DNA of 64,000 bases, taken from NCBI GenBank assembly GCA_029978905.1, contig JAPOIM010000012.1, positions 333 through 64,332 of the forward strand, given 5' to 3'. Within the stretch, counting starts at the first letter, position 1. Every line of letters starts with the position of its first letter. Source of the stretch: Planctomycetota bacterium. Lineage in GTDB: Bacteria; Planctomycetota; Planctomycetia; Pirellulales; UBA1268. The notes under the pieces are model-generated. The model saw only the letters and a list, made by a program, of their open reading frames with translations, had not been told where the DNA came from and ran no database searches. Shown here piece by piece: positions 1 to 64,000 of the stretch. The position numbers and the translations under genes are program-made.

Positions 1-1
1 T

Positions 2-157
2 GCGGATCTCCATAAGGAGGCCTGGGAGAATCCGGGCGACCCCGATGTGCGGATCCGCCTCGGAGAGTTGGCTGCTCGGTTGGGCCGACCGGATCTCGAA
101 AAGGTGTGGCGGGATGCCGCAGAAGCCGTGCGGACCGCACGCTCTGGCGACGAATGA
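2..157 (+). CDS. 3' end of an upstream gene (hypothetical protein, last 51 aa only)
   Basis: Frame 2 is open from the window edge. It reads ADLHKEAWENPGDPDVRIRLGELAARLGRPDLEKVWRDAAEAVRTARSGDE and stops at TGA 155-157. Third codon positions are GC-rich. It is too short to assign a family. Confidence 0.4.
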   Translation, partial: ADLHKEAWENPGDPDVRIRLGELAARLGRPDLEKVWRDAAEAVRTARSGDE

Positions 158-193
158 GTGGTGCAAAAGTGACAGTCGCCACGCTGGAGTTTG

Positions 194-1618
194 TTACCAG
201 ATCACAAGCATCTGTGTTTGGATGGCGGTGCCGCTGAAACCGGCGCGGTAGGGGTAGAGCGTGTTGTCGGCAGGGCTACGGTTGTAATAGAGGGCCTCGA
301 GGGTCAACTTGCTCTGCCGCGACTTGCGGAGATACCAGTTGAAACCACCGCCATATTCCTGGCCTGTGCCGTAGAGACCTGTGACGGCGCTTGAACGGCC
401 GTAGACCTCGTACTTTCTCGGCACGACACAGAACGACATGTAGGCCACGCCCCCTTGGTCGAAGAGGCTCTGCTGAGCGAAAGGCCCCGTACCTACAAAG
501 TCGTTGAGGAGTCGCCAGTAGTACTCGAAGTTGAGCGCGACGCCGTTGTACTTCCAGCCAGCATCGACCGACGCCAACTGCAGGCGGAACTGATCGACTT
601 GCGAGTTTGGGCCGAGGGCACCGGGAGTCGCGATCGGCGTTCCATCAGACAGCCGGATGATCGTGTCTTCAGGGTTATTCCCGCTGGTGGACTCGACGGC
701 CTGGGAGAGCGCGTGCACGCCACTGCAACCGATGCGGAGCGCGGGCTCGTGGTGGATCTCCATGTCGGAGTAGCCCAAGCCATACTTTCCCCAGGGCTCC
801 CAGGTGAGGATGCCAGCCCACGCCATCGAGGTGCCGTTGCGGTTCACGCCAGCCAGTGAGCCATCGATGGAGTTCCAAACGCCTCCACGCCACGTGAGTT
901 CACCGTCGAGAAAGTCGCCAGCAAACTCCACGCCTGGGGAATAGCTTGGCCGAAAGAAGGTGTTGGCCATGCTGCGGTCGATGCCAAGCACCCAGCGGCT
1001 CGAGGTCGACCACTCCCGAGTGCCCGCCACAAACGTCACGCCACCAGAGATGGAGAGGTGGTCGTTGAACTCATAGCCTACGTAGCCAAGAGGCGTGATG
1101 GCGGAGTTGTTGCCGTAGTCGGTCGTTCCAAAGAGCGAAATCGAGTAGGGGATCTGGTCGTCCGTGATATGGCCTTCGGTGGTGATGAAGAAACGATTGA
1201 TTTCGAAGGTGTTGATGTTGTTGACCGGATAGAGCGCGCCCGTGGAGTCGGTCCAGCTGGTGACCGAGCGAGCAAACTCAAACCACCGCACCTGCATAAA
1301 GCCATTGAGATAGAGAGAGGCAGGGAAGCCTTGATGCTTCTGCCGGGCGTAGACCTCAAAGCCCTTGGGGCCACGGAAGTCGGTGGCGGGGATATACCGC
1401 GGTGCAGGGATGCCGCCGAGCTGCTGGAGCATGATCTGCTCGGCCTCCTCGCGGAGAATGGCCTGCATCTCGGGATCGGTGCGGAGGGCTTCCCGAAAGG
1501 CGTCGCGAAGTTCGCTGTTGGCTTCCTCCGCAGCCCCACTCGCAGCACAGACTGCGACCAGGACCGCCGTGACGACAAGGCGGATCAGGGTGCTCGAGCT
1601 TCGCAACAACCGTGACAT
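194..1618 (-). CDS. outer-membrane beta-barrel porin (OprO/OprP-like, putative)
   Basis: The ORF is 194..1624 with TTG at 1624. The in-frame ATG at 1618 gives MSRLLRSSSTLIRLVVTAVLVAVCAASGAAEE, a Sec signal. The body is rich in Gly/Tyr/Trp/Asn with alternating strand-like patterns and ends ...QTQMLVIW, a C-terminal aromatic typical of OM barrels. Confidence 0.55.
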   Translation of the reverse strand: MSRLLRSSSTLIRLVVTAVLVAVCAASGAAEEANSELRDAFREALRTDPEMQAILREEAEQIMLQQLGGIPAPRYIPATDFRGPKGFEVYARQKHQGFPASLYLNGFMQVRWFEFARSVTSWTDSTGALYPVNNINTFEINRFFITTEGHITDDQIPYSISLFGTTDYGNNSAITPLGYVGYEFNDHLSISGGVTFVAGTREWSTSSRWVLGIDRSMANTFFRPSYSPGVEFAGDFLDGELTWRGGVWNSIDGSLAGVNRNGTSMAWAGILTWEPWGKYGLGYSDMEIHHEPALRIGCSGVHALSQAVESTSGNNPEDTIIRLSDGTPIATPGALGPNSQVDQFRLQLASVDAGWKYNGVALNFEYYWRLLNDFVGTGPFAQQSLFDQGGVAYMSFCVVPRKYEVYGRSSAVTGLYGTGQEYGGGFNWYLRKSRQSKLTLEALYYNRSPADNTLYPYRAGFSGTAIQTQMLVIW

Positions 1619-1912
1619 TCCCAAGAAAAAGCCTGGAAAACCCGCATGGTGGCCTACTTCGCTCCCCTCGCATCGTCATCAGGGAGTCCGAGTGTGAGGG
1701 TTTTTCTGAATGCGGGCTTCGGGGAAGATGGGCTGCGTTGGATGGGTGTTTTGGCGGAAGCAGCGGGGCTTCGACACCGCGCGGGTCCATGAGGCTGGGG
1801 GAGATCGGCAGGACGGTGAGTTGAGGGAAATCGGGTGAACGCAGTGCCGTGGTGAGCCCCGGTTGACCCCTTCGAGACAGTTCTTTATTCCCGCACAGAA
1901 GAGGGAGAAGAC

Positions 1913-2332
1913 GTGCTGCACGAGGAGGGTGAGGTTGTGAGCGGGCGAAAAAAGCATCCACGCGGAAGCATGCTGCAGCGCTTTAATCGGGCGGTCACGA
2001 GAAGCGTGAGGGCACTCGCCGAGAGTCCATGGATGAAGTTCACGACAGGCGCTGTGCTGTTGACGAGCGGACTTGATGAAGCGATCGACACGCTCTTTAG
2101 CGATCTCTCGGCACTCAAACTCGGCGCCCATCACGGGGTGATGATGCTTGGCTTCGTGAACGTGCTCTCGGCGTTGCCCGACATGCTCGACGGATTGGTA
2201 GGCACGGTCCTCCTCGATGACGAGACGCCTGAGGACGAAGGCGATGAGGATGGTCTCGAACCTGCGGCCCTCTCGATCGATGCGGCCGACCCCACTCCCC
2301 CGGTGGCGGAGACGTCACGTCGCGCAGCGTGA
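1913..2332 (+). CDS. hypothetical small membrane-associated protein with acidic C-terminal tail
   Basis: GTG at 1913 lies 5 nt after GGAG (1904-1907). There is a hydrophobic segment HHGVMMLGFVNVLSALPDMLDGLVG and a tail DDETPEDEGDEDG. No family is recognised. Confidence 0.45.
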   Translation: MLHEEGEVVSGRKKHPRGSMLQRFNRAVTRSVRALAESPWMKFTTGAVLLTSGLDEAIDTLFSDLSALKLGAHHGVMMLGFVNVLSALPDMLDGLVGTVLLDDETPEDEGDEDGLEPAALSIDAADPTPPVAETSRRAA

Positions 2333-2345
2333 GCAATGCAGCGAG

Positions 2346-2882
2346 CTATCGCTGACTCAAGGGCTCGCCACAGCTGTCACAGAACCGCGCGTCTGCCGCT
2401 GCATCCTCACCGCAGTGAGTGCACTGCCGCCTCGCCAGTGAGGCACCGCAGGCTTTGCAGAAGCGGGCATCAGCGTCGTTGCCGGTGTCGCACTGAAGGC
2501 AGGTCAGCACGTCTGTGGCCCCCGGGGTGGAGGTGCCGTCTCTCAGCCCGGTGGCCACGGCAGCGGCGACGTCGCGAATCGATCCCTTGGTGTCACGAAC
2601 GACAGTGTTGAGCACGTCGGTACCCACCGGGGTGACCTCATGGGCCATGTACTGGGTGATTGCTCCCATGTAGCCAAACTTGGAGATGACGACGCCTACT
2701 CCCATCAGCGGCATGCCAATGAAGGCACACCAAAAGTAGCGCGGAGGACCGGAAAAACTCCCGAACGCTGAAAAGAAACTGATCAGGCCGATCGCGGTGA
2801 AGACCACGCCGGTGACAAACACCAAGGGCCCAAGCGTGCGGAGCAGGCTCCGCGTCTGCTCGTGTTGTCGACGGTGACGCAT
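2346..2882 (-). CDS. membrane protein with C-terminal double zinc-ribbon
   Basis: The start was re-picked at ATG 2882, preceded by GGAGGA. The longer ORF to 3035 overlaps the upstream gene. There are two TM segments (LGPLVFVTGVVFTAIGLISFF, FWCAFIGMPLMGVGVVISKF). Two CxxC...CxxC ribbons follow: CLQCDTGNDADARFCKACG and CTHCGEDAAADARFCDSCG. Confidence 0.65.
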   Translation of the reverse strand: MRHRRQHEQTRSLLRTLGPLVFVTGVVFTAIGLISFFSAFGSFSGPPRYFWCAFIGMPLMGVGVVISKFGYMGAITQYMAHEVTPVGTDVLNTVVRDTKGSIRDVAAAVATGLRDGTSTPGATDVLTCLQCDTGNDADARFCKACGASLARRQCTHCGEDAAADARFCDSCGEPLSQR

Positions 2883-2922
2883 GGGAAATCCTCCACGAGT
2901 GCCATAAGGATCTGCGACAGCA

Positions 2923-4194
2923 TCAGTATTGCGGAAAAATCGCCGGGCTGGGGAATCGCTCTTCAATGCTCGAGGCATCGTTGAGGTATTCCTCCCGGGG
3001 CACTTGCACCTGAGGCCAGGTGTCTGGGCGAACACGAACGACGCGACCGGGCCGAATGCCTTCGATGATCAGGTCGGTCTCGAAACGCACCTGTATGCCG
3101 CTGCTGCCTAGCGGTGGCTCGCCCTCACTGGTGAGCACCTCAAGAATCGTGCCACGGGAGGCCATGTGGGCTGGGCCGTAGGCACCGTGCGTGTGCTTGA
3201 GGGTGTTTTCGACCGCGTTCATCATGGCCGCACGGCCGGGCACAAAGTCGGCGTAGAGGTCGTCGTCCATGCCGCCAAAGAGGGTTGCGATGACCTTCGC
3301 GCTGCCAAAGGTGCCGTACTCGACCGAGTCGATCCAGGCAGGCATCCACCGGCTACGAATGAAGGCTTTGTGCGTTTCGGTTTGTTGGTCCGCAGCGCGG
3401 TGGATCGCATCCTCATCCAGCCAGATGTCGGAGATGTGAAATCTGGTGAACACCCCATCGGGCGTGGGCCGCCAGGAGATCCCCAACAGCACGGTCTGGT
3501 CGAGCCCGTGCTTCCCTTCGGCGGGCCAGAGCCCTTCTGAGACCACGTCCTCAACCGTAAGGCATTCCCGCCCTCGCCAGATGCGGGTCGCGGCATCGAA
3601 GGAAAGCGTTTCGTCCTGAGGCTCGCTGCCGCTGCCATCTCTCGGTTCGACATGGGCGACGATCATGCCCGCCTGGCTGTGGCGATCGATCTCGGTGAGT
3701 CGCCACACGAGGCCTTCCCGGAGGCAGTGGCTCGGCTCGTCTTCGAGCAGCAGCACATGGTTTTCGGCAGGTGCGATGCCGGCGCCACGGTTGTGGTTGG
3801 CGTCTCTGGCTTTGTTATCCACAGGCAGGACAGGCACTGCGGAGATTTCTGGGTTTGGTGGGAGAAAGGCCCGCACATGGAGCACGGTGCCCAGCGGAAT
3901 GTCTCGCAGGTCTGCCGGCGCGTCGTGATACCGAACGACGGCGTAGGGGAGCAGCGCAAAGGGGTGTGGGTCGTTGCGGAAGAACATGCCCGACCCCTGG
4001 ACGCGGATGCTGCCGCGACGGTTGGCGTGATCCACAAACACCAGCTCGCCACGATACGTGTGGCTCATGTCGAGTGGTGGAAAGGTGCCCGCCTCTGGGC
4101 GAAAGGGTTCGTCGTCGGCCTGTGACGTGGATCGTGGCAGGACCGCACACGCTGCGAGCATGGCGAGGCACACGACGATGGTGCGTGGTGTCAT
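2923..4194 (-). CDS. secreted hypothetical protein
   Basis: 423-aa ORF with signal peptide [26 protein letters not shown]. Its ATG (4194-4192) overlaps the TGA (4193-4191) of the upstream DUF1552 gene, giving ATGA coupling. No family is recognised. Confidence 0.65.
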
Positions 4195-5549
4195 AGTTCG
4201 ACCACCCGATTGCTGTCGCCAAATGAGTCGATGTCCACTCCCATCCGCTGTGCCATGAGCAGCAGCAGGTTGCTCATGTGGGCCTGCGTGTTGGCGGGGC
4301 GGCTGCAGAGTCCGTAGTGCTCGCCAGGCTTGTCGAGTTGGTAGCCCTGGAAGTGTCCCTGGTTAAAGTCGAGGTGGCTCCCGTGGGTGAGGCCCAGGTC
4401 GGATCCACCGGCAAGCACGAGCGGGAGGTTTGCGTTGCCGTGACTGTGGCCGTACGACATGCCACTGCCAAAGAGTGCCATCGTGCTGCCAAGCAGGGGT
4501 TGTCCGTTGAGATCTTTGGTCTCCGTCAGCCGGGTGAGGAAGTAACTGAACTGTTCGATCGCGAAGGTGTCGTAGTTGGTGAGTTTTTCCATGTAGCCCG
4601 CATCGCCGCCGTGGTGGCTGAGTTGATGCCGCGACTCAGTGATCCCGATCTCGGGAATCGCGAAGGCGTCTCCCTCTCCCCCGAGGCTGAACGTGGCCAC
4701 CCGTGTGACGTCGGTCTGAAAGGCGAGAGTGATCAGGTCGTAGACGGCGCGGAAATAGTCGCCGGCCTGCGTCTGGGGGATGTCGCGATTGGTGCGCTGC
4801 CGGTCTGCGTCGGCGATCTCGGGGAGGGGCGTGTCGAGCCAGGCATCCGCACGCCGCGTACGAATCTCGGCCTCACGAACAGACGTGAGGTACTGGTCGA
4901 GGCGACCTCGGTCGGCCTGTCCCATCTTTTCTTCGAGCCGATGGACTTCGGCAAGGTTGTCGTCGAGCACGCTGGCCTTGCGCCGCAAGGCTTTTCGTTG
5001 GGCCTCGGTGCCCCCTTTGGGGGCTTCGAAGAGTGAGGCAAAGATCTCGCTGCAGCGTCGCAGGGCAGGGAGCTGAACGCCATCCGCTGTCCAGGCAAGC
5101 GAGCCCTGGGTGAGCGCAACTTCCATCGATGGATACCGTGTGTGTTCGGCCGTCACCTCCGCCATCTTCTGATCGACCGAGATCGTATTGCGATCGGATG
5201 GGCCAAGCTGACCTCCGGTGAGCCACACCGAGATGCAGTTGTGGTGATGGCTCAGGGCTCCTGGATGGTGGAGCCCGCTGATTGGCGTGATGACGCTGCG
5301 GTGTGGTTCCAGCGGCTTCAGCGATCGCGAAAACGCGTAGTCTTTGCCGGGCGTTGTGATCTGATAGTTCAGCGAATGCACACCGTTGGCCAGGTAGACA
5401 AACGCACTCCGTCGAGGCGTCGTGAGGTCCTGCTCGGAAGCCTGCAGCGGCAGCATGCACTCGAGCATCGGAAGGCCGATGCAGGTGCCCATCGCACGCA
5501 GCGCGTGGCGTCGGTCGATCAACCAGGATTGGGAAAGAAAGTGGCCCAT
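4191..5549 (-). CDS. DUF1552 domain-containing protein
   Basis: The N-terminus [27 protein letters not shown] is the characteristic Tat-like DUF1552 leader. The [11 protein letters not shown] region fits the family. The gene sits directly downstream of a DUF1592-type gene, the usual pairing in Planctomycetota and Verrucomicrobiota. Confidence 0.8.
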
Positions 5550-5566
5550 GGTGTACCTGTACCTTT

Positions 5567-8026
5567 TCAGCGTTTTTGGAGCAGGTCGGACAAGGCAACT
5601 GCCCGCACGATGTCTTGGAGTTGGTAGTTGTGTTGTTGGGCGGCGTCCATGATGGCCTGAACATCATCGCGATCGTCGATCGTCAGGACACGGCGAAGTG
5701 CGTATGTGCACAGCTGCTCGATCAGGGCTCGTGCGACACGCTCGCGGTCTTCGATCACGAGTCGTTTGAAGTCCACGGCATCACTGAAGGCGCGGCCATC
5801 GGGGAGCACTCCTGACGCATCCACCTCAGGATCAGCCCCCATCCCCGTGGGAACCTGCTCGTGCGTTCTCCACTGCCCAATCGCGTCGTAGTGATCAAAC
5901 GCCAAGCCGAGCGGGTCGATCTGGCGGTGGCATGCTGCGCAGCTGGCGACGTGCGCGTGGGCTTCGATGCGGCTGCGGATCGTGACCTTGGCCTCCGAGG
6001 GGGGCACCGGTTCGATCGGATCGACGTTGGCGGGTGGTGGCGGGGGCGTTTTATTGAACAGCACCTCACTGATCCACACGCCTCGGTGGACTGGGCGGTG
6101 CCGGGTGCCGTCTGAGGTCAGTCCCAGTACCGCGCCCATCGTGAGCAGCCCACCACGATGGTCGTCTGGAGTGAGCGCCACCCGTTGAAAGCCCTGGCGT
6201 GTCGGTTCCGCAAGACCGTAGAAATCGCATAGCCGAGCGTTGGCCATCGTCCAGTCGGCGTCGAGGAGGTTCTCGATCGGCAGGTTGTTGGCAAACATCT
6301 CGCGGAAAAACTCGACGGGTTCCGCTTGCATGCTCGTCTCGAGCCAGTCGTCGTAGGTCGGATAGAGCTTCTTGTCGGGAGGGAACGTGCCCACGCGATG
6401 GAGCTGCAGCCACTGGCGAGAGAAATCGTCGATGAAGCGGTGCATCCGGGTGTCGGTCAGCATCCGGTTGAGCTCCTCCTCGAGTCCATCGCCTTTAAGC
6501 GTGCCGGCTCGGGCGGCCGCAAACAGACCCTCATCCGGCAGCGAACTCCACAGGAAGTAAGAGAGCCGTGAGGCGAGTTCCCACTGCGTCAGACGCTCGC
6601 GACCTTGAGGATCTCCTTCGACGAGGTAGAGGAAGTTTCGCGAGGTGAGCATGCCGGTGAGCGCCACCCGGTAGGCGGAGGCCATCGGCTCCCCGGCCTC
6701 GCGTTCGCCACGGTAAGACTGCAGGTAGGCGTCAAGCTCGCCATCGAGGACAGGCCGCCGCCAGGCTCGCTCGGCAAAGTGCTGAAGGTGCTCGGCAACC
6801 ACCTCGAGGGAAGCGTCGTCGGGAGGTATGACACCCAGTCGCAGCGATTTCTCCGCATCGGTTTCCAGCGGGCCCTCCCACTCGATCCAGTCGATGAGCA
6901 CTGTGGAGAAGAGGCCGTTGCCTTGGTCATCAAACATCTGCGGCGCGTTTGGATTGAGCAGCAGCGTGTCGCTGCTGTGGGTGAAGAGCGAGGAGGAACT
7001 TGTCAGCGCGTTGCGAAAGGCGGCGCCGCCTCGCCGGTCCACGCCGTCCGTCGCCACCACGCAGAAGTGCAGGGTCTTGGGCATCTCGAGGAACACCTCA
7101 AACTCGTACACCTCGGGTGCGTCTTCGGGGGCGGTGATGTCAAACTCGATCAGTCCCTCGACCGTTTCTTCACTGGTCTCCTGACCAATGCTCAGGTGGG
7201 CGGGTTGCCCGCCGATGGGGCGAATCCCGCTGGCCTGTAGGCGCAAGCGATACAGTCCGCTGTGCTCGGGGCCGGTTTGTCCGAACCAGTGGGAGGCCAG
7301 CGCCTGCTGCACGCGACCGGGAAAGAGGAGAAGCCGCAGTGGTCGGGTGATGCCGAAGCGCGTGAGGATCTCTTGCTGCTTCTCGCCACCGCCATACCGG
7401 AGGTCGGCGGCGGTCTTCCGCGCCGTTCGTGATTGCACGCCTTGCGGGGGAAACGCCCGGTCGAGCACGATCTCTGCGGCGCGGTAGTAGCGGTCGATGT
7501 GCGACGGCGAGAGGGTGAGCTCGGAACCGATGCGTTCAAAGCCGTGCCACAGGCTGTCTTCGTTGAGTTCCCCTGGCTTGGCGGGATCGTACCGCACACC
7601 GAGAAGATCGTAGACCGTGTTCTGATACTCCTTGCGGCTCAGCCGAGAGTGCACCACGGCGGGGCGAGCCGCCATCCGAGCAGCACGGCCGGCTTTGAGT
7701 TGGGCATCGAGGCTGGCAACAAAGGCCGCGATCTCATTCTGCGTCGGCTGAGGCTCGGTCGGCGGGGGCATCTCACCACTGTTGACCTTGTCGAGCACCT
7801 CGGCCCAGTGGTGGGAGTCGACACCGGCGAGAAAGTCACGCGACAAAAGATCGAGGCGAATGTCACCCTCTTCGTGTTCCTCACCATGGCAGCGGACGCA
7901 GTGCTGTTTCAGAAACGCTTCCAACACTGCCTCGCCACAGGCGCGCCCACACGACGCGGTGCTCACGAGCAGCATGCCGAGTGACACGAGCAGGTGTCTG
8001 CGGAAGCGGTGTGCTCGGCCAGCCAT
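5567..8026 (-). CDS. DUF1592/DUF1588/DUF1587/DUF1585-type protein with two CxxCH motifs
   Basis: The start was re-picked at ATG 8026 ([27 protein letters not shown]). CVRCH lies at 7886-7900, followed by GDIRLDL, and CAACH lies at 5927-5941. The size (about 819 aa) and the partner DUF1552 gene fit the family. Confidence 0.8.
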
Positions 8027-8167
8027 GACGAAATGGTCTCCCCCGGGTGCTCTCTCCCGTCCATTATGCTTTCCGCACCCAGACGTCTGCACCACCACTT
8101 CTCACAGGGGGAGTGGCCCTGCGGGGGAGCGCGTCGGGGGTGTCGATCACGATTCCGGGAGAGGGGT

Positions 8168-8575
8168 ATGACAGACGTGCCGTGGATGGAGTGGTATCAG
8201 AGCCTCGCCAAACCCTCATGGACGCCGCAGCCCCAGACGATTGGGCTGATTTGGCAGATCCTGTATCCCATCATTGTTGCCACGTTTGGGTACGTGTTCA
8301 TCCAAGCCGGGCGTCGGCGGATTCCCTGGCTCGTTGCGGTGCCCTTCGCCATCAATCTCGTGGCGAATGTGATTTTCACGCCGATTCAGTTCGGTATGCG
8401 AAATCTGCCGCTGGCCACGGTCGACATCCTGGTCGTGTGGGGCACCATCGTGTGGATGATGATCGCCGTCTGGTCGCATGCTCGTTGGGTGGCGGCGGCC
8501 CAGTTGCCCTACTTCGTCTGGGTCTCGATCGCCACGGTGCTGCAGATTTCCATCACCTGGATGAACCTCGGCTAG
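8168..8575 (+). CDS. tspO: TspO/MBR (tryptophan-rich sensory protein) family protein, short 4-TM form
   Basis: ATG at 8168 follows GGGAGAGGGG. WYQSLAKPSWTPQ matches the TspO WY..L.KP.W.PP motif. Trp-rich hydrophobic helices follow (LIWQILYPIIVATFGY, WLVAVPFAINLVANVIFTPIQFG, ...). Confidence 0.8.
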   Translation: MTDVPWMEWYQSLAKPSWTPQPQTIGLIWQILYPIIVATFGYVFIQAGRRRIPWLVAVPFAINLVANVIFTPIQFGMRNLPLATVDILVVWGTIVWMMIAVWSHARWVAAAQLPYFVWVSIATVLQISITWMNLG

Positions 8576-8595
8576 CACACTCCCCACCAAAAAAG

Positions 8596-8668
8596 TACCC
8601 CCGACAGGGATCGAACCTGTGACCTACGGTTTAGGAAACCGTCGCTCTATCCACTGAGCTACGGGGGC
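8596..8668 (-). tRNA. tRNA-Arg: tRNA-Arg (anticodon CCT)
   Basis: The reverse complement folds as a 73-nt cloverleaf: GCCCCCG TA GCTC AGTGGATA GAGC G ACGGT TTCCTAA ACCGT AGGTC ACAGG TTCGATC CCTGT CGGGGGT A. The anticodon loop TT-CCT-AA gives anticodon CCT. CCA is not encoded. Confidence 0.9.
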
Positions 8669-8696
8669 GTTTTCTCGGCTTTTGCGAACGCGACCA

Positions 8697-8725
8697 ATCT
8701 TACGGCCGACCGTTCTTACCAACAA
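8697..8725 (-). promoter_or_regulatory. sigma70-like promoter candidate for tRNA-Arg
   Basis: On the minus strand, TTGTTG (8725-8720) is followed by a 17-nt spacer and TAAGAT (8702-8697). This lies about 29 nt upstream of the tRNA 5' end. Confidence 0.35.
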
Positions 8726-8858
8726 GAATCGGCGTTCTGGAGGGTACGTGGGGCAGCCGGCCCTCGCTCGGCGTTCCGCCAATGCTGGAGTGGGGCGGCC
8801 CGCGAACGTTGCCTACACTGTATGAAACCGTTTGCCCATCGCGATTGAGGTTGACCGT

Positions 8859-10820
8859 ATGCGGATGCGTGACTGGCTAATGCTGTGTGTGGGGGTTGTG
8901 GGGCTGATGTCCGCTGGGGTGGCTGCCGCTTCCCCAGATTTCTCCGCATCCCTGACGTCGATTGACGTCGCCGACTACCGCGGTCGGGTATGGACGCTCA
9001 CGGATTTCGACGACGACGACGTCTTGGTCGTCGCCTTTATGGGAACGGAGTGTCCGCTCGCCAAGCTCTACGCAGACCGGTTGGTCGAGCTGCAGCAGGC
9101 CTACGCGGATCGCGGCGTGGCCTTCGTGATGGTGATGAGCAATCGCCAAGACTCGATCGCCGAGATCGCTGCCTTTGCCAGACGCCACGCGGTCGAGTTT
9201 CCGGTGCTCAAAGACGCTGGCAACAAACTCGCCGACGCGCTCGGTGCCGAACGGACCCCTGAGGTGTTTGTGTTTGATGCGTCGCGCAGGCTGCGATACC
9301 ACGGACGCATCGATGACCAGTATGGCATCGGCTACATCCGTGACCGTGCCACCGATCGCGAACTGCAGGCATCCCTCGATGAACTGCTCGCTGGCAAGCC
9401 TGTGGGCATTCAGCAGACCACCGCCGTGGGCTGTCGCATTGGGCGTCAGCATGACGTGCGCGAGGACGCGGAGGTGACGTTTCGCGGAGGTGTGGCGCAC
9501 CTCCTGATGAACCGCTGTGTGAGTTGCCACCGCGAAGGGGAGATTGCGCCCTTTGCTCTCATCGACTATGAAGAATCGGCTGGCTGGGCCGACATGATTG
9601 CGGAAGTGGTTCGCGAGGAGCGGATGCCGCCGTGGCATGCGAGCCACGACATCGGCACCTTCGCCAACGATCGCTCACTCACCGACGGCGAAAAGCAGAT
9701 GCTGATCGACTGGGCGGAGGCGGGCGCGCCGGAGGGCGTGGGTGAGTTACCGAAACTCATCGATCGCGTGGAAGGCTGGCAGTTGCCGCGGGAGCCCGAC
9801 TTGGTGGTCAATGTCAGTCCCGAGCCCTTCAACGTGCCGGCTGAAGGCGCGGTTCGCTATCAGTACTTCGTGGTGGATCCAGGCATCGACGAAGATCGGT
9901 GGATCGAGGCTGCCGAACTGCTTCCTGAGAACCGGGCGGTTGTGCACCACATCCTCTGCTTCGTGCGGCCCAAAGGAGACCGAGGCAACATCCAGGCCGC
10001 TCGAAGTTTTCTCGTGGGGTATGTGCCGGGCACGCGGGTTGATGTGAATCCCCCGGGCATGGCGAAGCGGATTCCTGCCGGAAGCGAACTGGTGTTCCAG
10101 ATTCACTACACCCCCATCGGCACCGATCAAACGGACCAGAGCAAACTTGGCATCGTCTTCAAAGATCCAGAATCCGTGACGCATGAGATTGTGACGACCA
10201 GCGTTGTCCAGCCTCGCCTGCAGATTCCTCCAAACGATCCGAACTATGAGGTGGAGGCGATGCTGCCAGAGCTCCTGCCCGACGCGGTGCTGCTGGGCAT
10301 GAGCCCGCATATGCACGTGCGTGGCAAGGCTTTCCGCTACGAACTCGTGAAGCCAGACAAGACACGTGAGGTCTTGCTGGATGTGCCTGCCTACGACTTC
10401 AACTGGCAGACCAACTACGCCTTGGCAAAGCCTTTGCCGGTTTCCGCAGGATCACAGATCTACTGTAAGGCGGCGTTTGACAATAGCGACAACAATCTCG
10501 CGAATCCCGATCCCTCACAAACGGTGCGATGGGGCGACCAGACCTGGGACGAGATGATGATCGGGTACTTCCATTACGCCGTTCCGAAAGGCACCCCGAT
10601 CGTGATGCCGGAGAACCCACGGGGAAATCGAGGTGGCGGCGGCTCACGTGCGGAAGCCGCGATGCGAATCTTCCGTTTCCTTGATGGGGATGGGGATGGG
10701 AAAGTGCCTGTGAGCGAAGTTCCCGCCCAAATGCAGGACATGGCCAAACGGATCGATGCCGATGGCGATGGCGTGCTCACTGAGGACGAGATGGCAGCCG
10801 CTGCGGAAGCAACTCGCTAG
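8859..10820 (+). CDS. exported multidomain redox protein: thioredoxin-fold (redoxin) + CxxCH + PHM/DBH-like copper monooxygenase-like domain + EF-hand pair
   Basis: The start was re-picked at ATG 8859 (MRMRDWLMLCVGVVGLMSAGVAAA signal); the ORF begins at TTG 8832. The redoxin-like segment is VLVVAFMGTECPLAKLY. CVSCH lies at 9516-9530. The ordered ligand pattern is HH (9945-9950), H (10104-10106), HMH (10308-10316) and DEMM (10551-10559). Two canonical EF loops are present: DGDGDGKVPVSE and DADGDGVLTEDE. Confidence 0.75.
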   Translation: MRMRDWLMLCVGVVGLMSAGVAAASPDFSASLTSIDVADYRGRVWTLTDFDDDDVLVVAFMGTECPLAKLYADRLVELQQAYADRGVAFVMVMSNRQDSIAEIAAFARRHAVEFPVLKDAGNKLADALGAERTPEVFVFDASRRLRYHGRIDDQYGIGYIRDRATDRELQASLDELLAGKPVGIQQTTAVGCRIGRQHDVREDAEVTFRGGVAHLLMNRCVSCHREGEIAPFALIDYEESAGWADMIAEVVREERMPPWHASHDIGTFANDRSLTDGEKQMLIDWAEAGAPEGVGELPKLIDRVEGWQLPREPDLVVNVSPEPFNVPAEGAVRYQYFVVDPGIDEDRWIEAAELLPENRAVVHHILCFVRPKGDRGNIQAARSFLVGYVPGTRVDVNPPGMAKRIPAGSELVFQIHYTPIGTDQTDQSKLGIVFKDPESVTHEIVTTSVVQPRLQIPPNDPNYEVEAMLPELLPDAVLLGMSPHMHVRGKAFRYELVKPDKTREVLLDVPAYDFNWQTNYALAKPLPVSAGSQIYCKAAFDNSDNNLANPDPSQTVRWGDQTWDEMMIGYFHYAVPKGTPIVMPENPRGNRGGGGSRAEAAMRIFRFLDGDGDGKVPVSEVPAQMQDMAKRIDADGDGVLTEDEMAAAAEATR

Positions 10821-10822
10821 GT

Positions 10823-12106
10823 TCACTCCTTCCACCGCCAGAGCGTAATGCGATCGAGATCGCGAATGGCGATCTGATTGCCATCGATGGCAAGATGGGC
10901 CCAGCTTTCGAGGTCCGATACCTTTGCTTCACCGATCAGGGTAAAGCCTTCGGGTGTGGCCTTAATCAGCCGCAGGTCGCCAGTCTCGTCGAGGGCGAGC
11001 ATACGGTCGCCTTGGGCGACCATGCTCCAGTAGCGACCAAACGGTTTGGTGATCCAGGCTTCCTCGCCCGTGGTCAGATCGAGACAGGCGAAGCGTTGGT
11101 TGCGAAGGTGCACGTAGGCGTGGCCATCGATGATGATTGGCGTCGACATGTAACCCTGCACCTTGTTTCGCCAGACGAGGTCGACGGGTTTTTCTGCCTC
11201 ACCGCTCGCGACGGAGAAGAGGAAGGAGCCGCCGCCATAGGTGGTGGTGAACACCCGGCCGTCAATGACGGTGGGTGTGACGATGTTCATGCCTCGGAAG
11301 GCCTCGACCGGTGTCTTCCAGAGGACGGTGCCATCCTCGGGGTTTACGCCGGCGAGTTCTTCACGCGTTTGCACCAGGATCTGCTCGACGCCGTTGAGCG
11401 TGGCAATGAATGGGCTGGAAAACGCGCTGCCGTTCATGCCACCGGCGTCGTCGAGGACACGCCACACGATCTCGCCTGTTTTTTTATCGAGCTTCACGAA
11501 GCCCGACCCCGCTTGGACGAACACATGATCGCCACGGACCAGCGGGCTTGAAACGAAGCCAAACGCAGGAAGCGGGCTGTCAAAGGCCTGCGTAAAGTCA
11601 ACTCGCCACAGTTCGCTGCCGTCGGCGAGCGCGAAGCAGACGAGCACATCTCGCATGCCTCCCACGTACAAGCGATCTTCGTCCACACACGGCGTGGCTC
11701 GAATCCAGGATCCATTGGAGGCAGCGAAGAAGGGGACGGTCATTGCGCCTTCCCACGATGCTTCCCAACGCTTTTCGCCCGTCGCTCGGTCGTAGGCCAT
11801 CACATGCTCGGTGGCCTCGTCCCGCGTTTCGGTGATGAGCACGAGGCTCTCGGTGAGCAGCGGCCCGGAATAGCTGGGGCCGAGGTCGGCGACTTGCCAA
11901 ACCTGCTCGAGTTGCTCCGTGGCGAGCGAGTCTGGCCAGGCAGGGCCGCCGACGAAGCCGTCTCGGGAAGGACCACGCCACTGGAGCCACCCGGCGGGTT
12001 CTTCCGCGATGGCGGCGGCTGTGGCGAACGCGACCACCACCACAAGGCCCAAACGCCCTGCTCCATGAAAAAGACGAGGTGAGTTCGTGGTCGTGAGCAT
12101 CTTCAT
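10823..12106 (-). CDS. PQQ-like (BamB-like) beta-propeller repeat protein, secreted
   Basis: The start was re-picked at ATG 12106 or 12100, after GGGAG. The signal is LGLVVVVAFATAAAIA, followed by WLQWRGPSRDG. The sequence shows repeated W/G-containing blade patterns. Confidence 0.7.
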   Translation of the reverse strand: MKMLTTTNSPRLFHGAGRLGLVVVVAFATAAAIAEEPAGWLQWRGPSRDGFVGGPAWPDSLATEQLEQVWQVADLGPSYSGPLLTESLVLITETRDEATEHVMAYDRATGEKRWEASWEGAMTVPFFAASNGSWIRATPCVDEDRLYVGGMRDVLVCFALADGSELWRVDFTQAFDSPLPAFGFVSSPLVRGDHVFVQAGSGFVKLDKKTGEIVWRVLDDAGGMNGSAFSSPFIATLNGVEQILVQTREELAGVNPEDGTVLWKTPVEAFRGMNIVTPTVIDGRVFTTTYGGGSFLFSVASGEAEKPVDLVWRNKVQGYMSTPIIIDGHAYVHLRNQRFACLDLTTGEEAWITKPFGRYWSMVAQGDRMLALDETGDLRLIKATPEGFTLIGEAKVSDLESWAHLAIDGNQIAIRDLDRITLWRWKE

Positions 12107-12270
12107 CAACTCCCTAAAGCCGCATGGACCCAAGTGACCCAATCGTAGCCACTCCACGCGAGCCTGACACGGTCGCACCTCAGGGGGCGACGGCGTAGGC
12201 CTGGCGAAGCGACGTTGGTATTGTGGGGTGGAATGGTGACTTCCGCCAAAACGCTTTCAGGAGAATCAGC

Positions 12271-12762
12271 ATGGCAACGGCACAAGACGCACTCCAATTC
12301 CGACCGACGGCGATCGCGTGGGCCCGGTTTGCCGCGGTGGTGCTGATGGGTTTGGGGGCGGTGGCTGTGGGTGAGGCCCGCGGAGACGACCTGGAAACGA
12401 TGGCCGGCACCTGGCGGGTGACGAGCCTCGACCTCAACGGCCAACGCAACGACTCAGACGACGTCCGCAAGGTCACCGTGGTCAACGAGCCCAATGGAAA
12501 CTGGACGCTCCTCGTCGATGGCAACGAGATCGCCAAAGGAACCAGCTCGATCGATTCGGCGACCAACCCGAAGCAGGTGAACCTCACGATCAGCCAGAGC
12601 AACGATGGCAACAACGTCGGCCGGACCTACGAAGGCATTTACGAACTCGGCGAAAAAACGCGTCGAGTCTGCTTGGCCTTGGATGGTGGTGAGCGGCCAA
12701 CGCAGTTTTTTTCAGCAGCGGCGAGCGGGCATGCGCTCGTCACCTACGAAAAGGTTGAGTAG
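12271..12762 (+). CDS. TIGR03067 domain-containing protein (Planctomycetes-specific lipocalin-like domain)
   Basis: ATG at 12271 follows CAGGAGA. The signal is AWARFAAVVLMGLGAVAVGEA. The motifs GTWRVTSLDLNG...NPKQVNLT...GIYELGEKTRRVCLALDGGERPTQF match the family pattern. Confidence 0.7.
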   Translation: MATAQDALQFRPTAIAWARFAAVVLMGLGAVAVGEARGDDLETMAGTWRVTSLDLNGQRNDSDDVRKVTVVNEPNGNWTLLVDGNEIAKGTSSIDSATNPKQVNLTISQSNDGNNVGRTYEGIYELGEKTRRVCLALDGGERPTQFFSAAASGHALVTYEKVE

Positions 12763-12764
12763 CA

Positions 12765-12794
12765 ATTGCTGTTGAAAAGGCTGCGTGCAGCAAT
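12765..12794. terminator. hairpin between convergent genes (possible bidirectional terminator)
   Basis: ATTGCTG (12765-12771) and CAGCAAT (12788-12794) form an inverted repeat in the 40-nt gap between the two stop codons. The stem is short and there is no clear U-tract. Confidence 0.3.
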
Positions 12795-12802
12795 GGCAGT
12801 GG

Positions 12803-13243
12803 CTACTCAGCGTCACTTCGACGGAGCACAAACACGTTGCAGGGGGCGTGACGGAGCACACGTTCTGCGACGCTTCCTAGAAAGAGACGCTTCACGCCGT
12901 GATACCCGTGCGACGGGATCAGGATGAGTTCCGTCGCGTGAGCAGCGGCGTAGTCGGCGATGGCAAGCCCCGGCGTGCCAATGGCGACGGCGATCTGAGC
13001 ACCACCAGCGCCATGGTCTGTGGCAAGCCTCGTGAGGGCTTCAGTCACCCGCTGCGTGCGGACCTCATCTGTCACGTTTCCGGTGATCACGCCCGGAGAC
13101 ATGGTTTCCAGAGGCTCCATCACATGCAGCAGATGCAGCTGGGCTGGGCTGTCGACAAGTTGGAGGGCGGCCTGGATCAACCCTTTTTGTGGTGGCTCTT
13201 TGTTCGAGACTTCTGTTGGGGCCGAGCACCAGGGCCTGGCCAT
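12803..13243 (-). CDS. universal stress protein (UspA family)
   Basis: 146 aa. The motifs LHLLHV, DYAAAHATELILIPSHGYHGVKRLFLGSVAERVLRHAPCNVFVLR match the Usp ATP-binding C-terminal motif G..G....LGSV...V......PVL(V). Confidence 0.7.
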   Translation of the reverse strand: MARPWCSAPTEVSNKEPPQKGLIQAALQLVDSPAQLHLLHVMEPLETMSPGVITGNVTDEVRTQRVTEALTRLATDHGAGGAQIAVAIGTPGLAIADYAAAHATELILIPSHGYHGVKRLFLGSVAERVLRHAPCNVFVLRRSDAE

Positions 13244-13258
13244 TTGCAGGGCATGTCC

Positions 13259-14734
13259 TCAGCGGTAGGTGACAAACGCGTTTTTCTTGTAGCGCGTCCA
13301 GTAGTCACCGAGCATCGTTTTCACCCGCGGCGCGAGAATCACGCCACCGATGATGTTGGGGAAGGCCATCGAAAGAATCATCAGGTCGGAGAAGTCGATC
13401 ACGTTCTTTAGCGACGCCACCGACCCGAGCACGATGAAGGCGAGGAAGATCACGCGGTAGCAAATCACGTTGGCCCGCGACTTGCCCAAGAGATACTGCC
13501 AGGCCTTCTCGCCGTAATACGACCAGCTGATCATCGTGGAGTAGGCGAAGAGAAACACCGAAATGTTGAGGACGATGGGAAACCAGCTGAAGGTGTTGGC
13601 GAAAGCCTTGCGGGTCATCTCCACCCCCTCGCCGGCGGTCGGGTCGTCGTAGACGCCGCTGACGATCACAACCAATGCGGTCATCGTGCAGATCACGACG
13701 GTGTCGATAAACGGCCCCAGCATGGCCACCATGCCTTCTCGCACGGGCTCGTCAGTCTTGGCCGCTGCATGCGCGATGGCGGCGGAGCCCACGCCGGCCT
13801 CGTTGGAAAACACCGCACGTTTGATGCCCTGCACCATTACAGCCACAAAGCTGCCCCCAAAGGCGGCTTCGGGGGAAAGGCAGGACGTGACGATCAGGAG
13901 AGCGGCTTCAGGAATCTGCTTGAAGTTCATCGCCAGGATGACGAGCCCAGCCAAGACATAGATCCCGCACATCAGGGGAATAATCTTCTCGGTGACCTGG
14001 CCGATTCTGCGGATGCCACCAATGATCACGAGCCCAACGAGAAACGCGATCACCCCACCAATCATCCAGTCGATGCCCGCGGGTGTACCGATCACGTTGG
14101 TGAGCATTCCTCGGATCGCTGCGGTGGCCTGATTGGCCTGGAACATGTTGCCACCACCAAACGAGCCACCGATGCAAAAGATTGCGAAGACAAGGCCAAA
14201 GAGTTTGGCGATGAGAAACGGGATCCGCCGCTGCTGCAGGCCGATCTCCAGGTAGTACATCGGGCCACCATCGACGGTGCCATCGGGGTGCACCTTGCGG
14301 TAGACCTGAGCCAGCGTGCACTCGTTGAACTTGGCCGTCATTCCAAACAGGCCGATGAGCATCATCCAGATCACGGCCCCCGGCCCGCCGAGCTGAATGG
14401 CCACGGCCACGCCGGCGATGTTGCCGAGCCCCACCGTGGCGCTCAGGGCTGAGGTGAGGGCCTGGAAGTGCGAGATTTCACCCGGGTCGTTCGGGTTGTC
14501 GTAACGGCCGCGGGTGATGTCGATCGCGTGCTTGAAGCCGCGGATGTTGAGGAAGCCAAAGTAGATCGTGAAAAAAACCGATCCGCACAGCAGGATCAGC
14601 ACGATCAGCGGGATGGGGATCGCGGGTACCGGCTCCCAGAAAAGCACCGTGGCCATGTAGCCCACGATGGTCCCGAACTTCGCATCAATCGTTTCGGCAA
14701 GCGACGCGGCAAACAAGGACTGAATCGGCACCAT
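13259..14734 (-). CDS. alanine/glycine:cation symporter (AGCS family)
   Basis: The start was re-picked at ATG 14734, after GGAAAGGGG. The protein is polytopic. SATVGLGNIAGVAVAIQLGGPGAVIWMM is the AGCS signature region. Confidence 0.85.
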   Translation of the reverse strand: MVPIQSLFAASLAETIDAKFGTIVGYMATVLFWEPVPAIPIPLIVLILLCGSVFFTIYFGFLNIRGFKHAIDITRGRYDNPNDPGEISHFQALTSALSATVGLGNIAGVAVAIQLGGPGAVIWMMLIGLFGMTAKFNECTLAQVYRKVHPDGTVDGGPMYYLEIGLQQRRIPFLIAKLFGLVFAIFCIGGSFGGGNMFQANQATAAIRGMLTNVIGTPAGIDWMIGGVIAFLVGLVIIGGIRRIGQVTEKIIPLMCGIYVLAGLVILAMNFKQIPEAALLIVTSCLSPEAAFGGSFVAVMVQGIKRAVFSNEAGVGSAAIAHAAAKTDEPVREGMVAMLGPFIDTVVICTMTALVVIVSGVYDDPTAGEGVEMTRKAFANTFSWFPIVLNISVFLFAYSTMISWSYYGEKAWQYLLGKSRANVICYRVIFLAFIVLGSVASLKNVIDFSDLMILSMAFPNIIGGVILAPRVKTMLGDYWTRYKKNAFVTYR

Positions 14735-14803
14735 GAAACCCCTTTCCCTCTTCAAACCCACGCAAAGGAGCGTTCAAGCCTACCGTGCTCGCCGTGGCGG
14801 CCG

Positions 14804-15445
14804 CTATGCCGCCGCACGCCTCGCCTTGTAGAGGTAGGGGTTCATCGTGGGGTCGTTGTACATCTTCATCTGCCGATAGACCCGCAACGGGCGAGATCCG
14901 GCGAAGATTTCGGCGAGCAGGCGGTCGATCGCCTCGGTGAGGTGCTGCCGCTGCAAATCGAGAACAGCCATCTTGTGGGCCACCTTCTCAAGGTGGTCCT
15001 GGGAGGCGTCGGTGCGCTCCAGCTGTTCGCGCATGTGGTAGCGGCGAAGCTCGAGAATCGAGAGCCGGTCGAGGGCGGCCCCAGGTGTTTCGGTGGAGGC
15101 TGGTGCGTCGGCCGGTGCTTCCACGCCACGTCGGGCGAGTTCCCCCACGAGCCAGTCGTCGGTCTTTTCGATCGCATCGTTGCGGGCCTGGTTGTAGCCG
15201 TCGATGGCACGCTTCACTTCGGCGATCTTGGTGTCGCTCACATCGGGTGAGCGAGCGATGTCTTCCTCATGCCACAGTAGGAAGTTGAAGCGGTGGTTGT
15301 CGCAGATGCGGCCGGCCAGCCCCTCGTGCGAATGCCCGGGCTCCACGGAATGCCACTCGGCGACAAGCTGCTCAAGGAGATCTGCCAAGTCAGCCGCGGA
15401 GGCTGGGGGGGCATCGTGTGTGGAAACGGTGGAGAGGATCGTCAT
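14804..15445 (-). CDS. DUF4254 domain-containing protein
   Basis: ATG at 15445 lies 6 nt after AAGGAG. The protein is all-helical. NHRFNFLLWHEEDIAR and LDRLSILELRRYHM resemble the conserved DUF4254 motifs. It is the last gene of the ACP/KS operon. Confidence 0.65.
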   Translation of the reverse strand: MTILSTVSTHDAPPASAADLADLLEQLVAEWHSVEPGHSHEGLAGRICDNHRFNFLLWHEEDIARSPDVSDTKIAEVKRAIDGYNQARNDAIEKTDDWLVGELARRGVEAPADAPASTETPGAALDRLSILELRRYHMREQLERTDASQDHLEKVAHKMAVLDLQRQHLTEAIDRLLAEIFAGSRPLRVYRQMKMYNDPTMNPYLYKARRAAA

Positions 15446-15473
15446 CGGTGACTCCTTCTTGGGGAAACAGGTG

Positions 15474-16718
15474 TTAGGCGGCCTTCAGGACGAGGCAGAG
15501 GTTAGAACCTCCGAACCCGAAGGAGTTGCTCAGAGCCGTGCGGACATTGGCCGGACGGGCTTCGTGAGCCACATGGTTGAGCGAGCACGCCTCGTCGGGA
15601 TCGTCGAGGTTGATCGTTGGGGGAATCATCTGCGTCTCAAACGCAGCAAGGCAGGCGACGGCTTCGAAGGCCGAGGCACCGCTCACGAGGTGGCCCGACA
15701 TGCTCTTAGTCGAACTGACCGGTACGGCGTCGGCGGCATCACCGAGCGCACTCCGAATCGCAGCTGCTTCCGCAGCGTCTCCCACGGGTGTGCCTGGGGC
15801 ATGGGCGTTGACGTAATCGATTTCATGCGGGTCGACGCCTGCGTCGGCAAGTGCCATCTCAATCGCACGGGTCGCTTGAGCCGGCTCCGCACAGGGGGCG
15901 ACCATATGGGTTGCGTCACTGGTCATGCCAGCACCTGCAAGCAAGCCATACACCTTGCCACTGCGGCGGCGGGCCGCCGTTTCCGGCTCGAGCAGGAACA
16001 TCGCCGCGCCCTCTCCCATCACGAATCCGTCGCGCTGCCGGTCGAATGGCCGCGAGGCTTTCGTCGGGTCGTCGGTTCGACGTGAAAGAGCCCGAAGGTT
16101 GTAAAAGGCTGCGAGGGCTACAGGGCTGATGATGTCTCCGCCGCCGGCCAAGCAGGCATCGACAAGCCCCAGGGAAAGCCAGCGATGTGCGACAGCCAAC
16201 GCGTAGCCGCTTGATGCACAGGCCGCTGCAACCGTGATGCAGGGGCCGGTCAGGCCGAGTTGGGTTCCGAGGCGAGTCGCAATGCATGGCATCCGGCCGC
16301 CGTGAAACACACCCTGTCCATCTGCCAAGAAATCGGCTTCCCAGGTTTTCAGCTGCTCGGCCCCGAGTCCCAGAACCAAGCCGATTCGGGGCGCAGAGGC
16401 TTGCACGCCGTTTGCGGACCGCAAGGCACGAGCTGTCGCCGAACCACAGAGTTGTTCAAGCCGATGTGCCTCGGCTTTCGCTCCATTGCCAAGCTGAATC
16501 GGCAAAAGCCCGGCCTCTTCAGGGATCATGCTCACCGGTGCGGCGAACTGCCGCAGAGGACGCGATGCGTCGGCGAGGTCAATCTCACAAACACCCGAAC
16601 GGCCAGCCATTAAGGCGTCGCTCACGGTTGCGAAATCATTTCCAAGCGGGGTCACCATGCCCAGGCCGGTAATGGCGACGGGAGCACGGGGCTCGTGGCT
16701 GGAAGGTGTCTCGATCAT
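15474..16718 (-). CDS. beta-ketoacyl-[ACP] synthase, FabF/KAS II-like
   Basis: VAITGLGMVTPLG at the N-terminus. The active-site Cys is in TVAAACASSG (codon 16218-16220). His motifs are YVNAHAPGTPVGD and SSTKSMSGHLVSGAS, and the C-terminus has FGFGGSN. The ATG overlaps the upstream stop (ATGA at 16715-16718). Confidence 0.9.
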   Translation of the reverse strand: MIETPSSHEPRAPVAITGLGMVTPLGNDFATVSDALMAGRSGVCEIDLADASRPLRQFAAPVSMIPEEAGLLPIQLGNGAKAEAHRLEQLCGSATARALRSANGVQASAPRIGLVLGLGAEQLKTWEADFLADGQGVFHGGRMPCIATRLGTQLGLTGPCITVAAACASSGYALAVAHRWLSLGLVDACLAGGGDIISPVALAAFYNLRALSRRTDDPTKASRPFDRQRDGFVMGEGAAMFLLEPETAARRRSGKVYGLLAGAGMTSDATHMVAPCAEPAQATRAIEMALADAGVDPHEIDYVNAHAPGTPVGDAAEAAAIRSALGDAADAVPVSSTKSMSGHLVSGASAFEAVACLAAFETQMIPPTINLDDPDEACSLNHVAHEARPANVRTALSNSFGFGGSNLCLVLKAA

Positions 16719-17452
16719 GCGGCCTCCGGTTGAGAGCAGTCTCTCTCGGTCGCAACGAGACAGCGGTGGATGCGATCAGCGAGCCGTCCGTCGGTCTGCA
16801 CCGATGCGTTGAGATCAAGCCAGGCACGAGCGTGGCGAGCGAGAGTCGACTTGGGGTTGGCGACTAGCAGGGCCAAGGCTTCAACAGTCGCTTCCGCGGT
16901 CACTCCTTCGGTTTGGATGGGGTCGCCTTCACTGTCGATTGTGGGCTCTGAGGTGACCTGTGTTGCCACGAGCCACCACCCATCCACGCCCGGTGTGTTT
17001 GCCAAGGCTACGAGGGTGAGCAGTCCGTCTGAGAGTGCCTCCACACCGCCGCCGACACCGAGTGAGGGACCATGCATACCAAGGCCCACACTCACTGCGG
17101 CTGCCATCGCATGCAGGGAAGCATGCGGCACGATATGCGTTGACACAGTCACCCCGCCGCCTTCCGCATATTTCGAAAGCGTACGGCTGCTGGCGATTCG
17201 GCCCAGCCGGCAGGGAGCCGCGATCACGCCATGGCTTTGACACGAGAGCCCCTCAAGCGAGGCGATGCCCTGCTGCACGGCGCGCACCGCAACCACAGAC
17301 TGTTCATCCGCGTGACGCAGAAAACGCTTGGGGAGCGGAGGTGTATTGTCTGGGTCAGCCGCGGATCGCAGGTCGACGACAGCTGCAAGCGGCACCTCCA
17401 TGGCAGCGTGCGCCACTACAGGAAGCCGGCATGGCTGAAGCACGCTCGTCAC
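16715..17452 (-). CDS. beta-ketoacyl synthase N-terminal-half-like protein lacking the catalytic Cys
   Basis: 245 aa with a GTG start at 17452; an alternative ATG lies at 17401. LGMHGPSLGVGGGVEAL aligns to LGLTGPCITVAAACASS of the downstream KS and places Val at the Cys position. There is no C-terminal His-containing half. Confidence 0.6.
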   Translation of the reverse strand: MTSVLQPCRLPVVAHAAMEVPLAAVVDLRSAADPDNTPPLPKRFLRHADEQSVVAVRAVQQGIASLEGLSCQSHGVIAAPCRLGRIASSRTLSKYAEGGGVTVSTHIVPHASLHAMAAAVSVGLGMHGPSLGVGGGVEALSDGLLTLVALANTPGVDGWWLVATQVTSEPTIDSEGDPIQTEGVTAEATVEALALLVANPKSTLARHARAWLDLNASVQTDGRLADRIHRCLVATERDCSQPEAA

Positions 17453-17487
17453 GTCCGCCCCATCGGTTTGTGAAGGTGAAAAAAAGA

Positions 17488-17754
17488 TCAGGCGGCCTTC
17501 CGGTTCGGCTTGGCCGCGATTTTTCCTTCAAGCATGGAGAGCAGGTCGCCCACGGTGGTGATGCTCTCGAGCAGTTCGGTTTCGATCTGAATGCTGAAAT
17601 GGCTCTCGATGTGGAGCACGAGCCCGGCCATGTCGAGAGAATCGAGGTTCAGCCCCTCACGCAGCGAGGTTTCATCCTCAAGCTGTTCGTAGGTCTCGCC
17701 GGTTTCCTTCTCGAGGAGGTCGAGGACGATGGCGGTGAGTTCCTGGCGATCCAT
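17488..17754 (-). CDS. acyl carrier protein
   Basis: The start was re-picked at ATG 17754, downstream of AAGGAG. GLNLDSLDMAGLVLHIE contains the DSL phosphopantetheine-attachment serine (codon 17638-17640). The protein is acidic, about 88 aa. Confidence 0.85.
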   Translation of the reverse strand: MDRQELTAIVLDLLEKETGETYEQLEDETSLREGLNLDSLDMAGLVLHIESHFSIQIETELLESITTVGDLLSMLEGKIAAKPNRKAA

Positions 17755-17864
17755 GATGGGTCGACTCCTTTGTGTGTAAGGCACCTGCCCCAGCCCGCCT
17801 CAGGGCCGCTGGGGACGTGTGAGGGTCGGGGAGACTAGCGAAAAGCCGCCGACGAGCGAAGGGC

Positions 17865-17887
17865 AAAAAACCCCGAGAAACCGGGAG
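17865..17887 (-). terminator. intrinsic terminator candidate downstream of the UDP-xylose synthase gene
   Basis: The minus-strand RNA reads CCCGG-UUUC-UCGGG, a 5-bp stem including one G.U pair, followed by G + UUUUUU. A second GC hairpin (CGCCGCC...GGCGG) precedes it at about 17891-17912. Confidence 0.5.
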
Positions 17888-17956
17888 AAGACCGCCGTTT
17901 GAGGAGGCGGCGAAGGGTGAAACCCAAAAACCGTGCCGTTTGGGTGTCGCCTGCAG

Positions 17957-18931
17957 CTAGTAGTTCGGGGTGGGGGCGCGGAAGTCGTCGAGGTTGACGG
18001 AGCGAAACCAGTCGATGGTTTTGGCGAGGCCCTCGCGGAGAGGCACGGTGGGCTGCCAGCCAAGTCGCGACTCGGCGAGCGAGATGTCGGGTCGGCGTCG
18101 CTCGGGGTCGTCGACTGGCAGCGGCTTTTCGATCAGCGGCGACGAGGAGCCGGTGAGTTCGAGGGTGAGTTCGGCAAGCTGGCGAATGGTGAACTCACCT
18201 GGATTGCCTATGTTCACTGGTCCGGGAAAGTCGTCGGGGCCATTCATCATCCGGATCATTCCCTCCACGAGATCGTCGCGGTAGCAGAAGCTCCGCGTTT
18301 GGGAGCCGTTGCCGAAGAGGGTGATCGGTTCGCCGGCCAGGGCTTGGCGGATGAAGTTGGACACCACGCGGCCATCGAAGGGGTGCATGCGAGGACCGTA
18401 GGTGTTGAAGATCCGTACGATCCGCACGTTGACGCCGTTGTGGCGGGAGTAGTCCATGAACAGGGTTTCGGCCGCGCGTTTTCCCTCGTCGTAGCAGGCT
18501 CGCGGTCCAATCGGATTCACCGCGCCGCGGTAGTGCTCCGGCTGGGGGTGCACTTCGGGGTCGCCGTAGACCTCGCTGGTCGATGCCTGCAGCACCTTGG
18601 CTCGGCACCGCTTGGCCATCCCAAGCACGTTGATCGCCCCCATCACTGATGTCTTCATCGTCTTGATGGGATTGAACTGGTAATGCCCAGGAGCGGCGGG
18701 GCAGGCGAGGTTGTAGATCTCATCCACCTCCAGCCAAATCGGGTGGATGATGTCGTGCCGAACCAGCTCAAAGTTCTTGCGGCTGAGGAGATGGGTGACG
18801 TTGGTCTTTTGGCTGGTGAAGAAGTTGTCGACGCAGATCACGTCGTGGCCTTCGTCCACCAGTCGCTCGCAAAGGTGGCTCCCGAGAAACCCCGCGCCAC
18901 CGGTGACAAGAATCCGCTTGAGAACTGCCAT
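17957..18931 (-). CDS. UDP-glucuronate decarboxylase (UDP-xylose synthase), SDR family
   Basis: [18 protein letters not shown] is the Rossmann motif, followed by [12 protein letters not shown]. The catalytic YDEGKR and other motifs are collinear with UXS-type enzymes. 324 aa. Confidence 0.85.
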
Positions 18932-19073
18932 GTGGTTCTTTCTGCGATTGCGGGAACGGAAGAGTGCCAGCGTAGTGATGGGGGCACCGCGAAAAACGCG
19001 GCGGTGGGATCACCCCTGAGGTAGACTCGCAGTCTGGCGGATGCCTACAAGTTTCGAAACCCCGGGAGATCCC

Positions 19074-20030
19074 ATGCCAGACCGCATCCTTCGCCGTGAC
19101 CTTCTCCAAGGACTTGCCGCAGGTGGAATCTTTACGGGAGGCGCGATCGCGGCAGGGCTGACCGCGGGGTCGGCGCGGACTGCCGAGGACGGTGAACGCG
19201 GCGCGCTCGGTGGCATTCGCCAGTCGATTGTGTACTGGTGCTTCCACGCTCCCAACGACAACCGCGAGATTCCCAGTTGGGATATCGAGCGGATGTGCGA
19301 AGTGGCGGTGGAACTCGGCTGCCAGTCGATCGAACTCGCTCCGCGGGAAACGTGGGACACGATCAAGAAGCATGGGCTGACCTCCGCGATCACCTCCAAC
19401 GGGTCGTTCAAAAAGGGCTTCAACAACCCCCGCTACCATGACGAACTGGTGGCCCGCACCACCGACGCGATCGATGCCGCCGCAGACGCAGGCTTTCCGT
19501 CGGTGATCACGTTCACGGGCTTTAAATGGCGCGATGCGGATGATCCAAACAGTGGTGAGATCCCTCTCGACGAGGCGGCCGACAACTGCGTGGCTGGGCT
19601 GCGGCGCGTCATCGAGCATGCGGAGAAGCGCGGTGTGAATATCTGCATCGAGCACCTCAACAGCCGAGACAGCTCGCATCCCATGAAGGGGCACCCGGGC
19701 TACCAGGGAGACGACGTCGACTGGCTGGCCGATGTGGTGCGGAAAGTTGGCTCGGAACGGATGAAGATCCTGTTCGACATCTACCACGTGCAGATCATGC
19801 ACGGCGATGTGATGCGGCGGCTCGAGGAGCACCATGATGTGATCGGGCATGTGCACACCGCCGGCAATCCGGGGCGTGGCGAACTCGACGACCGGCAAGA
19901 GATCTACTACCCAGCGATCATGCGGAAGCTCGTAGAGCTCAAGTATTCCGGCTTTGTCGGCCAGGAGTTCATCCCCACGCGCGATCCCTACGCCGGACTC
20001 AGTCAGGCAGTCGCCGCCTGCGACGTCTGA
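19074..20030 (+). CDS. hydroxypyruvate isomerase-like / xylose-isomerase-fold TIM-barrel protein with Tat signal
   Basis: The start was re-picked at ATG 19074 (MPDRILRRDLLQGLAAGGIF, a twin-arginine leader). NICIEHLN, FDIYHVQIMHGD and IGHVHTAG are typical AP-endonuclease-2/Hyi-family metal-ligand regions. Confidence 0.7.
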   Translation: MPDRILRRDLLQGLAAGGIFTGGAIAAGLTAGSARTAEDGERGALGGIRQSIVYWCFHAPNDNREIPSWDIERMCEVAVELGCQSIELAPRETWDTIKKHGLTSAITSNGSFKKGFNNPRYHDELVARTTDAIDAAADAGFPSVITFTGFKWRDADDPNSGEIPLDEAADNCVAGLRRVIEHAEKRGVNICIEHLNSRDSSHPMKGHPGYQGDDVDWLADVVRKVGSERMKILFDIYHVQIMHGDVMRRLEEHHDVIGHVHTAGNPGRGELDDRQEIYYPAIMRKLVELKYSGFVGQEFIPTRDPYAGLSQAVAACDV

Positions 20031-21427
20031 GGTCTGCTGTCGACAAGAACCATCCGCAGGTCGGCCACGTTGGTCCCGGTGGGGCCCGTGTGGATCAGGC
20101 CTCCGGCAGCCGCGAGCAGGGGGGAGGCATCGCAGCGTTGCACAGCATCTGCGAGCGAGAGCCCGCGTGTGGTGATCGTCGCGGCGACCTCTGCATCGGC
20201 AACACCACCGGCGGCCTGCGTGGGCCCGTCTTCGCCATCGGTGCCCAGGCTCGCGACGAGCAGTCCCTCCGGCCACCCCTCCTGGCGGCATGCTGAGGCG
20301 AGGGCAGCTACCACGGACTGCTGGTTGCGCCCGCCGAGGCCATGCCCTTCGGGCAGGTGCACCGTCGCTTCACCCCCTTCCAGGATCGCCAGCCGTTCCC
20401 GCAAGCCGGAGTGGACCGCTTCGCATCCTTCGGCGGCGAGCCTCGCTCCCACTTCGTCAGCGGTTTCGCTGCTGGCGGGATTCGCGGGCCGCACGCGCAG
20501 CTGATATCCGCGGCGCGAGGCTTCTGCTGCGGCGGCGTCGAGGGCGGTGTCGTTTGAGGCGAGCAGGTGGTGGCTGACCTTGCAGCCACGTGGCGTGCGC
20601 CAGCGGCCAGGGGCGGAATCGCTTTGCGGCTCTCTCTGGCCTGCTGGCGAGGAGGCTGCCGCGGTCTGCAGAAAGGCCACGATCGCAGGGGCGATGCCGG
20701 CCGTCGTGGCTCCAAATCGCTCGAGGATGGCCAGTGCATCGGCTGGGGCCACGAGCACAGGCATGCAGGGCCCGGAACTGATCGTCTCGAGCGGGTCTCC
20801 GATGACGTCGGAGATCGCAAGCACCACCAGCCGCCCCGCCCCGCAGCCGCGGGCCATGCCCCCAGCCTTCACGTCGCTCAGGGCCTGCCGCACCTTGTTG
20901 AGTTCACGGATCGTGGCGCCGTGCTCGGAGAGCCAGCGGGTGGTGGCAGCGATCTCCTCCAACGGAATGCCGGGCCGTGGCGCGGTGAGGATCGCTGAGC
21001 CTCCTCCCGTGACCACGGCAATGGCGAGGTCATCGTGCGAGAGGGCTGAGAGCATGGCAAGCATCTCTCGCGTGGCCGCCACGCAGGCCTCGGTCGGCTC
21101 GTTGCGCCCGGCGGGCCGCACCTCGCGGACCTCCAGTCGTGGAAGCTGCACGCCGCAGCCTTCAGGCACACCGATCAGACCTGAGACAGGAAGCGTCGTG
21201 GGGAGCAGTTGCTCCAGGCCCGTTGCCAGGCCAGCCGCGGCTTTCCCTCCACCCACCACCACCATCCGCCGAGCGTGTCCGAGGTGAACTGGTGGATCAA
21301 GAGGCGCGCGATCCAACAGCAGTTGATCGCCCTCCATGGTCAGTCGCTCGGTCACCAGTCGCTCGGGAGCGACGGCCGCGAAGGCAGCCTGCCAGAGAGC
21401 CTCAGCATCTTCGCGGAGTGTGGCCAT
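20003..21427 (-). CDS. glycerate 2-kinase / hydroxypyruvate reductase-like (DUF4147 + MOFRL)
   Basis: VVVGGGKAAAGLA is the N-terminal DUF4147 motif. The C-terminal region reads GTDGEDGPT...TGPTGTNVADL (MOFRL). 474 aa. Confidence 0.75.
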   Translation of the reverse strand: MATLREDAEALWQAAFAAVAPERLVTERLTMEGDQLLLDRAPLDPPVHLGHARRMVVVGGGKAAAGLATGLEQLLPTTLPVSGLIGVPEGCGVQLPRLEVREVRPAGRNEPTEACVAATREMLAMLSALSHDDLAIAVVTGGGSAILTAPRPGIPLEEIAATTRWLSEHGATIRELNKVRQALSDVKAGGMARGCGAGRLVVLAISDVIGDPLETISSGPCMPVLVAPADALAILERFGATTAGIAPAIVAFLQTAAASSPAGQREPQSDSAPGRWRTPRGCKVSHHLLASNDTALDAAAAEASRRGYQLRVRPANPASSETADEVGARLAAEGCEAVHSGLRERLAILEGGEATVHLPEGHGLGGRNQQSVVAALASACRQEGWPEGLLVASLGTDGEDGPTQAAGGVADAEVAATITTRGLSLADAVQRCDASPLLAAAGGLIHTGPTGTNVADLRMVLVDSRPQTSQAATA

Positions 21428-21454
21428 GCGTGTGCGTCTCGCGCGCCCGTGCGC

Positions 21455-22312
21455 CTACGTGCCATCAAATGGTGGAGGGATGTTCTTCGGATCGAAGCGA
21501 GAAAGGTCGATCCCGCCTCGGGCTTCCTCTTCCAGCAACTTCACCCGCATCTCCAACCGCTCGAGCCTCCGCGCGAGCAAGGCTGGGGTCTCGTCGGGAG
21601 GCGCGGCTCGTTTCGGTCGAGGGACGATCGGGTAGCCCATTTGCCGTTGGAGTGCGGCAAAGAAATAGAGTGGATCTTTCCCGCGGTTGGCCCGGGCGAT
21701 GCGTCCTTCGCGATTGCCGAAGAGAATCGGTCGGTCGGGCACCGGCGGTTCACGACCGGCAGCCGTCGCAGCACGTGCCTCGAGCCGCCAGTATTCCTCG
21801 CTTCGCACGTAGACCAGGTCGGCCAAGTCGATGAACCCGACCTGTCGGCTGACAGCCTCAATCCACTCCTGCCAGCCCTGATCAAAGATCGGATCCTTGC
21901 CGATCGCCGTCAGGCCATGGCCGTAGTCAAGCCGATTCCGCGAGAGGCATTCAAAGCGGTAGAAGAAGAGTCCTTGCGGCGACGCGTCTTCGCTGCGGTA
22001 GATCGCTTCCTGCTCCAGAATCGCCAAAGCGATCCGCATGTCGAAGCGGCCTTCTTCCTCTTCCGCCTCGCTGATCACGAAGGTCTGGAAAGGCGTGAAA
22101 TAGTGAGAGAGGCGGGCCATCGCCGTCGAGAGCGTGCCCACGAGTTTCATTTCGCCGACGAGGTAGTCGATCGCCATCGGCAGTTTTGTGGTGGCGAGGA
22201 CCTCTTCGCCGATCAGCTTTAAGGCTTCTTGGGCAGCAACCCCCTCCGCCATTCGGCCAGCGAAAGCGCGAAAAAAGTGGGCCTGCTCGACGAACTCTTC
22301 CCGGTTGAGCAT
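21455..22312 (-). CDS. conserved hypothetical protein
   Basis: The start was re-picked at ATG 22312, after GAGGGGAAG. 285 aa with a helical N-terminal half and a basic, Pro-rich tail. The stop is 27 nt upstream of the glycerate kinase start on the same strand. No family is recognised. Confidence 0.55.
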   Translation of the reverse strand: MLNREEFVEQAHFFRAFAGRMAEGVAAQEALKLIGEEVLATTKLPMAIDYLVGEMKLVGTLSTAMARLSHYFTPFQTFVISEAEEEEGRFDMRIALAILEQEAIYRSEDASPQGLFFYRFECLSRNRLDYGHGLTAIGKDPIFDQGWQEWIEAVSRQVGFIDLADLVYVRSEEYWRLEARAATAAGREPPVPDRPILFGNREGRIARANRGKDPLYFFAALQRQMGYPIVPRPKRAAPPDETPALLARRLERLEMRVKLLEEEARGGIDLSRFDPKNIPPPFDGT

Positions 22313-22501
22313 CTTCCCCTCACGACCGTCACCACACGCCACCGAAGCCACGGCATCGCGGCCAAGATCCCTGCTCGCCGCTATTCCGCGGCATGCGGCA
22401 TCCTATACTGAGGATGGACTGAGCGACCGGTTCGTGGTCCGCAGGCCTTATTTCCACGCCTTTCGCGACTTGCTCCCTTTTAAGGAACACGACACACCGA
22501 C

Positions 22502-23752
22502 ATGGCCGATCACACGAACCCGCAGGAGTTTTCATCAGTCGAAGCGGCGATCGATGCCTTTCGGCGCGGGCAGATTGTGATCGTGGTCGATGCTGAAGAC
22601 CGCGAGAATGAGGGAGACTTTGTTTGCGCGGCCTCCGCGGCCAGCACCGAGACCGTGAACTTCATGATCCGGTATGGACGAGGGCAGGTCTGCATGTCGA
22701 TTCTGCCTGATGTGGCCAAGCGGCTCGACCTGCCGATGATGGTGGAGTCGAACTCCACGCCGCTGGGAACCGCGTTCACCGTGCCGGTCGATCATCGCTC
22801 CGCGCGGACCGGCATCACTGCCGGAGAGCGTGCGACTGCGATCGCTGCCATCCTCGATCCCGCCAGCGCCGCGAGTGACTTTGTGCGACCGGGCCACCTC
22901 TTCCCGCTTGTCGCCAAGGAAGGGGGGGTGCTCAGGAGGGCAGGGCATACGGAAGCGGCGGTTGATCTCGCCCGGCTGGCAGGCCTTGCGCCGTCGGGTG
23001 TGCTCTGCGAGATCCTCGACGAGTCGGGCAACCGCGCAGGCCGCGCCGACCTCGTCGCCCTCGCGAAGCAGCACGGGCTGGAGATGATCTCGATCGAGGA
23101 GTTGATTCGCTACAGGCGTGCTCGCGAGAAGTTGGTGGAGCGCGTGGCTGAGGCCGACCTTCCCACGAAGTGGGGACGGTTCCGCGTGATCGCCTACAAC
23201 GTGAAGTTTGAGTCGCAGCAGCCGATTGTGCTCGCCTACGGGGACTTGTCGAAGGCGACCGCGCCCCTGGTGCGGCTGCACTCCTCCTGCTTCACCGGCG
23301 ACTTGCTCGACAGCCTCCGCTGTGACTGTGGCGACCAGCTCCGCATGGCGATGGAGAAGATCGCTCAGGAGGGCGCGGGGGTGCTCGTGTATCTGCCCCA
23401 GGAAGGTCGCGGCATCGGACTGGTGGAGAAGATTCGTGCGTATCAGCTCCAGGATCAGGGGCTCGACACGGTCGAGGCGAATCTCGCGCTTGGATTCAAA
23501 GCCGACTCCCGCGACTACGGTGTGGGGATTCAGTTGCTCAAAGACCTGGGTCTCCGCCAGGTTCGGCTGTTGACCAACAATCCGAAGAAGACCGATGCCT
23601 TCATTTATGGAGGCTTCGACCTTGAGGTGGTCGATCAGGTGCCAATCCTGCCGCCGGTCAACGAACACAACGAGCGGTATCTCGCCACGAAGCGCGAGAA
23701 GATGGGACATCACTTCCCTCCTCCCTCTGCAGCGCGGCCGACTGCGGAATAG
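22502..23752 (+). CDS. ribBA: bifunctional 3,4-dihydroxy-2-butanone-4-phosphate synthase / GTP cyclohydrolase II
   Basis: The RibB half has DAEDRENEGDFV and RAGHTEAAVDLARLAG. The RibA half has RLHSSCFTGDLLDSLRCDCGDQL and EGRGIGL. Confidence 0.92.
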   Translation: MADHTNPQEFSSVEAAIDAFRRGQIVIVVDAEDRENEGDFVCAASAASTETVNFMIRYGRGQVCMSILPDVAKRLDLPMMVESNSTPLGTAFTVPVDHRSARTGITAGERATAIAAILDPASAASDFVRPGHLFPLVAKEGGVLRRAGHTEAAVDLARLAGLAPSGVLCEILDESGNRAGRADLVALAKQHGLEMISIEELIRYRRAREKLVERVAEADLPTKWGRFRVIAYNVKFESQQPIVLAYGDLSKATAPLVRLHSSCFTGDLLDSLRCDCGDQLRMAMEKIAQEGAGVLVYLPQEGRGIGLVEKIRAYQLQDQGLDTVEANLALGFKADSRDYGVGIQLLKDLGLRQVRLLTNNPKKTDAFIYGGFDLEVVDQVPILPPVNEHNERYLATKREKMGHHFPPPSAARPTAE

Positions 23753-23846
23753 CCGCCACGGTTTCTGTTGACCGAGGCGATGCAAGGGCGCTACGATCGC
23801 GGTGTCTTTGGGAAACCAGCCACCCCGACGGAGCGACGGCGTGACC

Positions 23847-25826
23847 ATGCAACGCACCACGAAGCGACAGGTTTTCCATAAATTTCACCATGTTTCATGG
23901 GTGACGGTGACGGCACTGGGCGTGTTGGTGGGGCTGGTCGCGGGCTGCGGCGACGACCCGGATGCCCTGCAGGAGATCACGCCCGAGGCGGCTCTGGCGG
24001 TTCCCGATGGGAAATCCGGCGGTGCTGAGGAGCGTTTGCTCGAGCCATTTGATCCACCGCCGCTCGAGGAACTTCTCGACGCGTCGACCTGGCTGGATCG
24101 CCCCGTGCGGGATGCCCTGCTGCGGCTCCGCGAGGAGCAGGCTGAGGAGCCGGCGCTCGCGAGCCCCGCAGAGGCCCTGACGCTTGCCAACGACTCTGAG
24201 GAGAACAACGCGAAGATTCTCTCCGCGCTCGGAAGGCAGCCGGCCGATGGGGACGCAAATCTTGGCGCGTCGGTCAATCGTCACATTCCCGCCGATGTGG
24301 GGAGCACGAATCCCATCCTGATCAGTTCGACCTCGGAGTTCGATGTGCTCGGCCTGACCGGGTTTGGGCTGTTCTCCTTTGATCGTCGGATGGAGCCGTT
24401 TGCCTCAGCCGATGCGGTGGTCAGCTGGCAGACCAGTGCGGATGGCTTGGTTGACAAGATCGTGCTTCGCGACGACCTCGTGTGGAGCGATGGCCATCCC
24501 ATCACGGCCCACGATGTGGCGTTTACCTTTCAGGTGATCATGGATCCTCGCGTGCCCGTGCCGGCGGTTCGCAGTGGGACCGATCAGCTGCGTTGGGTGC
24601 ATGCGTACGACGACACGACCCTCGTGTTCTTCCACAAGGAAGCCTTTGCGACCAATGTGTGGAACATCAACTTCCCTGTGCTTCCCAAGCACGTCTATGA
24701 GTTGACCTGGGAGGACGACCCAACGCTGAAAGACAGCTCTGCCCACGTGAAACTGGAGCAGCAGCCGGTTTCGGGAGGGCCGTACGAGATTGTGGAGCGA
24801 ACGCGTGGTCAGCAGATCGTGTTACGACGGCGGGAGAGTTGGCACACCGTGAACGGCCAGCAGGTACGGGACGTGCCCTACTTCGAAGAGATTCGGTTCC
24901 GCATCATCGAAGATCCCAACACGTCGCTCCTGGCCCTCAAGGCCGGAGAGATCGATGAGATGATCCTCCTTCCCGAGCAGTGGACGACGCAGACGGCCGG
25001 TGCCGACTTCTATGAGCGGAACACGAAGGCGACAGCGCTTGAGTGGGTGAGCTTCCACTTTGGCTGGAATGTCAACACGCCTTACTTCTCCGACCGCCGC
25101 GTACGGCGGGCAATGAGCTACGCCTTCGACCATGAACGGATGCTCGAAAAGCTCTGCTACGGCCTCTACGAGCCAGCGACGGGCGTTTTCCATCAGACGG
25201 GCTGGATGGCGACCAAGAAGAAACTGGATCCCTACCGGCAGGATCTCGACACGGCGGAAAACCTGCTTGATGAGGCTGGCTGGATCGATCACGACAACGA
25301 CGGTGTGCGTGACAAAGAAATCAACGGCCGCTTTGTGCCCTTCGAGTTTTCGATCCTCACGAGCAACCAGCCATTGCGAGTGGCGATTTGCACGCTGCTG
25401 CAGGAGAGCCTCGACCGCATTGGGGTGCGGGTGAACGTGCGCCCGGTCGAGTCGACGGTGCTTCAGCAGTTCACGCTCGAACGGAAGTTTGAAGCCTACT
25501 TTGGAGGGTGGGGCACAGGCACCGATCCCGACACCAGTGAAAACATCTGGCGGACCGGGGCGGGGAGGAACTTTGTGAACTACTCCAATCCGGAAGTCGA
25601 TCGGTTGTACGACGAAGGACGCCGCGAACTGGATCGGGCCAAGCGTGCGGAGAAATATGCCCGCATCCAAGAGATCCTTTACGACGATCAGCCCTACACG
25701 TGGCTTTACTGGCGGAACAGCTTCTACGGGTTTTCGAAGGATCTGCGAGGCTATGTGTTCAGCCCTCGGGGGCCCTACAACTATTCCCCTGGGTTTAGCA
25801 GTCTTTGGAAGCCCGCCGTGGAGTGA
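23847..25826 (+). CDS. ABC transporter substrate-binding lipoprotein, family 5 (peptide/nickel, DppA/OppA-like)
   Basis: The start was re-picked at ATG 23847. The lipobox is LVGLVAGC. The body is family-5 SBP-like (FHKEAFATNVWNINFPVLPKHVY, YGGWGTGTDPD) with a roughly 130-aa N-terminal extension. Confidence 0.8.
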   Translation: MQRTTKRQVFHKFHHVSWVTVTALGVLVGLVAGCGDDPDALQEITPEAALAVPDGKSGGAEERLLEPFDPPPLEELLDASTWLDRPVRDALLRLREEQAEEPALASPAEALTLANDSEENNAKILSALGRQPADGDANLGASVNRHIPADVGSTNPILISSTSEFDVLGLTGFGLFSFDRRMEPFASADAVVSWQTSADGLVDKIVLRDDLVWSDGHPITAHDVAFTFQVIMDPRVPVPAVRSGTDQLRWVHAYDDTTLVFFHKEAFATNVWNINFPVLPKHVYELTWEDDPTLKDSSAHVKLEQQPVSGGPYEIVERTRGQQIVLRRRESWHTVNGQQVRDVPYFEEIRFRIIEDPNTSLLALKAGEIDEMILLPEQWTTQTAGADFYERNTKATALEWVSFHFGWNVNTPYFSDRRVRRAMSYAFDHERMLEKLCYGLYEPATGVFHQTGWMATKKKLDPYRQDLDTAENLLDEAGWIDHDNDGVRDKEINGRFVPFEFSILTSNQPLRVAICTLLQESLDRIGVRVNVRPVESTVLQQFTLERKFEAYFGGWGTGTDPDTSENIWRTGAGRNFVNYSNPEVDRLYDEGRRELDRAKRAEKYARIQEILYDDQPYTWLYWRNSFYGFSKDLRGYVFSPRGPYNYSPGFSSLWKPAVE

Positions 25827-25883
25827 CCTGCCGATGGCGGTGGCCAGCGTTGTGCGGTAGGAGTCCTGTCGAGAGCAGACCGT

Positions 25884-26879
25884 ATGGTGTCGTATCTCAT
25901 TCGTCGCATGGTCCTCGCGGTGATCACGCTGCTGATGATCACCGGGATCGTCTACGGGCTTGCGCGTGCGATGCCAGGGACGCCGTTGACAGTTGCGATC
26001 GGTGAAACCGACCCGAGCCGGAAGCTGAATCCTGCCGACATCGAACGGATGAAGAAGGCTTACGGCCTGGATAAGCCGTGGTACACCGCCTACTTCGTGT
26101 GGGCAGGCAACGTGGTGCGCGGCGACCTTGGCCGCTCCATTTCCCGCAAGCAGCCCGTCGCCACGCTGATCGGCGAGCGGATTGGGCCGACGCTCGCGCT
26201 CTCTGGCTCCGCACTGCTGCTGACATGGATGCTTTCCATTCCGCTCGGGCTCTACGCCTCTGCGCGGAGTGGTGCGGTGGATGAACGTGCGGTGAGCTTT
26301 GGGCTGTACGTGCTCTATTCTTTTCCAACGTTTGTCGCAGCCCTCTTTCTGCAGATCATCTTTGCCGTGTGGCTGCGAGAGACCGCGTGGGAGCTGCCCC
26401 TGTTTGGGATGCGGGGGGATGGTTATTCCACGGAATCGTCGTGGCTGGCCCGCACGGCGGATGTGGCCCGGCACGCGATTTTGCCAGTGATCTGCCAGTC
26501 GTACGTGAGCCTGGCGTGGTACAGCCGCTTCATTCACGCCAACATGCAGGAGGTGGTCCGGCAGGACTACATCCGTACGGCAAAAGCCAAAGGGGCAGGG
26601 CCATGGCGGGTGCTTGTGCACCATGCCTTCCGCAACACGCTGATCCCGCTGGTGACGTTGCTGGGACTGTCGCTGCCGGCGCTCCTCGGCGGATCGGTGA
26701 TCATCGAACAGATCTTCACTTGGCCAGGCATGGGACGGCTCTTTTTCGAGAGCATCCGTGAGCGTGACTACCCGACGATCATGGGGCTCACATTTATGTT
26801 CAGCGTCTTGACGTTGCTTGGGCAGTTGGTGGCGGATGTGCTCTACGCCTGGGTCGATCCGAGAGTGAGTGTGGAATGA
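25884..26879 (+). CDS. ABC transporter permease (DppB/OppB-like)
   Basis: MVSYLIRRMVLAVITLLMIT is the typical N-terminus. The EAA-loop region is YIRTAKAKGAG...VLVHHAFRNTLIPLVT. Confidence 0.88.
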   Translation: MVSYLIRRMVLAVITLLMITGIVYGLARAMPGTPLTVAIGETDPSRKLNPADIERMKKAYGLDKPWYTAYFVWAGNVVRGDLGRSISRKQPVATLIGERIGPTLALSGSALLLTWMLSIPLGLYASARSGAVDERAVSFGLYVLYSFPTFVAALFLQIIFAVWLRETAWELPLFGMRGDGYSTESSWLARTADVARHAILPVICQSYVSLAWYSRFIHANMQEVVRQDYIRTAKAKGAGPWRVLVHHAFRNTLIPLVTLLGLSLPALLGGSVIIEQIFTWPGMGRLFFESIRERDYPTIMGLTFMFSVLTLLGQLVADVLYAWVDPRVSVE

Positions 26880-27982
26880 CAGGCGAGCCGCACCAGTCTG
26901 CTGGACGTACCTCCGATGCGGATGCTGCCCGAGGCTTCTGGTCTGAGGCCTGGAAGCGATTTCGTGGTCGCAAACTCTCGATGGCGGCACTCGGGTTCGT
27001 GTTCTTCCTGGTGTTTGTCGCGACCTTCGCGCCGGCCATCGCTGGCACGAAGCCTGTCGTCTGTCGCTACAAGGGCACGATCTACTTTCCGTGTCTCGGC
27101 TACTTTGACCGCACGCTCGAACCGGTGATTTTTTCCAAGGATCGTTTTCGTGGCACGTATCCGGCCAACCTCGCGGAGAAGGATCCCGAGAGCTGGGCGG
27201 TCTGGCCACTGGTCTTCCAGGATCCCTACCGCGCGGTGCGTGAGAATGAGTGGCCGGGGGAGCCCGCCAACCCCGCGCGTGACCAAGGCAAGCCGAGCGC
27301 CCGCAACCTGTTTGGCACCGACCAGTATGGCGTGGATGTGTTTGCCAAGATGGTGCATGGCACCACGGTGGCGCTGCTCGTGGGCTTCGTGTCAATGGGC
27401 CTGGCGGGCACGATTGGGATCACCGTAGGGGCCACCGCGGGCTACTTCGGCGGCTGGGTCGACATGCTCGCGAGCCGACTGATCGAGGTGGTGATGTGCG
27501 TGCCGACGCTGGTGCTGATCCTGGCCCTGGTGGCGTTTGTCGACAAACCTTCGATCTGGAAGACGATGGCGATCATTGGGCTCACCGGCTGGACGGGCAT
27601 CGCCAGGCTGACGCGAGCGGAGTTTCTCAGGCTGCGGTCGAGTGAGTTTGTGATGGCCGCCCGCGCTGCCGGGGCAGGGCCTGTGCGGATCATGCTCAAG
27701 CACATCCTGCCTAACGCCCTCGCTCCGGTGCTGGTGCCAATCACGTTTGGGATTGCATCAGCCATCCTGATCGAGAGTTCGCTTTCCTTCCTAGGATTTG
27801 GGCCTCCTCCTCCTTCGGTGAGTTGGGGAAGCCTGCTCAACGACGCCCGCAGCAACCTGCAGATGTGGTGGCTCGTGGTGTTTCCGGGAATGGCCATCTT
27901 CCTGACGGTGCTCTCCTACAATCTGGTCGGAGAGGGGCTGCAGGAGGCTACTGATCCACGGCTTCGCGAGGCGCGCAAGTAA
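26876..27982 (+). CDS. ABC transporter permease (DppC/OppC-like)
   Basis: ATGA overlap with the upstream permease at 26876-26879. LFGTDQYGVDVFAKMVHG is the OppC N-terminal motif, and the EAA loop is FVMAARAAGAGPVRIMLKHILPNALAP. Confidence 0.88.
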   Translation: MTGEPHQSAGRTSDADAARGFWSEAWKRFRGRKLSMAALGFVFFLVFVATFAPAIAGTKPVVCRYKGTIYFPCLGYFDRTLEPVIFSKDRFRGTYPANLAEKDPESWAVWPLVFQDPYRAVRENEWPGEPANPARDQGKPSARNLFGTDQYGVDVFAKMVHGTTVALLVGFVSMGLAGTIGITVGATAGYFGGWVDMLASRLIEVVMCVPTLVLILALVAFVDKPSIWKTMAIIGLTGWTGIARLTRAEFLRLRSSEFVMAARAAGAGPVRIMLKHILPNALAPVLVPITFGIASAILIESSLSFLGFGPPPPSVSWGSLLNDARSNLQMWWLVVFPGMAIFLTVLSYNLVGEGLQEATDPRLREARK

Positions 27983-28015
27983 CTGTCCGACAGGCACATT
28001 CCGCAATCGAGACCC

Positions 28016-29038
28016 ATGTCCACTCCCACCCACAGCGAGCCCCCGCTGCTTGCCATCGATCGCCTGGTCACGGCCTTCCACACCCAGGCTGGGCGGGTGC
28101 CGGCTGTCGATGGGGTGTCGCTGTCGATCCGTCGTGGTCGCACGCTTGGCCTGGTGGGGGAAAGTGGCTGCGGCAAGAGCGTGACCGCGATGTCGATTCT
28201 CGGCCTCGTGGCGTCGCCTGGACGTATCGAATCGGGATCGATCCGCTTGGCCACGGATGGCGAGCCCGTAGACCTGGTCGGCATGCCGGAGCGTCGGCTG
28301 CGGCAGATTCGCGGCGGCAAGGTGGGGATGATCTTTCAGGAGCCGATGACGAGCCTAAATCCCGTCTTCACGATCGGTGACCAGGTGGCGGAGGCGGTCA
28401 GGCTGCATCGCAAGGTCAGCCGTGCGGAGGCCCGTGCTCGCGCCTTAGAGATGCTCAAACTCGTGCGGATCGGTGACCCAGAGCAGCGGATCGACGAGTA
28501 TCCTCATCAGCTTTCCGGAGGGATGCGGCAGCGGGTGATGATTGCGATGGCGCTCGCCTGCGAACCGGCGCTCGTGATCGCCGATGAGCCTACGACCGCT
28601 CTCGACGTCACCATCCAGGCGCAGATCTTGGAGCTGCTCTCTGACCTGCGGAGGCGGCTGGGCACGGCGATCCTTCTGATCACTCACGATCTGGGTGTGG
28701 TGGCCGAAACGTGCGACGATGTCGCGGTGATGTATGCCGGAAAGATTGTGGAGCAGGCGTCGGCCGAAGAGTTGTTTGCCAACCCGATGCACCCCTACAC
28801 GATCGGTCTGCTGGCGGCTCGCCCCGAGTCGGTCCGCGGTGGTGCCGGCAGTCGGCTGACGACCATCCCCGGCGCGGTGCCGCCGCCACAGCACTTTCCC
28901 ACGGGGTGCCGCTTCCACCCGCGGTGTGCCTTTTTGAAAGAGCCACGGTGTTCACGCGAGATGCCAGAGCTTCGAGAGATCACCCCGGGACACTTCGTTC
29001 GCTGCCACGAGGCAGGGCAGCTTGAAAGATCCCGTTGA
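28016..29038 (+). CDS. ABC transporter ATP-binding protein (DppD/OppD-like)
   Basis: Walker A is GESGCGKS, the signature is LSGGMRQR, and Walker B is [12 protein letters not shown]. The C-terminal oligopeptide-type motif [10 protein letters not shown] is present. Confidence 0.9.
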
Positions 29039-29064
29039 GAGACCGCCGACCTTCCGAGATCGCC

Positions 29065-30138
29065 ATGGCCGAACCTTTTCTTTCAGTTGATCGCCTGCAG
29101 ACGCACTTCCCCATCCGTCGAGGCGTGCTGCGCCGAACCGTCGGAGCGGTGCAGGCGGTCGATGGAGTGAGCTTCGCGGTGGAGCGGGGAGAGACGCTCG
29201 GTCTCGTGGGGGAGAGTGGCTGCGGCAAGACCACGGTGGGCAGGAGCCTGTTGAGGCTGGTGGAGCCAACTGGCGGTGAGGTGACGCTCGGTGGCGTCGA
29301 TGTGCGACGTGTCTCGGGAGGCAAGCTGCGGGCGCTGCGTCGGCGGATGCAGGTGGTCTTTCAGGATCCCTACGGGTCGCTCAACCCACGCATGACCGTG
29401 CGAGGCATTCTTGAAGAAGGCCTGATCGTGCACCGCATGGGATCGGCGTCGGAGCGCGTTGAGCGGATGCAGCGTGCCCTTGAGCGGACGGGCATGCCGG
29501 CCGACGCCCTGCGGCGGTATCCGCACGAGTTTTCTGGGGGGCAGCGTCAGCGAATCGCGATTGCCCGGGCGCTTGTCTTGGAGCCGGAGTTTCTTGTGCT
29601 CGACGAGCCAGTCTCTGCCCTCGACGTCTCGATTCAGGCGCAGGTGGTCAACCTGCTCGTCGACCTTCGCCGTGATTTGGGGCTGACATTCCTCTTCATC
29701 TCGCACGATTTGTCGGTGGTTGAGTACCTCTCTGATCGCGTGGCGGTGATGTATCTCGGCCGGTTCGTGGAAACCGCGTCGGCCGCCAAGCTCTACCGTG
29801 AGCCGTTGCACCCCTACACGCAGGCCCTGTTTTCTGCCGTGCCGTCCGTCGACCCCGAGCGGCGACGAAACCGGATCATTCTTCCTGGCGACGTGCCTAG
29901 TCCCTCAAAACCGCCGTCTGGATGCCGTTTCCATCCGCGTTGCCCTCTGGCGGAATCGGTCTGCCGTACGGTGGATCCTCCCGAAGTCGCCATCGACGGC
30001 CATCGCGTCCACTGCCATGTGGCCGCCCGCGAACTGGAGCAGGCCGGGGGAGATGTCGCGGCTGCATCGCGGCAAATCGCAGGGATGATTGCCGCACAGA
30101 CCTCCTCCGCGAGAGCGGTCCCCTCAGCCAGCGTGTAG
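29065..30138 (+). CDS. ABC transporter ATP-binding protein (DppF/OppF-like)
   Basis: ATG at 29065; the ORF-track start at 29035 is TTG overlapping the upstream stop. Motifs are [29 protein letters not shown] and [10 protein letters not shown]. Confidence 0.88.
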
Positions 30139-30199
30139 ACTTTTCTCGTGCGGAGTCGATAGACCCGTTATCGAGAGTTGGCCGGACGGAGGATCTGTC

Positions 30200-31075
30200 A
30201 TGCGTGAAGCCGCAGCCTTGCGAAGCCTTGTGATGCTCGGGGTGTTGCTTGGAGTGAGTCTTGTTTCTGCGGACGTGCAAGCCGAGCCCATCGGGAGTGG
30301 TGGCTCGCGTGCCCCTCTGGAGCTGACCACCCGCGGCATGCTCCTGCAGCGTTGGGACCGCAACCGTGACGGAAAGATTGACCTTGGGGAAGCCGAGATG
30401 GCCCGCGTCCAGATGCGGCGCGAGCGGATGGAGCGGGAAGAGAAGTCGCGTGTCGACCCGCTGACCGGACGCCGCTCCGACGACCTCTTTTCCACTGACG
30501 ATGAAGATGGCGGAGACTTCTTCCGCCGTCGCAGCCCACAGAATCCAGGACCGACCGCCGCGCCCACCGCGCCGGGGCTGGCAACGTCGCCGCAGCCCTC
30601 ACGGGGCAATGGCGTGGCCGAGAGCGATCCCGCCGCGGCATCCCCGACACAGACCCTCCTTGGCCCGCCAACAGGGCTCCCGCCAGCGGCGGGCGGCCGC
30701 GCCGCACCCAACGCGCCGCTCTCATCGGCGGCTCGAGTGCTGCCTCAGCAGACCGGTCGATCCACATCAGCCGGGTTCAACTCGGCGGCGCCGATCGGCG
30801 GCTCCCGTCCGTTTGAGCGTCCCACGGCGCCGCTCGGCACGGCCGTCACCGGGGGAATCCGCGCGGGGGCCCCGGCGGTGCGTCCCGGATATGGCACGTC
30901 AGGGACCACGAGTGACCTCAATGCGGGCCGGTTGCTCGGTGGGGCTCCTCTGACCGGTGGACGCCCGCTTCCGGGAAGCAGCCAGCCTGGTGCGACGACG
31001 CCGCGCGGATCGACGCCTCGTGGTGGCACCTCGCCTCGCCCGGGTTCGAGCCCACCGGAGTTTTACGGTCCGTGA
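30200..31075 (+). CDS. secreted EF-hand protein with long Pro/Gly/Ala/Ser/Arg-rich low-complexity tail
   Basis: ATG at 30200 follows GGACGGAGGA. The signal is LRSLVMLGVLLGVSLVSADVQA. A canonical EF loop, DRNRDGKIDLGE, is present. About 190 aa of low complexity follow. Confidence 0.6.
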   Translation: MREAAALRSLVMLGVLLGVSLVSADVQAEPIGSGGSRAPLELTTRGMLLQRWDRNRDGKIDLGEAEMARVQMRRERMEREEKSRVDPLTGRRSDDLFSTDDEDGGDFFRRRSPQNPGPTAAPTAPGLATSPQPSRGNGVAESDPAAASPTQTLLGPPTGLPPAAGGRAAPNAPLSSAARVLPQQTGRSTSAGFNSAAPIGGSRPFERPTAPLGTAVTGGIRAGAPAVRPGYGTSGTTSDLNAGRLLGGAPLTGGRPLPGSSQPGATTPRGSTPRGGTSPRPGSSPPEFYGP

Positions 31076-31428
31076 GCAACGTCGCGGACGATTCCGCATC
31101 CACCTGGCTCGATCAGCTCAGGCTTCAAGGTGGAGCCTCGCCGCTGCTGATCGTGGCCGACAACGCTGCCATCTCCCACTGGTCGCGTGAGTGGCACGAC
31201 CGGCTTTCGCACGCTGGTTGGTCGTATCGGGTGCGGCTCGGAGAGGTCGCTGACGCGTGGCGGGCCAGCGAGTCTGCAGCGATTGCGGACGAGGCGTTGC
31301 GTTTTCAGGCTCGATCGATGCTTGTGGTGGGTTGCGAGCAGGTGGCCTCGGTCGCCGCAGACGCGGCGAAGCAGGCGTCGTTGCCCCTGCTGACCTTCCC
31401 GCCATCGAGTTCCGCCTCGCATTTTTGA
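31072..31428 (+). CDS. small hypothetical protein (118 aa), possibly a Rossmann-like remnant
   Basis: GTG at 31072 overlaps the upstream TGA (GTGA). Third positions are GC-rich. LLIVADNAAISHW...MLVVGCEQVASVAADAAKQASLPLLTFP loosely recalls the N-terminal half of DHQS/Fe-ADH-type proteins. Confidence 0.45.
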   Translation: MSNVADDSASTWLDQLRLQGGASPLLIVADNAAISHWSREWHDRLSHAGWSYRVRLGEVADAWRASESAAIADEALRFQARSMLVVGCEQVASVAADAAKQASLPLLTFPPSSSASHF

Positions 31429-31587
31429 GGTCGTGGTTCAGATCAGCCGCCGTCGTGGCCGATAGGACCGAAGGAACCGTTGCAAGCCGCGCATGCGGTG
31501 CCCGCTCTTCGACCGGGCGTGGGCAGCAGCGGCCTCCCTCGATTCAAGCGACAGAGCATGACCCGCGGAAGGGGTGAGAGGCAGACT

Positions 31588-32664
31588 ATGTCCTATTCGT
31601 CTATTCGGAAGATGTTCGTGGCAGCGGTGGTCATCAGCCAGGCTGCCCTGCTTTCACAGACTGCCGAAGCGATCGGCCCCTTCTTCAAGAAAAGCCCTCC
31701 TCCGAAGAGCCAGGTGGTGATGCGGCCCAACGCGCCCGCCCTGCCGAACCGGCCACCGATGGTGCCTGGCACGGGAACCCTCGCCAAGGGCATCAGCGAC
31801 GACTTTGAGGATGAGAACTGGAACTGGTTCTACAACCATCCCAAGAGTTCCGAGGAACAGGACGAGCGGATGCGAAGCCCACTGGGGCGGAGTGCCAATC
31901 GGGTTTGGTTTGAGGGGCCGAAGCGTGGCACCCCCGATACCGTGCAGCGGATCGCGCTGCCGGCTCCGGGCTTGGAAGGGAGCGAGCATGGGCTCCTGAT
32001 CGCCACCCGGCACGCCGGTGTGCCTGGCTATGCGTCGGGCAAGATGATGCAGGACGACCTGATTTTTGACATGAAGCGCATGCTGCGGGGAGGTGGCATG
32101 AATGTCGCCGACAGCCCTTCGGTGGTGGTCCGCGTGTACATGCCCCCATTCGACCAGTGGGAAAACAGGAGCGGGCCGTCCTTTGGTTTCCGCACCGGTT
32201 GCTACACGCACACGATCATCACCGGTGAAGACCATCCCAATCGCGGCGAGTATGGCCTCGAAGAGTATTGGCCGGGCATGTTCATCTGCTTCGAAAACGG
32301 TGACGACGCTCGCTACAGCGAAGACGGTGCCTACATCCGCGTGCGGAGTGGCCGCAGCGGTGGCGAGATCATGGGGCCCAAGATCACCGAACTCGGCTGG
32401 TGGACGCTGGGTATCGCCTTCACGCCCGATGGAGTGGTGCACTACTTCGCCAGCCCGGGCGTGGACGACCTGACCGAAGAGGATCACATCACGTCGCAGT
32501 ATCCCTACGGATACCGAACAGAGACGTTTAAGACCTTCTTCTTCAATGTCTGCACGCAAGACGACGGCAAGACCTGGAGCACCCCGTGGGTCATTGACGA
32601 CCCCAAGGTGTTCTTCGTGCCACGGACGCAGATGGCCCGCCAGCCTCAGCCGGATCGCCGGTAA
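31588..32664 (+). CDS. secreted hypothetical protein
   Basis: The start was re-picked at ATG 31588, after AAGGGGTGAGAGG. The signal is MFVAAVVISQAALLSQTAEA. A Pro-rich linker is followed by a globular, beta-rich-looking domain. No family is recognised. Confidence 0.6.
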   Translation: MSYSSIRKMFVAAVVISQAALLSQTAEAIGPFFKKSPPPKSQVVMRPNAPALPNRPPMVPGTGTLAKGISDDFEDENWNWFYNHPKSSEEQDERMRSPLGRSANRVWFEGPKRGTPDTVQRIALPAPGLEGSEHGLLIATRHAGVPGYASGKMMQDDLIFDMKRMLRGGGMNVADSPSVVVRVYMPPFDQWENRSGPSFGFRTGCYTHTIITGEDHPNRGEYGLEEYWPGMFICFENGDDARYSEDGAYIRVRSGRSGGEIMGPKITELGWWTLGIAFTPDGVVHYFASPGVDDLTEEDHITSQYPYGYRTETFKTFFFNVCTQDDGKTWSTPWVIDDPKVFFVPRTQMARQPQPDRR

Positions 32665-32675
32665 GGTCGACGCGA

Positions 32676-33932
32676 TTAGCGCGCGGTGCGGACCATCTCG
32701 CCGGTAGGTGGGAGGAGTTCGGCAATCGCCGAGCCTTCCATTTCGGTGAGAAGATCATCTGGCCCGAGCCGCGTGATGGTCAGGCGACCGCTGACGATCT
32801 CACCACTGGCGGTGGTGCCATCGAGCATCACGTCAAAGTGGTCGTCGTTGAGGGTCCACGACCCTTCGGCGAAGCCGCCGTCAGAGGTGAAGGACCACGA
32901 GCGAATCCCCTGACGCACGGGATCCCAGCCGATGATTTCGGTGATCTCACGGTCGCCGGCATCAGCTTGCATGGTGTGGCTGCGGACGAGAAAGCCGCCG
33001 CCCGCGGTCCAGAAGGCGTGGGTGGCAACGTCCTGGGCTCCGGATGCCGATTCCCATCGTCCAGAAAAATCGCCCACCATCCGCATCGCATAGCCGCGTG
33101 AGGTTTCGGGGAGTTCGGTGGCCGCCTCGCGTACACTTTCGAGCATCCAGCGGCCATCTTTCTTCATCACGATGGCTGTGAAGCGGCTCGCGGTGGCATC
33201 GCCAGTCGAAAACGAGAGCTGTGAGATGCCGTCGACTACGGCCACGTCACCACCGAGGGGACGGATGTCGTGGATATCGAGGTCGATCTCGGCCGACGCG
33301 TCTTCTTCAAAGAGTGTTTGGAAGACCTGCTCCACTTGCTCGCGGCCGCGGGTTTCTTCGCCTGAGTCGAGGCTGCGATTGTCGGCCGACTCGCTCCAGC
33401 AGGCGGCGACGGCTGCGGCATCGCGATTGCGGAACGCTCGCAGGTATTCCAGAAGCATCCCGCGCACTTCGGCGGCGACAAACTCCTCTTCAAGCTCGCC
33501 CGTGGAATCGATCGACGCGTCTTGATCACCAGCGACCGGCAGCGGCTGCCGTGGAGGCACCGCCGTCCATCCCTCGCCAGGAAACGGCTGCGGCGCCGAC
33601 GCCTGCTTCACGATCGGCGCGGCGGAAGTCACTTCCAGCCGGGACGGTGGCGCTGCAGGAAACGCGATGTCTTCAGTTGCCGCGGTACGGTCGCGGCGCA
33701 GGTCGGGGGTGGAGGCGGTGCGTGGAGCAGCCGAACGCTGCTGTGAAAAATCACGGAGCCCAGGAATCACAACGGGGATCGGACCCGGTGCGGCAGAGGG
33801 TTCGGCGGCAGCAAGGTCGCGTGGAGGGCCCACAACAGCCACCAGAGCAACTACAAGCCCCGTGAACGCCACGCAGGCAGACAGCCTGAAGGTATGCCGC
33901 GAATGGCTGCTGGTTCGATTCTCCGTCATCAT
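32676..33932 (-). CDS. SnoaL-like/DUF4440 (NTF2 fold) protein with disordered N-terminal region and DUF1579-like C-terminal domain
   Basis: ATG at about 33932. The TM/signal segment is CVAFTGLVVALVAVVG. The NTF2-like core is LLEYLRAFRNRDAAAVAACWSE...FTAIVMKKDGRWMLESV. The C-terminal region reads GRWES...IIGWDP...WSFTSDGGFAEGSW. Confidence 0.6.
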   Translation of the reverse strand: MMTENRTSSHSRHTFRLSACVAFTGLVVALVAVVGPPRDLAAAEPSAAPGPIPVVIPGLRDFSQQRSAAPRTASTPDLRRDRTAATEDIAFPAAPPSRLEVTSAAPIVKQASAPQPFPGEGWTAVPPRQPLPVAGDQDASIDSTGELEEEFVAAEVRGMLLEYLRAFRNRDAAAVAACWSESADNRSLDSGEETRGREQVEQVFQTLFEEDASAEIDLDIHDIRPLGGDVAVVDGISQLSFSTGDATASRFTAIVMKKDGRWMLESVREAATELPETSRGYAMRMVGDFSGRWESASGAQDVATHAFWTAGGGFLVRSHTMQADAGDREITEIIGWDPVRQGIRSWSFTSDGGFAEGSWTLNDDHFDVMLDGTTASGEIVSGRLTITRLGPDDLLTEMEGSAIAELLPPTGEMVRTAR

Positions 33933-34031
33933 GCCCCATGCCCTCCTTGAACTCATCCGCGCATTACAGAAAACGCCCTCAAAACCTACCGCAAGCCGGT
34001 CATTTTCCGCCAGCCCGCCGGTCGCGAGCGA

Positions 34032-34067
34032 CCCTCCGAGGCGGGGCGGATGCCGAGCCTCGGAGGG
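34032..34067 (-). terminator. strong GC hairpin downstream of the esterase gene (terminator candidate)
   Basis: CCCTCCGAGGC (34032-34042) and GCCTCGGAGGG (34057-34067) form a perfect 11-bp inverted repeat with a 14-nt loop, 52 nt after the stop at 34119. No U-tract follows. Confidence 0.4.
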
Positions 34068-34118
34068 TGATCGTGCGACGAGCTCGTCACGCCACTCGGA
34101 AAAACCGAGCGTGGCGGC

Positions 34119-35615
34119 TTAGTGGTTGTTGACTGTGACGCCGGGGAAGTCGTCGGTGCGGAACGGTGTCAGCGGGAGCCCGGCCCCGTCAAACATGTTG
34201 CACACCGGGTTGTCCGCCCAGGCGTACCGCACGGCGACCGGGTCGTTGACGCCGTCCGCAGAGACCTCGATTCGCCCGTCCTCGCGGATGGTCGCTGTGG
34301 CGTTCACAAACACCTTGTCGGCGCCAGCGATCGTGAAGCCGATCGGGCGGGGCACATCAAAAGGACGCCAGCCACCGTCGACATGATCAAAGGAGAGGAT
34401 GATCTTCGAACCGTCTTTCTCCATCGATGCGTACCTGGGGCTGTGGCAGGGAATGCCACCCACGGCGTAGGTCTCAGCCAGCGCCCAACGAGCCAGACGC
34501 TTGGCCACATCCTGCTTGTTCTTGGGATGGATGTCTTTCCCTTCACCGATGTCGATGATCACAGCCTCACCGGTCGCGGGTAGCGCATCCATGGTCATCG
34601 TCTGGGCTTCGCGGAGTTCGGCCCAGTCGCTTTCGGCAGGCTCAGCTTTCTCATCACGGAAGTCCGCCAGTTGGACCCAGTAGAAGGGGAAGTCGCCGAG
34701 GCCCCATTCCTCACGCCACGTCTTGATCATGTAGGGAAACAGGTCGCGGTACTGGTAGGCGCGGCCGGCATTGCTCTCCCCCTGGTACCAGATCGCGCCA
34801 CGGATGCCGTAGCCGATCGAAGGCTTGAGCACGCCGTTGTAGATGTTGGCGGGGCGATGGTTACCGTTCATCAGGCCTTTGTCGTCTGCCTTCTCTTTCT
34901 CGGTCTGCTCCCACCGGGCGAGCAGCTTCTCAAAGCGGCCATCCTCAGCCAGCTTCTCACGATTGACCCAGGCTTCGGCAGCGCTGCCACCCCAGGCGTT
35001 GTTGATCAGGCCCACGGGCACGCCAAGCGTCTGGTGGAGCTGGCGGCCAAAGAAGTATCCGACCGCGGAGAAGTTGCCGACCGTCTCCGGTGAGCAGGCC
35101 TTCCAGGAGCCGTTGAAGTTCCACTGGGGCTCCTGCGTGCCCACTTGCGGCACGGAAATCAGACGAATCTCTGGGAAGTGAGCAGCGGCTCGCTCCAGGT
35201 CAGCGTCGTTGGAGGCGTTCACGCTCCACTGCATGTTCGACTGGCCGGCGCACACCCAGACTTCACCAATCAGCACATCGTTAAAGGTGACGGTGTTGTT
35301 GCCCTTGATCGTGAGCGACCACGGGCCGCCGTATTCCTGCACCGCGTCGAGCATCACTTCCCAGTGGCCGTCGGCGTCTGCCGTGGCGGAGTGGGTCTGA
35401 TTGGCGAGGGTCACTGTCACCTTCTCGCCGGGATCGGCCTTCCCCCAGACGCGGTTGCGGATTCCCTGCTGGAGCACCATGTGGTCGCCAAACATGTTGT
35501 TGAGGGCGACGTCAGCCGATGCGGTGGGACTGAGCAGGGCCCAGAAACAAAGCAGCAGTGGCAGGGCCATCAGTGGGGTGAGCCGCGATCGCGGCGGGAA
35601 GCAACCTGAAGACAT
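34119..35615 (-). CDS. sialate O-acetylesterase-like carbohydrate esterase (SGNH/DUF303)
   Basis: The start was re-picked at ATG 35615, after AAGGAG. The signal is [34 protein letters not shown] is the GQSNM catalytic-Ser motif, with WGGSAAEAW and YQGESN also present. Confidence 0.8.
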
Positions 35616-35758
35616 GCGGGGCTCCTTGCATCGAAGAAAGAAGGACAAAGCTGTGGCGTGAGGGCAGGCGCGAACGAGCACTCCCTCCCCAGACCTGGCG
35701 GATGATACCGCCGCGGCGACCCGCGTGGAATCATTGGCGGCATCTTCCTTGAGTGCCG

Positions 35759-35792
35759 TTAAAATCCAACTATCTTATCCATATTGACTTTT
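35759..35792 (+). promoter_or_regulatory. AT-rich patch in a divergent intergenic region (promoter candidate for the YTV gene)
   Basis: TTAAAATCCAACTATCTTATCCATATTGACTTTT is the only markedly AT-rich stretch I noticed in the window. TTAAAA, a 15-nt spacer and CATATT are loosely sigma70-like. Confidence 0.3.
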
Positions 35793-35902
35793 GCCGTGGC
35801 GATCGCGAGCTCGGTTTGGTGCGTGGCGACGCGGCGTTCGCGGGATCCAACGCGGCTTTTTCTCCGCACTACGTGTCGTCGTCTCTTTCTCTGGAGGTTC
35901 CG

Positions 35903-36994
35903 GTGGTTCGAAAAATGTGTCTGAGCATCGTGGCCATGCTCGCCCTTGTCTTTTCCAGCGCGGTCGCGAGCGCCGACTGCGGGAAGTGTGGCACCGCGGA
36001 GTGCGGTACCCACACCGTCTACCGGCCGCAGTACGTCACCGAAATGAAGGAGGTGACCTGCTTCGAATACACGCTCGAGACGCGTGAGCGAACCTGCACC
36101 GTGATGAAGCGGGTGCCCAAGGTGGAAGAGCAGACCCGCACGGTGACGGTGTGCGTGCCAGAGGCCCGCATTCGGACGATCGAATACACCGTGATGAAGC
36201 CGGTGTTTGAGACCAAGACTGTCGAGTACACGGTGATGGTTCCGTACACGGAAGAGGTTGAGCAGACCTATTCGGTGTGCGTGCCAGTTACCGAAGAGAA
36301 GACCTGCACCTACACCGTGATGGTTCCCTACACCGAAGAGGTGCAGACCACCCGCATGGTGACGAAGCGGATTCCCGAGACGACGACGCGAACCGTGCAG
36401 GTGCGCGGCGGCCACTGGGAGACGCAGATGGTGGAGGTGCCCTGCAAGCCACGTCGGGGCTGCGGTGGTTGTGGGTCGTGTGGCGACTGCGGTGCCACCC
36501 GCACGGTGTGCAAGCGCGTGTGGGTGCCCACCTGTGAAACCAAGGAAGTGCCCTGCACGACCTACAAGTGTGTCACGGAAGAAGTGCCCGTCACTTGCAC
36601 GGTCACGAAGTGTCGCCCCGAAGAGCGGACGCGAACCTACTGCGTGACCAAGTTCGTGAACGAGACCAAGACCTGCACTGTGAAGGTGCAGAAGTGCAAG
36701 CCCGAGACGCGGACCCGCGAGTGCACCGTCGCCACCTGCGTGGCGGAGAAGGTGATCAAGGAGTGCCCGTACACCGCCATGGTGCCGCAGCACAAAGAGG
36801 AAACCGTGAAGGTGTGCACCTACGAGTGCGTGCCCGAGGAGAAGACGGAGACCTACACCGTCTGCGTGCCGCACCAGGTCACCAAGCAGGTGCCCGTGAA
36901 GGTCTGCAAGATGGTGGCCGTGGAGGTGCCTTGTGAGAGCTGCTGCACCACGTGCGAAGCGACCTGCAAGAAGGGCTGTGGCCGGCGTCGCTAA
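35903..36994 (+). CDS. YTV-repeat cysteine-rich secreted protein
   Basis: GTG at 35903 lies 5 nt after GGAGG; an alternative ATG is at 35915. The signal is MVRKMCLSIVAMLALVFSSAVASA. There are about 36 Cys in 363 aa and the composition is dominated by T/V/E/C/K/P/R. Repeated units include EYTVMKPVFETK, EYTVMVPYTEEVEQT and TYTVMVPYTEEVQTT. CG-rich clusters are GCGGCGSCGDCG and CESCCTTCEATCKKGCG. Confidence 0.8.
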   Translation: MVRKMCLSIVAMLALVFSSAVASADCGKCGTAECGTHTVYRPQYVTEMKEVTCFEYTLETRERTCTVMKRVPKVEEQTRTVTVCVPEARIRTIEYTVMKPVFETKTVEYTVMVPYTEEVEQTYSVCVPVTEEKTCTYTVMVPYTEEVQTTRMVTKRIPETTTRTVQVRGGHWETQMVEVPCKPRRGCGGCGSCGDCGATRTVCKRVWVPTCETKEVPCTTYKCVTEEVPVTCTVTKCRPEERTRTYCVTKFVNETKTCTVKVQKCKPETRTRECTVATCVAEKVIKECPYTAMVPQHKEETVKVCTYECVPEEKTETYTVCVPHQVTKQVPVKVCKMVAVEVPCESCCTTCEATCKKGCGRRR

Positions 36995-37032
36995 CCGACG
37001 GTCGCCTACCTGCGGTTCACGAGATGACAACG

Positions 37033-37066
37033 AGAAGGGCCGGGCGAGTGATCTCTCGGCCCTTCT
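37033..37066 (+). terminator. hairpin terminator candidate after the YTV gene
   Basis: AGAAGGGCCG (37033-37042) and CGGCCCTTCT (37057-37066) form a perfect 10-bp stem with a 14-nt loop, 39 nt after the stop. No U-tract follows. A second small hairpin with TTTT lies at 37112-37130. Confidence 0.45.
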
Positions 37067-37377
37067 GCATGCGCGAAGCGAGACGCGCGAGGGGAGGACC
37101 GGGGGTCGGCGAACGCTCGAGGAGCGTTTTCAGCGACGAGACTTTTGCCGCCTCCGGACCGGAGCGTTCACCTGCGGCGATGAGGGTGGCCCGCTCGATC
37201 GGTACGACCGGTGTGGGTGGCCTCCTTGATCACGCAGGCAAGAAAGTCGGCGTGGATCGCCGATGTTTCCCTTGTCGCCAAGTCGACCCAATCTTTTTGG
37301 CTTGCCTCGCCGGCTGTCTTTCACAGGGCGATCGTGGGCCTGATTCACGAAACGCGCACTCAAACAAGGAGGTTTTC

Positions 37378-37575
37378 ATGCTCGTTCTCTCTCGAAAGCA
37401 GGGCCAACAGATTGTCGTGGGTTCTTCCGTGGTGGTGACCATTGTTCGCGTCAGTGGTGACAAGGTTCGTATCGGGATCGAGGCTCCCGATGAGATGCGG
37501 GTGCTCCGAGGTGAGTTGCAGCCGCACGACGAGCTCGGGAGCATCGCCCTCACGGCAGGGATGGGGGGGGAGTAG
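37378..37575 (+). CDS. csrA: carbon storage regulator CsrA (RNA-binding translational regulator)
   Basis: ATG at 37378 lies 5 nt after AAGGAGG. MLVLSRKQGQQIVVGSSVVVTIVRVSGDKVRIGIEAPDEMRVLRGEL is collinear with the CsrA consensus (MLxLxRKxGExIxIGDxIxIxVLxIxGxxVRIGIxAPxxVxIxRxE). 65 aa. Confidence 0.92.
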   Translation: MLVLSRKQGQQIVVGSSVVVTIVRVSGDKVRIGIEAPDEMRVLRGELQPHDELGSIALTAGMGGE

Positions 37576-37660
37576 CGGCGCGGAATCGGCATCCACTCGG
37601 TGCGGACCGGTCGCTAGGATCTGCCCCCCACAGATCTCCCGCCCATCGATTGTTGATGCG

Positions 37661-38560
37661 ATGCCCCCCTCCACCAGTCTTGCTCGCGGAGCCGATGGTT
37701 CGCCGTTTGGATCCACGGCGGCCCGGCCCGCGAGCAAGGGATGCGAAGAGCCAGTGACCGCTGCTGAGCGGTGGGCCGGCTACGACGCCCTGATGCTTGG
37801 CTTTAGCCTGCTCGCCATCGGCATGCTGGTGGTGGGCGTGGCGGTGGAACTCGGCCCGTCGAGCCAGTCGATTTTGGCGTATGCCGACACGGCCGTGTGT
37901 CTCGTCTTTCTCACCGATTTCATCGTGAGCCTGATGCGGGCTGAGAATCGCTGGCAGTACATGGTCCGTTGGGGCTGGCTCGACTTGATTTCTTCGATCC
38001 CCGTCTTGGATGCGGCGAGGTGGGGGCGGGCGGCGCGAGTCGTTCGCATCCTCCGCGTGATCCGCGGGGTGAAGGCGACGAGGATGATCGCCGCCATGCT
38101 CTTTCAGCAGCGGGCGCTCAACGCGGTGATGGCTGGTGCTTTTGTGGCGATCCTGGCGATCTTTGCCAGTTCGTTTGCGATCCTTTCCTTTGAGGAGAAC
38201 GCAGGCGGAACGATCAAGAACGCTGACGATGCTGTGTGGTGGGCCATCTGCACGGTGACCACCGTGGGCTATGGCGACTACTACCCCGTCACCTGGGAAG
38301 GACGGATCGTCGCTTTCTTTTTGATGATCACCGGCGCTGCCACGTTTGGGGCCCTGGCTGGGCTGCTCGCGAGCTGGTTCATGGGCACCGAAGACGCGGC
38401 GGACAACGCGGAGTTGCGGCAGGTTCGCCAGGAACTTGCCGCCGTTCGCGTGTTGCTGGAAGAACGGCTCGGCAGCGAGAGTTCGTTCAAGGGGAGGCTT
38501 GCCCCTGAAGAATCAGGGCGCGACGACTTCGCGGCGTGGCCTCGCAGCAAGGCGGCGTGA
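37661..38560 (+). CDS. voltage-gated-type potassium channel (6-TM, Kv/KvAP-like)
   Basis: The start was re-picked at ATG 37661. The S4-like helix RVVRILRVIRGVKATR has a basic residue every third position (about 38035-38085). The selectivity filter TVGYGD lies at 38261-38278, flanked by S5 and S6 helices. Confidence 0.85.
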   Translation: MPPSTSLARGADGSPFGSTAARPASKGCEEPVTAAERWAGYDALMLGFSLLAIGMLVVGVAVELGPSSQSILAYADTAVCLVFLTDFIVSLMRAENRWQYMVRWGWLDLISSIPVLDAARWGRAARVVRILRVIRGVKATRMIAAMLFQQRALNAVMAGAFVAILAIFASSFAILSFEENAGGTIKNADDAVWWAICTVTTVGYGDYYPVTWEGRIVAFFLMITGAATFGALAGLLASWFMGTEDAADNAELRQVRQELAAVRVLLEERLGSESSFKGRLAPEESGRDDFAAWPRSKAA

Positions 38561-39389
38561 CCCGCTTAGCCACGACGATGGCGCGAGCCTCACGATTGAT
38601 GCCCACAAGACTGCCCGGCGTGGCCGGGTCTGCGGCGATGCCCTGGCCCGGAAACGGACAGTCGAGCGTTTCGACCAGTTCGAGCGTGGTGGCGTCTGGG
38701 GCTGCAGGAATCCGCAACCGGTAGAGCACCGGATAGTGGTGGTGGCTGGCGAGGATCGTGTCGCCATCAAAGACGCCCCCCGACGCGCTCATGCCGTCGA
38801 AGTCTGCGATCACCTCGGCTGGGAAAAACAGCCGACGCGCTTCGCTCGTGAACGTGTCGTCGGTGTACTCGATCAGCACGCTCTGCGCGTTCTCGTCGCC
38901 ATACCAGGCGAAGCAGCACCACCAGCGGTTGTTGTGCCGCACGCACCACACCAGGCTTCCCGGAGGTTCTGGGAAAACATGGTGCACGGCGAGCGTGTTG
39001 GTCGCGGGGTCGAAGACGCGAATGTCCGACTCGTGTGGCGTCTCCGGATAGTTGGAGTGGGCCGCATACAGCTTGCCGTCGTGGAAGTAGCCACTGTTGA
39101 GGTGTTCGGTGCCCTCCGCGGAGGCCGTCGCCAGCAACTCGCCGGAGTGGCGATCGTAGGTGGCAACTGTGGTGTTCGAGATGGCGTAGAGATGGGCTTC
39201 GTCCGCGGCGGCAGCCTGGGTGGCGTGGGGCGAGGGGATCCGTGCGATTTCGAGATAGCCCGCGACTGTCTGCAACTGTGAGGTCGCTGACGGCGGGGCG
39301 ATCTGCTCGGCGGCCACACACACGGTGGGCAGCACCAGCAGGCCCAGTGCGAGCGAGAGCAGGCCGCGTGAGAGGAGGGGGCGTCGCAT
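38487..39389 (-). CDS. secreted hypothetical protein (beta-rich)
   Basis: The signal is MRRPLLSRGLLSLALGLLVLPTVCVAA. 300 aa. The 3' end overlaps the K+ channel 3' end by 74 nt. No family is recognised. Confidence 0.55.
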   Translation of the reverse strand: MRRPLLSRGLLSLALGLLVLPTVCVAAEQIAPPSATSQLQTVAGYLEIARIPSPHATQAAAADEAHLYAISNTTVATYDRHSGELLATASAEGTEHLNSGYFHDGKLYAAHSNYPETPHESDIRVFDPATNTLAVHHVFPEPPGSLVWCVRHNNRWWCCFAWYGDENAQSVLIEYTDDTFTSEARRLFFPAEVIADFDGMSASGGVFDGDTILASHHHYPVLYRLRIPAAPDATTLELVETLDCPFPGQGIAADPATPGSLVGINREARAIVVAKRVTPPCCEATPRSRRALILQGQASP

Positions 39390-39496
39390 GGCGAAATCCG
39401 TTCTTTCAGAGGAGGAGCATCGAGTAGGATTTTAGTCGAGCGAGGAATCCGACGCGATTACTCAAGCGAAGTGAGTTCTCTTGTGGAGGGGGTGGC

Positions 39497-40759
39497 ATGA
39501 AGCGAGCGTGGTGCTGGGTCGTCTGCGCCGGTGTGGTGATGGCGGGCCTCACGGCACGCGCGCAGGCTGCGGAACCTCTGCGGTATGTCCTCACCGACAC
39601 CACGAGTGGAACATGGCTCGAGAGCTTTGATCTGGCCGCCTCCGACCTCGACGGAGAACTTGCTGAAGGTCAGCACGGGTGGAGCGTCCGCAAGACAACC
39701 CTTCGCGGTGGCGTGCAAGACGGCGTCGACCTGATCACGCTCGACAACGGCCTGCTCACGATCCGTGTGGTGCCCACGCGCGGCATGAGCATTGTCGATG
39801 TGCGGCAGGGAGATTTTCGGCTCGGCTGGGAGTCGCCCGTCAAAGAGCTTGTGAATCCCGCGTACATGAATCTCGAGAGCCGCGGCGGCTTGGGCTGGTT
39901 GCAGGGCTTCAACGAATGGCTTGTCCGCTGTGGGCTTGAGTTTGCAGGCCATCCGGGCACCGATGAGGTGGTGGACAACACTGGAGCTACGTCGAGCGTG
40001 CCGCTCACATTGCATGGTCGCATCGGCAATCTGCCTGCGTCGCGGGTGGAACTCGTGATCGAACAAGAGCCCCCGTATCGCTTGCGTCTGCGTGGCGTTG
40101 TGCACGAGCGGTGGTTCATGGGGGCGAAGCTGGAACTGGCTACGGAGATCTCGACGGAGCCCGGCTCGGATCGGCTGCTGATCGAGGATGCGGTGACCAA
40201 CCGGGGCGCGACATCGCAAGAGTTTCAGCTGATTTACCATGCCAACTATGGGCAGCCCCTGCTTGAGGAAAATGCCACAGTGGTCACGGCGGCAAAACGC
40301 ATCGCACCGATGAACGATCATGCGGCGAAGGCAATCGGACAGTACGACACGTACCGCAAACCGGAAGCAGGCTTCGTGGAGGAGGTGTTTCTCGTCTGGC
40401 CGTACGCCGATCAGGAGGGCCGCACCAGCGTGATGCTGAAAGACGCGGCAGGAGAGCGGGCGGCGACGATCCGTTGGTCGACGGAGCAACTCCCCTATCT
40501 CACCATCTGGAAGAACACGGCTGCCGTGGAGGATGGCTACGTGACCGGTCTTGAACCCGCCACGGGCTTCCCGTTTAACCGCAGCGTCGAAAGGGCTGCG
40601 GGTCGTGTGCCGAAACTTGACGCGGGGCAGACCCAGCGGTTCTCGGTAGAGTTCGGCTTGCATCAGGGTCGCGAGGCGGTGGCCAGGGAAGCGGCTGCGA
40701 TCAAGGCCATCCAGAACGGCCGGCCAACCCAGACAGACGACGTGCCTCCAGCGGAGTGA
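39497..40759 (+). CDS. DUF4432 / aldose 1-epimerase-like protein with Sec signal
   Basis: The signal is MKRAWCWVVCAGVVMAGLTARAQA. VVPTRGMSIVDV, GWLQGFNEWLVRCGLEFAGHPG and LTLHGRIGNLPA are characteristic of the DUF4432 mutarotase-like family. Confidence 0.7.
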   Translation: MKRAWCWVVCAGVVMAGLTARAQAAEPLRYVLTDTTSGTWLESFDLAASDLDGELAEGQHGWSVRKTTLRGGVQDGVDLITLDNGLLTIRVVPTRGMSIVDVRQGDFRLGWESPVKELVNPAYMNLESRGGLGWLQGFNEWLVRCGLEFAGHPGTDEVVDNTGATSSVPLTLHGRIGNLPASRVELVIEQEPPYRLRLRGVVHERWFMGAKLELATEISTEPGSDRLLIEDAVTNRGATSQEFQLIYHANYGQPLLEENATVVTAAKRIAPMNDHAAKAIGQYDTYRKPEAGFVEEVFLVWPYADQEGRTSVMLKDAAGERAATIRWSTEQLPYLTIWKNTAAVEDGYVTGLEPATGFPFNRSVERAAGRVPKLDAGQTQRFSVEFGLHQGREAVAREAAAIKAIQNGRPTQTDDVPPAE

Positions 40760-40822
40760 TCCGCTCACCCAGCGAGGGCTTTTGCCGTTCTCGCTTCCAG
40801 ACACATCACAGGAGCAATGACG

Positions 40823-41803
40823 ATGAAGAGAACAACCTGGGCGGCGGTGGCGCTCATTGCGGCTTGCGTGGTGGGGTGCGGCGGCGGTGACAGTGGCGAT
40901 CAGAAAGACGCCACTCCTGCGTCGGCATCGAAGGGCACGATCGGTGTGTCGGTGCTGACGATGACCAACCCATTCTTCAAAACGATCGCCGACACGATCA
41001 CGCAGGAGGCCGCCGCGCACGGCTATGGCACGGCGATCACCAGTGGTGAGTTTGATGTGGCCAAACAGCAGAATCAGGTGAAGGACTTCATCGTGGCAGG
41101 CTGCTCGGCGATCGTGCTGTGCCCCTGTGACTCGCGATCGATTGGCCCGGCGATCGCGGAGGCGAACGCGGCAGGGATCCCCGTGTTTACTGCAGACATC
41201 GCCTGCCTGGCGGACGGCGTTGATGTCGTGTCCCACATTGCGAGCGACAACCTCGGTGGTGGTCGAGAGGCAGCCAAGGCGATGATCGAAGCCCTCGGCG
41301 AGGGGGGAGGGGAAGTGGTCGTGCTCGACTTTAAGCAGGCGGAGTCGTGCATTCTCCGCGTGCAGGGGTTCAAGGAAGTGATTGAGACCCATAACGCCGA
41401 GCACGCCGACGCTGCGATCACGATCGTTTCGGAGTTGCCCGGTGATGGAAAGAAGGACCAGGGCTTCAAGTGCACCGAAGATGCCCTGCAGGCTCATCCG
41501 AATGTTGCCGGCATTTTTGCCATCAACGATCCGTCCGCCCTGGGGGCGCGGGCGGCCCTCGAAAAGGCCGGCAAGGCGGATGACGTGGTGATCGTGGGCT
41601 TTGACGGCCAACTCGATGGCAAGCAAGCGATTCTGGAAGGCAAGATCTATGCCGACCCGATCCAGTTTCCCGACCGCATCGCTTCGATGACGGTGGATTC
41701 CATCGTTCGGTACTTCGCGGGTGACGAAGTGGCCACCCAGCAGTTGATCCCCTGCGAACTCTACCGCCAGGCTGACGCCGAGGCGGATGAGGCCCTCAAG
41801 TAG
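40823..41803 (+). CDS. sugar ABC transporter substrate-binding lipoprotein (RbsB-like, PBP type I)
   Basis: ATG at 40823, 8 nt after GGAG; the ORF-track ATG is at 40817. The lipobox is LIAACVVGC. IGVSVLTMTNPFFKTIAD, GIPVFTADI and VGFDGQ are typical RbsB-like motifs. Confidence 0.85.
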   Translation: MKRTTWAAVALIAACVVGCGGGDSGDQKDATPASASKGTIGVSVLTMTNPFFKTIADTITQEAAAHGYGTAITSGEFDVAKQQNQVKDFIVAGCSAIVLCPCDSRSIGPAIAEANAAGIPVFTADIACLADGVDVVSHIASDNLGGGREAAKAMIEALGEGGGEVVVLDFKQAESCILRVQGFKEVIETHNAEHADAAITIVSELPGDGKKDQGFKCTEDALQAHPNVAGIFAINDPSALGARAALEKAGKADDVVIVGFDGQLDGKQAILEGKIYADPIQFPDRIASMTVDSIVRYFAGDEVATQQLIPCELYRQADAEADEALK

Positions 41804-41820
41804 GTCACGGCGCGGATTCG

Positions 41821-43332
41821 ATGGCGCGAGCACCAGCACCACCGCTGCTTGAGATGCGGGGGATCTCGAAGCGGTATCCGGGCGTGAACGCGCTGTGTGG
41901 CGTGGATCTTGCGCTGGCGCGAGGTGAGGTCCTCGCCTTGATGGGAGAAAACGGCGCCGGCAAGAGCACGCTCATGAAGGTGCTCGGTGGCGCTGTCCGG
42001 CCCGACGCGGGCGAGATTTGGATTGATGGGCAGCGTCAGGCGATGGCCTCCCCGCTGGCAGCTCGTGCGGCGGGCGTGGCGGTTATTTACCAGGAGTTCA
42101 ATCTCGTGCCCGCCCTGTCGGCACGGGAGAACATTTTTCTTGGCCTGGAGCAGACATCGGCAGGCTTTGTGCGTTCGTCGGAGGAACGCCGAAAGGCCGA
42201 AGCGCTCCTTGCACGGACCGGGGTGGCGGTGCCCCTCGACGTTCCCTGCCGACGGCTCACCGTCGCCCAGCAGCAGGCGGTCGAGATCGCCAAGGCCTTG
42301 GCCGTGGACGCCCGAATCATTGTCATGGATGAGCCGACGGCCACGCTTACGCCGCAGGAAGTGCAGAAACTCTTTGCCGTGATCGCCGACCTCACACGGC
42401 AGGGGATCGCGGTGATCTACGTCAGCCACCGGCTCGACGAAATCGAGGCGATTGCCGATCGGGTGCAGGTGCTCCGGGATGGACGCGCCGTGGCGAGTCG
42501 CGCGGCGGCGGAGTTGCCGCGACGCGAGCTGATTGAGTTGATGGTCGGACGCTCCCTGGAGGAGGAGTTTCCAAAGCGAACGCGCGCGGTGGGCAGGCCG
42601 CGCCTCGTGGTCCGCGGGCTTTCGCGTGGCGAGAAGGTGCGGGATGTCTCCTTTGAGGTCCGCGCCGGCGAGATCGTGGCCCTCGCGGGGTTGGTGGGGG
42701 CTGGTCGCACTGAGACGGTGCGTCTCATCTTCGGGGCGGACCAGCCCGAGGAAGGCGTGGTTGAACTCGATGGACAGCCGCTGACGATCCGCTCTCCGAG
42801 GGATGCGATTCGCGCGGGGATCTGCCTGCTGACGGAAGACCGCAAGCATCAGGGGCTCGTGCTCTCGCAGTCGGTGCTGCACAACTTTGCCCTGCCGAAC
42901 GCCACGCACTTTGCGCGAGCGGGCTGGGCCGCCGGTGGGTGGATCGATCGCCGCCGCGAACGCCGTGCGTTTGCGGGCTACGCCGAGGCGCTGCGGATCC
43001 GCAGCAACGCCGCCGATCAGCCTGCCGGGACGCTTTCCGGAGGCAACCAGCAGAAGGTCGTGCTGGCCAAGTGGCTGGAGTCGAACTCCGAAGTGCTGAT
43101 CTTCGATGAGCCCACACGCGGGATCGATGTGGGAGCGAAAGTAGAAATCTACGGGCTGATGAATGACCTCGCGGCCAAGGGAAAGGCCATTGTGATGGTC
43201 AGTAGCGAACTTCCCGAAGTGCTCGGCATGGCCGATCGGATCCTGGTGATGCACGACGGGCGAATCACAGGTGAGATCGACGACCCTGCGGCGGCGACGC
43301 AGGCAGATATCCTCTCGTTGGCAATCCGCTGA
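41821..43332 (+). CDS. sugar ABC transporter ATP-binding protein (RbsA-like, duplicated ATPase)
   Basis: There are two nucleotide-binding domains. The first has GENGAGKSTLMK with LTVAQQQAVEIAKAL. The second has GLVGAGRTE with LSGGNQQKVVLAKWL and LIFDEPTRGID. Confidence 0.9.
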   Translation: MARAPAPPLLEMRGISKRYPGVNALCGVDLALARGEVLALMGENGAGKSTLMKVLGGAVRPDAGEIWIDGQRQAMASPLAARAAGVAVIYQEFNLVPALSARENIFLGLEQTSAGFVRSSEERRKAEALLARTGVAVPLDVPCRRLTVAQQQAVEIAKALAVDARIIVMDEPTATLTPQEVQKLFAVIADLTRQGIAVIYVSHRLDEIEAIADRVQVLRDGRAVASRAAAELPRRELIELMVGRSLEEEFPKRTRAVGRPRLVVRGLSRGEKVRDVSFEVRAGEIVALAGLVGAGRTETVRLIFGADQPEEGVVELDGQPLTIRSPRDAIRAGICLLTEDRKHQGLVLSQSVLHNFALPNATHFARAGWAAGGWIDRRRERRAFAGYAEALRIRSNAADQPAGTLSGGNQQKVVLAKWLESNSEVLIFDEPTRGIDVGAKVEIYGLMNDLAAKGKAIVMVSSELPEVLGMADRILVMHDGRITGEIDDPAAATQADILSLAIR

Positions 43333-43369
43333 CATCTTTCCGAACGGCCATGCGACAAAGGATCATGCG

Positions 43370-44728
43370 ATGAATGTCAGTGCTTCGCCTCACACAGCAC
43401 ATCGGGTGCGTGGACTTGCCGCCAACATGCTCGCAGAGCATGGCATGCTCCTGGTGCTTGGCCTGCTCTGTGTGTTCTTCAGTGTGGTCACGCTCGACGA
43501 GCAGACACCTACGGGCGCGGAGGCGGCTCGGCAGGTGAGCGGGGCGCTTGAGCGGGAGCAGGCCGAGGGGGCGAGGCTGATCGTCGTGGCGGGTCGGGGT
43601 GGCGAAGAGGATGCGTTTGCGGCGGTGCTGCAGGAGCAGGCTGAGGCTGCGGGGTGGACCGTCGCGGCCGTAGCCCAGGGAGGACCGCGGGAAGCACGCC
43701 TGGCGCTTGAAGACCTCGCTTCCGCGGGTGTTGTGGATGTGATCGCCTGTTCGTCGACGGCCGGGGCGTGGGGCGTGTTTGAGGGGCTCGGGGATCGCCT
43801 GCCGGCCTTCGCGCAGACGGTGGTGCTGCGGCCGCAGCCGAGCCGTTGGCCCAACTTTTTAAAGACGACGAACCTCCTGAATGTCGCCAACCAGATCGCA
43901 GTGATTGCGATCGTGGCGATCGGAATGACGCTGGTGATTCTCACCGGCGGTATCGATCTTTCGGTGGGGAGTCTGATCGCGCTCTCCAGTGTGGCGGGAG
44001 CACGGCTGATTCGTGATGTGTGTGGCGGACAAGAGGCCGGGCTGGGCGGCATGCTCTTAGGCGCTGCGGCGGGGATCCTGATCTGTGGCCTCGCGGGACT
44101 GCTCTCAGGGGGCGTGGTCACCCTCTTTGGAATCCCTCCGTTTATCGCCACCCTGGCGATGATGCTCGTGGCGAGTGGCTCGGCCTACATCCTTGCCGAA
44201 GGCCAGTCGATCAATCAGGTGCCCGATGCGTTTGTGTGGCTGGGCCGTGGTGCCGACCTCGGTGGGCTTCCCAACGCGGTGGTGCTCATGCTGGTGCTCT
44301 ATGGGCTTGCCCACGTGGTCATGAGCCGCACCACGTTTGGTCGCTACGTCTATGCCGTGGGAGGGAACGCAGAGGCAGCTCGGCTCTCGGGTGTGCCGGT
44401 GCGCCGGATCGTGCTTTCGGTGTATGTCCTCTGTGGGCTGCTCGCTGGTCTCGGTGGGATCGTGATGGCATCGCAGCTCAAGAGCGGTGCTCCCACGTAC
44501 GGGCAGATGTATGAGCTCTACGTGATCGCGGCGGTCGTGGTGGGCGGCACATCACTCTCGGGAGGTGAGGGGAAGGTGCTCGGCACACTCGTCGGCGCGC
44601 TGATCATCGCCGTGATTCAAAACGGCATGAATCTCACCGGTGTGGAGAGCTACACCCAAAAGGTGGTGCTCGGCCTCGTGATCTTTGCCGCCGTGCTCCT
44701 CGATCGGCTGCGGTCTCGCCGCGGGTGA
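43370..44728 (+). CDS. sugar ABC transporter permease (RbsC-like) with inserted domain after TM1
   Basis: ATG at 43370. The core motifs AIGMTLVILTGGIDLSVGS and GGTSLSGGEGKVLGT are RbsC-like. About 120 extra residues lie between TM1 (MLLVLGLLCVFFSVVTL) and FLKTTNLLNVANQ. Confidence 0.85.
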   Translation: MNVSASPHTAHRVRGLAANMLAEHGMLLVLGLLCVFFSVVTLDEQTPTGAEAARQVSGALEREQAEGARLIVVAGRGGEEDAFAAVLQEQAEAAGWTVAAVAQGGPREARLALEDLASAGVVDVIACSSTAGAWGVFEGLGDRLPAFAQTVVLRPQPSRWPNFLKTTNLLNVANQIAVIAIVAIGMTLVILTGGIDLSVGSLIALSSVAGARLIRDVCGGQEAGLGGMLLGAAAGILICGLAGLLSGGVVTLFGIPPFIATLAMMLVASGSAYILAEGQSINQVPDAFVWLGRGADLGGLPNAVVLMLVLYGLAHVVMSRTTFGRYVYAVGGNAEAARLSGVPVRRIVLSVYVLCGLLAGLGGIVMASQLKSGAPTYGQMYELYVIAAVVVGGTSLSGGEGKVLGTLVGALIIAVIQNGMNLTGVESYTQKVVLGLVIFAAVLLDRLRSRRG

Positions 44729-44742
44729 GCTGGCAACCGTCG

Positions 44743-46101
44743 TCAGACCATCGGAAAAACCGCGGCAAGGGCCAGCGTGACCAGCAGCCCCACGGCTCCT
44801 TCAATGCTGAGCAACACTGCGGCGGTCTTGAGCGTCTGCAGTTCGGTCATGCCGGCGGTGGTACCAATCACCCAAAAGCCGCTGTCGTTCATCCACATGC
44901 CCATCTTGGAGCCGCAGCCGATGGCAATCGCAATGTAGACCGGGTGGCAACCGGCAGCGCCTTCCAGGACAACCGGGGCGAGCATGCCCGCGGCGGTGAT
45001 CATGGCCACGGTGGCCGAACCTTGGGCGATGCGGATGGTCGCGGTCACGGCCCACGCCAGTGGCACCAGGGCAAGGCCACTGGTGGGGGCGAGATCCGTG
45101 AGCACCTCGGAGAGTCCTGCCGCTCGCAAGGCGGCGCCCAGCGAGCCACCTGCCGCGATCACCAAGAGCACGCTGCCCGCCGATTGGATGCCCGAGGTGA
45201 CCGTGCTTCGCACAAATGCCATTGAGCGAGAGTGCGCGGCAAGCACCAACATGGCGAGCAGCGCCGCGATTACCATCGCCATATTTTTCTCACCAATCAC
45301 CTGGATCAACGGGAGGACGCTCGCGGGAACCTGTTCGGGAGCGGTGCTCGCCCAGGAGCCAAGGCTCACGCAGATCACGGGCACGGCGATGGGTAAGAGA
45401 GATGCCCAGAGCGGAGGTGGAGGGCTCGTGGGCCGTCCCGAGGCGTCCTGCGTCGAATCGGAAACGGCTGCGGTTGCGGTGAGTTGTGGGGTGAGCGGCC
45501 AGCGACGGTCGGCCCAGTGGGCGTAGGCGAGGCCAACGATCGCGGAGGCCAAGCCCACGAGGCTGCCGAAGCCGATCATCGTGCCCATGTCGACGCCGAG
45601 CTCATCGGCCACAAACAACGGCCCAGGTGTGGGGGGCACTAGGGAGTGGCTCATCGTCGCCCCTGCCACGATCGCCAGCACACCCACCAGATAGTGGCGG
45701 CCGGTCCGCTCCCATGCCGCCCGCGCGAGCGGCAGGAGGAGGAAGAAGGCGCTGTCGGCAAACATCGGAATGGCGAGCACAAACCCCGACGCCATCAAGG
45801 CCAGAGGTGTGTGCCGTTCACCAAGCAACCGCTGGAGCGAAGAGACGATCTGCTTCGCAGCTCCGGCTGCAGAAAGGCAAGAGCCAAGAATCGCCGCCAT
45901 CGCAATTACGATGCCGATGTTCTTGGCAGTCTTTCCGAAGCCCTCTGCCACGAGCTCGCCGGCCGACACCTCAGCGTCGGGAATCAGGAGCGCCACGAGA
46001 AACGCTGCCGCCACGAGCACCACAAACGGATGCAAGCGAAACAGCAAGACACCACCGATGACCACGGTAAGCGCGATGGCGAGGATCACAAGCGGTGTCA
46101 T
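44743..46101 (-). CDS. GntP family permease (gluconate/sugar-acid:H+ symporter)
   Basis: The start was re-picked at ATG 46101 (MTPLVILAIALTVVIGGVLLFRLHPFVVLV). The polytopic sequence is collinear with GntP-type transporters and ends ...LALAAVFPMV. Confidence 0.8.
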   Translation of the reverse strand: MTPLVILAIALTVVIGGVLLFRLHPFVVLVAAAFLVALLIPDAEVSAGELVAEGFGKTAKNIGIVIAMAAILGSCLSAAGAAKQIVSSLQRLLGERHTPLALMASGFVLAIPMFADSAFFLLLPLARAAWERTGRHYLVGVLAIVAGATMSHSLVPPTPGPLFVADELGVDMGTMIGFGSLVGLASAIVGLAYAHWADRRWPLTPQLTATAAVSDSTQDASGRPTSPPPPLWASLLPIAVPVICVSLGSWASTAPEQVPASVLPLIQVIGEKNMAMVIAALLAMLVLAAHSRSMAFVRSTVTSGIQSAGSVLLVIAAGGSLGAALRAAGLSEVLTDLAPTSGLALVPLAWAVTATIRIAQGSATVAMITAAGMLAPVVLEGAAGCHPVYIAIAIGCGSKMGMWMNDSGFWVIGTTAGMTELQTLKTAAVLLSIEGAVGLLVTLALAAVFPMV

Positions 46102-46275
46102 CGAAGCCCCCTGGGAGAGGTTGTCGGAAGCGCGGCAACGGCCGGGGCAAGAGACCGTTCCACTCAAACGCCCCCCACCCCAGTGAACAGGAAGATGATG
46201 AGCGTACAATCGCCACGTGCCCAGGGGCGAATCGTGCTTCCGAGACACCGCGACCTTTTTACACCGTCACACGCC

Positions 46276-48027
46276 ATGCCTTCACAACCACACGCTCATG
46301 ATCGTGATCCTTCTCGCCTTCGCTCCCAGCGGTGGTTTGCCCCGGACGACCTGCGGAGTTTCGGTCACCGGAGCCGCCTGCGGCAGATGGGCTACGCGGC
46401 TGACGAGGCCGAGGGGCGCCCCGTGATTGCGATCCTCAACTCGTGGAGCGATCTCTCGCAGTGCCACACCCACTTTCCCGAGCGGGTCGAAGACGTGAAG
46501 CGGGGCGTGTGGCAGGCGGGAGGGTTTCCCTTGGAGATCCCGGTGCTTGCCGTCTCGGAAATGTTCATGAAGCCGACGGCGATGTTCTATCGCAACCTGC
46601 TGGCGATGGAGGTGGAAGAGGTGCTCCGCAGCCATCCCGTGGATGCGGCGGTGTTGATGGGGGGCTGCGACAAGACGGTGCCAGGGCTGTTGATGGGGGC
46701 GATCTCGGCGGATCTGCCGGCGATCTTCATGCCGGCAGGACCGATGCTGGCGGGGAGGTATCGCGATCAGCGGCTCGGCAGCGGCACGGACGTCTGGAAG
46801 TACTGGGCGCAGCGGCAGGCAGGATGCTTGGAGCCGTGTGTCTGGCGGCAACTTGAGGAAGGCATCGCCCGCTCCGCAGGAACCTGCATGACGATGGGGA
46901 CGGCCTCGACGTTGGCGGCCGTGGCGGAGAGCCTCGGCATGACGCTTCCGGGTGCTTCCACCATTCCCGCCGTGCATTCAGCGCATGCCCGGATGGCCAG
47001 CCACTGCGGCCGGCGGATCGTGGAGATGGCCTGGGAAGACCTGAAGCCCTCGCGGATTCTCTCAGCGGCGGCGTTTGACAACGCGATCACTGCCGACATG
47101 GCGATCGCCGGATCGACCAACGCGATCGTGCATCTGTTGGCACTCGCGGGGCGGGCAGGTGTGTCGCTCACGCTCGATCACTTCGATGCGATCTCTCGCC
47201 GTACCCCGGTGGTGGCCAACCTCCGTCCCGCAGGTGAGTTTCTCATGGAAGATCTGCACGATGCGGGTGGGTTGCCGGCGGTGCTCTCGCGGATCTCTCA
47301 CCTCCTTTCTCTCGACTGTCTTACTGTCAACGGCCGCACGCTTGGCGAGAACATTGCCGGGGCGGAAGTGATCGATGAGCGCGTGATCAGGCCGCTTGAG
47401 AATCCGCTCTCACCGACCGGCGGCACGTGTGTCTTGCAAGGTTCGCTGGCACCCGACGGCTGTGTGATCAAGCCGACGGCCGCGGATCCACGGCTGCTGG
47501 CCCACACCGGCCGCGCGGTCGTGTTTGATTCCTACCCCGAGATGAAAGCTCGCATCGATGATCCTGCGAGCGGGATCACCGCCGACGATGTGCTCGTGCT
47601 ACGAAATGCGGGGCCGCTCGGTGGACCGGGCATGCCCGAGTGGGGCATGTTGCCGATCCCCAAGCCGCTGCTGGAGCAAGGTGTTCGCGACATGGTGCGG
47701 ATCAGCGATGCCCGCATGAGTGGCACAAGCTACGGCACGTGTGCGTTGCACGTGGCTCCCGAGGCGGCGGCGGGCGGTCCACTGGCTGTCGTGCAGACCG
47801 GCGACCTGATCCGCCTCGATGTGGAGGCCCGCCGGCTTGATCTGCTGGTCGATGAGGCCGAGATCGCTCGTCGTCTGGCTCTGTGGAAGCCGCCCGCACC
47901 GCGGACCGATCGTGGCTACGGCAGGCTCTACGCTGATGAGGTCACCCAGGCGAACCACGGCTGTGACTTCCGCTTTCTGGAGCGGGGTGCCGGTCCTGCT
48001 GCGGAACAGGAACCGGACATTTTCTAA
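46276..48027 (+). CDS. IlvD/Edd family sugar-acid dehydratase
   Basis: ATG at 46276, in frame with ORF 45646..48027. Motifs are PVIAILNSWSDLSQCHTHF, MGGCDKTVPGLLMGA (Fe-S ligand region), CMTMGTASTL, ISDARMSGTSYG and a C-terminus typical of the family. Confidence 0.88.
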   Translation: MPSQPHAHDRDPSRLRSQRWFAPDDLRSFGHRSRLRQMGYAADEAEGRPVIAILNSWSDLSQCHTHFPERVEDVKRGVWQAGGFPLEIPVLAVSEMFMKPTAMFYRNLLAMEVEEVLRSHPVDAAVLMGGCDKTVPGLLMGAISADLPAIFMPAGPMLAGRYRDQRLGSGTDVWKYWAQRQAGCLEPCVWRQLEEGIARSAGTCMTMGTASTLAAVAESLGMTLPGASTIPAVHSAHARMASHCGRRIVEMAWEDLKPSRILSAAAFDNAITADMAIAGSTNAIVHLLALAGRAGVSLTLDHFDAISRRTPVVANLRPAGEFLMEDLHDAGGLPAVLSRISHLLSLDCLTVNGRTLGENIAGAEVIDERVIRPLENPLSPTGGTCVLQGSLAPDGCVIKPTAADPRLLAHTGRAVVFDSYPEMKARIDDPASGITADDVLVLRNAGPLGGPGMPEWGMLPIPKPLLEQGVRDMVRISDARMSGTSYGTCALHVAPEAAAGGPLAVVQTGDLIRLDVEARRLDLLVDEAEIARRLALWKPPAPRTDRGYGRLYADEVTQANHGCDFRFLERGAGPAAEQEPDIF

Positions 48028-48149
48028 CACTCCGCTCGGGGCTGCAGGCCGTGGCGGGTCGCTTGCCGTTGGAGTGACAGCGAGTGATGGTATGGTGGTC
48101 AACCGCTCGCGGGAGTTGTACACCGCGGGCTTTCTCAGCAGGGTGGGTG

Positions 48150-49079
48150 ATGACCGCGACACAACCGTTTTCACTGGATGCCTTTGCCCGCTCGCCGATG
48201 GCGGTGCCGCCTCTCGCCCGTGATGCCGCGGGTGCCATCGATGAGGCTGCCAACGCTGCGATCATCAAGCACCTTGAGGCAGGGGGCGTGGAACTGCTGC
48301 TCTATGGCGGCAACGCAGTCTTCTATCACCTGCCGCTGGGCGAGTATGAGCCGGCGCTTGAGATGCTCGAGCGGGTGCCGGCGGCGACGACGCAGGTGGT
48401 GCCGTCGGTGGGGCCAACCTTTGGCCTGATGCTCGAGCACGCGAAGGTACTGCGGAACCACCGCTTTGCCACGGCAATGGTGCTGCCGCATCAGGGCATC
48501 ACCACCAGCAGTGGTGTGGCCACGGGCGTGCGGCGGTTTGTGGAGGCCGCAGGCATCCCGGCACTGCTGTACATCAAGCATGAGGGTTTCATTGAGCCGG
48601 AGGATGTGGCGGCGCTGTGTGCCGACGGGCTCATCTCAGCGATCAAGTATGCGATCGTTCGGCAGGATCCGGCGGAGGATGCCACCCTGCGGAGGCTCGT
48701 CGACCTGGTAGATCCGGCGATGGTGATCAGCGGGATTGGTGAGCAGCCGGCGATCGTGCACCTCCGCGATTTCGGGCTCGGCGGCTTCACGACCGGGTGT
48801 GGTTGCGTGGCGCCGCGATTGTCGGTTGCCCTGCGACAGGCCGCGGGTCGGGGAGCGTGGGAAGAAGCCGAACGCCTGCGACGAATCTTTGAACCGCTCG
48901 AAGATCTCCGCAACGCGATCAGCCCTATCTGCGTGCTCCACGAGGCCGTGGCGGCAGCAGGCGTGGCCTGCACGGGGCCCTTGCTCCCGCTGCTCGACCG
49001 TGTGGCGGCGGAGCACCAGCCGGCGATTGCCGCGGCAGCCCGGGCGCTGTTGCAGGAAGACGAGACACGTCATTCGTGA
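48150..49079 (+). CDS. dihydrodipicolinate synthase/N-acetylneuraminate lyase family protein (divergent; putative 2-keto-3-deoxy-sugar-acid aldolase)
   Basis: ATG at 48150. The protein shows a TIM-barrel DHDPS-like pattern. ALLYIKHEG is the Tyr region and ISAIKYAI may carry the Schiff-base Lys. YGGNAVFYHL replaces the usual GTTGE motif. Confidence 0.6.
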   Translation: MTATQPFSLDAFARSPMAVPPLARDAAGAIDEAANAAIIKHLEAGGVELLLYGGNAVFYHLPLGEYEPALEMLERVPAATTQVVPSVGPTFGLMLEHAKVLRNHRFATAMVLPHQGITTSSGVATGVRRFVEAAGIPALLYIKHEGFIEPEDVAALCADGLISAIKYAIVRQDPAEDATLRRLVDLVDPAMVISGIGEQPAIVHLRDFGLGGFTTGCGCVAPRLSVALRQAAGRGAWEEAERLRRIFEPLEDLRNAISPICVLHEAVAAAGVACTGPLLPLLDRVAAEHQPAIAAAARALLQEDETRHS

Positions 49080-49122
49080 CGCATGGCGATCATGCTCACG
49101 AGGCTTCTTTGAGGACCTTCGC

Positions 49123-50388
49123 ATGCTTCGGAACCTTGCTGCGCTCGCCGCCTCAGTGGCGCTCGTGCTTGTCTCGTGGGCCATGGCCCAGCCGACTTCA
49201 GCAGAAGACTGGCCGCAGTTTCTCGGGCCGATGAGAAATGGCACCTCAGCCGAAACCGGCCTGATCGCCTCTTTCCCGGAGAGTGGGCCAGAGGTCCTCT
49301 GGCGACAGCCGCTCGGGGTTGGGATGTCGTCGGTTGCGGTCTCGCAGGGAGTGGCCGTCACGCTCTTTCAGGATGAGACCCACCAGTATGTCGTGGCCTT
49401 TGATGCCGCCAGTGGCGCTCCGCGATGGCGCACGGCCGTGGCTCCCGCGTTTGAGAACGGGATGGGCCATGGTCCGCGGGCAACGCCCACGGTGGCGGGC
49501 GGGCTCGTGCACGTGTTGACCGGCGAGGGCGTGCTGACGCAACTCACGCTCGCCGATGGGAAGCAGAACTGGTCAGTCGATGTGCCCGCGAGCCTCGGTG
49601 GAAAGCCCGCGGAGTATGGAGTGGCCTGTTCGCCGGTGGTGGCCGACGGCCTCGTGATCGTCCAAGCCGGCTGCCCTCAGGCTGCGGTCGCGGCCTGGGA
49701 TCATGCGAGCGGTGAACTTCGGTGGAAGGCGGGCGCGGGGAAGGCCGGGTATTCGTCACCGCTGCTGACAACGCTTGCCGGTCGCCCGCAGCTCGTCGTG
49801 TTTGATGCGACGGGTGCTTCTGGTCTTGATCCTAAGACAGGAGACGTCTTGTGGGGCTTTCCCTTTCCCACGGACTACGACTGCAACATCGCCACGCCGG
49901 TTCCGCTCAGCGACCGAGACGTGTTGATCTCGGCAGGTGAAAACCACGGGTCGGTTTTGCTGACAATCGAGGCGAATGGATCCGGACTCGAGGCGACGCC
50001 ACGCTGGTCGTCACTTGGCGTGAGCAGTCAGTTGCGTGCCGAATGGCAGACGCCGGTCGTGCACGAAGGCTATCTCTATGGGCTCGACAATCAGGGGAGT
50101 GCAGGGCCGATCACAAATCTTGTCTGCATCCGGCTGTCTGATTGGACAACGATGTGGAAACAGAATCGCTTCGGAAAGAGCAACCTGATCCTGGCCGACG
50201 GACACCTGTGGATTTCCACGATGAAGGGCGAACTCGTGTTGGTGGCGGCGAGCCCTGAGGGCTATCAGGAAGTTTCTCGCTGCACCCTGATCGAAACCAC
50301 CCGGCAGGCCCCGGTGATCGCCAACGGCAGGCTCTATCTTCGTGACGATCACGAAGTCGTGTGCGTGCGTGTGCGTGCTGGGGAATAA
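49123..50388 (+). CDS. PQQ-like (BamB-like) beta-propeller repeat protein, secreted
   Basis: ATG at 49123. The signal is LAALAASVALVLVSWAMA, followed by WPQFLGPMRNG. It is a paralogue of 10823..12106 and 59399..60667. Confidence 0.75.
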   Translation: MLRNLAALAASVALVLVSWAMAQPTSAEDWPQFLGPMRNGTSAETGLIASFPESGPEVLWRQPLGVGMSSVAVSQGVAVTLFQDETHQYVVAFDAASGAPRWRTAVAPAFENGMGHGPRATPTVAGGLVHVLTGEGVLTQLTLADGKQNWSVDVPASLGGKPAEYGVACSPVVADGLVIVQAGCPQAAVAAWDHASGELRWKAGAGKAGYSSPLLTTLAGRPQLVVFDATGASGLDPKTGDVLWGFPFPTDYDCNIATPVPLSDRDVLISAGENHGSVLLTIEANGSGLEATPRWSSLGVSSQLRAEWQTPVVHEGYLYGLDNQGSAGPITNLVCIRLSDWTTMWKQNRFGKSNLILADGHLWISTMKGELVLVAASPEGYQEVSRCTLIETTRQAPVIANGRLYLRDDHEVVCVRVRAGE

Positions 50389-50406
50389 CGCCGCGAGGCG
50401 TGTTTT
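50388..50406 (+). terminator. small intrinsic terminator candidate
   Basis: ACGCC-GCGA-GGCGT, a 5-bp stem with a tetraloop, is followed by GTTTT and overlaps the stop codon of the propeller gene. Confidence 0.35.
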
Positions 50407-50477
50407 CCCGCAGCGCAGATGCTATCGTCATGGCAGGCCGCATGCCGCGGTCGTGAACTTCTCGTGAGAGTGATGCC

Positions 50478-53066
50478 ATGAGTCTTGTCGGACACGTCAT
50501 CGGTTCTTTCGGTCAGCGAGTGTTGCTCGTTGCGTGCCTCTTCTGCAGTGTGGCGGGATACGCTGCTGTGGCGTTGGCGGCTGATGCCCCCAACACGCTT
50601 TCCGCGGCCGAATCGCGGCTTGGCTGGAAACTGCTCTTTGACGGCGACTCGCTCAAAGGCTTTCGCGGCTACCGAAAAGACGAACCTGGCAGCGGCTGGG
50701 CGGTGGAGGACGGCCTGCTTGTCCGCAAGGCTGCCGGAGCCGGCGACCTGATCACCCGCGACGAGTTTGACAGCTTTGAACTGCAGCTCGAATACCGCAT
50801 CACGCCCGGTGGCAACAGCGGCCTGATGTTTCATGTCACCGAAGACAGCGACAAGCCCTGGCACAGTGGGCCTGAGGTGCAGATTATCGACAACGTCGAT
50901 GGGAAGGATGCTCAAAAAGCAGGCTGGCTCTACCAACTCTATCAGCCGGCGAAGCCACGCTGGGTGGCCGCGTTCGAGCAGCGGGCCGGCCTTGTCAGTG
51001 GCGACACCTACGATGCCACACGGCCGGCTGGTGAATGGAATCATCTCTACCTGCGGGTCACGCCCCAAGCAGGCGAGGTCTGCCTCAACGGTGTGAAGTA
51101 CTACAACTTTGTGATTGGTTCTGACGACTGGAATCGACGCGTTGCGGAGAGCAAGTTTGCGAAGTTTGAGGGCTTCGCAAAGGCTGGTCGTGGGCACATC
51201 GTGCTACAAGACCACGGTGACGAGGTCGCCTTTCGGTCGATCAAAGTGCGACCATTGCCGGAGGGAGAGGCGACGCGTCCGGTTGATGTCAAGATGGCCG
51301 TCACCACGGAGCCAGCGTTTCCCGATATCGAGTGGGAGGGCTGGTCGCCCACGGGCGACAATGGCCGACCCGCGCAGCCGCTGAGGCCGTTGCTCGTCAC
51401 ACACGCCGGCGATGGCAGCGGCCGGCGGTTTGTGCTCGATCAATCCGGCATGGTGCACGTGATCCCCAAGGGAGAGGCCAAGAAAGCCTCCCTCTTTCTG
51501 GATCTGCGGCCACAAACGGCGCCCTGGGGCAAAGCCAACGAAGAGGGTCTGCTCGGCCTTGCCTTCCATCCAAACTTCAAGGAGAACGGCGAGTTCTTCC
51601 TCTGCTATTCGGTGAAGCCGGAGGAAGATCCTGCCGTGCGACGCGAGCATGTGTCGCGTTTTCGCGTCAGCAAAGACGACCCCAACAAGGCAGATCCCGC
51701 CAGTGAAGAGGTGGTGATCACGTTTGAGCAGCCGTTTGAGAATCACAACGGTGGTTCCATCACCTTCGGCACCGATGGCTATCTCTATGTTGGGCTGGGG
51801 GACGGAGGCAGCGCGAACGATCCGCTGGGCAACGGTCAAAACCTTGCCAACCTGAGCGGGTCGGTGGTCCGCATCGACGTCGACCACAAGGATCCTGGCC
51901 TCGCCTACGCGATTCCCTCCGATAATCCGTTTAGGGATGTGGAGGGTGCCCGGCCTGAGATCTTCGCGTACGGCTTCCGCAACATCTGGCAGATCTCCTG
52001 CGATCCAGAAACGGGGCACATCTGGGTCGGGGACGTGGGGCAGGATCTCTGGGAAGAGGTCAACATCGTTGAGAACGGCGGCAACTACGGGTGGTCCATC
52101 CGCGAAGGCACGCAGCCCTTTAGTGGTGTGGTGTCGCATGCGGCCACCGTTGATCCCGTGTGGGTTTATGACCACCGTGAAGGCAAGTCGATCACCGGCG
52201 GCCATGTCTATCACGGCAAGGAGATCCCGGCGCTCGCAGGCCGATATGTGTTTGGCGACTACGTGTCGGGCCGCGTCTGGGGCCTGAAGCTCGATCCCGA
52301 GACGGGCAAGGCCGATAACCAAGAGATCTCGTGGAACGGTTTGCCCGTCTACGGCTTCGGCACCGACGAAGACGGTGAGATGTATGTCACCACCGCATCG
52401 CCAGCGGGGCAGGGCGTGTTTCGCCTTGTCAGCGACACCTCCGTGGTGCCTGTGGGTATCAACAAGGATTTTCTCGATCCTGAGCTCGACGCAGAAGCAT
52501 GGATGAAGCGGTTCGAGGTGGAGAGCCGCGAGGTGTTTGCCGGGCGGGTCGAAGTGATGAAAGCTCTCGGCCTTGAGGCTGGCGACCGCATCGCTGACAT
52601 CGGCAGTGGCACAGGGCTCTACCTCTCGGCGTTTTCCGAGGCCGTGGGCAAGGAAGGTCGCGTCTCTGCGGTCGACATTTCGCCGAAGTTCATCGAGTTC
52701 ATCCGTCGTCGGATTGTTGATGAAAACCTTGAGAACGTGCGGGTCGTGCCCTCGACCGAGCACTCAGCGTCGTTGGCAGCAGAGAGCGTCGACCACGTCT
52801 TCATCTGTGACACCTACCACCACTTCACGTACTACGGCGAGATGCTGGAGTCGATTCGCGAAGGGCTTGCTCCCGGCGGGCAGTTGGTGGTGATCGACTT
52901 CGAACGGATTCCTGGCACGTCCCGCGAATGGCTGCTGACGCATGTGCGGGCTGGCAAGGATCAAGTGCGGGCCGAGATCGAGCAGGCCGGCTTCAAGTTT
53001 GTCGAAGAGGTCGAGGTGCCGGCGTTTGCAGAGAACTACCTGCTGCGGTTCCGCAAGGCTGGGTAA
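50478..53066 (+). CDS. exported tri-domain fusion: DUF1080 (3-keto-disaccharide hydrolase-like) + PQQ-dependent sugar dehydrogenase (GSDH/YliI-like) + class I SAM-dependent methyltransferase
   Basis: The signal is VLLVACLFCSVAGYAAVALAA. DUF1080 motifs are LGWKLLFDGDSLKGFRGY...NSGLMFHV...GHIVLQDHGDEVAFRSIKV. GSDH motifs are GLLGLAFHPNF, HNGGSITFGTDGYLYVGLGDGG and AYGFRNIWQISCDP. The methyltransferase motif I is RIADIGSGTGLY, with VFICDTYHHF downstream. Confidence 0.8.
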   Translation: MSLVGHVIGSFGQRVLLVACLFCSVAGYAAVALAADAPNTLSAAESRLGWKLLFDGDSLKGFRGYRKDEPGSGWAVEDGLLVRKAAGAGDLITRDEFDSFELQLEYRITPGGNSGLMFHVTEDSDKPWHSGPEVQIIDNVDGKDAQKAGWLYQLYQPAKPRWVAAFEQRAGLVSGDTYDATRPAGEWNHLYLRVTPQAGEVCLNGVKYYNFVIGSDDWNRRVAESKFAKFEGFAKAGRGHIVLQDHGDEVAFRSIKVRPLPEGEATRPVDVKMAVTTEPAFPDIEWEGWSPTGDNGRPAQPLRPLLVTHAGDGSGRRFVLDQSGMVHVIPKGEAKKASLFLDLRPQTAPWGKANEEGLLGLAFHPNFKENGEFFLCYSVKPEEDPAVRREHVSRFRVSKDDPNKADPASEEVVITFEQPFENHNGGSITFGTDGYLYVGLGDGGSANDPLGNGQNLANLSGSVVRIDVDHKDPGLAYAIPSDNPFRDVEGARPEIFAYGFRNIWQISCDPETGHIWVGDVGQDLWEEVNIVENGGNYGWSIREGTQPFSGVVSHAATVDPVWVYDHREGKSITGGHVYHGKEIPALAGRYVFGDYVSGRVWGLKLDPETGKADNQEISWNGLPVYGFGTDEDGEMYVTTASPAGQGVFRLVSDTSVVPVGINKDFLDPELDAEAWMKRFEVESREVFAGRVEVMKALGLEAGDRIADIGSGTGLYLSAFSEAVGKEGRVSAVDISPKFIEFIRRRIVDENLENVRVVPSTEHSASLAAESVDHVFICDTYHHFTYYGEMLESIREGLAPGGQLVVIDFERIPGTSREWLLTHVRAGKDQVRAEIEQAGFKFVEEVEVPAFAENYLLRFRKAG

Positions 53067-53085
53067 GCGAATCGTCACTCGCACC

Positions 53086-54042
53086 CTAGCTCGCTGCGGT
53101 GCCTTGCCAAACATACACGCCGATGGCGGCGGTCATCAGGGCTGCCGCGATGATGCGTTTGAGCAGCATTCTGCGGTCCACCCGGCTCTCGAGTTCGTGC
53201 CAGCCATGGTGGGCGAGTATGGCGCCAAGCACGACCGACATGATGCCGCGGGTCGACTGCAGGATCGTGCTGAGGATCACGCCGACACTGCCGATGCAGG
53301 CGTACAGCGTGACCATCGCTCCCATCCAGGCCGCTGAATACTGCATCGCCGCAAGCCAGTCTTTTTTTTCGGGCGCTGGCCGTCGCCTGTATTCGGCCAC
53401 CGCAAAGGGAAACATGATCACGCCGCCGAGCACGTAGGTCATCGACATCGCTATCGTTCCCGCCCGCAAGCGGCTGACGGTGAGCTCGGTTTCGAGACCG
53501 TCGATCAAAGACACGATTTCCAGGTCGGCAACTGCGAAGCCAAAACAGGCCAGGGCGAGCATCCCCAAGACATGGAGGTGAACACCCGAGCGTCCTTGCT
53601 GAAGCACAATTGCCGCGGCTCCGCAGAGCACGATCGCGAGCCACTGCATCGGAGCAAGGGAACGCTGCACAACCACCGTGAGCAGGAGGGCTTGGGCCAC
53701 AATCTTCAGGCCGAGCAGCGGGGACAGCCGCGAGGCATCGGCGCGCGTCAGCAGGTGAAATAGGCAAGCCTGCCCACCGAAGTAGCTCAGCGTTGAGATC
53801 AGGCAGGGCAGCCAGACTGCGGGAACGGTGAAGGCCGAGACGCTCTCGGCTGAGGGGAGCAGTTGCCAGGTGACGGGCACGCAACCGAGGCCCATGAGCA
53901 GGTGGGCCAGCACCAGCAGCCGACGGCTCCCTCCGGGACGGCGAGTGCCGTGGTGCCGGGAGATCAGGTAGGAGATGGAACTGAAGAAGGCAGCAGCCAG
54001 GCCGGCCGCCATGCCGAAGGCGAGTGGGGTCACGAGCGGCAT
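53086..54042 (-). CDS. DMT superfamily (EamA-like) transporter
   Basis: 318 aa with about 10 hydrophobic helices arranged in two similar halves. ATG at 54042. No soluble domain is present. Confidence 0.6.
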   Translation of the reverse strand: MPLVTPLAFGMAAGLAAAFFSSISYLISRHHGTRRPGGSRRLLVLAHLLMGLGCVPVTWQLLPSAESVSAFTVPAVWLPCLISTLSYFGGQACLFHLLTRADASRLSPLLGLKIVAQALLLTVVVQRSLAPMQWLAIVLCGAAAIVLQQGRSGVHLHVLGMLALACFGFAVADLEIVSLIDGLETELTVSRLRAGTIAMSMTYVLGGVIMFPFAVAEYRRRPAPEKKDWLAAMQYSAAWMGAMVTLYACIGSVGVILSTILQSTRGIMSVVLGAILAHHGWHELESRVDRRMLLKRIIAAALMTAAIGVYVWQGTAAS

Positions 54043-54197
54043 GCTACTCGACAGCGGATTTTCACCAAGCGTCGCTGCGGATCGCCGTGAGATGCGAGCA
54101 CCTAGGAACCAGGCGTACCAGCGTCTGACGGTGGAGTGCTACGATAGATGCCTGGTTTGGGGAGTCGACGTTTTCCTATCGAGCACAGGGAGTAATC

Positions 54198-55529
54198 ATG
54201 GTCAGTCTGCCGAATGCCGTGTGGCGTTGTGGAAGTTTGCTCAGCGCTCTGACTGTCTTGTTGCTCCTTGGCTGCGATGGCGGCGGAAAGCCAGCGACGA
54301 GCACCCAGCCCGCGGCAGTTCAGGGACCACCCCCAGTGGTGCCCGGCGTGCCCATGGAGCAAAGGCAGCGACCGCCCAGCCAGCCCCGTTCGCGAGGCGA
54401 GGTGGCGGCGGAGGCTGTGCCTGCAACCCCAGCGATCCCCGCCACACCGCTGGTGCCTGCGAAGCCGCTGCCGCCCCGTTCATCCGAGTCGGTCGCTGTC
54501 ACGCCTCTGGGGATTGGCGACGCGGCCCCTCCGCTGTCGATTGCCACGTGGGTCACGGGCGATGCGGTGGAAGGTTTCGAGGCGGGCGGTGTGACCGTGG
54601 TGGAGTTTTGGGCGACCTGGTGTGGACCCTGCCTCGCGAGCATGCCGCACATCAGTGAACTGCAGAAGCAGTACGGCGATGCGGTGCGATTTATCGGCGT
54701 GACTCGCGAAGAACGTGACGTCGTCGATACTTTTCTCGCGAAAGAGCAGCGCGAAGGAGCGACCTGGGCTGAGGTAATCACCTACCGCTTGGTGATTGAC
54801 GAAAGCGATGCCACGAACAACGCCTACATGCGGGCTGCCGGGCAGAACGGCATCCCCTGTGCCTTCATCGTGGGGAAGACCGGGTTGGTGGAGTGGATTG
54901 GCCATCCGATGCAGATCGATGGCCCGCTCGAGGCCATCGTCAATGACAGCTACGACCGCGCGGCCGCGGTCGCCGAGTTCGCTGCCCAACAGCGTCTCGA
55001 GAGCAAGCAGCAAGAACTGTTCTCGCTCCAGAGGGAAGAGAAGTGGGACGAGGCATTGGCCGTGGTTGCAGAGCTTCAGGAGGAACTTGGGCCGGTACCG
55101 GGCCTGATGAGTCTGAAACTTCGGCTGCTGACCGCGGCATCACGAAGCGACGAGGCCTCCACTCTGCGTGGCGAAATGGTGGAGTCAAACTGGGACGAGC
55201 CCCAGCTGCTCAACGAACTTGCCTGGACCACGGCCCTCGGCCAGGAGGTGACGGCAGCCGATCTTGAGATCGCCCTCAAGGCCGCCACCCGGGCCGCCGA
55301 ACTGACCGACCACGCCGACGCAAGCATCCTCGACACGCTTGCTCGCGTGTACTACGAGCAGGGCGACCTCGACCAAGCGATTTCCTGGCAAGAGAAGGCC
55401 GTCGAGTACGCGGACGGTAACGCGTCGATAAAAGACACGCTCGAGGCGTACCGAGCGGAGCGTGATGGTACCGGCAGCGCCGAGCAGTTGTTGGAGGGCG
55501 GAGCCACGGTTGAAGTTGAGGTCCGTTAG
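54198..55529 (+). CDS. thioredoxin-fold lipoprotein (TlpA-like, WCGPC) with C-terminal TPR-like domain
   Basis: ATG at 54198 follows CAGGGAG. The lipobox is VLLLLGC. VVEFWATWCGPCLASMPHI is the thioredoxin active site. The helical C-terminal half (ILDTLARVYYEQGDLDQAISWQEKAVEY) is TPR-like. Confidence 0.8.
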   Translation: MVSLPNAVWRCGSLLSALTVLLLLGCDGGGKPATSTQPAAVQGPPPVVPGVPMEQRQRPPSQPRSRGEVAAEAVPATPAIPATPLVPAKPLPPRSSESVAVTPLGIGDAAPPLSIATWVTGDAVEGFEAGGVTVVEFWATWCGPCLASMPHISELQKQYGDAVRFIGVTREERDVVDTFLAKEQREGATWAEVITYRLVIDESDATNNAYMRAAGQNGIPCAFIVGKTGLVEWIGHPMQIDGPLEAIVNDSYDRAAAVAEFAAQQRLESKQQELFSLQREEKWDEALAVVAELQEELGPVPGLMSLKLRLLTAASRSDEASTLRGEMVESNWDEPQLLNELAWTTALGQEVTAADLEIALKAATRAAELTDHADASILDTLARVYYEQGDLDQAISWQEKAVEYADGNASIKDTLEAYRAERDGTGSAEQLLEGGATVEVEVR

Positions 55530-55607
55530 CCGGCGGCAGCTTGCGGAACTCGGGGACGAGAGAGACGAGACGACTGTCGAGGCTGAACGCGAGTGAGTAG
55601 ACCTTTC

Positions 55608-56954
55608 ATGGAGTCCATCGCGACCACGGCCACCCGACGGAATGTCCTCGCCGGAAGCCTGGCAGCTGTCGGTGCTGTCGCCCTTGGGGGGAGGCTGGCA
55701 GCCGCCGATGTCTCGCCGGAAGACCCGCGGGAGCAGTTGCGTCGGTTTCTCGGTGAGTATCTTGTTCCACCCGCCACGCTTCATCGCTTTCTCGATCCGC
55801 AGGCGCGGACCTGGGCACGGTTTCACCCAGCCTATGGCTACCTGCTCCGCAACTCGTCGATGCGGGACGGTGTGGATGGGGCTTCGACCCTTGCTCGCTA
55901 TGAGCTGGGGGGGCAGCGAAAGCAGGTCAACTTCCCCGGTGAGCCCTGCAGGATCCACACCTATGGCGACAGCTTCACGCAGGGGCATCAGGTCAGCGAC
56001 GGCGAGACTTGGCAGGAGGTGCTCGCCGCACATTTCTGTGAGCCGATCCGCAACTTTGGCATCGGAGGCTTTGGCGTCTACCAGGCAGCGATGCGGCTGC
56101 TGGAGATTGAAGCGCGGGACGAGGGGGCGGAGTATCTCATTCTCACCGTCTGGGGAGACGACCACTTCCGCAGCATCTACCCCTGGCGTTGGCTGGCGTT
56201 TCCGCAGGATGTGCTGCCGACACTCTCAGGTGAGATGTTTCACGCCAACCCGTGGATCCATGCAGCGCTTGATTTTGACACCGGCGAACTGATCGACAGG
56301 CCGAATGCTTGCCCCGATGAGACGAGCCTCGAGCGGTTGAGTGATCTCGACTGGCTGGAGACGACGTTTGCCAGCGACCCAGTGGTGCAGTTGCTCTTTA
56401 CCCGTGCCACCGGCGTGGTCGTGGATCGTCAGCCGATCGAGTCACTCGGGCGGTTGCTGGGCCAGCCGATCGACCTCTCCACAGAGGAGGCTGCGCGGGT
56501 ATCCGCCCAACGGCTGCTGCACCGCTACGGTGTTCGCGTGGGCATGCTGGTGATTGATCGGCTCCATGCCTTTGCCCGCGAGCGGGGCAAGAAGTTGATG
56601 GTGGTGCTGAGCTATCCCGTGGGCTCAGTGTGGCATGCGTGCAACCGCACGCCTGACTTCAATGACGTTGATCATGTCGACTGGCACCCCCAGGAGTTCC
56701 GCGAACACCTGGCGAGCCTTGGCATCCCGTGTGTCGATTCGCTCCCGGCGCATGTCGCCGAGTTCGACACGTTTCGTCTCTCAGCTAAGGACTACGTCGA
56801 CCGTTACTACATCGGCCACTACAACCCGCGAGGCAACCACTTCTTTGCCTACGCGCTCAAGGACCAGGTCCGCGATTGGCTCTCACCGCTGCCGCCGGCC
56901 TACCGGGCCGAGGCCGAACGGCTGATCCGATTTGAGGGTTATCTGCCCGGTTGA
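55608..56954 (+). CDS. Tat-signal SGNH/GDSL-like hydrolase family protein (putative)
   Basis: ATG at 55608; the ORF-track start is GTG 55593. The Tat leader is TTATRRNVLAGSLAAVGAVALGG. IHTYGDSFTQGHQV resembles GDS(L) block I. The rest of the sequence is unassigned. Confidence 0.5.
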   Translation: MESIATTATRRNVLAGSLAAVGAVALGGRLAAADVSPEDPREQLRRFLGEYLVPPATLHRFLDPQARTWARFHPAYGYLLRNSSMRDGVDGASTLARYELGGQRKQVNFPGEPCRIHTYGDSFTQGHQVSDGETWQEVLAAHFCEPIRNFGIGGFGVYQAAMRLLEIEARDEGAEYLILTVWGDDHFRSIYPWRWLAFPQDVLPTLSGEMFHANPWIHAALDFDTGELIDRPNACPDETSLERLSDLDWLETTFASDPVVQLLFTRATGVVVDRQPIESLGRLLGQPIDLSTEEAARVSAQRLLHRYGVRVGMLVIDRLHAFARERGKKLMVVLSYPVGSVWHACNRTPDFNDVDHVDWHPQEFREHLASLGIPCVDSLPAHVAEFDTFRLSAKDYVDRYYIGHYNPRGNHFFAYALKDQVRDWLSPLPPAYRAEAERLIRFEGYLPG

Positions 56955-56970
56955 TCTTTGCAGGGCGAGT

Positions 56971-57747
56971 TCACTTCCAGGGGGAGTAGTCGGTGGGCTT
57001 GAGGAACTCGGCAACGACGCCGTTCTCCTTTTCCGTCAGGGAGCCACCGGCCTTGGCTTCCGATTCCGTGCGGGCCTTGGTCCAGGCGGGATCTTTGCGG
57101 AACTCGGCGAACGAGGCGGCGGAGGCCTCTTCGCTGGCGTGACCGATGAGATAGACGAGCATCCGGTCGGCGTGCGGCGTGCCGGGAGCGTGATGCCAAT
57201 AGATCAGGTTCTCGATGCCATGCTTGGCAAAAAGGTCGATCGTGTGGTCGCGGAAGCGGGCGTCGAGCCCCGGCAGGTTCCCCTCGGTGGCGGTGTAGGT
57301 CCGCAGTTGAAACACACCGTTGCCATCGCCGGTCGGTTTCAGGGCGGGTGAATAGTCGGTGGGCACGAGGAAGGTTTCGGTCACGCGGCCGACGAGCCGG
57401 CCATCCGCGGTGGAGGCCTTGTAGACCGCCTGCCACTCGGGATCGGCACCGAAGGCTTTCCAAGAGGCGTCGCGTGCTTCTCGGTTGGGATAGCTCAAGA
57501 AGTACACGAGCTTCCGTTCGGGGTTGTCGCCGGTGGGCACGAAGTAGCCCACGTTGGTGATGCCATGCTTCTCAAACAGCTTCATCGTGTGGTCGCGGAA
57601 GCGGGCATGCAGGGCATCGAGCTTGCCTTCATTGGCGTAGTAGACCCGCATCTCGTAGAGGCCAGGGTCGGCGGCCGCGGTATCAGTGGTGAGCGACATG
57701 GTGATGGCGAGAACAGCTCCAGCGAGGAGGCAGCGGGCGAGGGTCAT
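56971..57747 (-). CDS. secreted tandem NIPSNAP domain protein
   Basis: The signal is MTLARCLLAGAVLAITMSLTTDTAAA. There are two repeats of the NIPSNAP pattern: YEMRVYYANEGKLDALHARFRDHTMKLFEKHGI and FQLRTYTATEGNLPGLDARFRDHTIDLFAKHGI. Confidence 0.8.
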   Translation of the reverse strand: MTLARCLLAGAVLAITMSLTTDTAAADPGLYEMRVYYANEGKLDALHARFRDHTMKLFEKHGITNVGYFVPTGDNPERKLVYFLSYPNREARDASWKAFGADPEWQAVYKASTADGRLVGRVTETFLVPTDYSPALKPTGDGNGVFQLRTYTATEGNLPGLDARFRDHTIDLFAKHGIENLIYWHHAPGTPHADRMLVYLIGHASEEASAASFAEFRKDPAWTKARTESEAKAGGSLTEKENGVVAEFLKPTDYSPWK

Positions 57748-57842
57748 GAGGGCTCCAAAAAAACGGTGTGGAAGGAACGGTGAATCAGGTGCTGGGCGAT
57801 GCCGACCAAGGCCCAGAGGAACAGACGTGACGGCATCGTCGG

Positions 57843-59186
57843 TTAGAGGTTCTTCACCTCAAAGCCTTCGCGGTACTGCCGACGCAGGAGTGCCTGGGCC
57901 GCGTCGTGCCCAGAGATCTTCATCGCTTCGGGCTCCCAGCGAAGGGTGTCGCCAGGAAAGCGGTTGGCGATTGTGCCGAGGAGCACCGCTTCGGTGAGTG
58001 GGCCGGCGTAGTCGAAGCCGCACGTGGTGGGGGCACCACCCAGGCAGGCGTCGACAAAGAGATGGTAGTGATTGCCGTTGGGAGCAGCCTCGACCTCGGT
58101 GTCTGCAAACTGCGCGGTCGGCAGCAGCACCGGCATGCCGACATGCGGCAGGAGGATCGCCCCCTTTTCCCCAAGGAACATCGAGCCTTGGCCGGGCAAG
58201 CCCATCCGCTCGCCATCGGCCGTCTCCAGAGGCCAGTCGGTGGTGTCGGGCTTGCGGCCGCCGTCATACCAAGTGAGCACGAAATCGTTGGTGGTGTACG
58301 GTGTCTTCGAGGTGAACGTGAAACGGGTTTCGTTTTGCATGCCGTAGGAATGGGGCGGCGGTGCCGAACTGGCTGAGACGATCTCGCTGGGGGCACCGAG
58401 GGCGAGGGCACTAAACACGGGGTCGAGGATGTGGATCGCCATGTCGCCCATCGTGCCGCAGCCGAAGTCGTACCAGCGTCGCCAGTTGCCCGGGTGGTAG
58501 TGGCCGGGGCAGAAGGGGCGGGTTGCTGCGGTGCCGAGCCAGAGATCCCAGGCCAGGCTCTCGGGCACATCGCCCGCTTCTGGGGCAGGGCCGTCGTAGC
58601 CCCAGGTCTTGTCGCTCCACGAATGCACCTCGCGGACCTTGCCGATCGTGCCTGCTTGCACGAGTTTCACTGCCGTACGGTACGGCGTGGTGGAATGGAT
58701 TTGCGTGCCCATCTGCGTGACGACCCCCGCCTTGGCGGCCTCGAGCCGCAGCTGACGTGATTCAAACACATCGTGCGTGAGCGGCTTTTGGCAATAGACA
58801 TGCTTGCCGAGGTTGAGTGCGGTCATCGCAGCCGGCGCGTGCGTGTGGTCGGGCGTGGACACATGCACCGCATCGATGCTGTCGCCGAACGACGCAAACA
58901 TCTCGCGGAAGTCGGTGAACCGTTTGGCACCCGGGTGCTTTTCACCCGCCGACGCCAGGTTGCCGGCATCCACATCGCAGAGCCCCACGACCTCCACGTT
59001 CCCGTGCGAGCTGAGTGAAGCCAGGTCGCTGCCTCCCATGCCCCCCACGCCGATGCCCGCCAGCCGCAGCCGGTCGTTCGCCGCGGCCCGCACCCGAGGA
59101 ACGCCAAACGTCAGCAGGCCAGCGGCGGCCGCACTCCCGCATTGAAGAAGCTTTCGACGGTTGACGGAGGTGAGTGGAAGAGTCAT
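57843..59186 (-). CDS. Gfo/Idh/MocA family oxidoreductase with Tat signal
   Basis: The start was re-picked at ATG 59186 (MTLPLTSVNRRKLLQCGSAAAAGLLTF). The Rossmann motif is LRLAGIGVGGMGGSDL. The conserved core is VYCQKPLTH. Confidence 0.85.
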   Translation of the reverse strand: MTLPLTSVNRRKLLQCGSAAAAGLLTFGVPRVRAAANDRLRLAGIGVGGMGGSDLASLSSHGNVEVVGLCDVDAGNLASAGEKHPGAKRFTDFREMFASFGDSIDAVHVSTPDHTHAPAAMTALNLGKHVYCQKPLTHDVFESRQLRLEAAKAGVVTQMGTQIHSTTPYRTAVKLVQAGTIGKVREVHSWSDKTWGYDGPAPEAGDVPESLAWDLWLGTAATRPFCPGHYHPGNWRRWYDFGCGTMGDMAIHILDPVFSALALGAPSEIVSASSAPPPHSYGMQNETRFTFTSKTPYTTNDFVLTWYDGGRKPDTTDWPLETADGERMGLPGQGSMFLGEKGAILLPHVGMPVLLPTAQFADTEVEAAPNGNHYHLFVDACLGGAPTTCGFDYAGPLTEAVLLGTIANRFPGDTLRWEPEAMKISGHDAAQALLRRQYREGFEVKNL

Positions 59187-59398
59187 GTCTGGTAGGCCCC
59201 CAAGCGAACAGTGCTTTCCTGACAGCCAACCCCAGGCTGTGTGTGGGTGCCATGATCGATTCGCCACAACCGCTCGTCAAACGAGCCCATCCAAATGGCA
59301 GCCCTTGCCGCGCGCAAGTGCCCTGTTCTTCCGGGTATGCTAAGTAACTTGGGTTTTCGTGTCGGCGCGGGGCTTTTGGCCAGAACAAGGAACACATC

Positions 59399-60667
59399 AT
59401 GCAACGGTCCGTGGTGGGGATGATCGCGTTGGTCGTGTGTGCTGCGATGTCCACTGAAGGGGCCGCCGAGATTGCGGGCAGTCGCTGGGCGCACTTCCGC
59501 GGGCCGCTGGGGACGGGTGAGGCTCCCGCGGCCACGCCGCCGGTGGAGTTTGGCCCGGAGAAAAACCTCCGCTGGAAGGTGGAGATCCCCGGCAGTGGCT
59601 CGTCGTCGGCGGTCGTCTGGGACGACCGCGTGTTTGTCACGACGGGCGTGCTGAAGAACGACGGCCGCACCTGGTCGTTCCACCTCTTCTGCTTCGACCG
59701 TGCGACCGGCAAGCAACTCTGGGAGCGGACTGCGGTCGAGGCGGTGCCCCATGAAGGAACGCACGAGACCAACTCCTTCGCCTCCGCCTCCCCCTGCACC
59801 GACGGCGAGCATGTCTACGCCCACTTCGGTTCGCGCGGGCTGTTCTGCTACACGATGGATGGTGAGCGTGTGTGGAGCCGCGACTTTGGCGACATGACGA
59901 TTCGCCGGGGGTTTGGCGAAGGGAGTTCGCCCACGCTCGTCGACGATCTTGTGCTCGTGCCGTGGGACCACGAAGGCCCGTCGATGCTCTATGCCCTCAA
60001 CAAGCGGACGGGTGAGACGGTCTGGGAGACGCCGCGTGATGAGCCCACCTGCTGGGCCACGCCGCTGGTGGCCGTGGCTCGCGGTGGCGACCGTCAGGTG
60101 GTGATGAATGGCCAGACGGCAGCCCGCGGGTACGACCTGAAGACCGGGCAGGAACTCTGGCGATGTGGCGGGCAGGCCCAGCGGCCCTGTGCGTCGGCGC
60201 TTGCTGAAGCGGGCGTGGCCTACGTGATGAGTGGCTTCCAGGGTTCGTTCGCTGGCGCGTTTGACCTCGACGGTCGTGGTGACCTCGCAGGCAGCAAGGC
60301 CCTGCTTTGGAGCCTCGATCACGACACGCCCGACGTCGCCTCGCCGCTGCTCGTGGATGGCAAAATCTACTACTACAAAGAGAAGACGGGACTGCTCAGC
60401 TGCGTTGAGGCAGCGACGGGTGCCACGGTCTACGAAACCAAGCGGATCCCTGGCGTCGGCCGCACCTACGCCTCACCGATTGCAGCGGCTGGCCGCATCT
60501 ACCTGACAGACCGCAGCGGGGCGATCACGGTGATCCAGACGGGCGACGATCCGCAGGTGCTCGCAGAAAACGACATGGGCGAGGGCGTCGATGCCACGCC
60601 GGCGGCCGACGGCAAGGACCTCTTCATCCGCGGCGAGCGGCATTTGTTCTGCGTGTCCGCCGAGTGA
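59399..60667 (+). CDS. PQQ-like (BamB-like) beta-propeller repeat protein, secreted
   Basis: The signal is MIALVVCAAMSTEGAAE, followed by WAHFRGPLGTG. It is the third paralogue of this family in the window. Confidence 0.75.
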   Translation: MQRSVVGMIALVVCAAMSTEGAAEIAGSRWAHFRGPLGTGEAPAATPPVEFGPEKNLRWKVEIPGSGSSSAVVWDDRVFVTTGVLKNDGRTWSFHLFCFDRATGKQLWERTAVEAVPHEGTHETNSFASASPCTDGEHVYAHFGSRGLFCYTMDGERVWSRDFGDMTIRRGFGEGSSPTLVDDLVLVPWDHEGPSMLYALNKRTGETVWETPRDEPTCWATPLVAVARGGDRQVVMNGQTAARGYDLKTGQELWRCGGQAQRPCASALAEAGVAYVMSGFQGSFAGAFDLDGRGDLAGSKALLWSLDHDTPDVASPLLVDGKIYYYKEKTGLLSCVEAATGATVYETKRIPGVGRTYASPIAAAGRIYLTDRSGAITVIQTGDDPQVLAENDMGEGVDATPAADGKDLFIRGERHLFCVSAE

Positions 60668-60766
60668 ATGGGCTGTGCACAGGCGTGGGGGCAGGGCGGA
60701 GTCTCGCGCGTGCCAGGCTCGGGAGCGTTCGCCAGACAGAATCACTTTCAGGAGCGATCTCGCGAA

Positions 60767-62152
60767 ATGACCAAGAAAACAACGATGTGCAAGCGGTGGT
60801 ATGGAGTGCCGAGCGGTGGGGTGCTGGTGTGGGCGGTGGTTGCGTGGCTCGCTTTGTGCGGTGGCTGGAGAAACACGATGAATGATGCCTTGGCCGCGCA
60901 GTCTGATGTCACCGATCCCAACTATGACGAAGAGGCGGTGCGGGCCTTTACGCTGCCCAACATCCTCGAAGGGGCGGATGGCGTGGCCGCTGCGACCGTG
61001 AAGGACTGGGAGCAGACGAGCCGTCCCTACCAGATTCGGCAGTTGCAGCGGTTCGTGTATGGCGAAGAGCTGCCGGTGGTGCCTGTCAGCGTGGTGGGAA
61101 AGGTGGAGCGGGCGGAGGTCACGCTCGCAGGACCTGGCGAGGCGACCACTCCGGCCGTGCGGCTTCAGGCAAAGCTCAAGTTGGGTACGGCTGAGAATGC
61201 ACGCGTGACCGAAGTGCTCGTCTATCTGCCAGCCGGTGCAAAGGATCCTGTGCCCACGTTTCTCAAACTCAACTTTGCCGGCAATCAGGCAGAGACCCCT
61301 GACACCGGCGTGTGGATCACGCCTTCGTGGATGCGGGAAGGGGAGGGCGTGGAGGATCACCGGGCGACAGAAGCAACGCGAGGCGTGAACGCCAGGCGGT
61401 TCCCCGTTGCTGAGATGCTTCGCCGTGGGTACGGCATGGCCACGGCCTACTGCGGCGACATCTTCCCCGACCATCCCGAAGGCCGTGGGGAGAGCGTGCT
61501 GCCGTCACTGGGGCGACCGGTGGATGGCGACCTCGCCGCGAACGAGCCAGGCGCGATCGCAGCCTGGGCTTGGGGCCTCTCACGGATTCTTGATTGGCTG
61601 CTCACGGTGCCTGAAATCAATGACGATGCCGTGATCGTGGTGGGGCATTCACGCCTCGGGAAAACGGCACTCTGGGCCGGTGCGTGTGATCAGCGGTTTG
61701 CGATGGTGGTCTCCAACGAATCGGGTTGCGGAGGGGCGGCGCTCTCGCGACGGAACTATGGAGAGACGGTGGGCGTGATCACGTCGCGTTTTCCGCACTG
61801 GTTCTGCCCCAGCTTCGGGACCTATGCCGGCCGTGAGTTGGAACTCCCCGTCGACCAGCACACGCTCTTAGGCATGGTGGCTCCGCGGCCGCTCTATGTG
61901 GCCAGTGCCGAAGGAGATCGCTGGGCGGATCCGCGAGGAGAGTTTTTGTCGGCCGAGGCGGTGGGGCCGGTCTGGAAGCTTTATGGTCGCGACGGTTTGG
62001 GCACGAACGAGTATCCCGCTGTGGGTACGTCGGTTGGCGACCACGTCCGCTACCACGTGCGGGAAGGGAAGCACGACATGCTGCTGGAAGACTGGCAGCA
62101 CTTTGCCGACCAGGCCGACGCCACGCTGCGTGCGGCCCAGCCGTCGAAGTAA
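60767..62152 (+). CDS. glucuronoyl esterase-like alpha/beta hydrolase (CE15-like)
   Basis: The start was re-picked at ATG 60767 (MTKKTTMCKRWYGVPSGGVLVWAVVAWLALCGG). VVGHSRLGKTALWAGACDQRFAMVVSNESGCGG contains the nucleophile-Ser motif G-x-S-R-x-G-K and an acidic residue. FPHWF and REGKHDMLLEDW (His region) are also present. Confidence 0.65.
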   Translation: MTKKTTMCKRWYGVPSGGVLVWAVVAWLALCGGWRNTMNDALAAQSDVTDPNYDEEAVRAFTLPNILEGADGVAAATVKDWEQTSRPYQIRQLQRFVYGEELPVVPVSVVGKVERAEVTLAGPGEATTPAVRLQAKLKLGTAENARVTEVLVYLPAGAKDPVPTFLKLNFAGNQAETPDTGVWITPSWMREGEGVEDHRATEATRGVNARRFPVAEMLRRGYGMATAYCGDIFPDHPEGRGESVLPSLGRPVDGDLAANEPGAIAAWAWGLSRILDWLLTVPEINDDAVIVVGHSRLGKTALWAGACDQRFAMVVSNESGCGGAALSRRNYGETVGVITSRFPHWFCPSFGTYAGRELELPVDQHTLLGMVAPRPLYVASAEGDRWADPRGEFLSAEAVGPVWKLYGRDGLGTNEYPAVGTSVGDHVRYHVREGKHDMLLEDWQHFADQADATLRAAQPSK

Positions 62153-62179
62153 CCACACGCCAGAAGGAGCATGTGAGGG

Positions 62180-63709
62180 ATGAGGCACTTTTGGACGATC
62201 GCCTGTGGTGTGGTGTGCGCGATGGCCATGCTCGCCGCGACCGCGAAGGCGGCAGATGCAAAACGCCCAAACATTCTCTTTATCATCGTCGACGACCAGT
62301 CGCCGTTTGATTTTCGCTTCTATAACCCTTCCTCCACGCTTGACTCGCCCGTGCTCGAGCGGCTCGCCGCCGAAGGGATGGTCCTCGATGCGGCCTACCA
62401 GATGGGGTCGTTCTCAGGTGCTGTCTGCACGCCAAGCCGGCACATGGTGATGAGCGGTCGCACGGTCTGGCATCTGCCGATTCATCCAAACGTGCCGCGG
62501 CAGAAGCGGGGGGAGGCAGGGAAGCCCGTGGCTGCTCCGCACTGTCCTCCCGGCCTCGAAGCCCACACCCTCGCTGCGGTGTTCAATGCGGCGGGGTACG
62601 ACACGATGCGGACCTGCAAGCAGGGCAACAGTTATGAAGGAGCCAATAAGCAGTTCACGATTCGGCATGATGCGACGAAGCGTGGCGGGACCGATGAAAC
62701 TGGCAGCGTGTGGCATGGCGACCGCGTGATCGACTACCTCAGCGAACGCGAGCAGACCGGCGACAGCGATCCGTTCCTGATTTACTACGGCTTTTCACAT
62801 CCGCACGACACGCGGGACGGTACGCCAGAACTGCTCGCAAAGTATGGAGCCACCAACCACGCCGACAAAGAGGCTCTTCCCGCCGCGGATGCGCATCAGC
62901 CACCTCTTCCACCCAACTGGCTGCCAAGGCATCCCTTCGATCACGGTCACCTCGATGTCCGTGATGAGGTGGCGGTGAGCGGGGTGTGGGCTAACAGGGA
63001 CGAGGCCACCATCCGCAACGAACTCGGTCGCGAGTTTGCCTGCAGTGAGAACATCGACCGACAGGTGGGGCGCGTGCTCGACAAACTCGAGGCGATGGGG
63101 GAACTCGACAACACCTGGATCTTCTACACCGCCGACCACGGCATGGCGATCGGTCGACACGGCCTCCAGGGCAAGCAAAACCTCTACGAGCACACCTGGC
63201 GGGTGCCGTTCGTGGTGAAGGGCCCGGGGGTCACGCCAGGGAGTCGCGCGCCGGGCAACGTGTACCTCACCGATATGCTGGCCACGCTCTGCGACGTGGC
63301 GGGCATCGATCCTCCTGAGACCAACGAAGGGACAAGCTTTGTCCAGGTCCTCACCGGAAAGCAGCCGACGGTCCGTGAGGTGCTCTACGGCGTCTACTGT
63401 GGTGGCCAGAAGCCAGGGATGCGGAGTGTGAGGCAAGGCGATTGGAAGCTGATCAAGTATGAGTCGCCCACGGGTGGCTTGCACACGCAGCTGTTCAACC
63501 TTGCCGACAACCCGCACGAGTTTCTGGCGGAGCATCACACACCTGGCGTTGCCAAACGCCTGGACACACTTCCCTCCGCGACGCAGACCAACCTCGCTGA
63601 CGTGCAAGGCTACGAAGCGAAGCGGAAGGAAATGGAAGCGGTGCTGCTTGGGCAGATGATTGAGCATGACGACCCCTACCGCTTCTCCGATCAGCCGGCC
63701 TCGAATTAG
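62180..63709 (+). CDS. sulfatase (formylglycine-dependent arylsulfatase family)
   Basis: The signal is VVCAMAMLAATAKAA. PNILFIIVDDQ is present. CTPSRHMVMSGR is the C-x-P-x-R formylglycine motif. FYTADHGMAIGRHG is also present. Confidence 0.88.
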   Translation: MRHFWTIACGVVCAMAMLAATAKAADAKRPNILFIIVDDQSPFDFRFYNPSSTLDSPVLERLAAEGMVLDAAYQMGSFSGAVCTPSRHMVMSGRTVWHLPIHPNVPRQKRGEAGKPVAAPHCPPGLEAHTLAAVFNAAGYDTMRTCKQGNSYEGANKQFTIRHDATKRGGTDETGSVWHGDRVIDYLSEREQTGDSDPFLIYYGFSHPHDTRDGTPELLAKYGATNHADKEALPAADAHQPPLPPNWLPRHPFDHGHLDVRDEVAVSGVWANRDEATIRNELGREFACSENIDRQVGRVLDKLEAMGELDNTWIFYTADHGMAIGRHGLQGKQNLYEHTWRVPFVVKGPGVTPGSRAPGNVYLTDMLATLCDVAGIDPPETNEGTSFVQVLTGKQPTVREVLYGVYCGGQKPGMRSVRQGDWKLIKYESPTGGLHTQLFNLADNPHEFLAEHHTPGVAKRLDTLPSATQTNLADVQGYEAKRKEMEAVLLGQMIEHDDPYRFSDQPASN

Positions 63710-63751
63710 GTTGGGCTTGGGCTGAGGCGGTGTGGCACACAGGAGGAACGC

Positions 63752-64000
63752 GTGGTGCGGTGGCGACGTGGGTTGGCATGGTGGGCGCTGTGTGTGGCTG
63801 TTGGGGTGTGCTGCGGCAGCGCGGTGGTGCGGGGGGCCGATGAACTCGCACAGTACGGCATCTTCCTCGAAACGGCTCCGCGGCCCGAAGCATGCGAGCC
63901 TGCGGCGACACCACTCCCGCTCACGCTGAATCCGGGTGAGCGGATTTGTCTGATTGGCAACACGCTGCTCGAGCGAGCGCAGCTCTTCGGGCACGTGCCT
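63752..64000 (+). CDS. 5' end of a secreted protein (partial; continues beyond window)
   Basis: GTG at 63752 lies 5 nt after AGGAGG (63741-63746). It reads MVRWRRGLAWWALCVAVGVCCGSAVVRGADELAQYGIFLETAP...GERICLIGNTLLERAQLFGHVP and is open to the window end, which is why it is absent from the ORF track. The ICLIGNTL motif recalls the N-termini of large planctomycetal heme-binding/dehydrogenase-type proteins. Confidence 0.5.
   Translation, partial: MVRWRRGLAWWALCVAVGVCCGSAVVRGADELAQYGIFLETAPRPEACEPAATPLPLTLNPGERICLIGNTLLERAQLFGHVP

What the first reader, a model, noticed from the sequence alone, without database searches (positions are those of the whole stretch)
8859..10820. Exported four-module redox protein: thioredoxin fold + CxxCH + PHM/DBH-like two-copper ligand pattern + EF-hand pair
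A single 653-aa secreted protein carries four modules in order. First is a redoxin-like N-terminal domain (VLVVAFMGTECPLAKLY). Second is one heme-c type CVSCH motif (9516-9530). Third is a region whose His/Met residues follow the order and approximate spacing of the peptidylglycine alpha-hydroxylating monooxygenase / dopamine beta-monooxygenase copper ligands: HH (VVHHILCF), then H (QIHYTP) 53 residues later, then HxH (SPHMHVRG) 68 residues later, then DEMM 80 residues later. In PHM the ligands are H107/H108, H172, H242/H244 and M314 in a DEMC context. Fourth are two canonical 12-residue EF-hand loops at the C-terminus. Copper type II monooxygenase cores are overwhelmingly eukaryotic and poorly characterised in bacteria. 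Fusion to a thiol-redox fold, a heme site and Ca2+ sensors suggests a self-contained periplasmic electron-delivery plus oxygenase device with an unknown substrate.
Basis: partly seen in the sequence, partly recalled or inferred. Interest (0 to 1): 0.65.

Follow-up and report, generated by a model that had tools for sequence, protein, structure and literature searches.

The report
Bacterial haem-fed PHM/DBH-like copper oxygenase
This planctomycete gene encodes an exported protein whose core is a real bacterial relative of the animal copper enzymes that make noradrenaline and amidated peptide hormones; it is fused to its own c-type haem domain, belongs to a very large uncharacterised family, and is publicly labelled only "redoxin" or "peroxiredoxin".

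Summary
ORF 8859..10820 (+) encodes a 653-aa protein with a signal peptide and four modules. These are a monothiol thioredoxin-fold module (PRX_like1 type), a mono-haem cytochrome c module, a two-jelly-roll PHM/DBH-like core and a canonical EF-hand pair.

The copper-ligand reading passed four independent tests:
- Pfam Cu2_monoox_C scores above its curated cut-off.
- The AlphaFold model matches PHM and DBH over both domains (Foldseek E about 1e-12).
- A profile-profile comparison with animal DBH/TBH gives 93% probability and puts HH, H, HxH and DEM onto the enzymes' ligand motifs.
- All six ligands are 100% conserved in 150 cluster representatives.

The wider family is huge: 11,969 clusters at 50% identity, in Planctomycetota and Acidobacteriota. 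Its constant unit is cytochrome c plus the copper core. The redoxin and EF-hand modules are optional add-ons.

Most likely this is a periplasmic two-copper monooxygenase whose fused haem replaces ascorbate as electron donor. The substrate is unknown. Fusions elsewhere in the family (CBM48, SGNH/AlgX, MBOAT, esterase) hint at glycans. No operon is conserved and I found no literature on it.

Verdict: a new variant of a known kind, of moderately high interest. Copper binding, haem attachment and catalysis are all untested.

The parts
8859..10820 (+). Complete CDS, 653 aa plus stop. It appears to be monocistronic.
   Evidence: ORF list and start supported by the homologue alignment. A tRNA gene on the opposite strand lies upstream. 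The downstream gene is convergent.
8859..8930 (+). Putative Sec signal peptide (residues 1-24, MRMRDWLMLCVGVVGLMSAGVAAA).
   Evidence: Sequence read directly. AF2 models it as helix 2-18 at low confidence. This N-terminal region is variable among homologues. No signal-peptide predictor was available.
8946..9452 (+). Thioredoxin-fold module of the PRX_like1 type (residues about 30-198). It has the monothiol motif C65-P-L-A (9051..9053) and a distal G191-C192 (9432..9434).
   Evidence: Pfam AhpC-TSA and Redoxin at E 1e-14. PDB sequence hits 3u5r, 2cvb and 2ywi at E 8e-26 to 5e-17. Foldseek TM 0.79. C65 and C192 are about 100% conserved wherever the module is present, and position 68 is never Cys.
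9471..9743 (+). Mono-haem cytochrome c module (residues about 205-295). CVSCH lies at 9516..9530. The candidate axial Met is in M256-P-P-W at 9624..9635.
   Evidence: C220, C223, H224 and MPPW are about 100% conserved in 124-134 domains. Pfam Cytochrome_CBB3 and Haem_bd match below threshold in all 40 homologues, and above the cut-off in relatives P0121 and P0172. The isolated-domain model gave no significant PDB fold match.
9771..10178 (+). N-terminal jelly-roll of the copper core, carrying the CuH-type site: H363-H364 (9945..9950) and H416 (10104..10106).
   Evidence: Foldseek match to PHM and DBH. HMM and hhalign alignments to the DBH HH and VHY motifs. 100% conservation.
10179..10598 (+). 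C-terminal jelly-roll of the copper core, carrying the CuM-type site: H484-x-H486 (10308..10316) and M566 (10554..10556). The family motifs YDFNWQ and DNS..NL.NP also lie here.
   Evidence: Pfam Cu2_monoox_C covers residues 448-574 at 28.3 bits against a cut-off of 23. hhalign aligns HMH to HTH and DEM to DEM. H484, H486 and M566 are 100% conserved, whereas M567 and M485 vary.
10647..10814 (+). C-terminal EF-hand pair (residues 597-652). The loops are at 10683..10718 and 10755..10790.
   Evidence: Pfam EF-hand_1 and EF-hand_6 score above their cut-offs. AF2 shows helix-loop-helix twice, with short paired strands. Both loops fit the canonical D-x-D-x-D-G-x-[VL]-x-x-x-E pattern. The module is optional in the family and occurs at either end.

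Best explanation
This is an exported, probably periplasmic, non-coupled two-copper oxygenase of the PHM/DBH structural family, with its own electron-input module.

Shown by computation: the fold, the full ligand set of two copper sites (H363/H364/H416 and H484/H486/M566), and an invariant CxxCH...MPPW cytochrome c module that always sits immediately upstream of the CuH-type domain.

Inferred mechanism: the c-type haem takes single electrons from periplasmic respiratory carriers and passes them to the CuH-type site. It thereby replaces ascorbate, and it occupies the position that the DOMON domain holds in DBH. CuH then reduces the CuM-type site across the interdomain cleft, where O2 is activated and a C-H bond of an unidentified substrate is hydroxylated.

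The monothiol thioredoxin-fold module (C65, C192) and the EF-hand pair are accessory modules. The first may provide thiol-based protection, peroxide handling or maturation. The second may provide Ca2+-dependent stability or docking.

By my recollection of the PHM sequence, the arginine two residues before its HxH binds the glycine carboxylate. That position is a conserved Ser here, so peptidylglycine is unlikely to be the substrate. Fusion partners elsewhere in the family point weakly towards glycan or cell-envelope substrates.
For: - Pfam Cu2_monoox_C scores above its cut-off. All 40 homologues match it at E<=1.
- The AF2 model has pLDDT 80. Foldseek finds PHM and DBH at E about 1e-12 with TM about 0.6 over both domains.
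- DBH is the only PDB hit of the core profile, with the HH, H and HxH motifs aligned.
- hhalign against DBH/TBH gives 93.3% probability with all four ligand motifs aligned.
- The ligands are 100% conserved in 150 representatives.
- Relative P0184 also matches the Pfam N-domain model Cu2_monooxygen, at E 5.7e-4.
- Cytochrome c precedes the core in every representative whose N-terminal part is present. The 'core'-only hits begin at the first residues of the protein and look like truncated fragments; I did not check them one by one.
- CxxCH and MPPW are about 100% conserved.
- The gene stands alone: there is a tRNA gene on the opposite strand upstream, a convergent gene downstream, and no conserved neighbours. 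This fits a self-contained enzyme.
Against: - There is no biochemical evidence at all for copper binding, haem attachment or O2 chemistry.
- The Pfam N-domain model does not match the window protein, even at E<=1.
- Sequence identity to PHM and DBH is only 14-18%.
- The model coordinates could not be inspected, so the Cu-Cu and haem-CuH distances were not measured.
- The isolated cytochrome c model has no significant PDB neighbour.
- The five disulfides I recall for PHM have no counterpart here: the mature protein has only six Cys, two of them in the haem motif.
- The role of the thioredoxin-fold module is unexplained.
- The substrate is unknown.
Confidence: 0.6

Rival explanations
1. It is a periplasmic antioxidant or oxidoreductase rather than a substrate-hydroxylating enzyme. 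The copper core reduces O2 or H2O2, or oxidises a small reductant, with electrons exchanged through the haem. The thioredoxin-fold module acts as a thiol peroxidase. In effect it would be a fused cytochrome c:peroxide/oxygen detoxifier.
For: - Public names are 'peroxiredoxin' and 'redoxin domain-containing protein'.
- There are weak GPx and peroxiredoxin matches in NCBIfam and PDB.
- A Usp gene lies nearby in the window, and HSP20 and an ECF-type sigma factor lie next to the Stieleria orthologue.
- The redoxin module is present in about two thirds of family representatives.
Against: - About one third of representatives lack the redoxin module but keep cytochrome c plus the core, so the core function does not depend on it.
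- The active-site motif is CP[LVI][AS], not the peroxiredoxin PxxxTxxC. By my recollection of NCBI's CDD description of PRX_like1, its conserved Cys does not correspond to the peroxidatic Cys.
- The strictly conserved Met ligand and two-site geometry are, from established PHM/DBH enzymology, the signature of substrate C-H hydroxylation.
- The stress-gene neighbours are not conserved.
Confidence: 0.2
2. It is a metallochaperone or maturation factor. The thioredoxin-fold module (like TlpA, ResA or Sco) and the His/Met sites would bind and deliver copper, or keep thiols reduced, for other periplasmic cuproproteins or cytochromes. There would be no catalysis on an external substrate.
For: - The best NCBIfam match of the N-terminal module is ResA, and ResA, CcmG and DsbE appear among the PDB hits.
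- From established knowledge, thioredoxin-fold proteins such as Sco and TlpA serve copper-site assembly.
- His and Met-rich sites can bind Cu(I).
Against: - The ResA match is far below the curated cut-off (28.9 against 170 bits).
- A complete, invariant two-domain PHM/DBH core with both sites, plus a dedicated haem, is more than a chaperone would need.
- Fusions to catalytic and binding modules (SGNH, alpha/beta-hydrolase, CBM48, MBOAT) fit an enzyme acting on a substrate.
- There is no linkage to cox, nos or copper-resistance genes in any inspected locus.
Confidence: 0.1
3. The His/Met pattern is coincidental, and the region is an unrelated beta-sandwich domain with no metal site.
For: Identity to PHM and DBH is only 14-18%. 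The full-length profile found no PHM or DBH in PDB sequences.
Against: The Pfam score above threshold, the Foldseek match, the hhalign result and the 100% conservation of exactly the six ligand positions all agree.
Confidence: 0.02

Closest known systems
[quoted passage not shown]
   Same: It has the two-jelly-roll fold over both domains (Foldseek E about 1e-12, TM about 0.6). The ligand order HH...H...HxH...M is the same, in a DEM context. A Tyr sits four residues after the Met; that PHM has Y318 at the equivalent place is from my memory.
   Different: - 14-16% identity.
- Bacterial, and Sec-exported.
- No Arg two residues before HxH (Ser here), so the glycine-carboxylate anchor is missing.
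- No PAL partner domain.
- A fused cytochrome c stands in for soluble ascorbate.
- PHM's disulfide set is absent.
Dopamine beta-hydroxylase, tyramine beta-monooxygenase and MOXD1 (PDB 4ZEL)
   Same: DBH is the only PDB sequence hit of the core profile. hhalign against DBH/TBH gives 93% probability with all ligand motifs aligned. The domain order is the same: an N-terminal accessory domain, then the CuH domain, then the CuM domain.
   Different: The DOMON domain is replaced by a c-type cytochrome. There is no C-terminal dimerisation domain. The Pfam N-domain model does not reach significance for the window protein. The substrate pocket residues are not shared.
PRX_like1 thioredoxin-fold proteins of unknown function (PDB 3U5R SMc02350, 2CVB/2YWO TTHA0593, 2YWI)
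   Same: The N-terminal module aligns over its whole length (E 8e-26 to 5e-17, 29-34% identity, TM 0.79). This includes the C-P-x-x motif and the C-terminal G-C motif.
   Different: Those are stand-alone proteins of about 190 aa. Two of them have an extra Cys (CNHC). Here the module is fused to the haem and copper core.
Cellobiose dehydrogenase cytochrome domain feeding lytic polysaccharide monooxygenases (functional analogy only)
   Same: In both, a haem domain would deliver single electrons to a copper oxygenase outside the cytoplasm. Carbohydrate-binding and carbohydrate-active modules are fused in some family members.
   Different: The folds are unrelated. LPMOs have one copper in a histidine brace, and the CDH haem is b-type in a DOMON-like fold. 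No glycan activity has been shown here.

Membership tests
Copper type II ascorbate-dependent monooxygenases (PHM/DBH/TBM; non-coupled binuclear copper monooxygenases) | Two consecutive beta-sandwich (jelly-roll) domains forming an interdomain cleft | tested here: met
   The AF2 model (pLDDT 80) aligns to PHM over 282-299 columns of about 305 residues, and to DBH (E 1.6e-12 to 1e-9, TM about 0.6).
Copper type II ascorbate-dependent monooxygenases (PHM/DBH/TBM; non-coupled binuclear copper monooxygenases) | CuH ligands: an HH pair plus a third His in the N-terminal domain | tested here: met
   H363/H364 and H416 align to LVHHME and LEVHY of DBH/TBH. They are 100% conserved in 152-153 aligned domains.
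Copper type II ascorbate-dependent monooxygenases (PHM/DBH/TBM; non-coupled binuclear copper monooxygenases) | CuM ligands: HxH plus Met in the C-terminal domain | tested here: met
   H484-M-H486 aligns to H-T-H, and D-E-M566 aligns to D-E-M of DBH/TBH. These positions are 100% conserved, while the neighbouring M567 varies.
Copper type II ascorbate-dependent monooxygenases (PHM/DBH/TBM; non-coupled binuclear copper monooxygenases) | Match to Pfam PF03712 Cu2_monoox_C above the gathering score | tested here: met
   28.3 bits against a cut-off of 23, residues 448-574. All 40 homologues match at E<=1, best 3.1e-8.
Copper type II ascorbate-dependent monooxygenases (PHM/DBH/TBM; non-coupled binuclear copper monooxygenases) | Match to Pfam PF01082 Cu2_monooxygen (N-terminal domain) | tested here: not met
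   There is no hit at E<=1 in the window protein or in any of the 40 homologues. Only the distant relative P0184 reaches E 5.7e-4, at 20.5 bits against a cut-off of 30. Homology of this domain rests on the Foldseek and hhalign results.
Copper type II ascorbate-dependent monooxygenases (PHM/DBH/TBM; non-coupled binuclear copper monooxygenases) | Two copper ions about 11 Å apart; O2-dependent C-H hydroxylation; ascorbate as reductant | not testable with these tools
This needs ICP-MS, EPR, a structure and activity assays. Ascorbate dependence is not expected here, because a cytochrome c is fused.
Class I-like c-type cytochromes | A CxxCH haem-attachment motif with a distal axial ligand (Met), in an all-alpha domain exported to the periplasm | tested here: inconclusive
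   CxxCH and the downstream M-P-P-W are about 100% conserved. The domain model is helical, with CxxCH at the end of the first helix. Pfam Cytochrome_CBB3 scores above its cut-off only in relatives P0121 (37.1 bits) and P0172 (28.2 bits), and reaches only 14.4 bits here. There is no significant PDB match by sequence or fold.
Thioredoxin-fold PRX_like1 / AhpC-TSA superfamily | A thioredoxin fold with a conserved Cys at the N-terminus of helix 1 | tested here: met
   Pfam AhpC-TSA 55 bits and Redoxin 52.8 bits. PDB 3u5r, 2cvb and 2ywi are found by sequence and by fold. C65 is conserved.
Typical peroxiredoxins (the name given by JGI) | The PxxxTxxC peroxidatic motif | tested here: not met
   The motif here is F-M-G-T-E-C65-P, so Thr is two residues before Cys rather than three, and there is no upstream Pro at the required spacing. 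The NCBIfam thiol peroxidase match is 17 bits against a cut-off of 140.
EF-hand calcium-binding pair | Two 12-residue loops D-x-[DNS]-x-[DNS]-G-x-[ILV]-x-x-x-E, each flanked by helices | tested here: met
   The loops are 609-620 and 633-644. Pfam EF-hand_1 and EF-hand_6 score above their cut-offs. AF2 shows helices 597-608, 623-632 and 642-652. Ca2+ binding itself was not tested.

The most novel reading that the evidence does not exclude
The cytochrome c plus PHM-like unit could be the catalytic heart of a very large, unrecognised class of bacterial extracytoplasmic copper oxygenases in Planctomycetota and Acidobacteriota. These would act on polysaccharides or other cell-envelope or extracellular polymers. 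They would be functional analogues of LPMOs, but built on the PHM fold, with two coppers and a built-in haem electron donor.

The hint comes from fusions of the same unit, in different family members, to CBM48, SGNH/AlgX-like, MBOAT, alpha/beta-hydrolase, 3-keto-disaccharide-hydrolase-like and PQQ_2 propeller modules.
Probability: 0.15. Interest if true: 0.85.

Novelty: new variant of a known kind. Interest (0 to 1): 0.6.

Why it matters
PHM and DBH are textbook enzymes. How electrons reach CuH and cross to CuM is still debated, and essentially all the mechanistic work has been done on animal enzymes fed by ascorbate.

A bacterial lineage in which the same two-copper core is permanently wired to a c-type haem would offer three things:
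- A natural, genetically tractable system for studying that electron transfer.
- A likely new oxygenase chemistry in the periplasm of abundant soil and marine phyla.
- A correction to thousands of database entries now named only 'redoxin' or 'peroxiredoxin'.

If the substrate proves to be a glycan or envelope polymer, it would add a second structural solution to copper-dependent polymer oxidation.

Tried and rejected
- The full-length family profile against PDB sequences returned only thioredoxin-fold and EF-hand proteins among the 60 of 93 hits shown. No PHM or DBH was listed. A core-only profile was needed.
- phmmer with the C-terminal copper domain alone against PDB found nothing.
- The cytochrome c module alone gave only a spurious sequence hit. 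Foldseek on a dedicated AF2 model (pLDDT 82) gave no significant match. The haem assignment therefore rests on motif conservation and weak Pfam hits.
- I looked for a conserved operon in four encoding contigs and 80 genome loci. Only genus-level synteny appeared (PQQ_2 propeller, Usp, Na:Ala symporter in the 81% orthologue). The recurrent neighbours were sulfatase in 9 of 83 loci, MMPL in 7 and PQQ_2 in 6. The sulfatase figure is about what I would expect by chance, given my rough memory-based estimate of how many sulfatases planctomycete genomes carry.
- Six full-text literature searches found no paper on bacterial PHM/DBH-like proteins fused to cytochrome c or redoxin. A seventh query was rejected for syntax. 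Paper PMC8812541 treats PHM only as a double-jelly-roll fold that is widespread in eukaryotes.
- I checked whether short metagenomic 'dopamine beta-monooxygenase' proteins about 50% identical to human DBH (for example P0311) are bacterial. Their contigs look eukaryotic, with split genes and low coding density, so they say nothing about bacteria.
- Peptidylglycine as substrate was rejected, because the position of the carboxylate-binding Arg is a conserved Ser (the PHM residue roles are from memory).
- The name 'peroxiredoxin' was rejected, because the motif test failed.
Full report
**Observation**

The window is 60-68% G+C. It carries hallmark planctomycete genes: a PSCyt1/PSD1-5 protein and a DUF1552 protein.

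The frame 8832..10820 (+) is the only long ORF on that stretch with coherent homology. The ATG at 8859 gives 653 aa and coincides with where the homologues start.

The N-terminus MRMRDWLMLCVGVVGLMSAGVAAA|S reads as a Sec signal peptide. That is my reading by eye; no predictor was available.

**Module anatomy**

Pfam finds AhpC-TSA and Redoxin (residues 25-150, E 1e-14). It finds Cu2_monoox_C (448-574, 28.3 bits against a curated cut-off of 23) and EF-hand_1/EF-hand_6 above their cut-offs. Around CVSCH it finds only weak Haem_bd and Cytochrome_CBB3 matches. The N-terminal PHM model Cu2_monooxygen does not hit. NCBIfam has no model for the core.

The N-terminal module is a full-length relative of three structural-genomics proteins of unknown function: 3U5R, 2CVB/2YWO and 2YWI (E 8e-26 to 5e-17).

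**Is the PHM/DBH reading real?**

There are four independent lines of evidence.

1. Conservation. In 40 full-length homologues at 54-81% identity, H363, H364, H416, H484, H486, E565 and M566 are invariant. In 150 representatives of 50%-identity clusters found with a core-only profile, the six ligand positions are 100% conserved wherever the column is present. The neighbouring M567 (M/L/F/A) and M485 (M/L/A/S) vary. This picks out M566 as the ligand Met.
2. Structure. An AlphaFold2 model built on the 40-sequence alignment has mean pLDDT 80 and pTM 0.63. Foldseek against the PDB returns the three PRX_like1 structures. It then returns dozens of PHM entries (3MLL, 1PHM, 1SDW and others) and human DBH 4ZEL, at E 1.6e-12 to 1e-9. 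About 285 columns of roughly 305 PHM residues align, with TM about 0.6, so both jelly-rolls are matched.
3. Profile against sequence. A profile of residues 296-585 has exactly one PDB sequence hit, human DBH (E 0.023). The alignment spans both domains and puts HH, VHY and HxH onto the DBH motifs.
4. Profile against profile. I recovered animal DBH/TBH sequences with the DBH fragment and aligned 18 of them. hhalign of the two alignments gives 93.3% probability, E 2.7e-7 and 243 aligned columns. It aligns VVHHIL to LVHHME, FQVHYTP to LEVHYNNP, PHMHVRGK to QLHTHLTGR, and WDEMMIGYFHY to TDEMCVNYVHY.

What I could not do is measure the site geometry, because model coordinates are not exposed. One formal membership feature, the Pfam N-domain model, fails for this protein. 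Only a distant relative, P0184, reaches E 5.7e-4 on it.

**The haem module**

C220, C223 and H224, and a downstream M256-P-P-W259, are essentially 100% conserved in 124-134 aligned domains. The domain model is helical, with CxxCH at the end of the first helix.

Pfam Cytochrome_CBB3 scores above its cut-off in relatives P0121 (37.1 bits) and P0172 (28.2 bits), and below threshold in all 40 close homologues. The isolated domain has no significant PDB neighbour by sequence or by fold.

It is best described as a divergent mono-haem cytochrome c with probable His/Met ligation. This is inferred, not shown.

**The thioredoxin-fold module**

Wherever the module is present, C65-P-[LVI]-[AS] and G191-C192 are conserved at about 100%, and the second CxxC position is never Cys. 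It is therefore a monothiol thioredoxin fold with a distal Cys, as in the PRX_like1 structures. The peroxiredoxin motif test fails, so the JGI name 'peroxiredoxin' is not supported.

**Family and architecture**

The core profile finds 11,969 cluster representatives at E<=1e-3, and 2,143 at E<=1e-30. The kept loci come from Pirellulales, Planctomycetales, Gemmatales and Isosphaerales, and from Acidobacteriota (Solibacteraceae/Bryobacterales, Blastocatellia, Terriglobia).

I mapped domains on the 150 representatives:
- Cytochrome c precedes the core in every representative whose N-terminal part is present. The 'core'-only hits begin at the first residues of the protein and look like truncated fragments; I did not check them one by one.
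- The redoxin module occurs in about two thirds.
- The EF-hand module occurs in about a quarter, at either end.
- Tandem duplications exist (P0121, 1,251 aa).

The constant functional unit is therefore cytochrome c plus the two-copper core. The window's four-module arrangement is one common variant.

Other fusions seen are CBM48/AMPK1_CBM, GDSL/SGNH with an AlgX-like region, MBOAT, alpha/beta-hydrolase/esterase, 3-keto-disaccharide-hydrolase-like, a PQQ_2 propeller and BlaR1-type M56.

**Genomic context**

A tRNA-Arg(CCT) gene on the opposite strand (8595..8668) separates the gene from the upstream TspO gene. Downstream, a PQQ_2 beta-propeller gene converges on it with a 2-nt gap. No promoter-like site was found by the sigma-70 scan, which may not apply to this phylum.

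The downstream synteny (propeller, Usp, Na:Ala symporter) is kept only in the 81%-identical orthologue. It is lost in Stieleria, strain SH139 and Rosistilla.

Over 83 loci the most recurrent neighbours are sulfatases (9), MMPL transporters (7) and PQQ_2 propellers (6). The sulfatase count is about what I would expect by chance, given my rough memory-based estimate of how many sulfatases planctomycetes carry. The propeller is mildly interesting, because the same domain is fused in P0249.

The gene looks self-contained.

**Mechanism**

- Shown by computation: the fold, the ligand set, the obligatory cytochrome c neighbour, and export.
- Inferred: the haem accepts electrons from periplasmic carriers and reduces the CuH-type site. 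This takes the place of ascorbate, and it occupies the position that the DOMON domain holds in DBH. CuH then reduces CuM, where O2 is activated to hydroxylate a substrate.
- Substrate: the position two residues before HxH is a conserved Ser, where PHM has the carboxylate-binding Arg by my recollection. Peptidylglycine is therefore unlikely. The fusion partners lean towards glycan or cell-envelope chemistry, but this is only a lead.
- EF-hand pair: both loops are canonical, but the module is optional in the family. A structural or docking role is as likely as sensing.

**Rivals**

- A peroxide/oxygen detoxifier built around the redoxin module. This is weakened because a third of representatives lack that module, and because the peroxiredoxin motif test fails.
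- A copper or thiol maturation factor. This is weakened by the complete catalytic-type core, the enzyme-like fusions, and the absence of linkage to cuproenzyme genes.
- Coincidence. This is effectively refuted.

**Novelty**

Domain databases already flag PF03712 on many of these proteins (the precomputed Pfam column). The homology is therefore discoverable, but the proteins are named only for their redoxin module. I found no paper treating them in six full-text searches. Many subscription journals are not covered, so an existing description cannot be excluded.

I rate it a new variant of a known kind: a PHM/DBH-type two-copper core, in bacteria, permanently coupled to a c-type haem. Interest is moderately high, because of the size of the family and the direct handle it offers on electron delivery in this enzyme class. 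It is tempered by the complete absence of functional data.

Noticed in passing
window 10823..12178 (-); also L002 7972..9234, L018 4032..5489, L022 1958..3298, L057 4556..6157: A PQQ_2 (BamB-like) beta-propeller gene converges on the 3' end of the finding with a 2-nt gap. Similar propellers lie within 3 kb in 6 of 83 related loci, and the same domain is fused to the C-terminus of family member P0249 (1,181 aa). This is a possible functional partner.
   Followed up: partly
window 8595..8668 (-): A tRNA-Arg (anticodon CCT) lies between the TspO gene and the finding. A terminator-like hairpin overlaps the tRNA's 3' end on the minus strand. This separates the finding from the upstream gene.
   Followed up: yes
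window 7994..8575 (+): A TspO/MBR family (tryptophan-rich sensory, tetrapyrrole-binding) membrane protein lies directly upstream. The adjacency is not kept in the 81% orthologue's contig or in the more distant genomes.
   Followed up: partly
window 5567..8098 (-) and 4191..5549 (-): This is the classic planctomycete gene pair: an 843-aa PSCyt1/PSD3/PSD5/PSD4/PSCyt3/PSD2 protein with two CxxCH motifs, followed by a DUF1552 (HXXSHH) protein. It is another uncharacterised haem protein family close to the finding.
   Followed up: no
P0248, P0166, P0182, P0134, P0153, P0173, P0126 (family members outside the window): In different proteins, the cytochrome c plus copper core unit is fused to MBOAT, SGNH/AlgX-like, CBM48, alpha/beta-hydrolase or 3-keto-disaccharide-hydrolase-like modules. 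By my recollection, MBOAT and SGNH/AlgX are the two partners of polysaccharide O-acetylation systems. This suggests a link to glycan or cell-envelope chemistry.
   Followed up: partly
P0121 (1,251 aa, outside the window): This protein is a tandem duplication of the whole redoxin, cytochrome c and copper core unit in one polypeptide. It was the best-scoring representative.
   Followed up: no
L085/L086 5001..5855 (P0311): Metagenomic 284-aa proteins about 50% identical to human DBH carry both Pfam copper monooxygenase domains. They sit on contigs with split genes and low coding density, so they are probably eukaryotic DNA in metagenomes rather than bacterial DBH.
   Followed up: partly
window 12803..13243 (-) and 13259..14761 (-): A universal stress protein gene and a Na+:alanine symporter gene lie downstream. 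They are syntenic with the finding only in the closest orthologue's contig (L002).
   Followed up: partly

Follow-up and report, generated by a model that had tools for sequence, protein, structure and literature searches.

Several described systems pair a full-length beta-ketoacyl-acyl carrier protein (ACP) synthase (KS) with a second member of the KS family. In aryl-polyene synthesis, the KS ApeO works with ApeC, a protein of half its size with one thiolase domain (PMC8358021). Type II polyketide synthases (PKS) use a chain-length factor (CLF), and in rhizobia the acpXL-fabZXL-fabF2XL-fabF1XL-adhA2XL-lpxXL cluster makes the very-long-chain fatty acid of lipid A (PMC11901934). Late acyltransferases of lipid A include the DUF374 family, which corresponds to LpxJ (PMC6148475). 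As cited in PMC3422733, unusual long-chain hydroxy fatty acids have been reported in planctomycete lipid A (Kerger et al. 1988). Our literature searches returned nothing specific to the cluster described below under Planctomycetes and arylpolyene, and only two papers that mention DUF4254, the family of its last gene product; in Flavobacteriia, DUF4254 is entered as "linked to RfaF" (PMC9425974).

A planctomycete locus encodes an ACP, two KS-related proteins and a DUF4254 protein

We analysed a 64,000-nucleotide stretch of planctomycete DNA (the window). It contains four close-set minus-strand genes, as the first-pass annotation had described, preceded by a control motif and a fifth gene:

14804..15445, minus strand: DUF4254 protein, 213 aa, predicted soluble all-helical bundle (PF14063), with its own AAGGAG at 15457-15452
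15474..16718, minus strand: FabF-derived beta-ketoacyl-ACP synthase (KS), 414 aa (PF00109 and PF02801), its start overlapping the half-KS stop (ATGA, 16715-16718)
16715..17452, minus strand: half-size KS-like protein (half-KS), 245 aa, GTG start, single thiolase half with no Cys and no His-His, a putative chain-length-factor-like KS partner
17488..17754, minus strand: dedicated ACP, 88 aa, with a DSL phosphopantetheine-attachment motif (PF00550, E=1.9e-8) and ribosome-binding site AAGGAG at 17770-17765
17832..17870, minus strand: promoter-like or regulatory motif 5′ of the ACP gene (TTTTTTG-CC-CTTCGC-N15-CGCTAGTCT)
17957..18931, minus strand: UXS, a UDP-glucuronate decarboxylase (UDP-xylose synthase) of the SDR type, on the same strand 5′ of the ACP gene

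The ACP open reading frame spans 17488-17784, and the ATG at 17754 is its likely start, giving 88 aa as in homologues. Both ribosome-binding sites and the ATGA overlap noted earlier are present, and the Pfam domains expected for the ACP, KS and DUF4254 proteins were all found. The DUF4254 match is strong (171.2 bits, E=1.5e-50; gathering threshold 27 bits).

The KS was said to keep its Cys-His-His triad. Alignment with Pseudomonas aeruginosa FabF (282 bits) bears this out and adds the Lys, so that by sequence the enzyme appears catalytically complete. Its best NCBIfam matches are FabF models, and it scores 361.7 bits against the FabF equivalog TIGR03150 (cut-off 493.75) and 359.4 bits against the NF005589 subfamily (cut-off 387). 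The ACP scores 38.7 bits against TIGR00517 (AcpP; cut-off 70.45). Both proteins fall under the cut-offs for their housekeeping equivalogs.

The absence of other fatty acid synthase (FAS) or PKS enzymes within about 10 kb of the operon also held: a Pfam scan of the large ORFs at ~200-41,800 of the window revealed no KR, DH, ER, MAT, thioesterase or AMP-ligase. Among the annotated ORFs of the same interval there was no aryl-polyene set (starter-activating ligase, KR/DH, ApeR, LPLAT, glycosyltransferase (GT) or export genes) and no linked late lipid A acyltransferase or FabZ-type dehydratase. This version of the cluster encodes no acyltransferase, and the operon has no lipid A or LPS gene inside it. 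In an Rfam search of the whole window, tRNA was the sole match.

Gene order and translational coupling are conserved

We compared gene order (UXS, ACP, half-KS, KS and DUF4254) across 80 species-level loci. The order UXS-ACP-half-KS-KS-DUF4254 was strongly conserved, in line with the proposed four-gene synteny: the ACP gene lies directly 5′ of the half-KS gene in 67 of 69 loci, and DUF4254 directly 3′ of the KS gene in 56 of 61. In the window, the DUF4254 gene starts 28 nt past the KS stop; in some loci the two overlap. In all context types the half-KS gene almost always lies just 5′ of, and overlaps, a KS gene. The junction is ATGA in 62/76 loci, and most of the distant relatives that we looked up have overlaps of 1-14 nt. 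Stop/start overlaps of this kind are typical of stoichiometric complexes. The unit is a genuine operon, kept across many uncultured planctomycetes. Among members of a single bacterial order, part of such conservation may be due to common descent and not to function.

UXS is, judged by its sequence, a real UDP-glucuronate decarboxylase (415 bits to human UXS1; residues 5-311 align with human UXS1 structures). The earlier emphasis on its adjacency to the operon stands in part. UXS lies within 1.5 kb 5′ of the ACP gene in 50/55 loci, but is missing from two loci that keep the operon and the motif 5′ of it. It is probably a separate transcription unit.

A conserved motif precedes the ACP gene

The sequence 5′ of the ACP gene carries a motif with the consensus gttTTTG.tCTTCGcC-N13-TtCGCTAcc.TCCC, present in 73/75 non-redundant loci. 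The exact core occurs in 52/97 loci, as a single copy each and always just 5′ of the ACP gene, and once in the window. When we scanned metagenome-wide for the exact motif, the operon followed 44 of the 80 matches. The 35 matches with no operon behind them look like unrelated chance matches (11 are one repeated sequence), and the scan found no further regulon members. A scan for sigma-70 consensus promoters came back empty.

The operon was thought to be separated from UXS by a terminator. A hairpin (17886-17871) followed by a T6 run (17870-17865) does lie between the ACP and UXS genes, and the unit seems to be under a control region of its own. As a terminator, however, this site is weak: terminator-like sites occur in the window at chance frequency (4 observed against 3.1 expected), the hairpin is not kept in close relatives, and the T-run lies inside the promoter-like motif.

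The half-KS belongs to a conserved family of short proteins and has a predicted KS-type fold

The half-KS matched nothing in Pfam or NCBIfam, even at E<=10. BLASTP against the neighbouring KS was not significant, the sole local match being LGMHGPSLGV / LGLTGPCITV, nor was hhalign of the family alignment against this one KS sequence. A family profile searched against PDB retrieved KS proteins only, at E ~0.02; with hits accepted to E<=10, it recovered FabF-like KS, AntE and 9s5h_C and did not recover 6QSP_B or 7F28 (ApeC). AF2 gives a compact model with good confidence (pLDDT 85). Its top Foldseek matches are all KS or CLF proteins, with E 6e-7 and weaker, and include 6qsp_B and 7f28, to which it aligns over ~200 columns with a TM of ~0.5, normalised to those short ApeC chains. 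Family profile and predicted structure together point to KS ancestry, while likeness to any KS in sequence is marginal.

As noted in the first pass, the half-KS has Val in place of the nucleophile and lacks the C-terminal half: in the local alignment, Val137 stands opposite Cys167 of the KS, and the N-terminal thiolase half is retained. Across the family, the Cys position is variable and mostly Pro. Having a single thiolase half, the protein is not a full-length type II PKS CLF (KS-beta). The first-pass contrast with normal FabF/FabB and with full-length type II PKS CLFs nevertheless misses a known half-size type, the ApeC-type CLFs, which are single-thiolase-domain KS partners (PMC8358021) and which Foldseek retrieved. 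The modelled half-KS architecture fits this type of short CLF.

A protein that has lost its nucleophile and a whole C-terminal half might come from a KS or CLF gene, once full length, that has decayed. The size and uniformity of the family leave this explanation a negligible chance. The family comprises 68 clusters at 90% identity, nearly all of 228-315 aa (two entries are shorter), and ~790 at 50% identity, of which all 150 among the matches listed are 221-347 aa. Its motifs are strongly conserved, nothing interrupts the reading frame, and the translational coupling is conserved as well. Family size, length range, motifs and conserved coupling rule out a pseudogene; the half-KS is a short protein in its own right, and a conserved one.

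We consider the half-KS a putative chain-length-factor-like partner of the KS, by analogy, on the basis of the ATGA coupling, the KS-type fold and the ApeC precedent. The marginal similarity to KS proteins and the modest TM would also suit a thiolase-half-fold protein with another role (an ACP-binding scaffold, a regulator or an acyl-binding protein) beside a homodimeric KS, and one locus seemingly keeps ACP, half-KS and DUF4254 without a KS. We regard such a role as quite improbable, given the nearly invariant position of the half-KS gene overlapping a KS gene in every context type and its retention of the very thiolase half that ApeC keeps as the partner of ApeO (PMC8358021).

DUF4254 is a widespread, enzyme-like protein

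The DUF4254 protein is enzyme-like, widespread and highly conserved. Across phyla, 41 residues, mostly polar, are invariant, and the protein of the window is 35-46% identical to the DUF4254 proteins that pair with GT9 in Bacteroidota and Burkholderia. Searches of PDB sequences gave spurious coiled-coil matches only, and Foldseek with the confident model gave nothing below E=0.1 (TM ~0.3); neither revealed a recognisable fold or catalytic motif. Since the model has no structural match, its fold suggests no function.

DUF4254 adjoins GT9 genes in Bacteroides, Parabacteroides and Burkholderia and is fused to a GT2 domain in Burkholderia; the adjacency does not hold in Legionella. The GT9 link comes from phyla other than that of the window. 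The operon offers the uncharacterised DUF4254 protein the testable context that had been suggested.

Sister loci place the core beside lipid-assembly genes

In four sister loci, DUF374 lies directly 5′ of the ACP/half-KS/KS core, and in four others BioF/Spt-family alpha-oxoamine synthases lie beside it; these neighbours are lipid enzymes that use acyl-ACP. Besides UXS, other envelope genes recur near the operon: one of the two loci that lack UXS has large GT genes nearby, and a further locus has BamA and GT9. Since the module recurs beside three kinds of lipid-assembly gene (LpxJ, Spt-like and DUF4254), we suggest that it is a portable supplier of chain-length-defined acyl-ACP. The earlier proposal of an acyl or polyketide-like product for an envelope lipid or glycolipid survives in its envelope part, which fits both the DUF374/LpxJ loci and the position of DUF4254 beside GT9 or GT2 elsewhere; nothing points to a polyketide.

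Could the module instead make a pigment or secondary metabolite, as a minimal synthase of the type II polyketide or aryl-polyene-like kind? A KS, a catalytically dead KS-like partner and an ACP have the layout of a "minimal PKS", the nearest structural matches of the half-KS include the ishigamide, anthraquinone and actinorhodin CLFs as well as ApeC, and the KS weakly matches the AmcF model of cispentacin synthesis (223 bits; cut-off 325). However, the KS scores far higher to FabF than to any PKS model, the half-KS profile misses ApeC, and genes for KR, DH, cyclase, aromatase, starter-loading ligase, thioesterase and export are all missing from the cluster. Since the neighbours in three context types are also lipid and glycan enzymes rather than tailoring enzymes, we find this explanation distinctly unlikely.

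Alternatively, the module may be an FAS II elongation pair that is redundant or serves under particular conditions, for example in membrane fatty-acid tuning, and makes no distinct product, with UXS and DUF4254 as functionally unrelated neighbours in an inherited order. That the KS is nearest to FabF and that no tailoring, transfer or release enzyme is found (annotated ORFs ~200-41,800) would both be expected of such a pair; the type-A loci all come from one planctomycete lineage, and the genes 3′ of the unit vary between loci. Yet housekeeping elongation does not come with a dedicated and divergent ACP or with a non-catalytic partner that is obligatory, the operon is preceded by a conserved control motif of its own, and the core travels with lipid-assembly enzymes in sister loci. 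DUF4254 also stays attached to the KS gene, closely spaced or overlapping, even where UXS is missing. On this evidence, an ordinary elongation pair is unlikely.

A model for the operon

The reading that we favour, and that we judge about as apt to be right as wrong, is a dedicated KS/CLF-like heterodimer with its own ACP that borrows from FAS II and feeds an envelope lipid. The FabF-derived KS would be the only catalytic condensing subunit, and the translationally coupled half-KS, as a non-catalytic single-thiolase-domain partner, would take the place that a second KS copy has in the usual homodimer. There it would shape the acyl pocket at the dimer interface and so serve as chain-length factor to the KS, like ApeC to ApeO. 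The dedicated ACP would bear the growing chain, while malonyl loading, keto-reduction, dehydration and enoyl-reduction would be borrowed from housekeeping FAS II, partly as in the rhizobial AcpXL system. The output, a chain-length-defined acyl-ACP kept apart from the bulk AcpP pool, would pass to an envelope-lipid assembly step, most probably of LPS/lipid A or another outer-membrane glycolipid. The co-transcribed DUF4254 protein, whose relatives seem to work with LPS-core glycosyltransferases in other phyla, would here most likely act on the same glycolipid acceptor.

One bolder version of this model, which we rate as unlikely, puts DUF4254 in the acyl-ACP-consumer slot held by LpxJ or the Spt-like enzyme in sister loci. 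It would be an unrecognised all-helical enzyme that joins the acyl chain or another group to Kdo/inner-core LPS, with the half-KS, KS and ACP supplying a planctomycete-specific long acyl chain. If true, the enzyme would found a new class, in an LPS modification pathway that is itself new and is controlled by a dedicated, conserved promoter element.

Several consequences follow from the locus. A family of half-size putative KS partners, as numerous as the clusters above, escapes every Pfam and NCBIfam model, and genome mining now leaves its members "hypothetical". The ApeC-style "KS plus half-CLF" solution would extend beyond aryl-polyene clusters, on a FabF scaffold and with no detectable sequence similarity to ApeC. 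For DUF4254, two contexts now converge: it occurs with LPS-core glycosyltransferases and with a dedicated acyl-ACP module. The operon is also a candidate genetic basis for the long-chain hydroxy fatty acids that, by the secondary citation above, occur in planctomycete lipid A.

Comparison with known systems

The rhizobial acpXL cluster resembles this locus in that two KS-family genes lie side by side and the ACP is a dedicated one. Its special acyl chain is put on lipid A by a late acyltransferase, and its cycle is partly borrowed from FAS II (PMC11901934); the sister loci with a DUF374/LpxJ gene directly 5′ of the ACP gene are similar in this respect. In contrast, fabF2XL is full length (1197 bp; PMC11901934), whereas our locus has a half-length gene as its second KS gene. 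Among the annotated ORFs (~200-41,800) there is no gene for FabZ, alcohol dehydrogenase or LpxXL/LpxJ, and we infer the lipid A destination.

Type II PKS KS-alpha/KS-beta pairs (actinorhodin, 1TQY; ishigamide, 6KXD; AntDE, 6SMO) likewise combine a catalytic KS with a nucleophile-less homologue, coupled genes and a dedicated ACP, and their CLFs are the top Foldseek matches of the half-KS model. Those CLF chains have 347-402 residues and both thiolase halves, unlike the single half here. The gene order is also reversed, with the partner gene first in our locus, and there are no cyclases or KR.

The DUF4254-GT9 pairs of Bacteroidota and Burkholderia LPS-core loci share the Pfam family and the invariant residues. 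In those loci a glycosyltransferase gene directly follows DUF4254 or is fused to it; here, DUF4254 follows the KS gene with no adjacent GT.

ApeO/ApeC (PDB 6QSP, 7F28) differs in that the half-KS has no detectable sequence homology to ApeC (profile against PDB, E<=10), the KS is FabF-like rather than ApeO-like, and the partner gene lies directly 5′ of, and overlaps, the KS gene. Our locus, from another phylum, is also without the starter ligase, KR, DH, LPLAT, GT and export genes. In architecture the two agree: each has a full-length KS and a partner of about half its size that consists of the first thiolase domain and has no catalytic residues (PMC8358021), and both work with dedicated ACPs.

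A four-gene operon with a half-length ketosynthase-like gene

Four ORFs lie where the first-pass annotation had placed genes for an acyl carrier protein (ACP), a ketosynthase half (half-KS), a full ketosynthase (KS) and a DUF4254 protein, and the overlap it described between the half-KS and KS genes is present.

14804-17784, minus strand: ACP, half-KS (245 aa), KS (FabF-type, 414 aa) and DUF4254 (213 aa) genes
16715-16718, minus strand: ATGA, half-KS stop overlapping KS start
17754, minus strand: most likely ACP start codon (ATG)
17870-17832, minus strand: bipartite motif, TTTTTTG-CC-CTTCGC-N15-CGCTAGTCT
17957-18931, minus strand: UDP-glucuronate decarboxylase (UDP-xylose synthase, UXS) gene

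Pfam searches, which had been suggested as a check of the domains, matched PF14063 in the DUF4254 ORF (E=1.5e-50), a two-domain beta-ketoacyl synthase (PF00109+PF02801) in the KS and a PP-binding domain in the carrier protein, and left the half-KS without a match. The favored ACP start, 10 nt downstream of AAGGAG, gives a protein of 88 aa, which is also the length of called ACP homologues; the DUF4254 gene starts 28 nt past the KS stop and has its own AAGGAG. The KS aligns end-to-end with P. aeruginosa FabF (282 bits), and this alignment bears out the claim that the catalytic Cys and both His are intact and adds the Lys. At 361.7 bits, the KS does not reach the FabF equivalog cut-off (493.75 bits), nor does the ACP, at 38.7 bits, reach that of AcpP (70.45 bits). 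The score to human UXS1 (415 bits) marks the upstream SDR as a genuine UDP-glucuronate decarboxylase.

The large ORFs between about 200 and 41,800 of the window, annotated with Pfam, include no KR, DH, ER, MAT, thioesterase or ligase, and the reported absence of such genes nearby holds for this set. They encode PSCyt/PSD, DUF1552 and YTV proteins typical of planctomycetes, transporters, RibBA and a glycerate-kinase/hydroxypyruvate-isomerase-like pair. Sizeable ORFs without a Pfam match are at 21455-22351 (minus), 30089-31075 (plus), 31480-32664 (plus) and 38487-41842 (minus). A tRNA-Arg (CCT) at 8595-8668 (minus) is the sole Rfam/ARAGORN match in the window.

Gene order is conserved in Pirellulales

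Scanning one genome per GTDB species identified 151 relatives, and synteny was determined for the best 80, nearly all Planctomycetota/Pirellulales MAGs, by searching the six-frame ORFs of each locus with the window proteins. The neighborhood, whose conservation the annotation had put forward as a test, keeps its order.

Table. Gene arrangement in the best 80 loci
ACP directly upstream of half-KS: 67/69 loci
DUF4254 directly downstream of KS: 56/61 loci
UXS on the same strand, within 1.5 kb upstream of ACP: 50/55 loci
ATGA at the half-KS/KS junction: 62/76 loci

The four-gene observation is confirmed well beyond chance. Independent metagenome contigs share the order MOFRL, AP_endonuc_2 (opposite strand), UXS, ACP, a protein without Pfam match, KS and DUF4254. 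Since the genes downstream of DUF4254 vary by locus, the conserved block ends at DUF4254. Across these genomes, DUF4254 is 68-78% identical, compared with about 37-66% for the half-KS; faster evolution is expected of a non-catalytic partner.

At 19041-21427, the window carries a TIM barrel gene (plus; hydroxypyruvate/oxo-tetronate-isomerase-like) and a DUF4147/MOFRL glycerate-kinase-like gene (minus), which occupy the same position upstream of UXS in most loci. As about 4 kb is inserted between this pair and UXS in several loci, the pair is probably an unrelated unit. Among the homologous loci that we compared with the window operon (L001-L097), three have a small ORF, VanZ-like or unannotated, that separates ACP from the upstream gene and runs on the opposite strand (L001:9103-9513, L095:5147-5617, L084:5006-5446). 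The window, with a gap of only about 200 nt upstream of ACP, has no such ORF. In MAG CAJBSQ01, one locus (L067) apparently has ACP, half-KS and DUF4254 without KS, while a second in the same bin (L064) has half-KS and KS without ACP or DUF4254, a pattern that could reflect deletion, a second paralogous locus or misassembly. The Pirellulales-type gene order also appears in MAGs titled "Candidatus Kuenenia stuttgartiensis", "Chitinophaga" or "Deltaproteobacteria" (L013-L016, L025, L027, L042, L059, L072; L008, L040, L078), whose organism labels are probably wrong.

A conserved motif precedes the ACP gene

The bipartite motif upstream of ACP recurs at the equivalent position in L004-L087 and L095, with the consensus gttTTTG.tCTTCGcC-N13-TtCGCTAcc.TCCC in 73/75 non-redundant loci and its -10-like TA 43-186 nt (median 66) before the ACP ATG. 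The exact core is found once in the 64-kb window and in 52 of the 97 loci, once per locus and always upstream of ACP. It is retained in two loci lacking UXS (L031, L095). An exact scan across metagenomes returned 80 loci, in 44 of which the motif stands before this operon; 35 others look like unrelated chance matches. The spacing TTCGCC-N17-TACCTT fits sigma-70-like -35/-10 geometry, and another reading of the motif is a direct repeat of TTCGC, with copies about 20 nt apart. The motif is specific to this operon and resembles a promoter or a regulator-binding site. With a conserved motif upstream of ACP, the ACP-to-DUF4254 unit therefore appears to have a dedicated control region of its own. 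The hairpin and T6 previously taken as a terminator isolating the genes from UXS are present, but such structures occur at chance frequency in our scan and the hairpin is not kept in close relatives. The T-run belongs to this region and is more than the tail of a terminator.

Between the motif and the ACP ribosome-binding site is a possible 5′-UTR hairpin, CCCCAGC...GCTGGGG (17787-17814, minus). At this position, the sequences of three close relatives (L004, L005, L007) differ yet are self-complementary, a hint of covariation; the leaders of more distant clades are different.

The half-KS is a conserved protein with a predicted KS fold

Although barely recognized by sequence methods, the half-KS is a real, conserved protein. 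It has no Pfam or NCBIfam match even at E<=10, BLASTP against the neighboring KS was not significant, and neither was hhalign of its family against a single KS sequence. The family comprises 68 clusters at 90% identity, nearly all 228-315 aa. An exhaustive profile search gave 790 clusters at 50% identity (454 at E<=1e-30), and all 150 half-KS clusters among the matches listed are 221-347 aa. The motifs FLRHADEQ, GVIAAPC.AGR, VSPHIVPQ.SLHS and HGPNLGVGGG are strong in the alignment. The Cys-to-Val replacement reported earlier holds for the window protein under local alignment but not for the family, in which the position is variable and mostly Pro.

Against the PDB, the family profile matched KS proteins only, at equivalent positions (E about 0.02). 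AlphaFold gives a confident model (pLDDT 85, pTM 0.86), whose top Foldseek matches are all KS or chain-length-factor (CLF) chains (E from 6e-7, probability 1.0), including both solved short CLFs: 6QSP_B, the 238-residue ApeC of Xenorhabdus, and 7F28, ApeC of A. baumannii (PMC8358021). Since ApeC is half the size of its KS partner ApeO and keeps only the first thiolase domain (PMC8358021), the half-KS architecture has a structurally characterized precedent, and the half-length partner is not unclassifiable, as had been supposed.

The half-KS/KS pair has two further settings

The pair, usually with ACP, also occurs outside the arrangement of the window (type A). In type B loci (L041, L069, L094, L096), which lack DUF4254, UXS and the upstream motif, ACP is immediately preceded by a DUF374 gene. 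The DUF374 proteins are late acyltransferases of the LpxJ family, which attach the secondary acyl chains of lipid A (PMC6148475). In type C loci (L003, L092, L093, L097), a BioF/Kbl/Spt-family alpha-oxoamine synthase is divergently transcribed beside the pair. Its companion is often a TIGR03364 (HpnW-proposed) FAD oxidoreductase or an SDR; one locus has an ACP and an MFS transporter there. Type C is possibly a sphingoid-base-like or aminolipid pathway. The LpxJ and Spt-type families both build membrane lipids, and their enzymes use acyl-ACP. A lipid product, and not a polyketide, is favored by the sister loci with LpxJ or Spt-type genes. One type A operon without UXS (L095) comes after a block of genes for glycosyltransferases and sulfotransferases.

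DUF4254 is linked to glycosyltransferases

DUF4254 is a very large family: with the planctomycete query by itself, over 6,700 clusters passed. Its gene sits immediately before a GT9 (heptosyltransferase-family) gene in LPS-core-type gene sets of Bacteroides finegoldii and Parabacteroides distasonis. In Burkholderia multivorans (NZ_CP020399.1; L089:6878-8638), DUF4254 is fused, as the N-terminal domain, to a C-terminal GT2 glycosyltransferase in a protein of 586 aa, and two GT9 genes flank the fusion gene. This fusion is a Rosetta-stone link of DUF4254 to glycosyltransferases. For Flavobacteriia, DUF4254 is listed as linked to RfaF (PMC9425974). A Legionella copy has no such link. An alignment of Planctomycetota, Bacteroidota, Legionella and Burkholderia proteins contains 41 invariant residues, mostly polar (for example W..ED..R, KR.ID..NQ.R..E..D, DRLSIL, HM and Q.KMYNDP..NP), a pattern more like that of an enzyme than that of a scaffold. 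AlphaFold predicts a helical bundle (pLDDT 84), and neither structure nor sequence searches of the PDB gave a significant match.

Proposed function and comparison with known systems

The most economical model is that KS and half-KS pair as a KS/CLF-like heterodimer served by a dedicated ACP, while housekeeping FAS II would supply all steps except condensation. The output would be a segregated acyl-ACP of defined chain length for envelope-lipid assembly. The LPS-core associations of DUF4254, together with UXS in the window, point to LPS or another outer-membrane glycolipid; LPS is the proposed destination, with a putative role for DUF4254, conceivably as the enzyme that consumes this acyl-ACP. 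Planctomycete lipid A reportedly contains unusual long-chain hydroxy fatty acids (Kerger et al. 1988, cited in PMC3422733). Of the original interpretation, the condensing module and the envelope lipid gain support, but "polyketide-like" does not.

The architectural precedent for a half-length partner is already known. New here are the family of short CLF-like sequences, which is built on a FabF scaffold, its phylum, its partner DUF4254 and the dedicated cis element. Like ApeC, the half-KS has a short CLF-like architecture by predicted fold; unlike ApeC, to which it has no detectable sequence relationship, it is paired with a FabF-like KS. The resemblance in fold could stem from convergence or from very remote homology. 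The functional analogue of the window module is the rhizobial AcpXL system.
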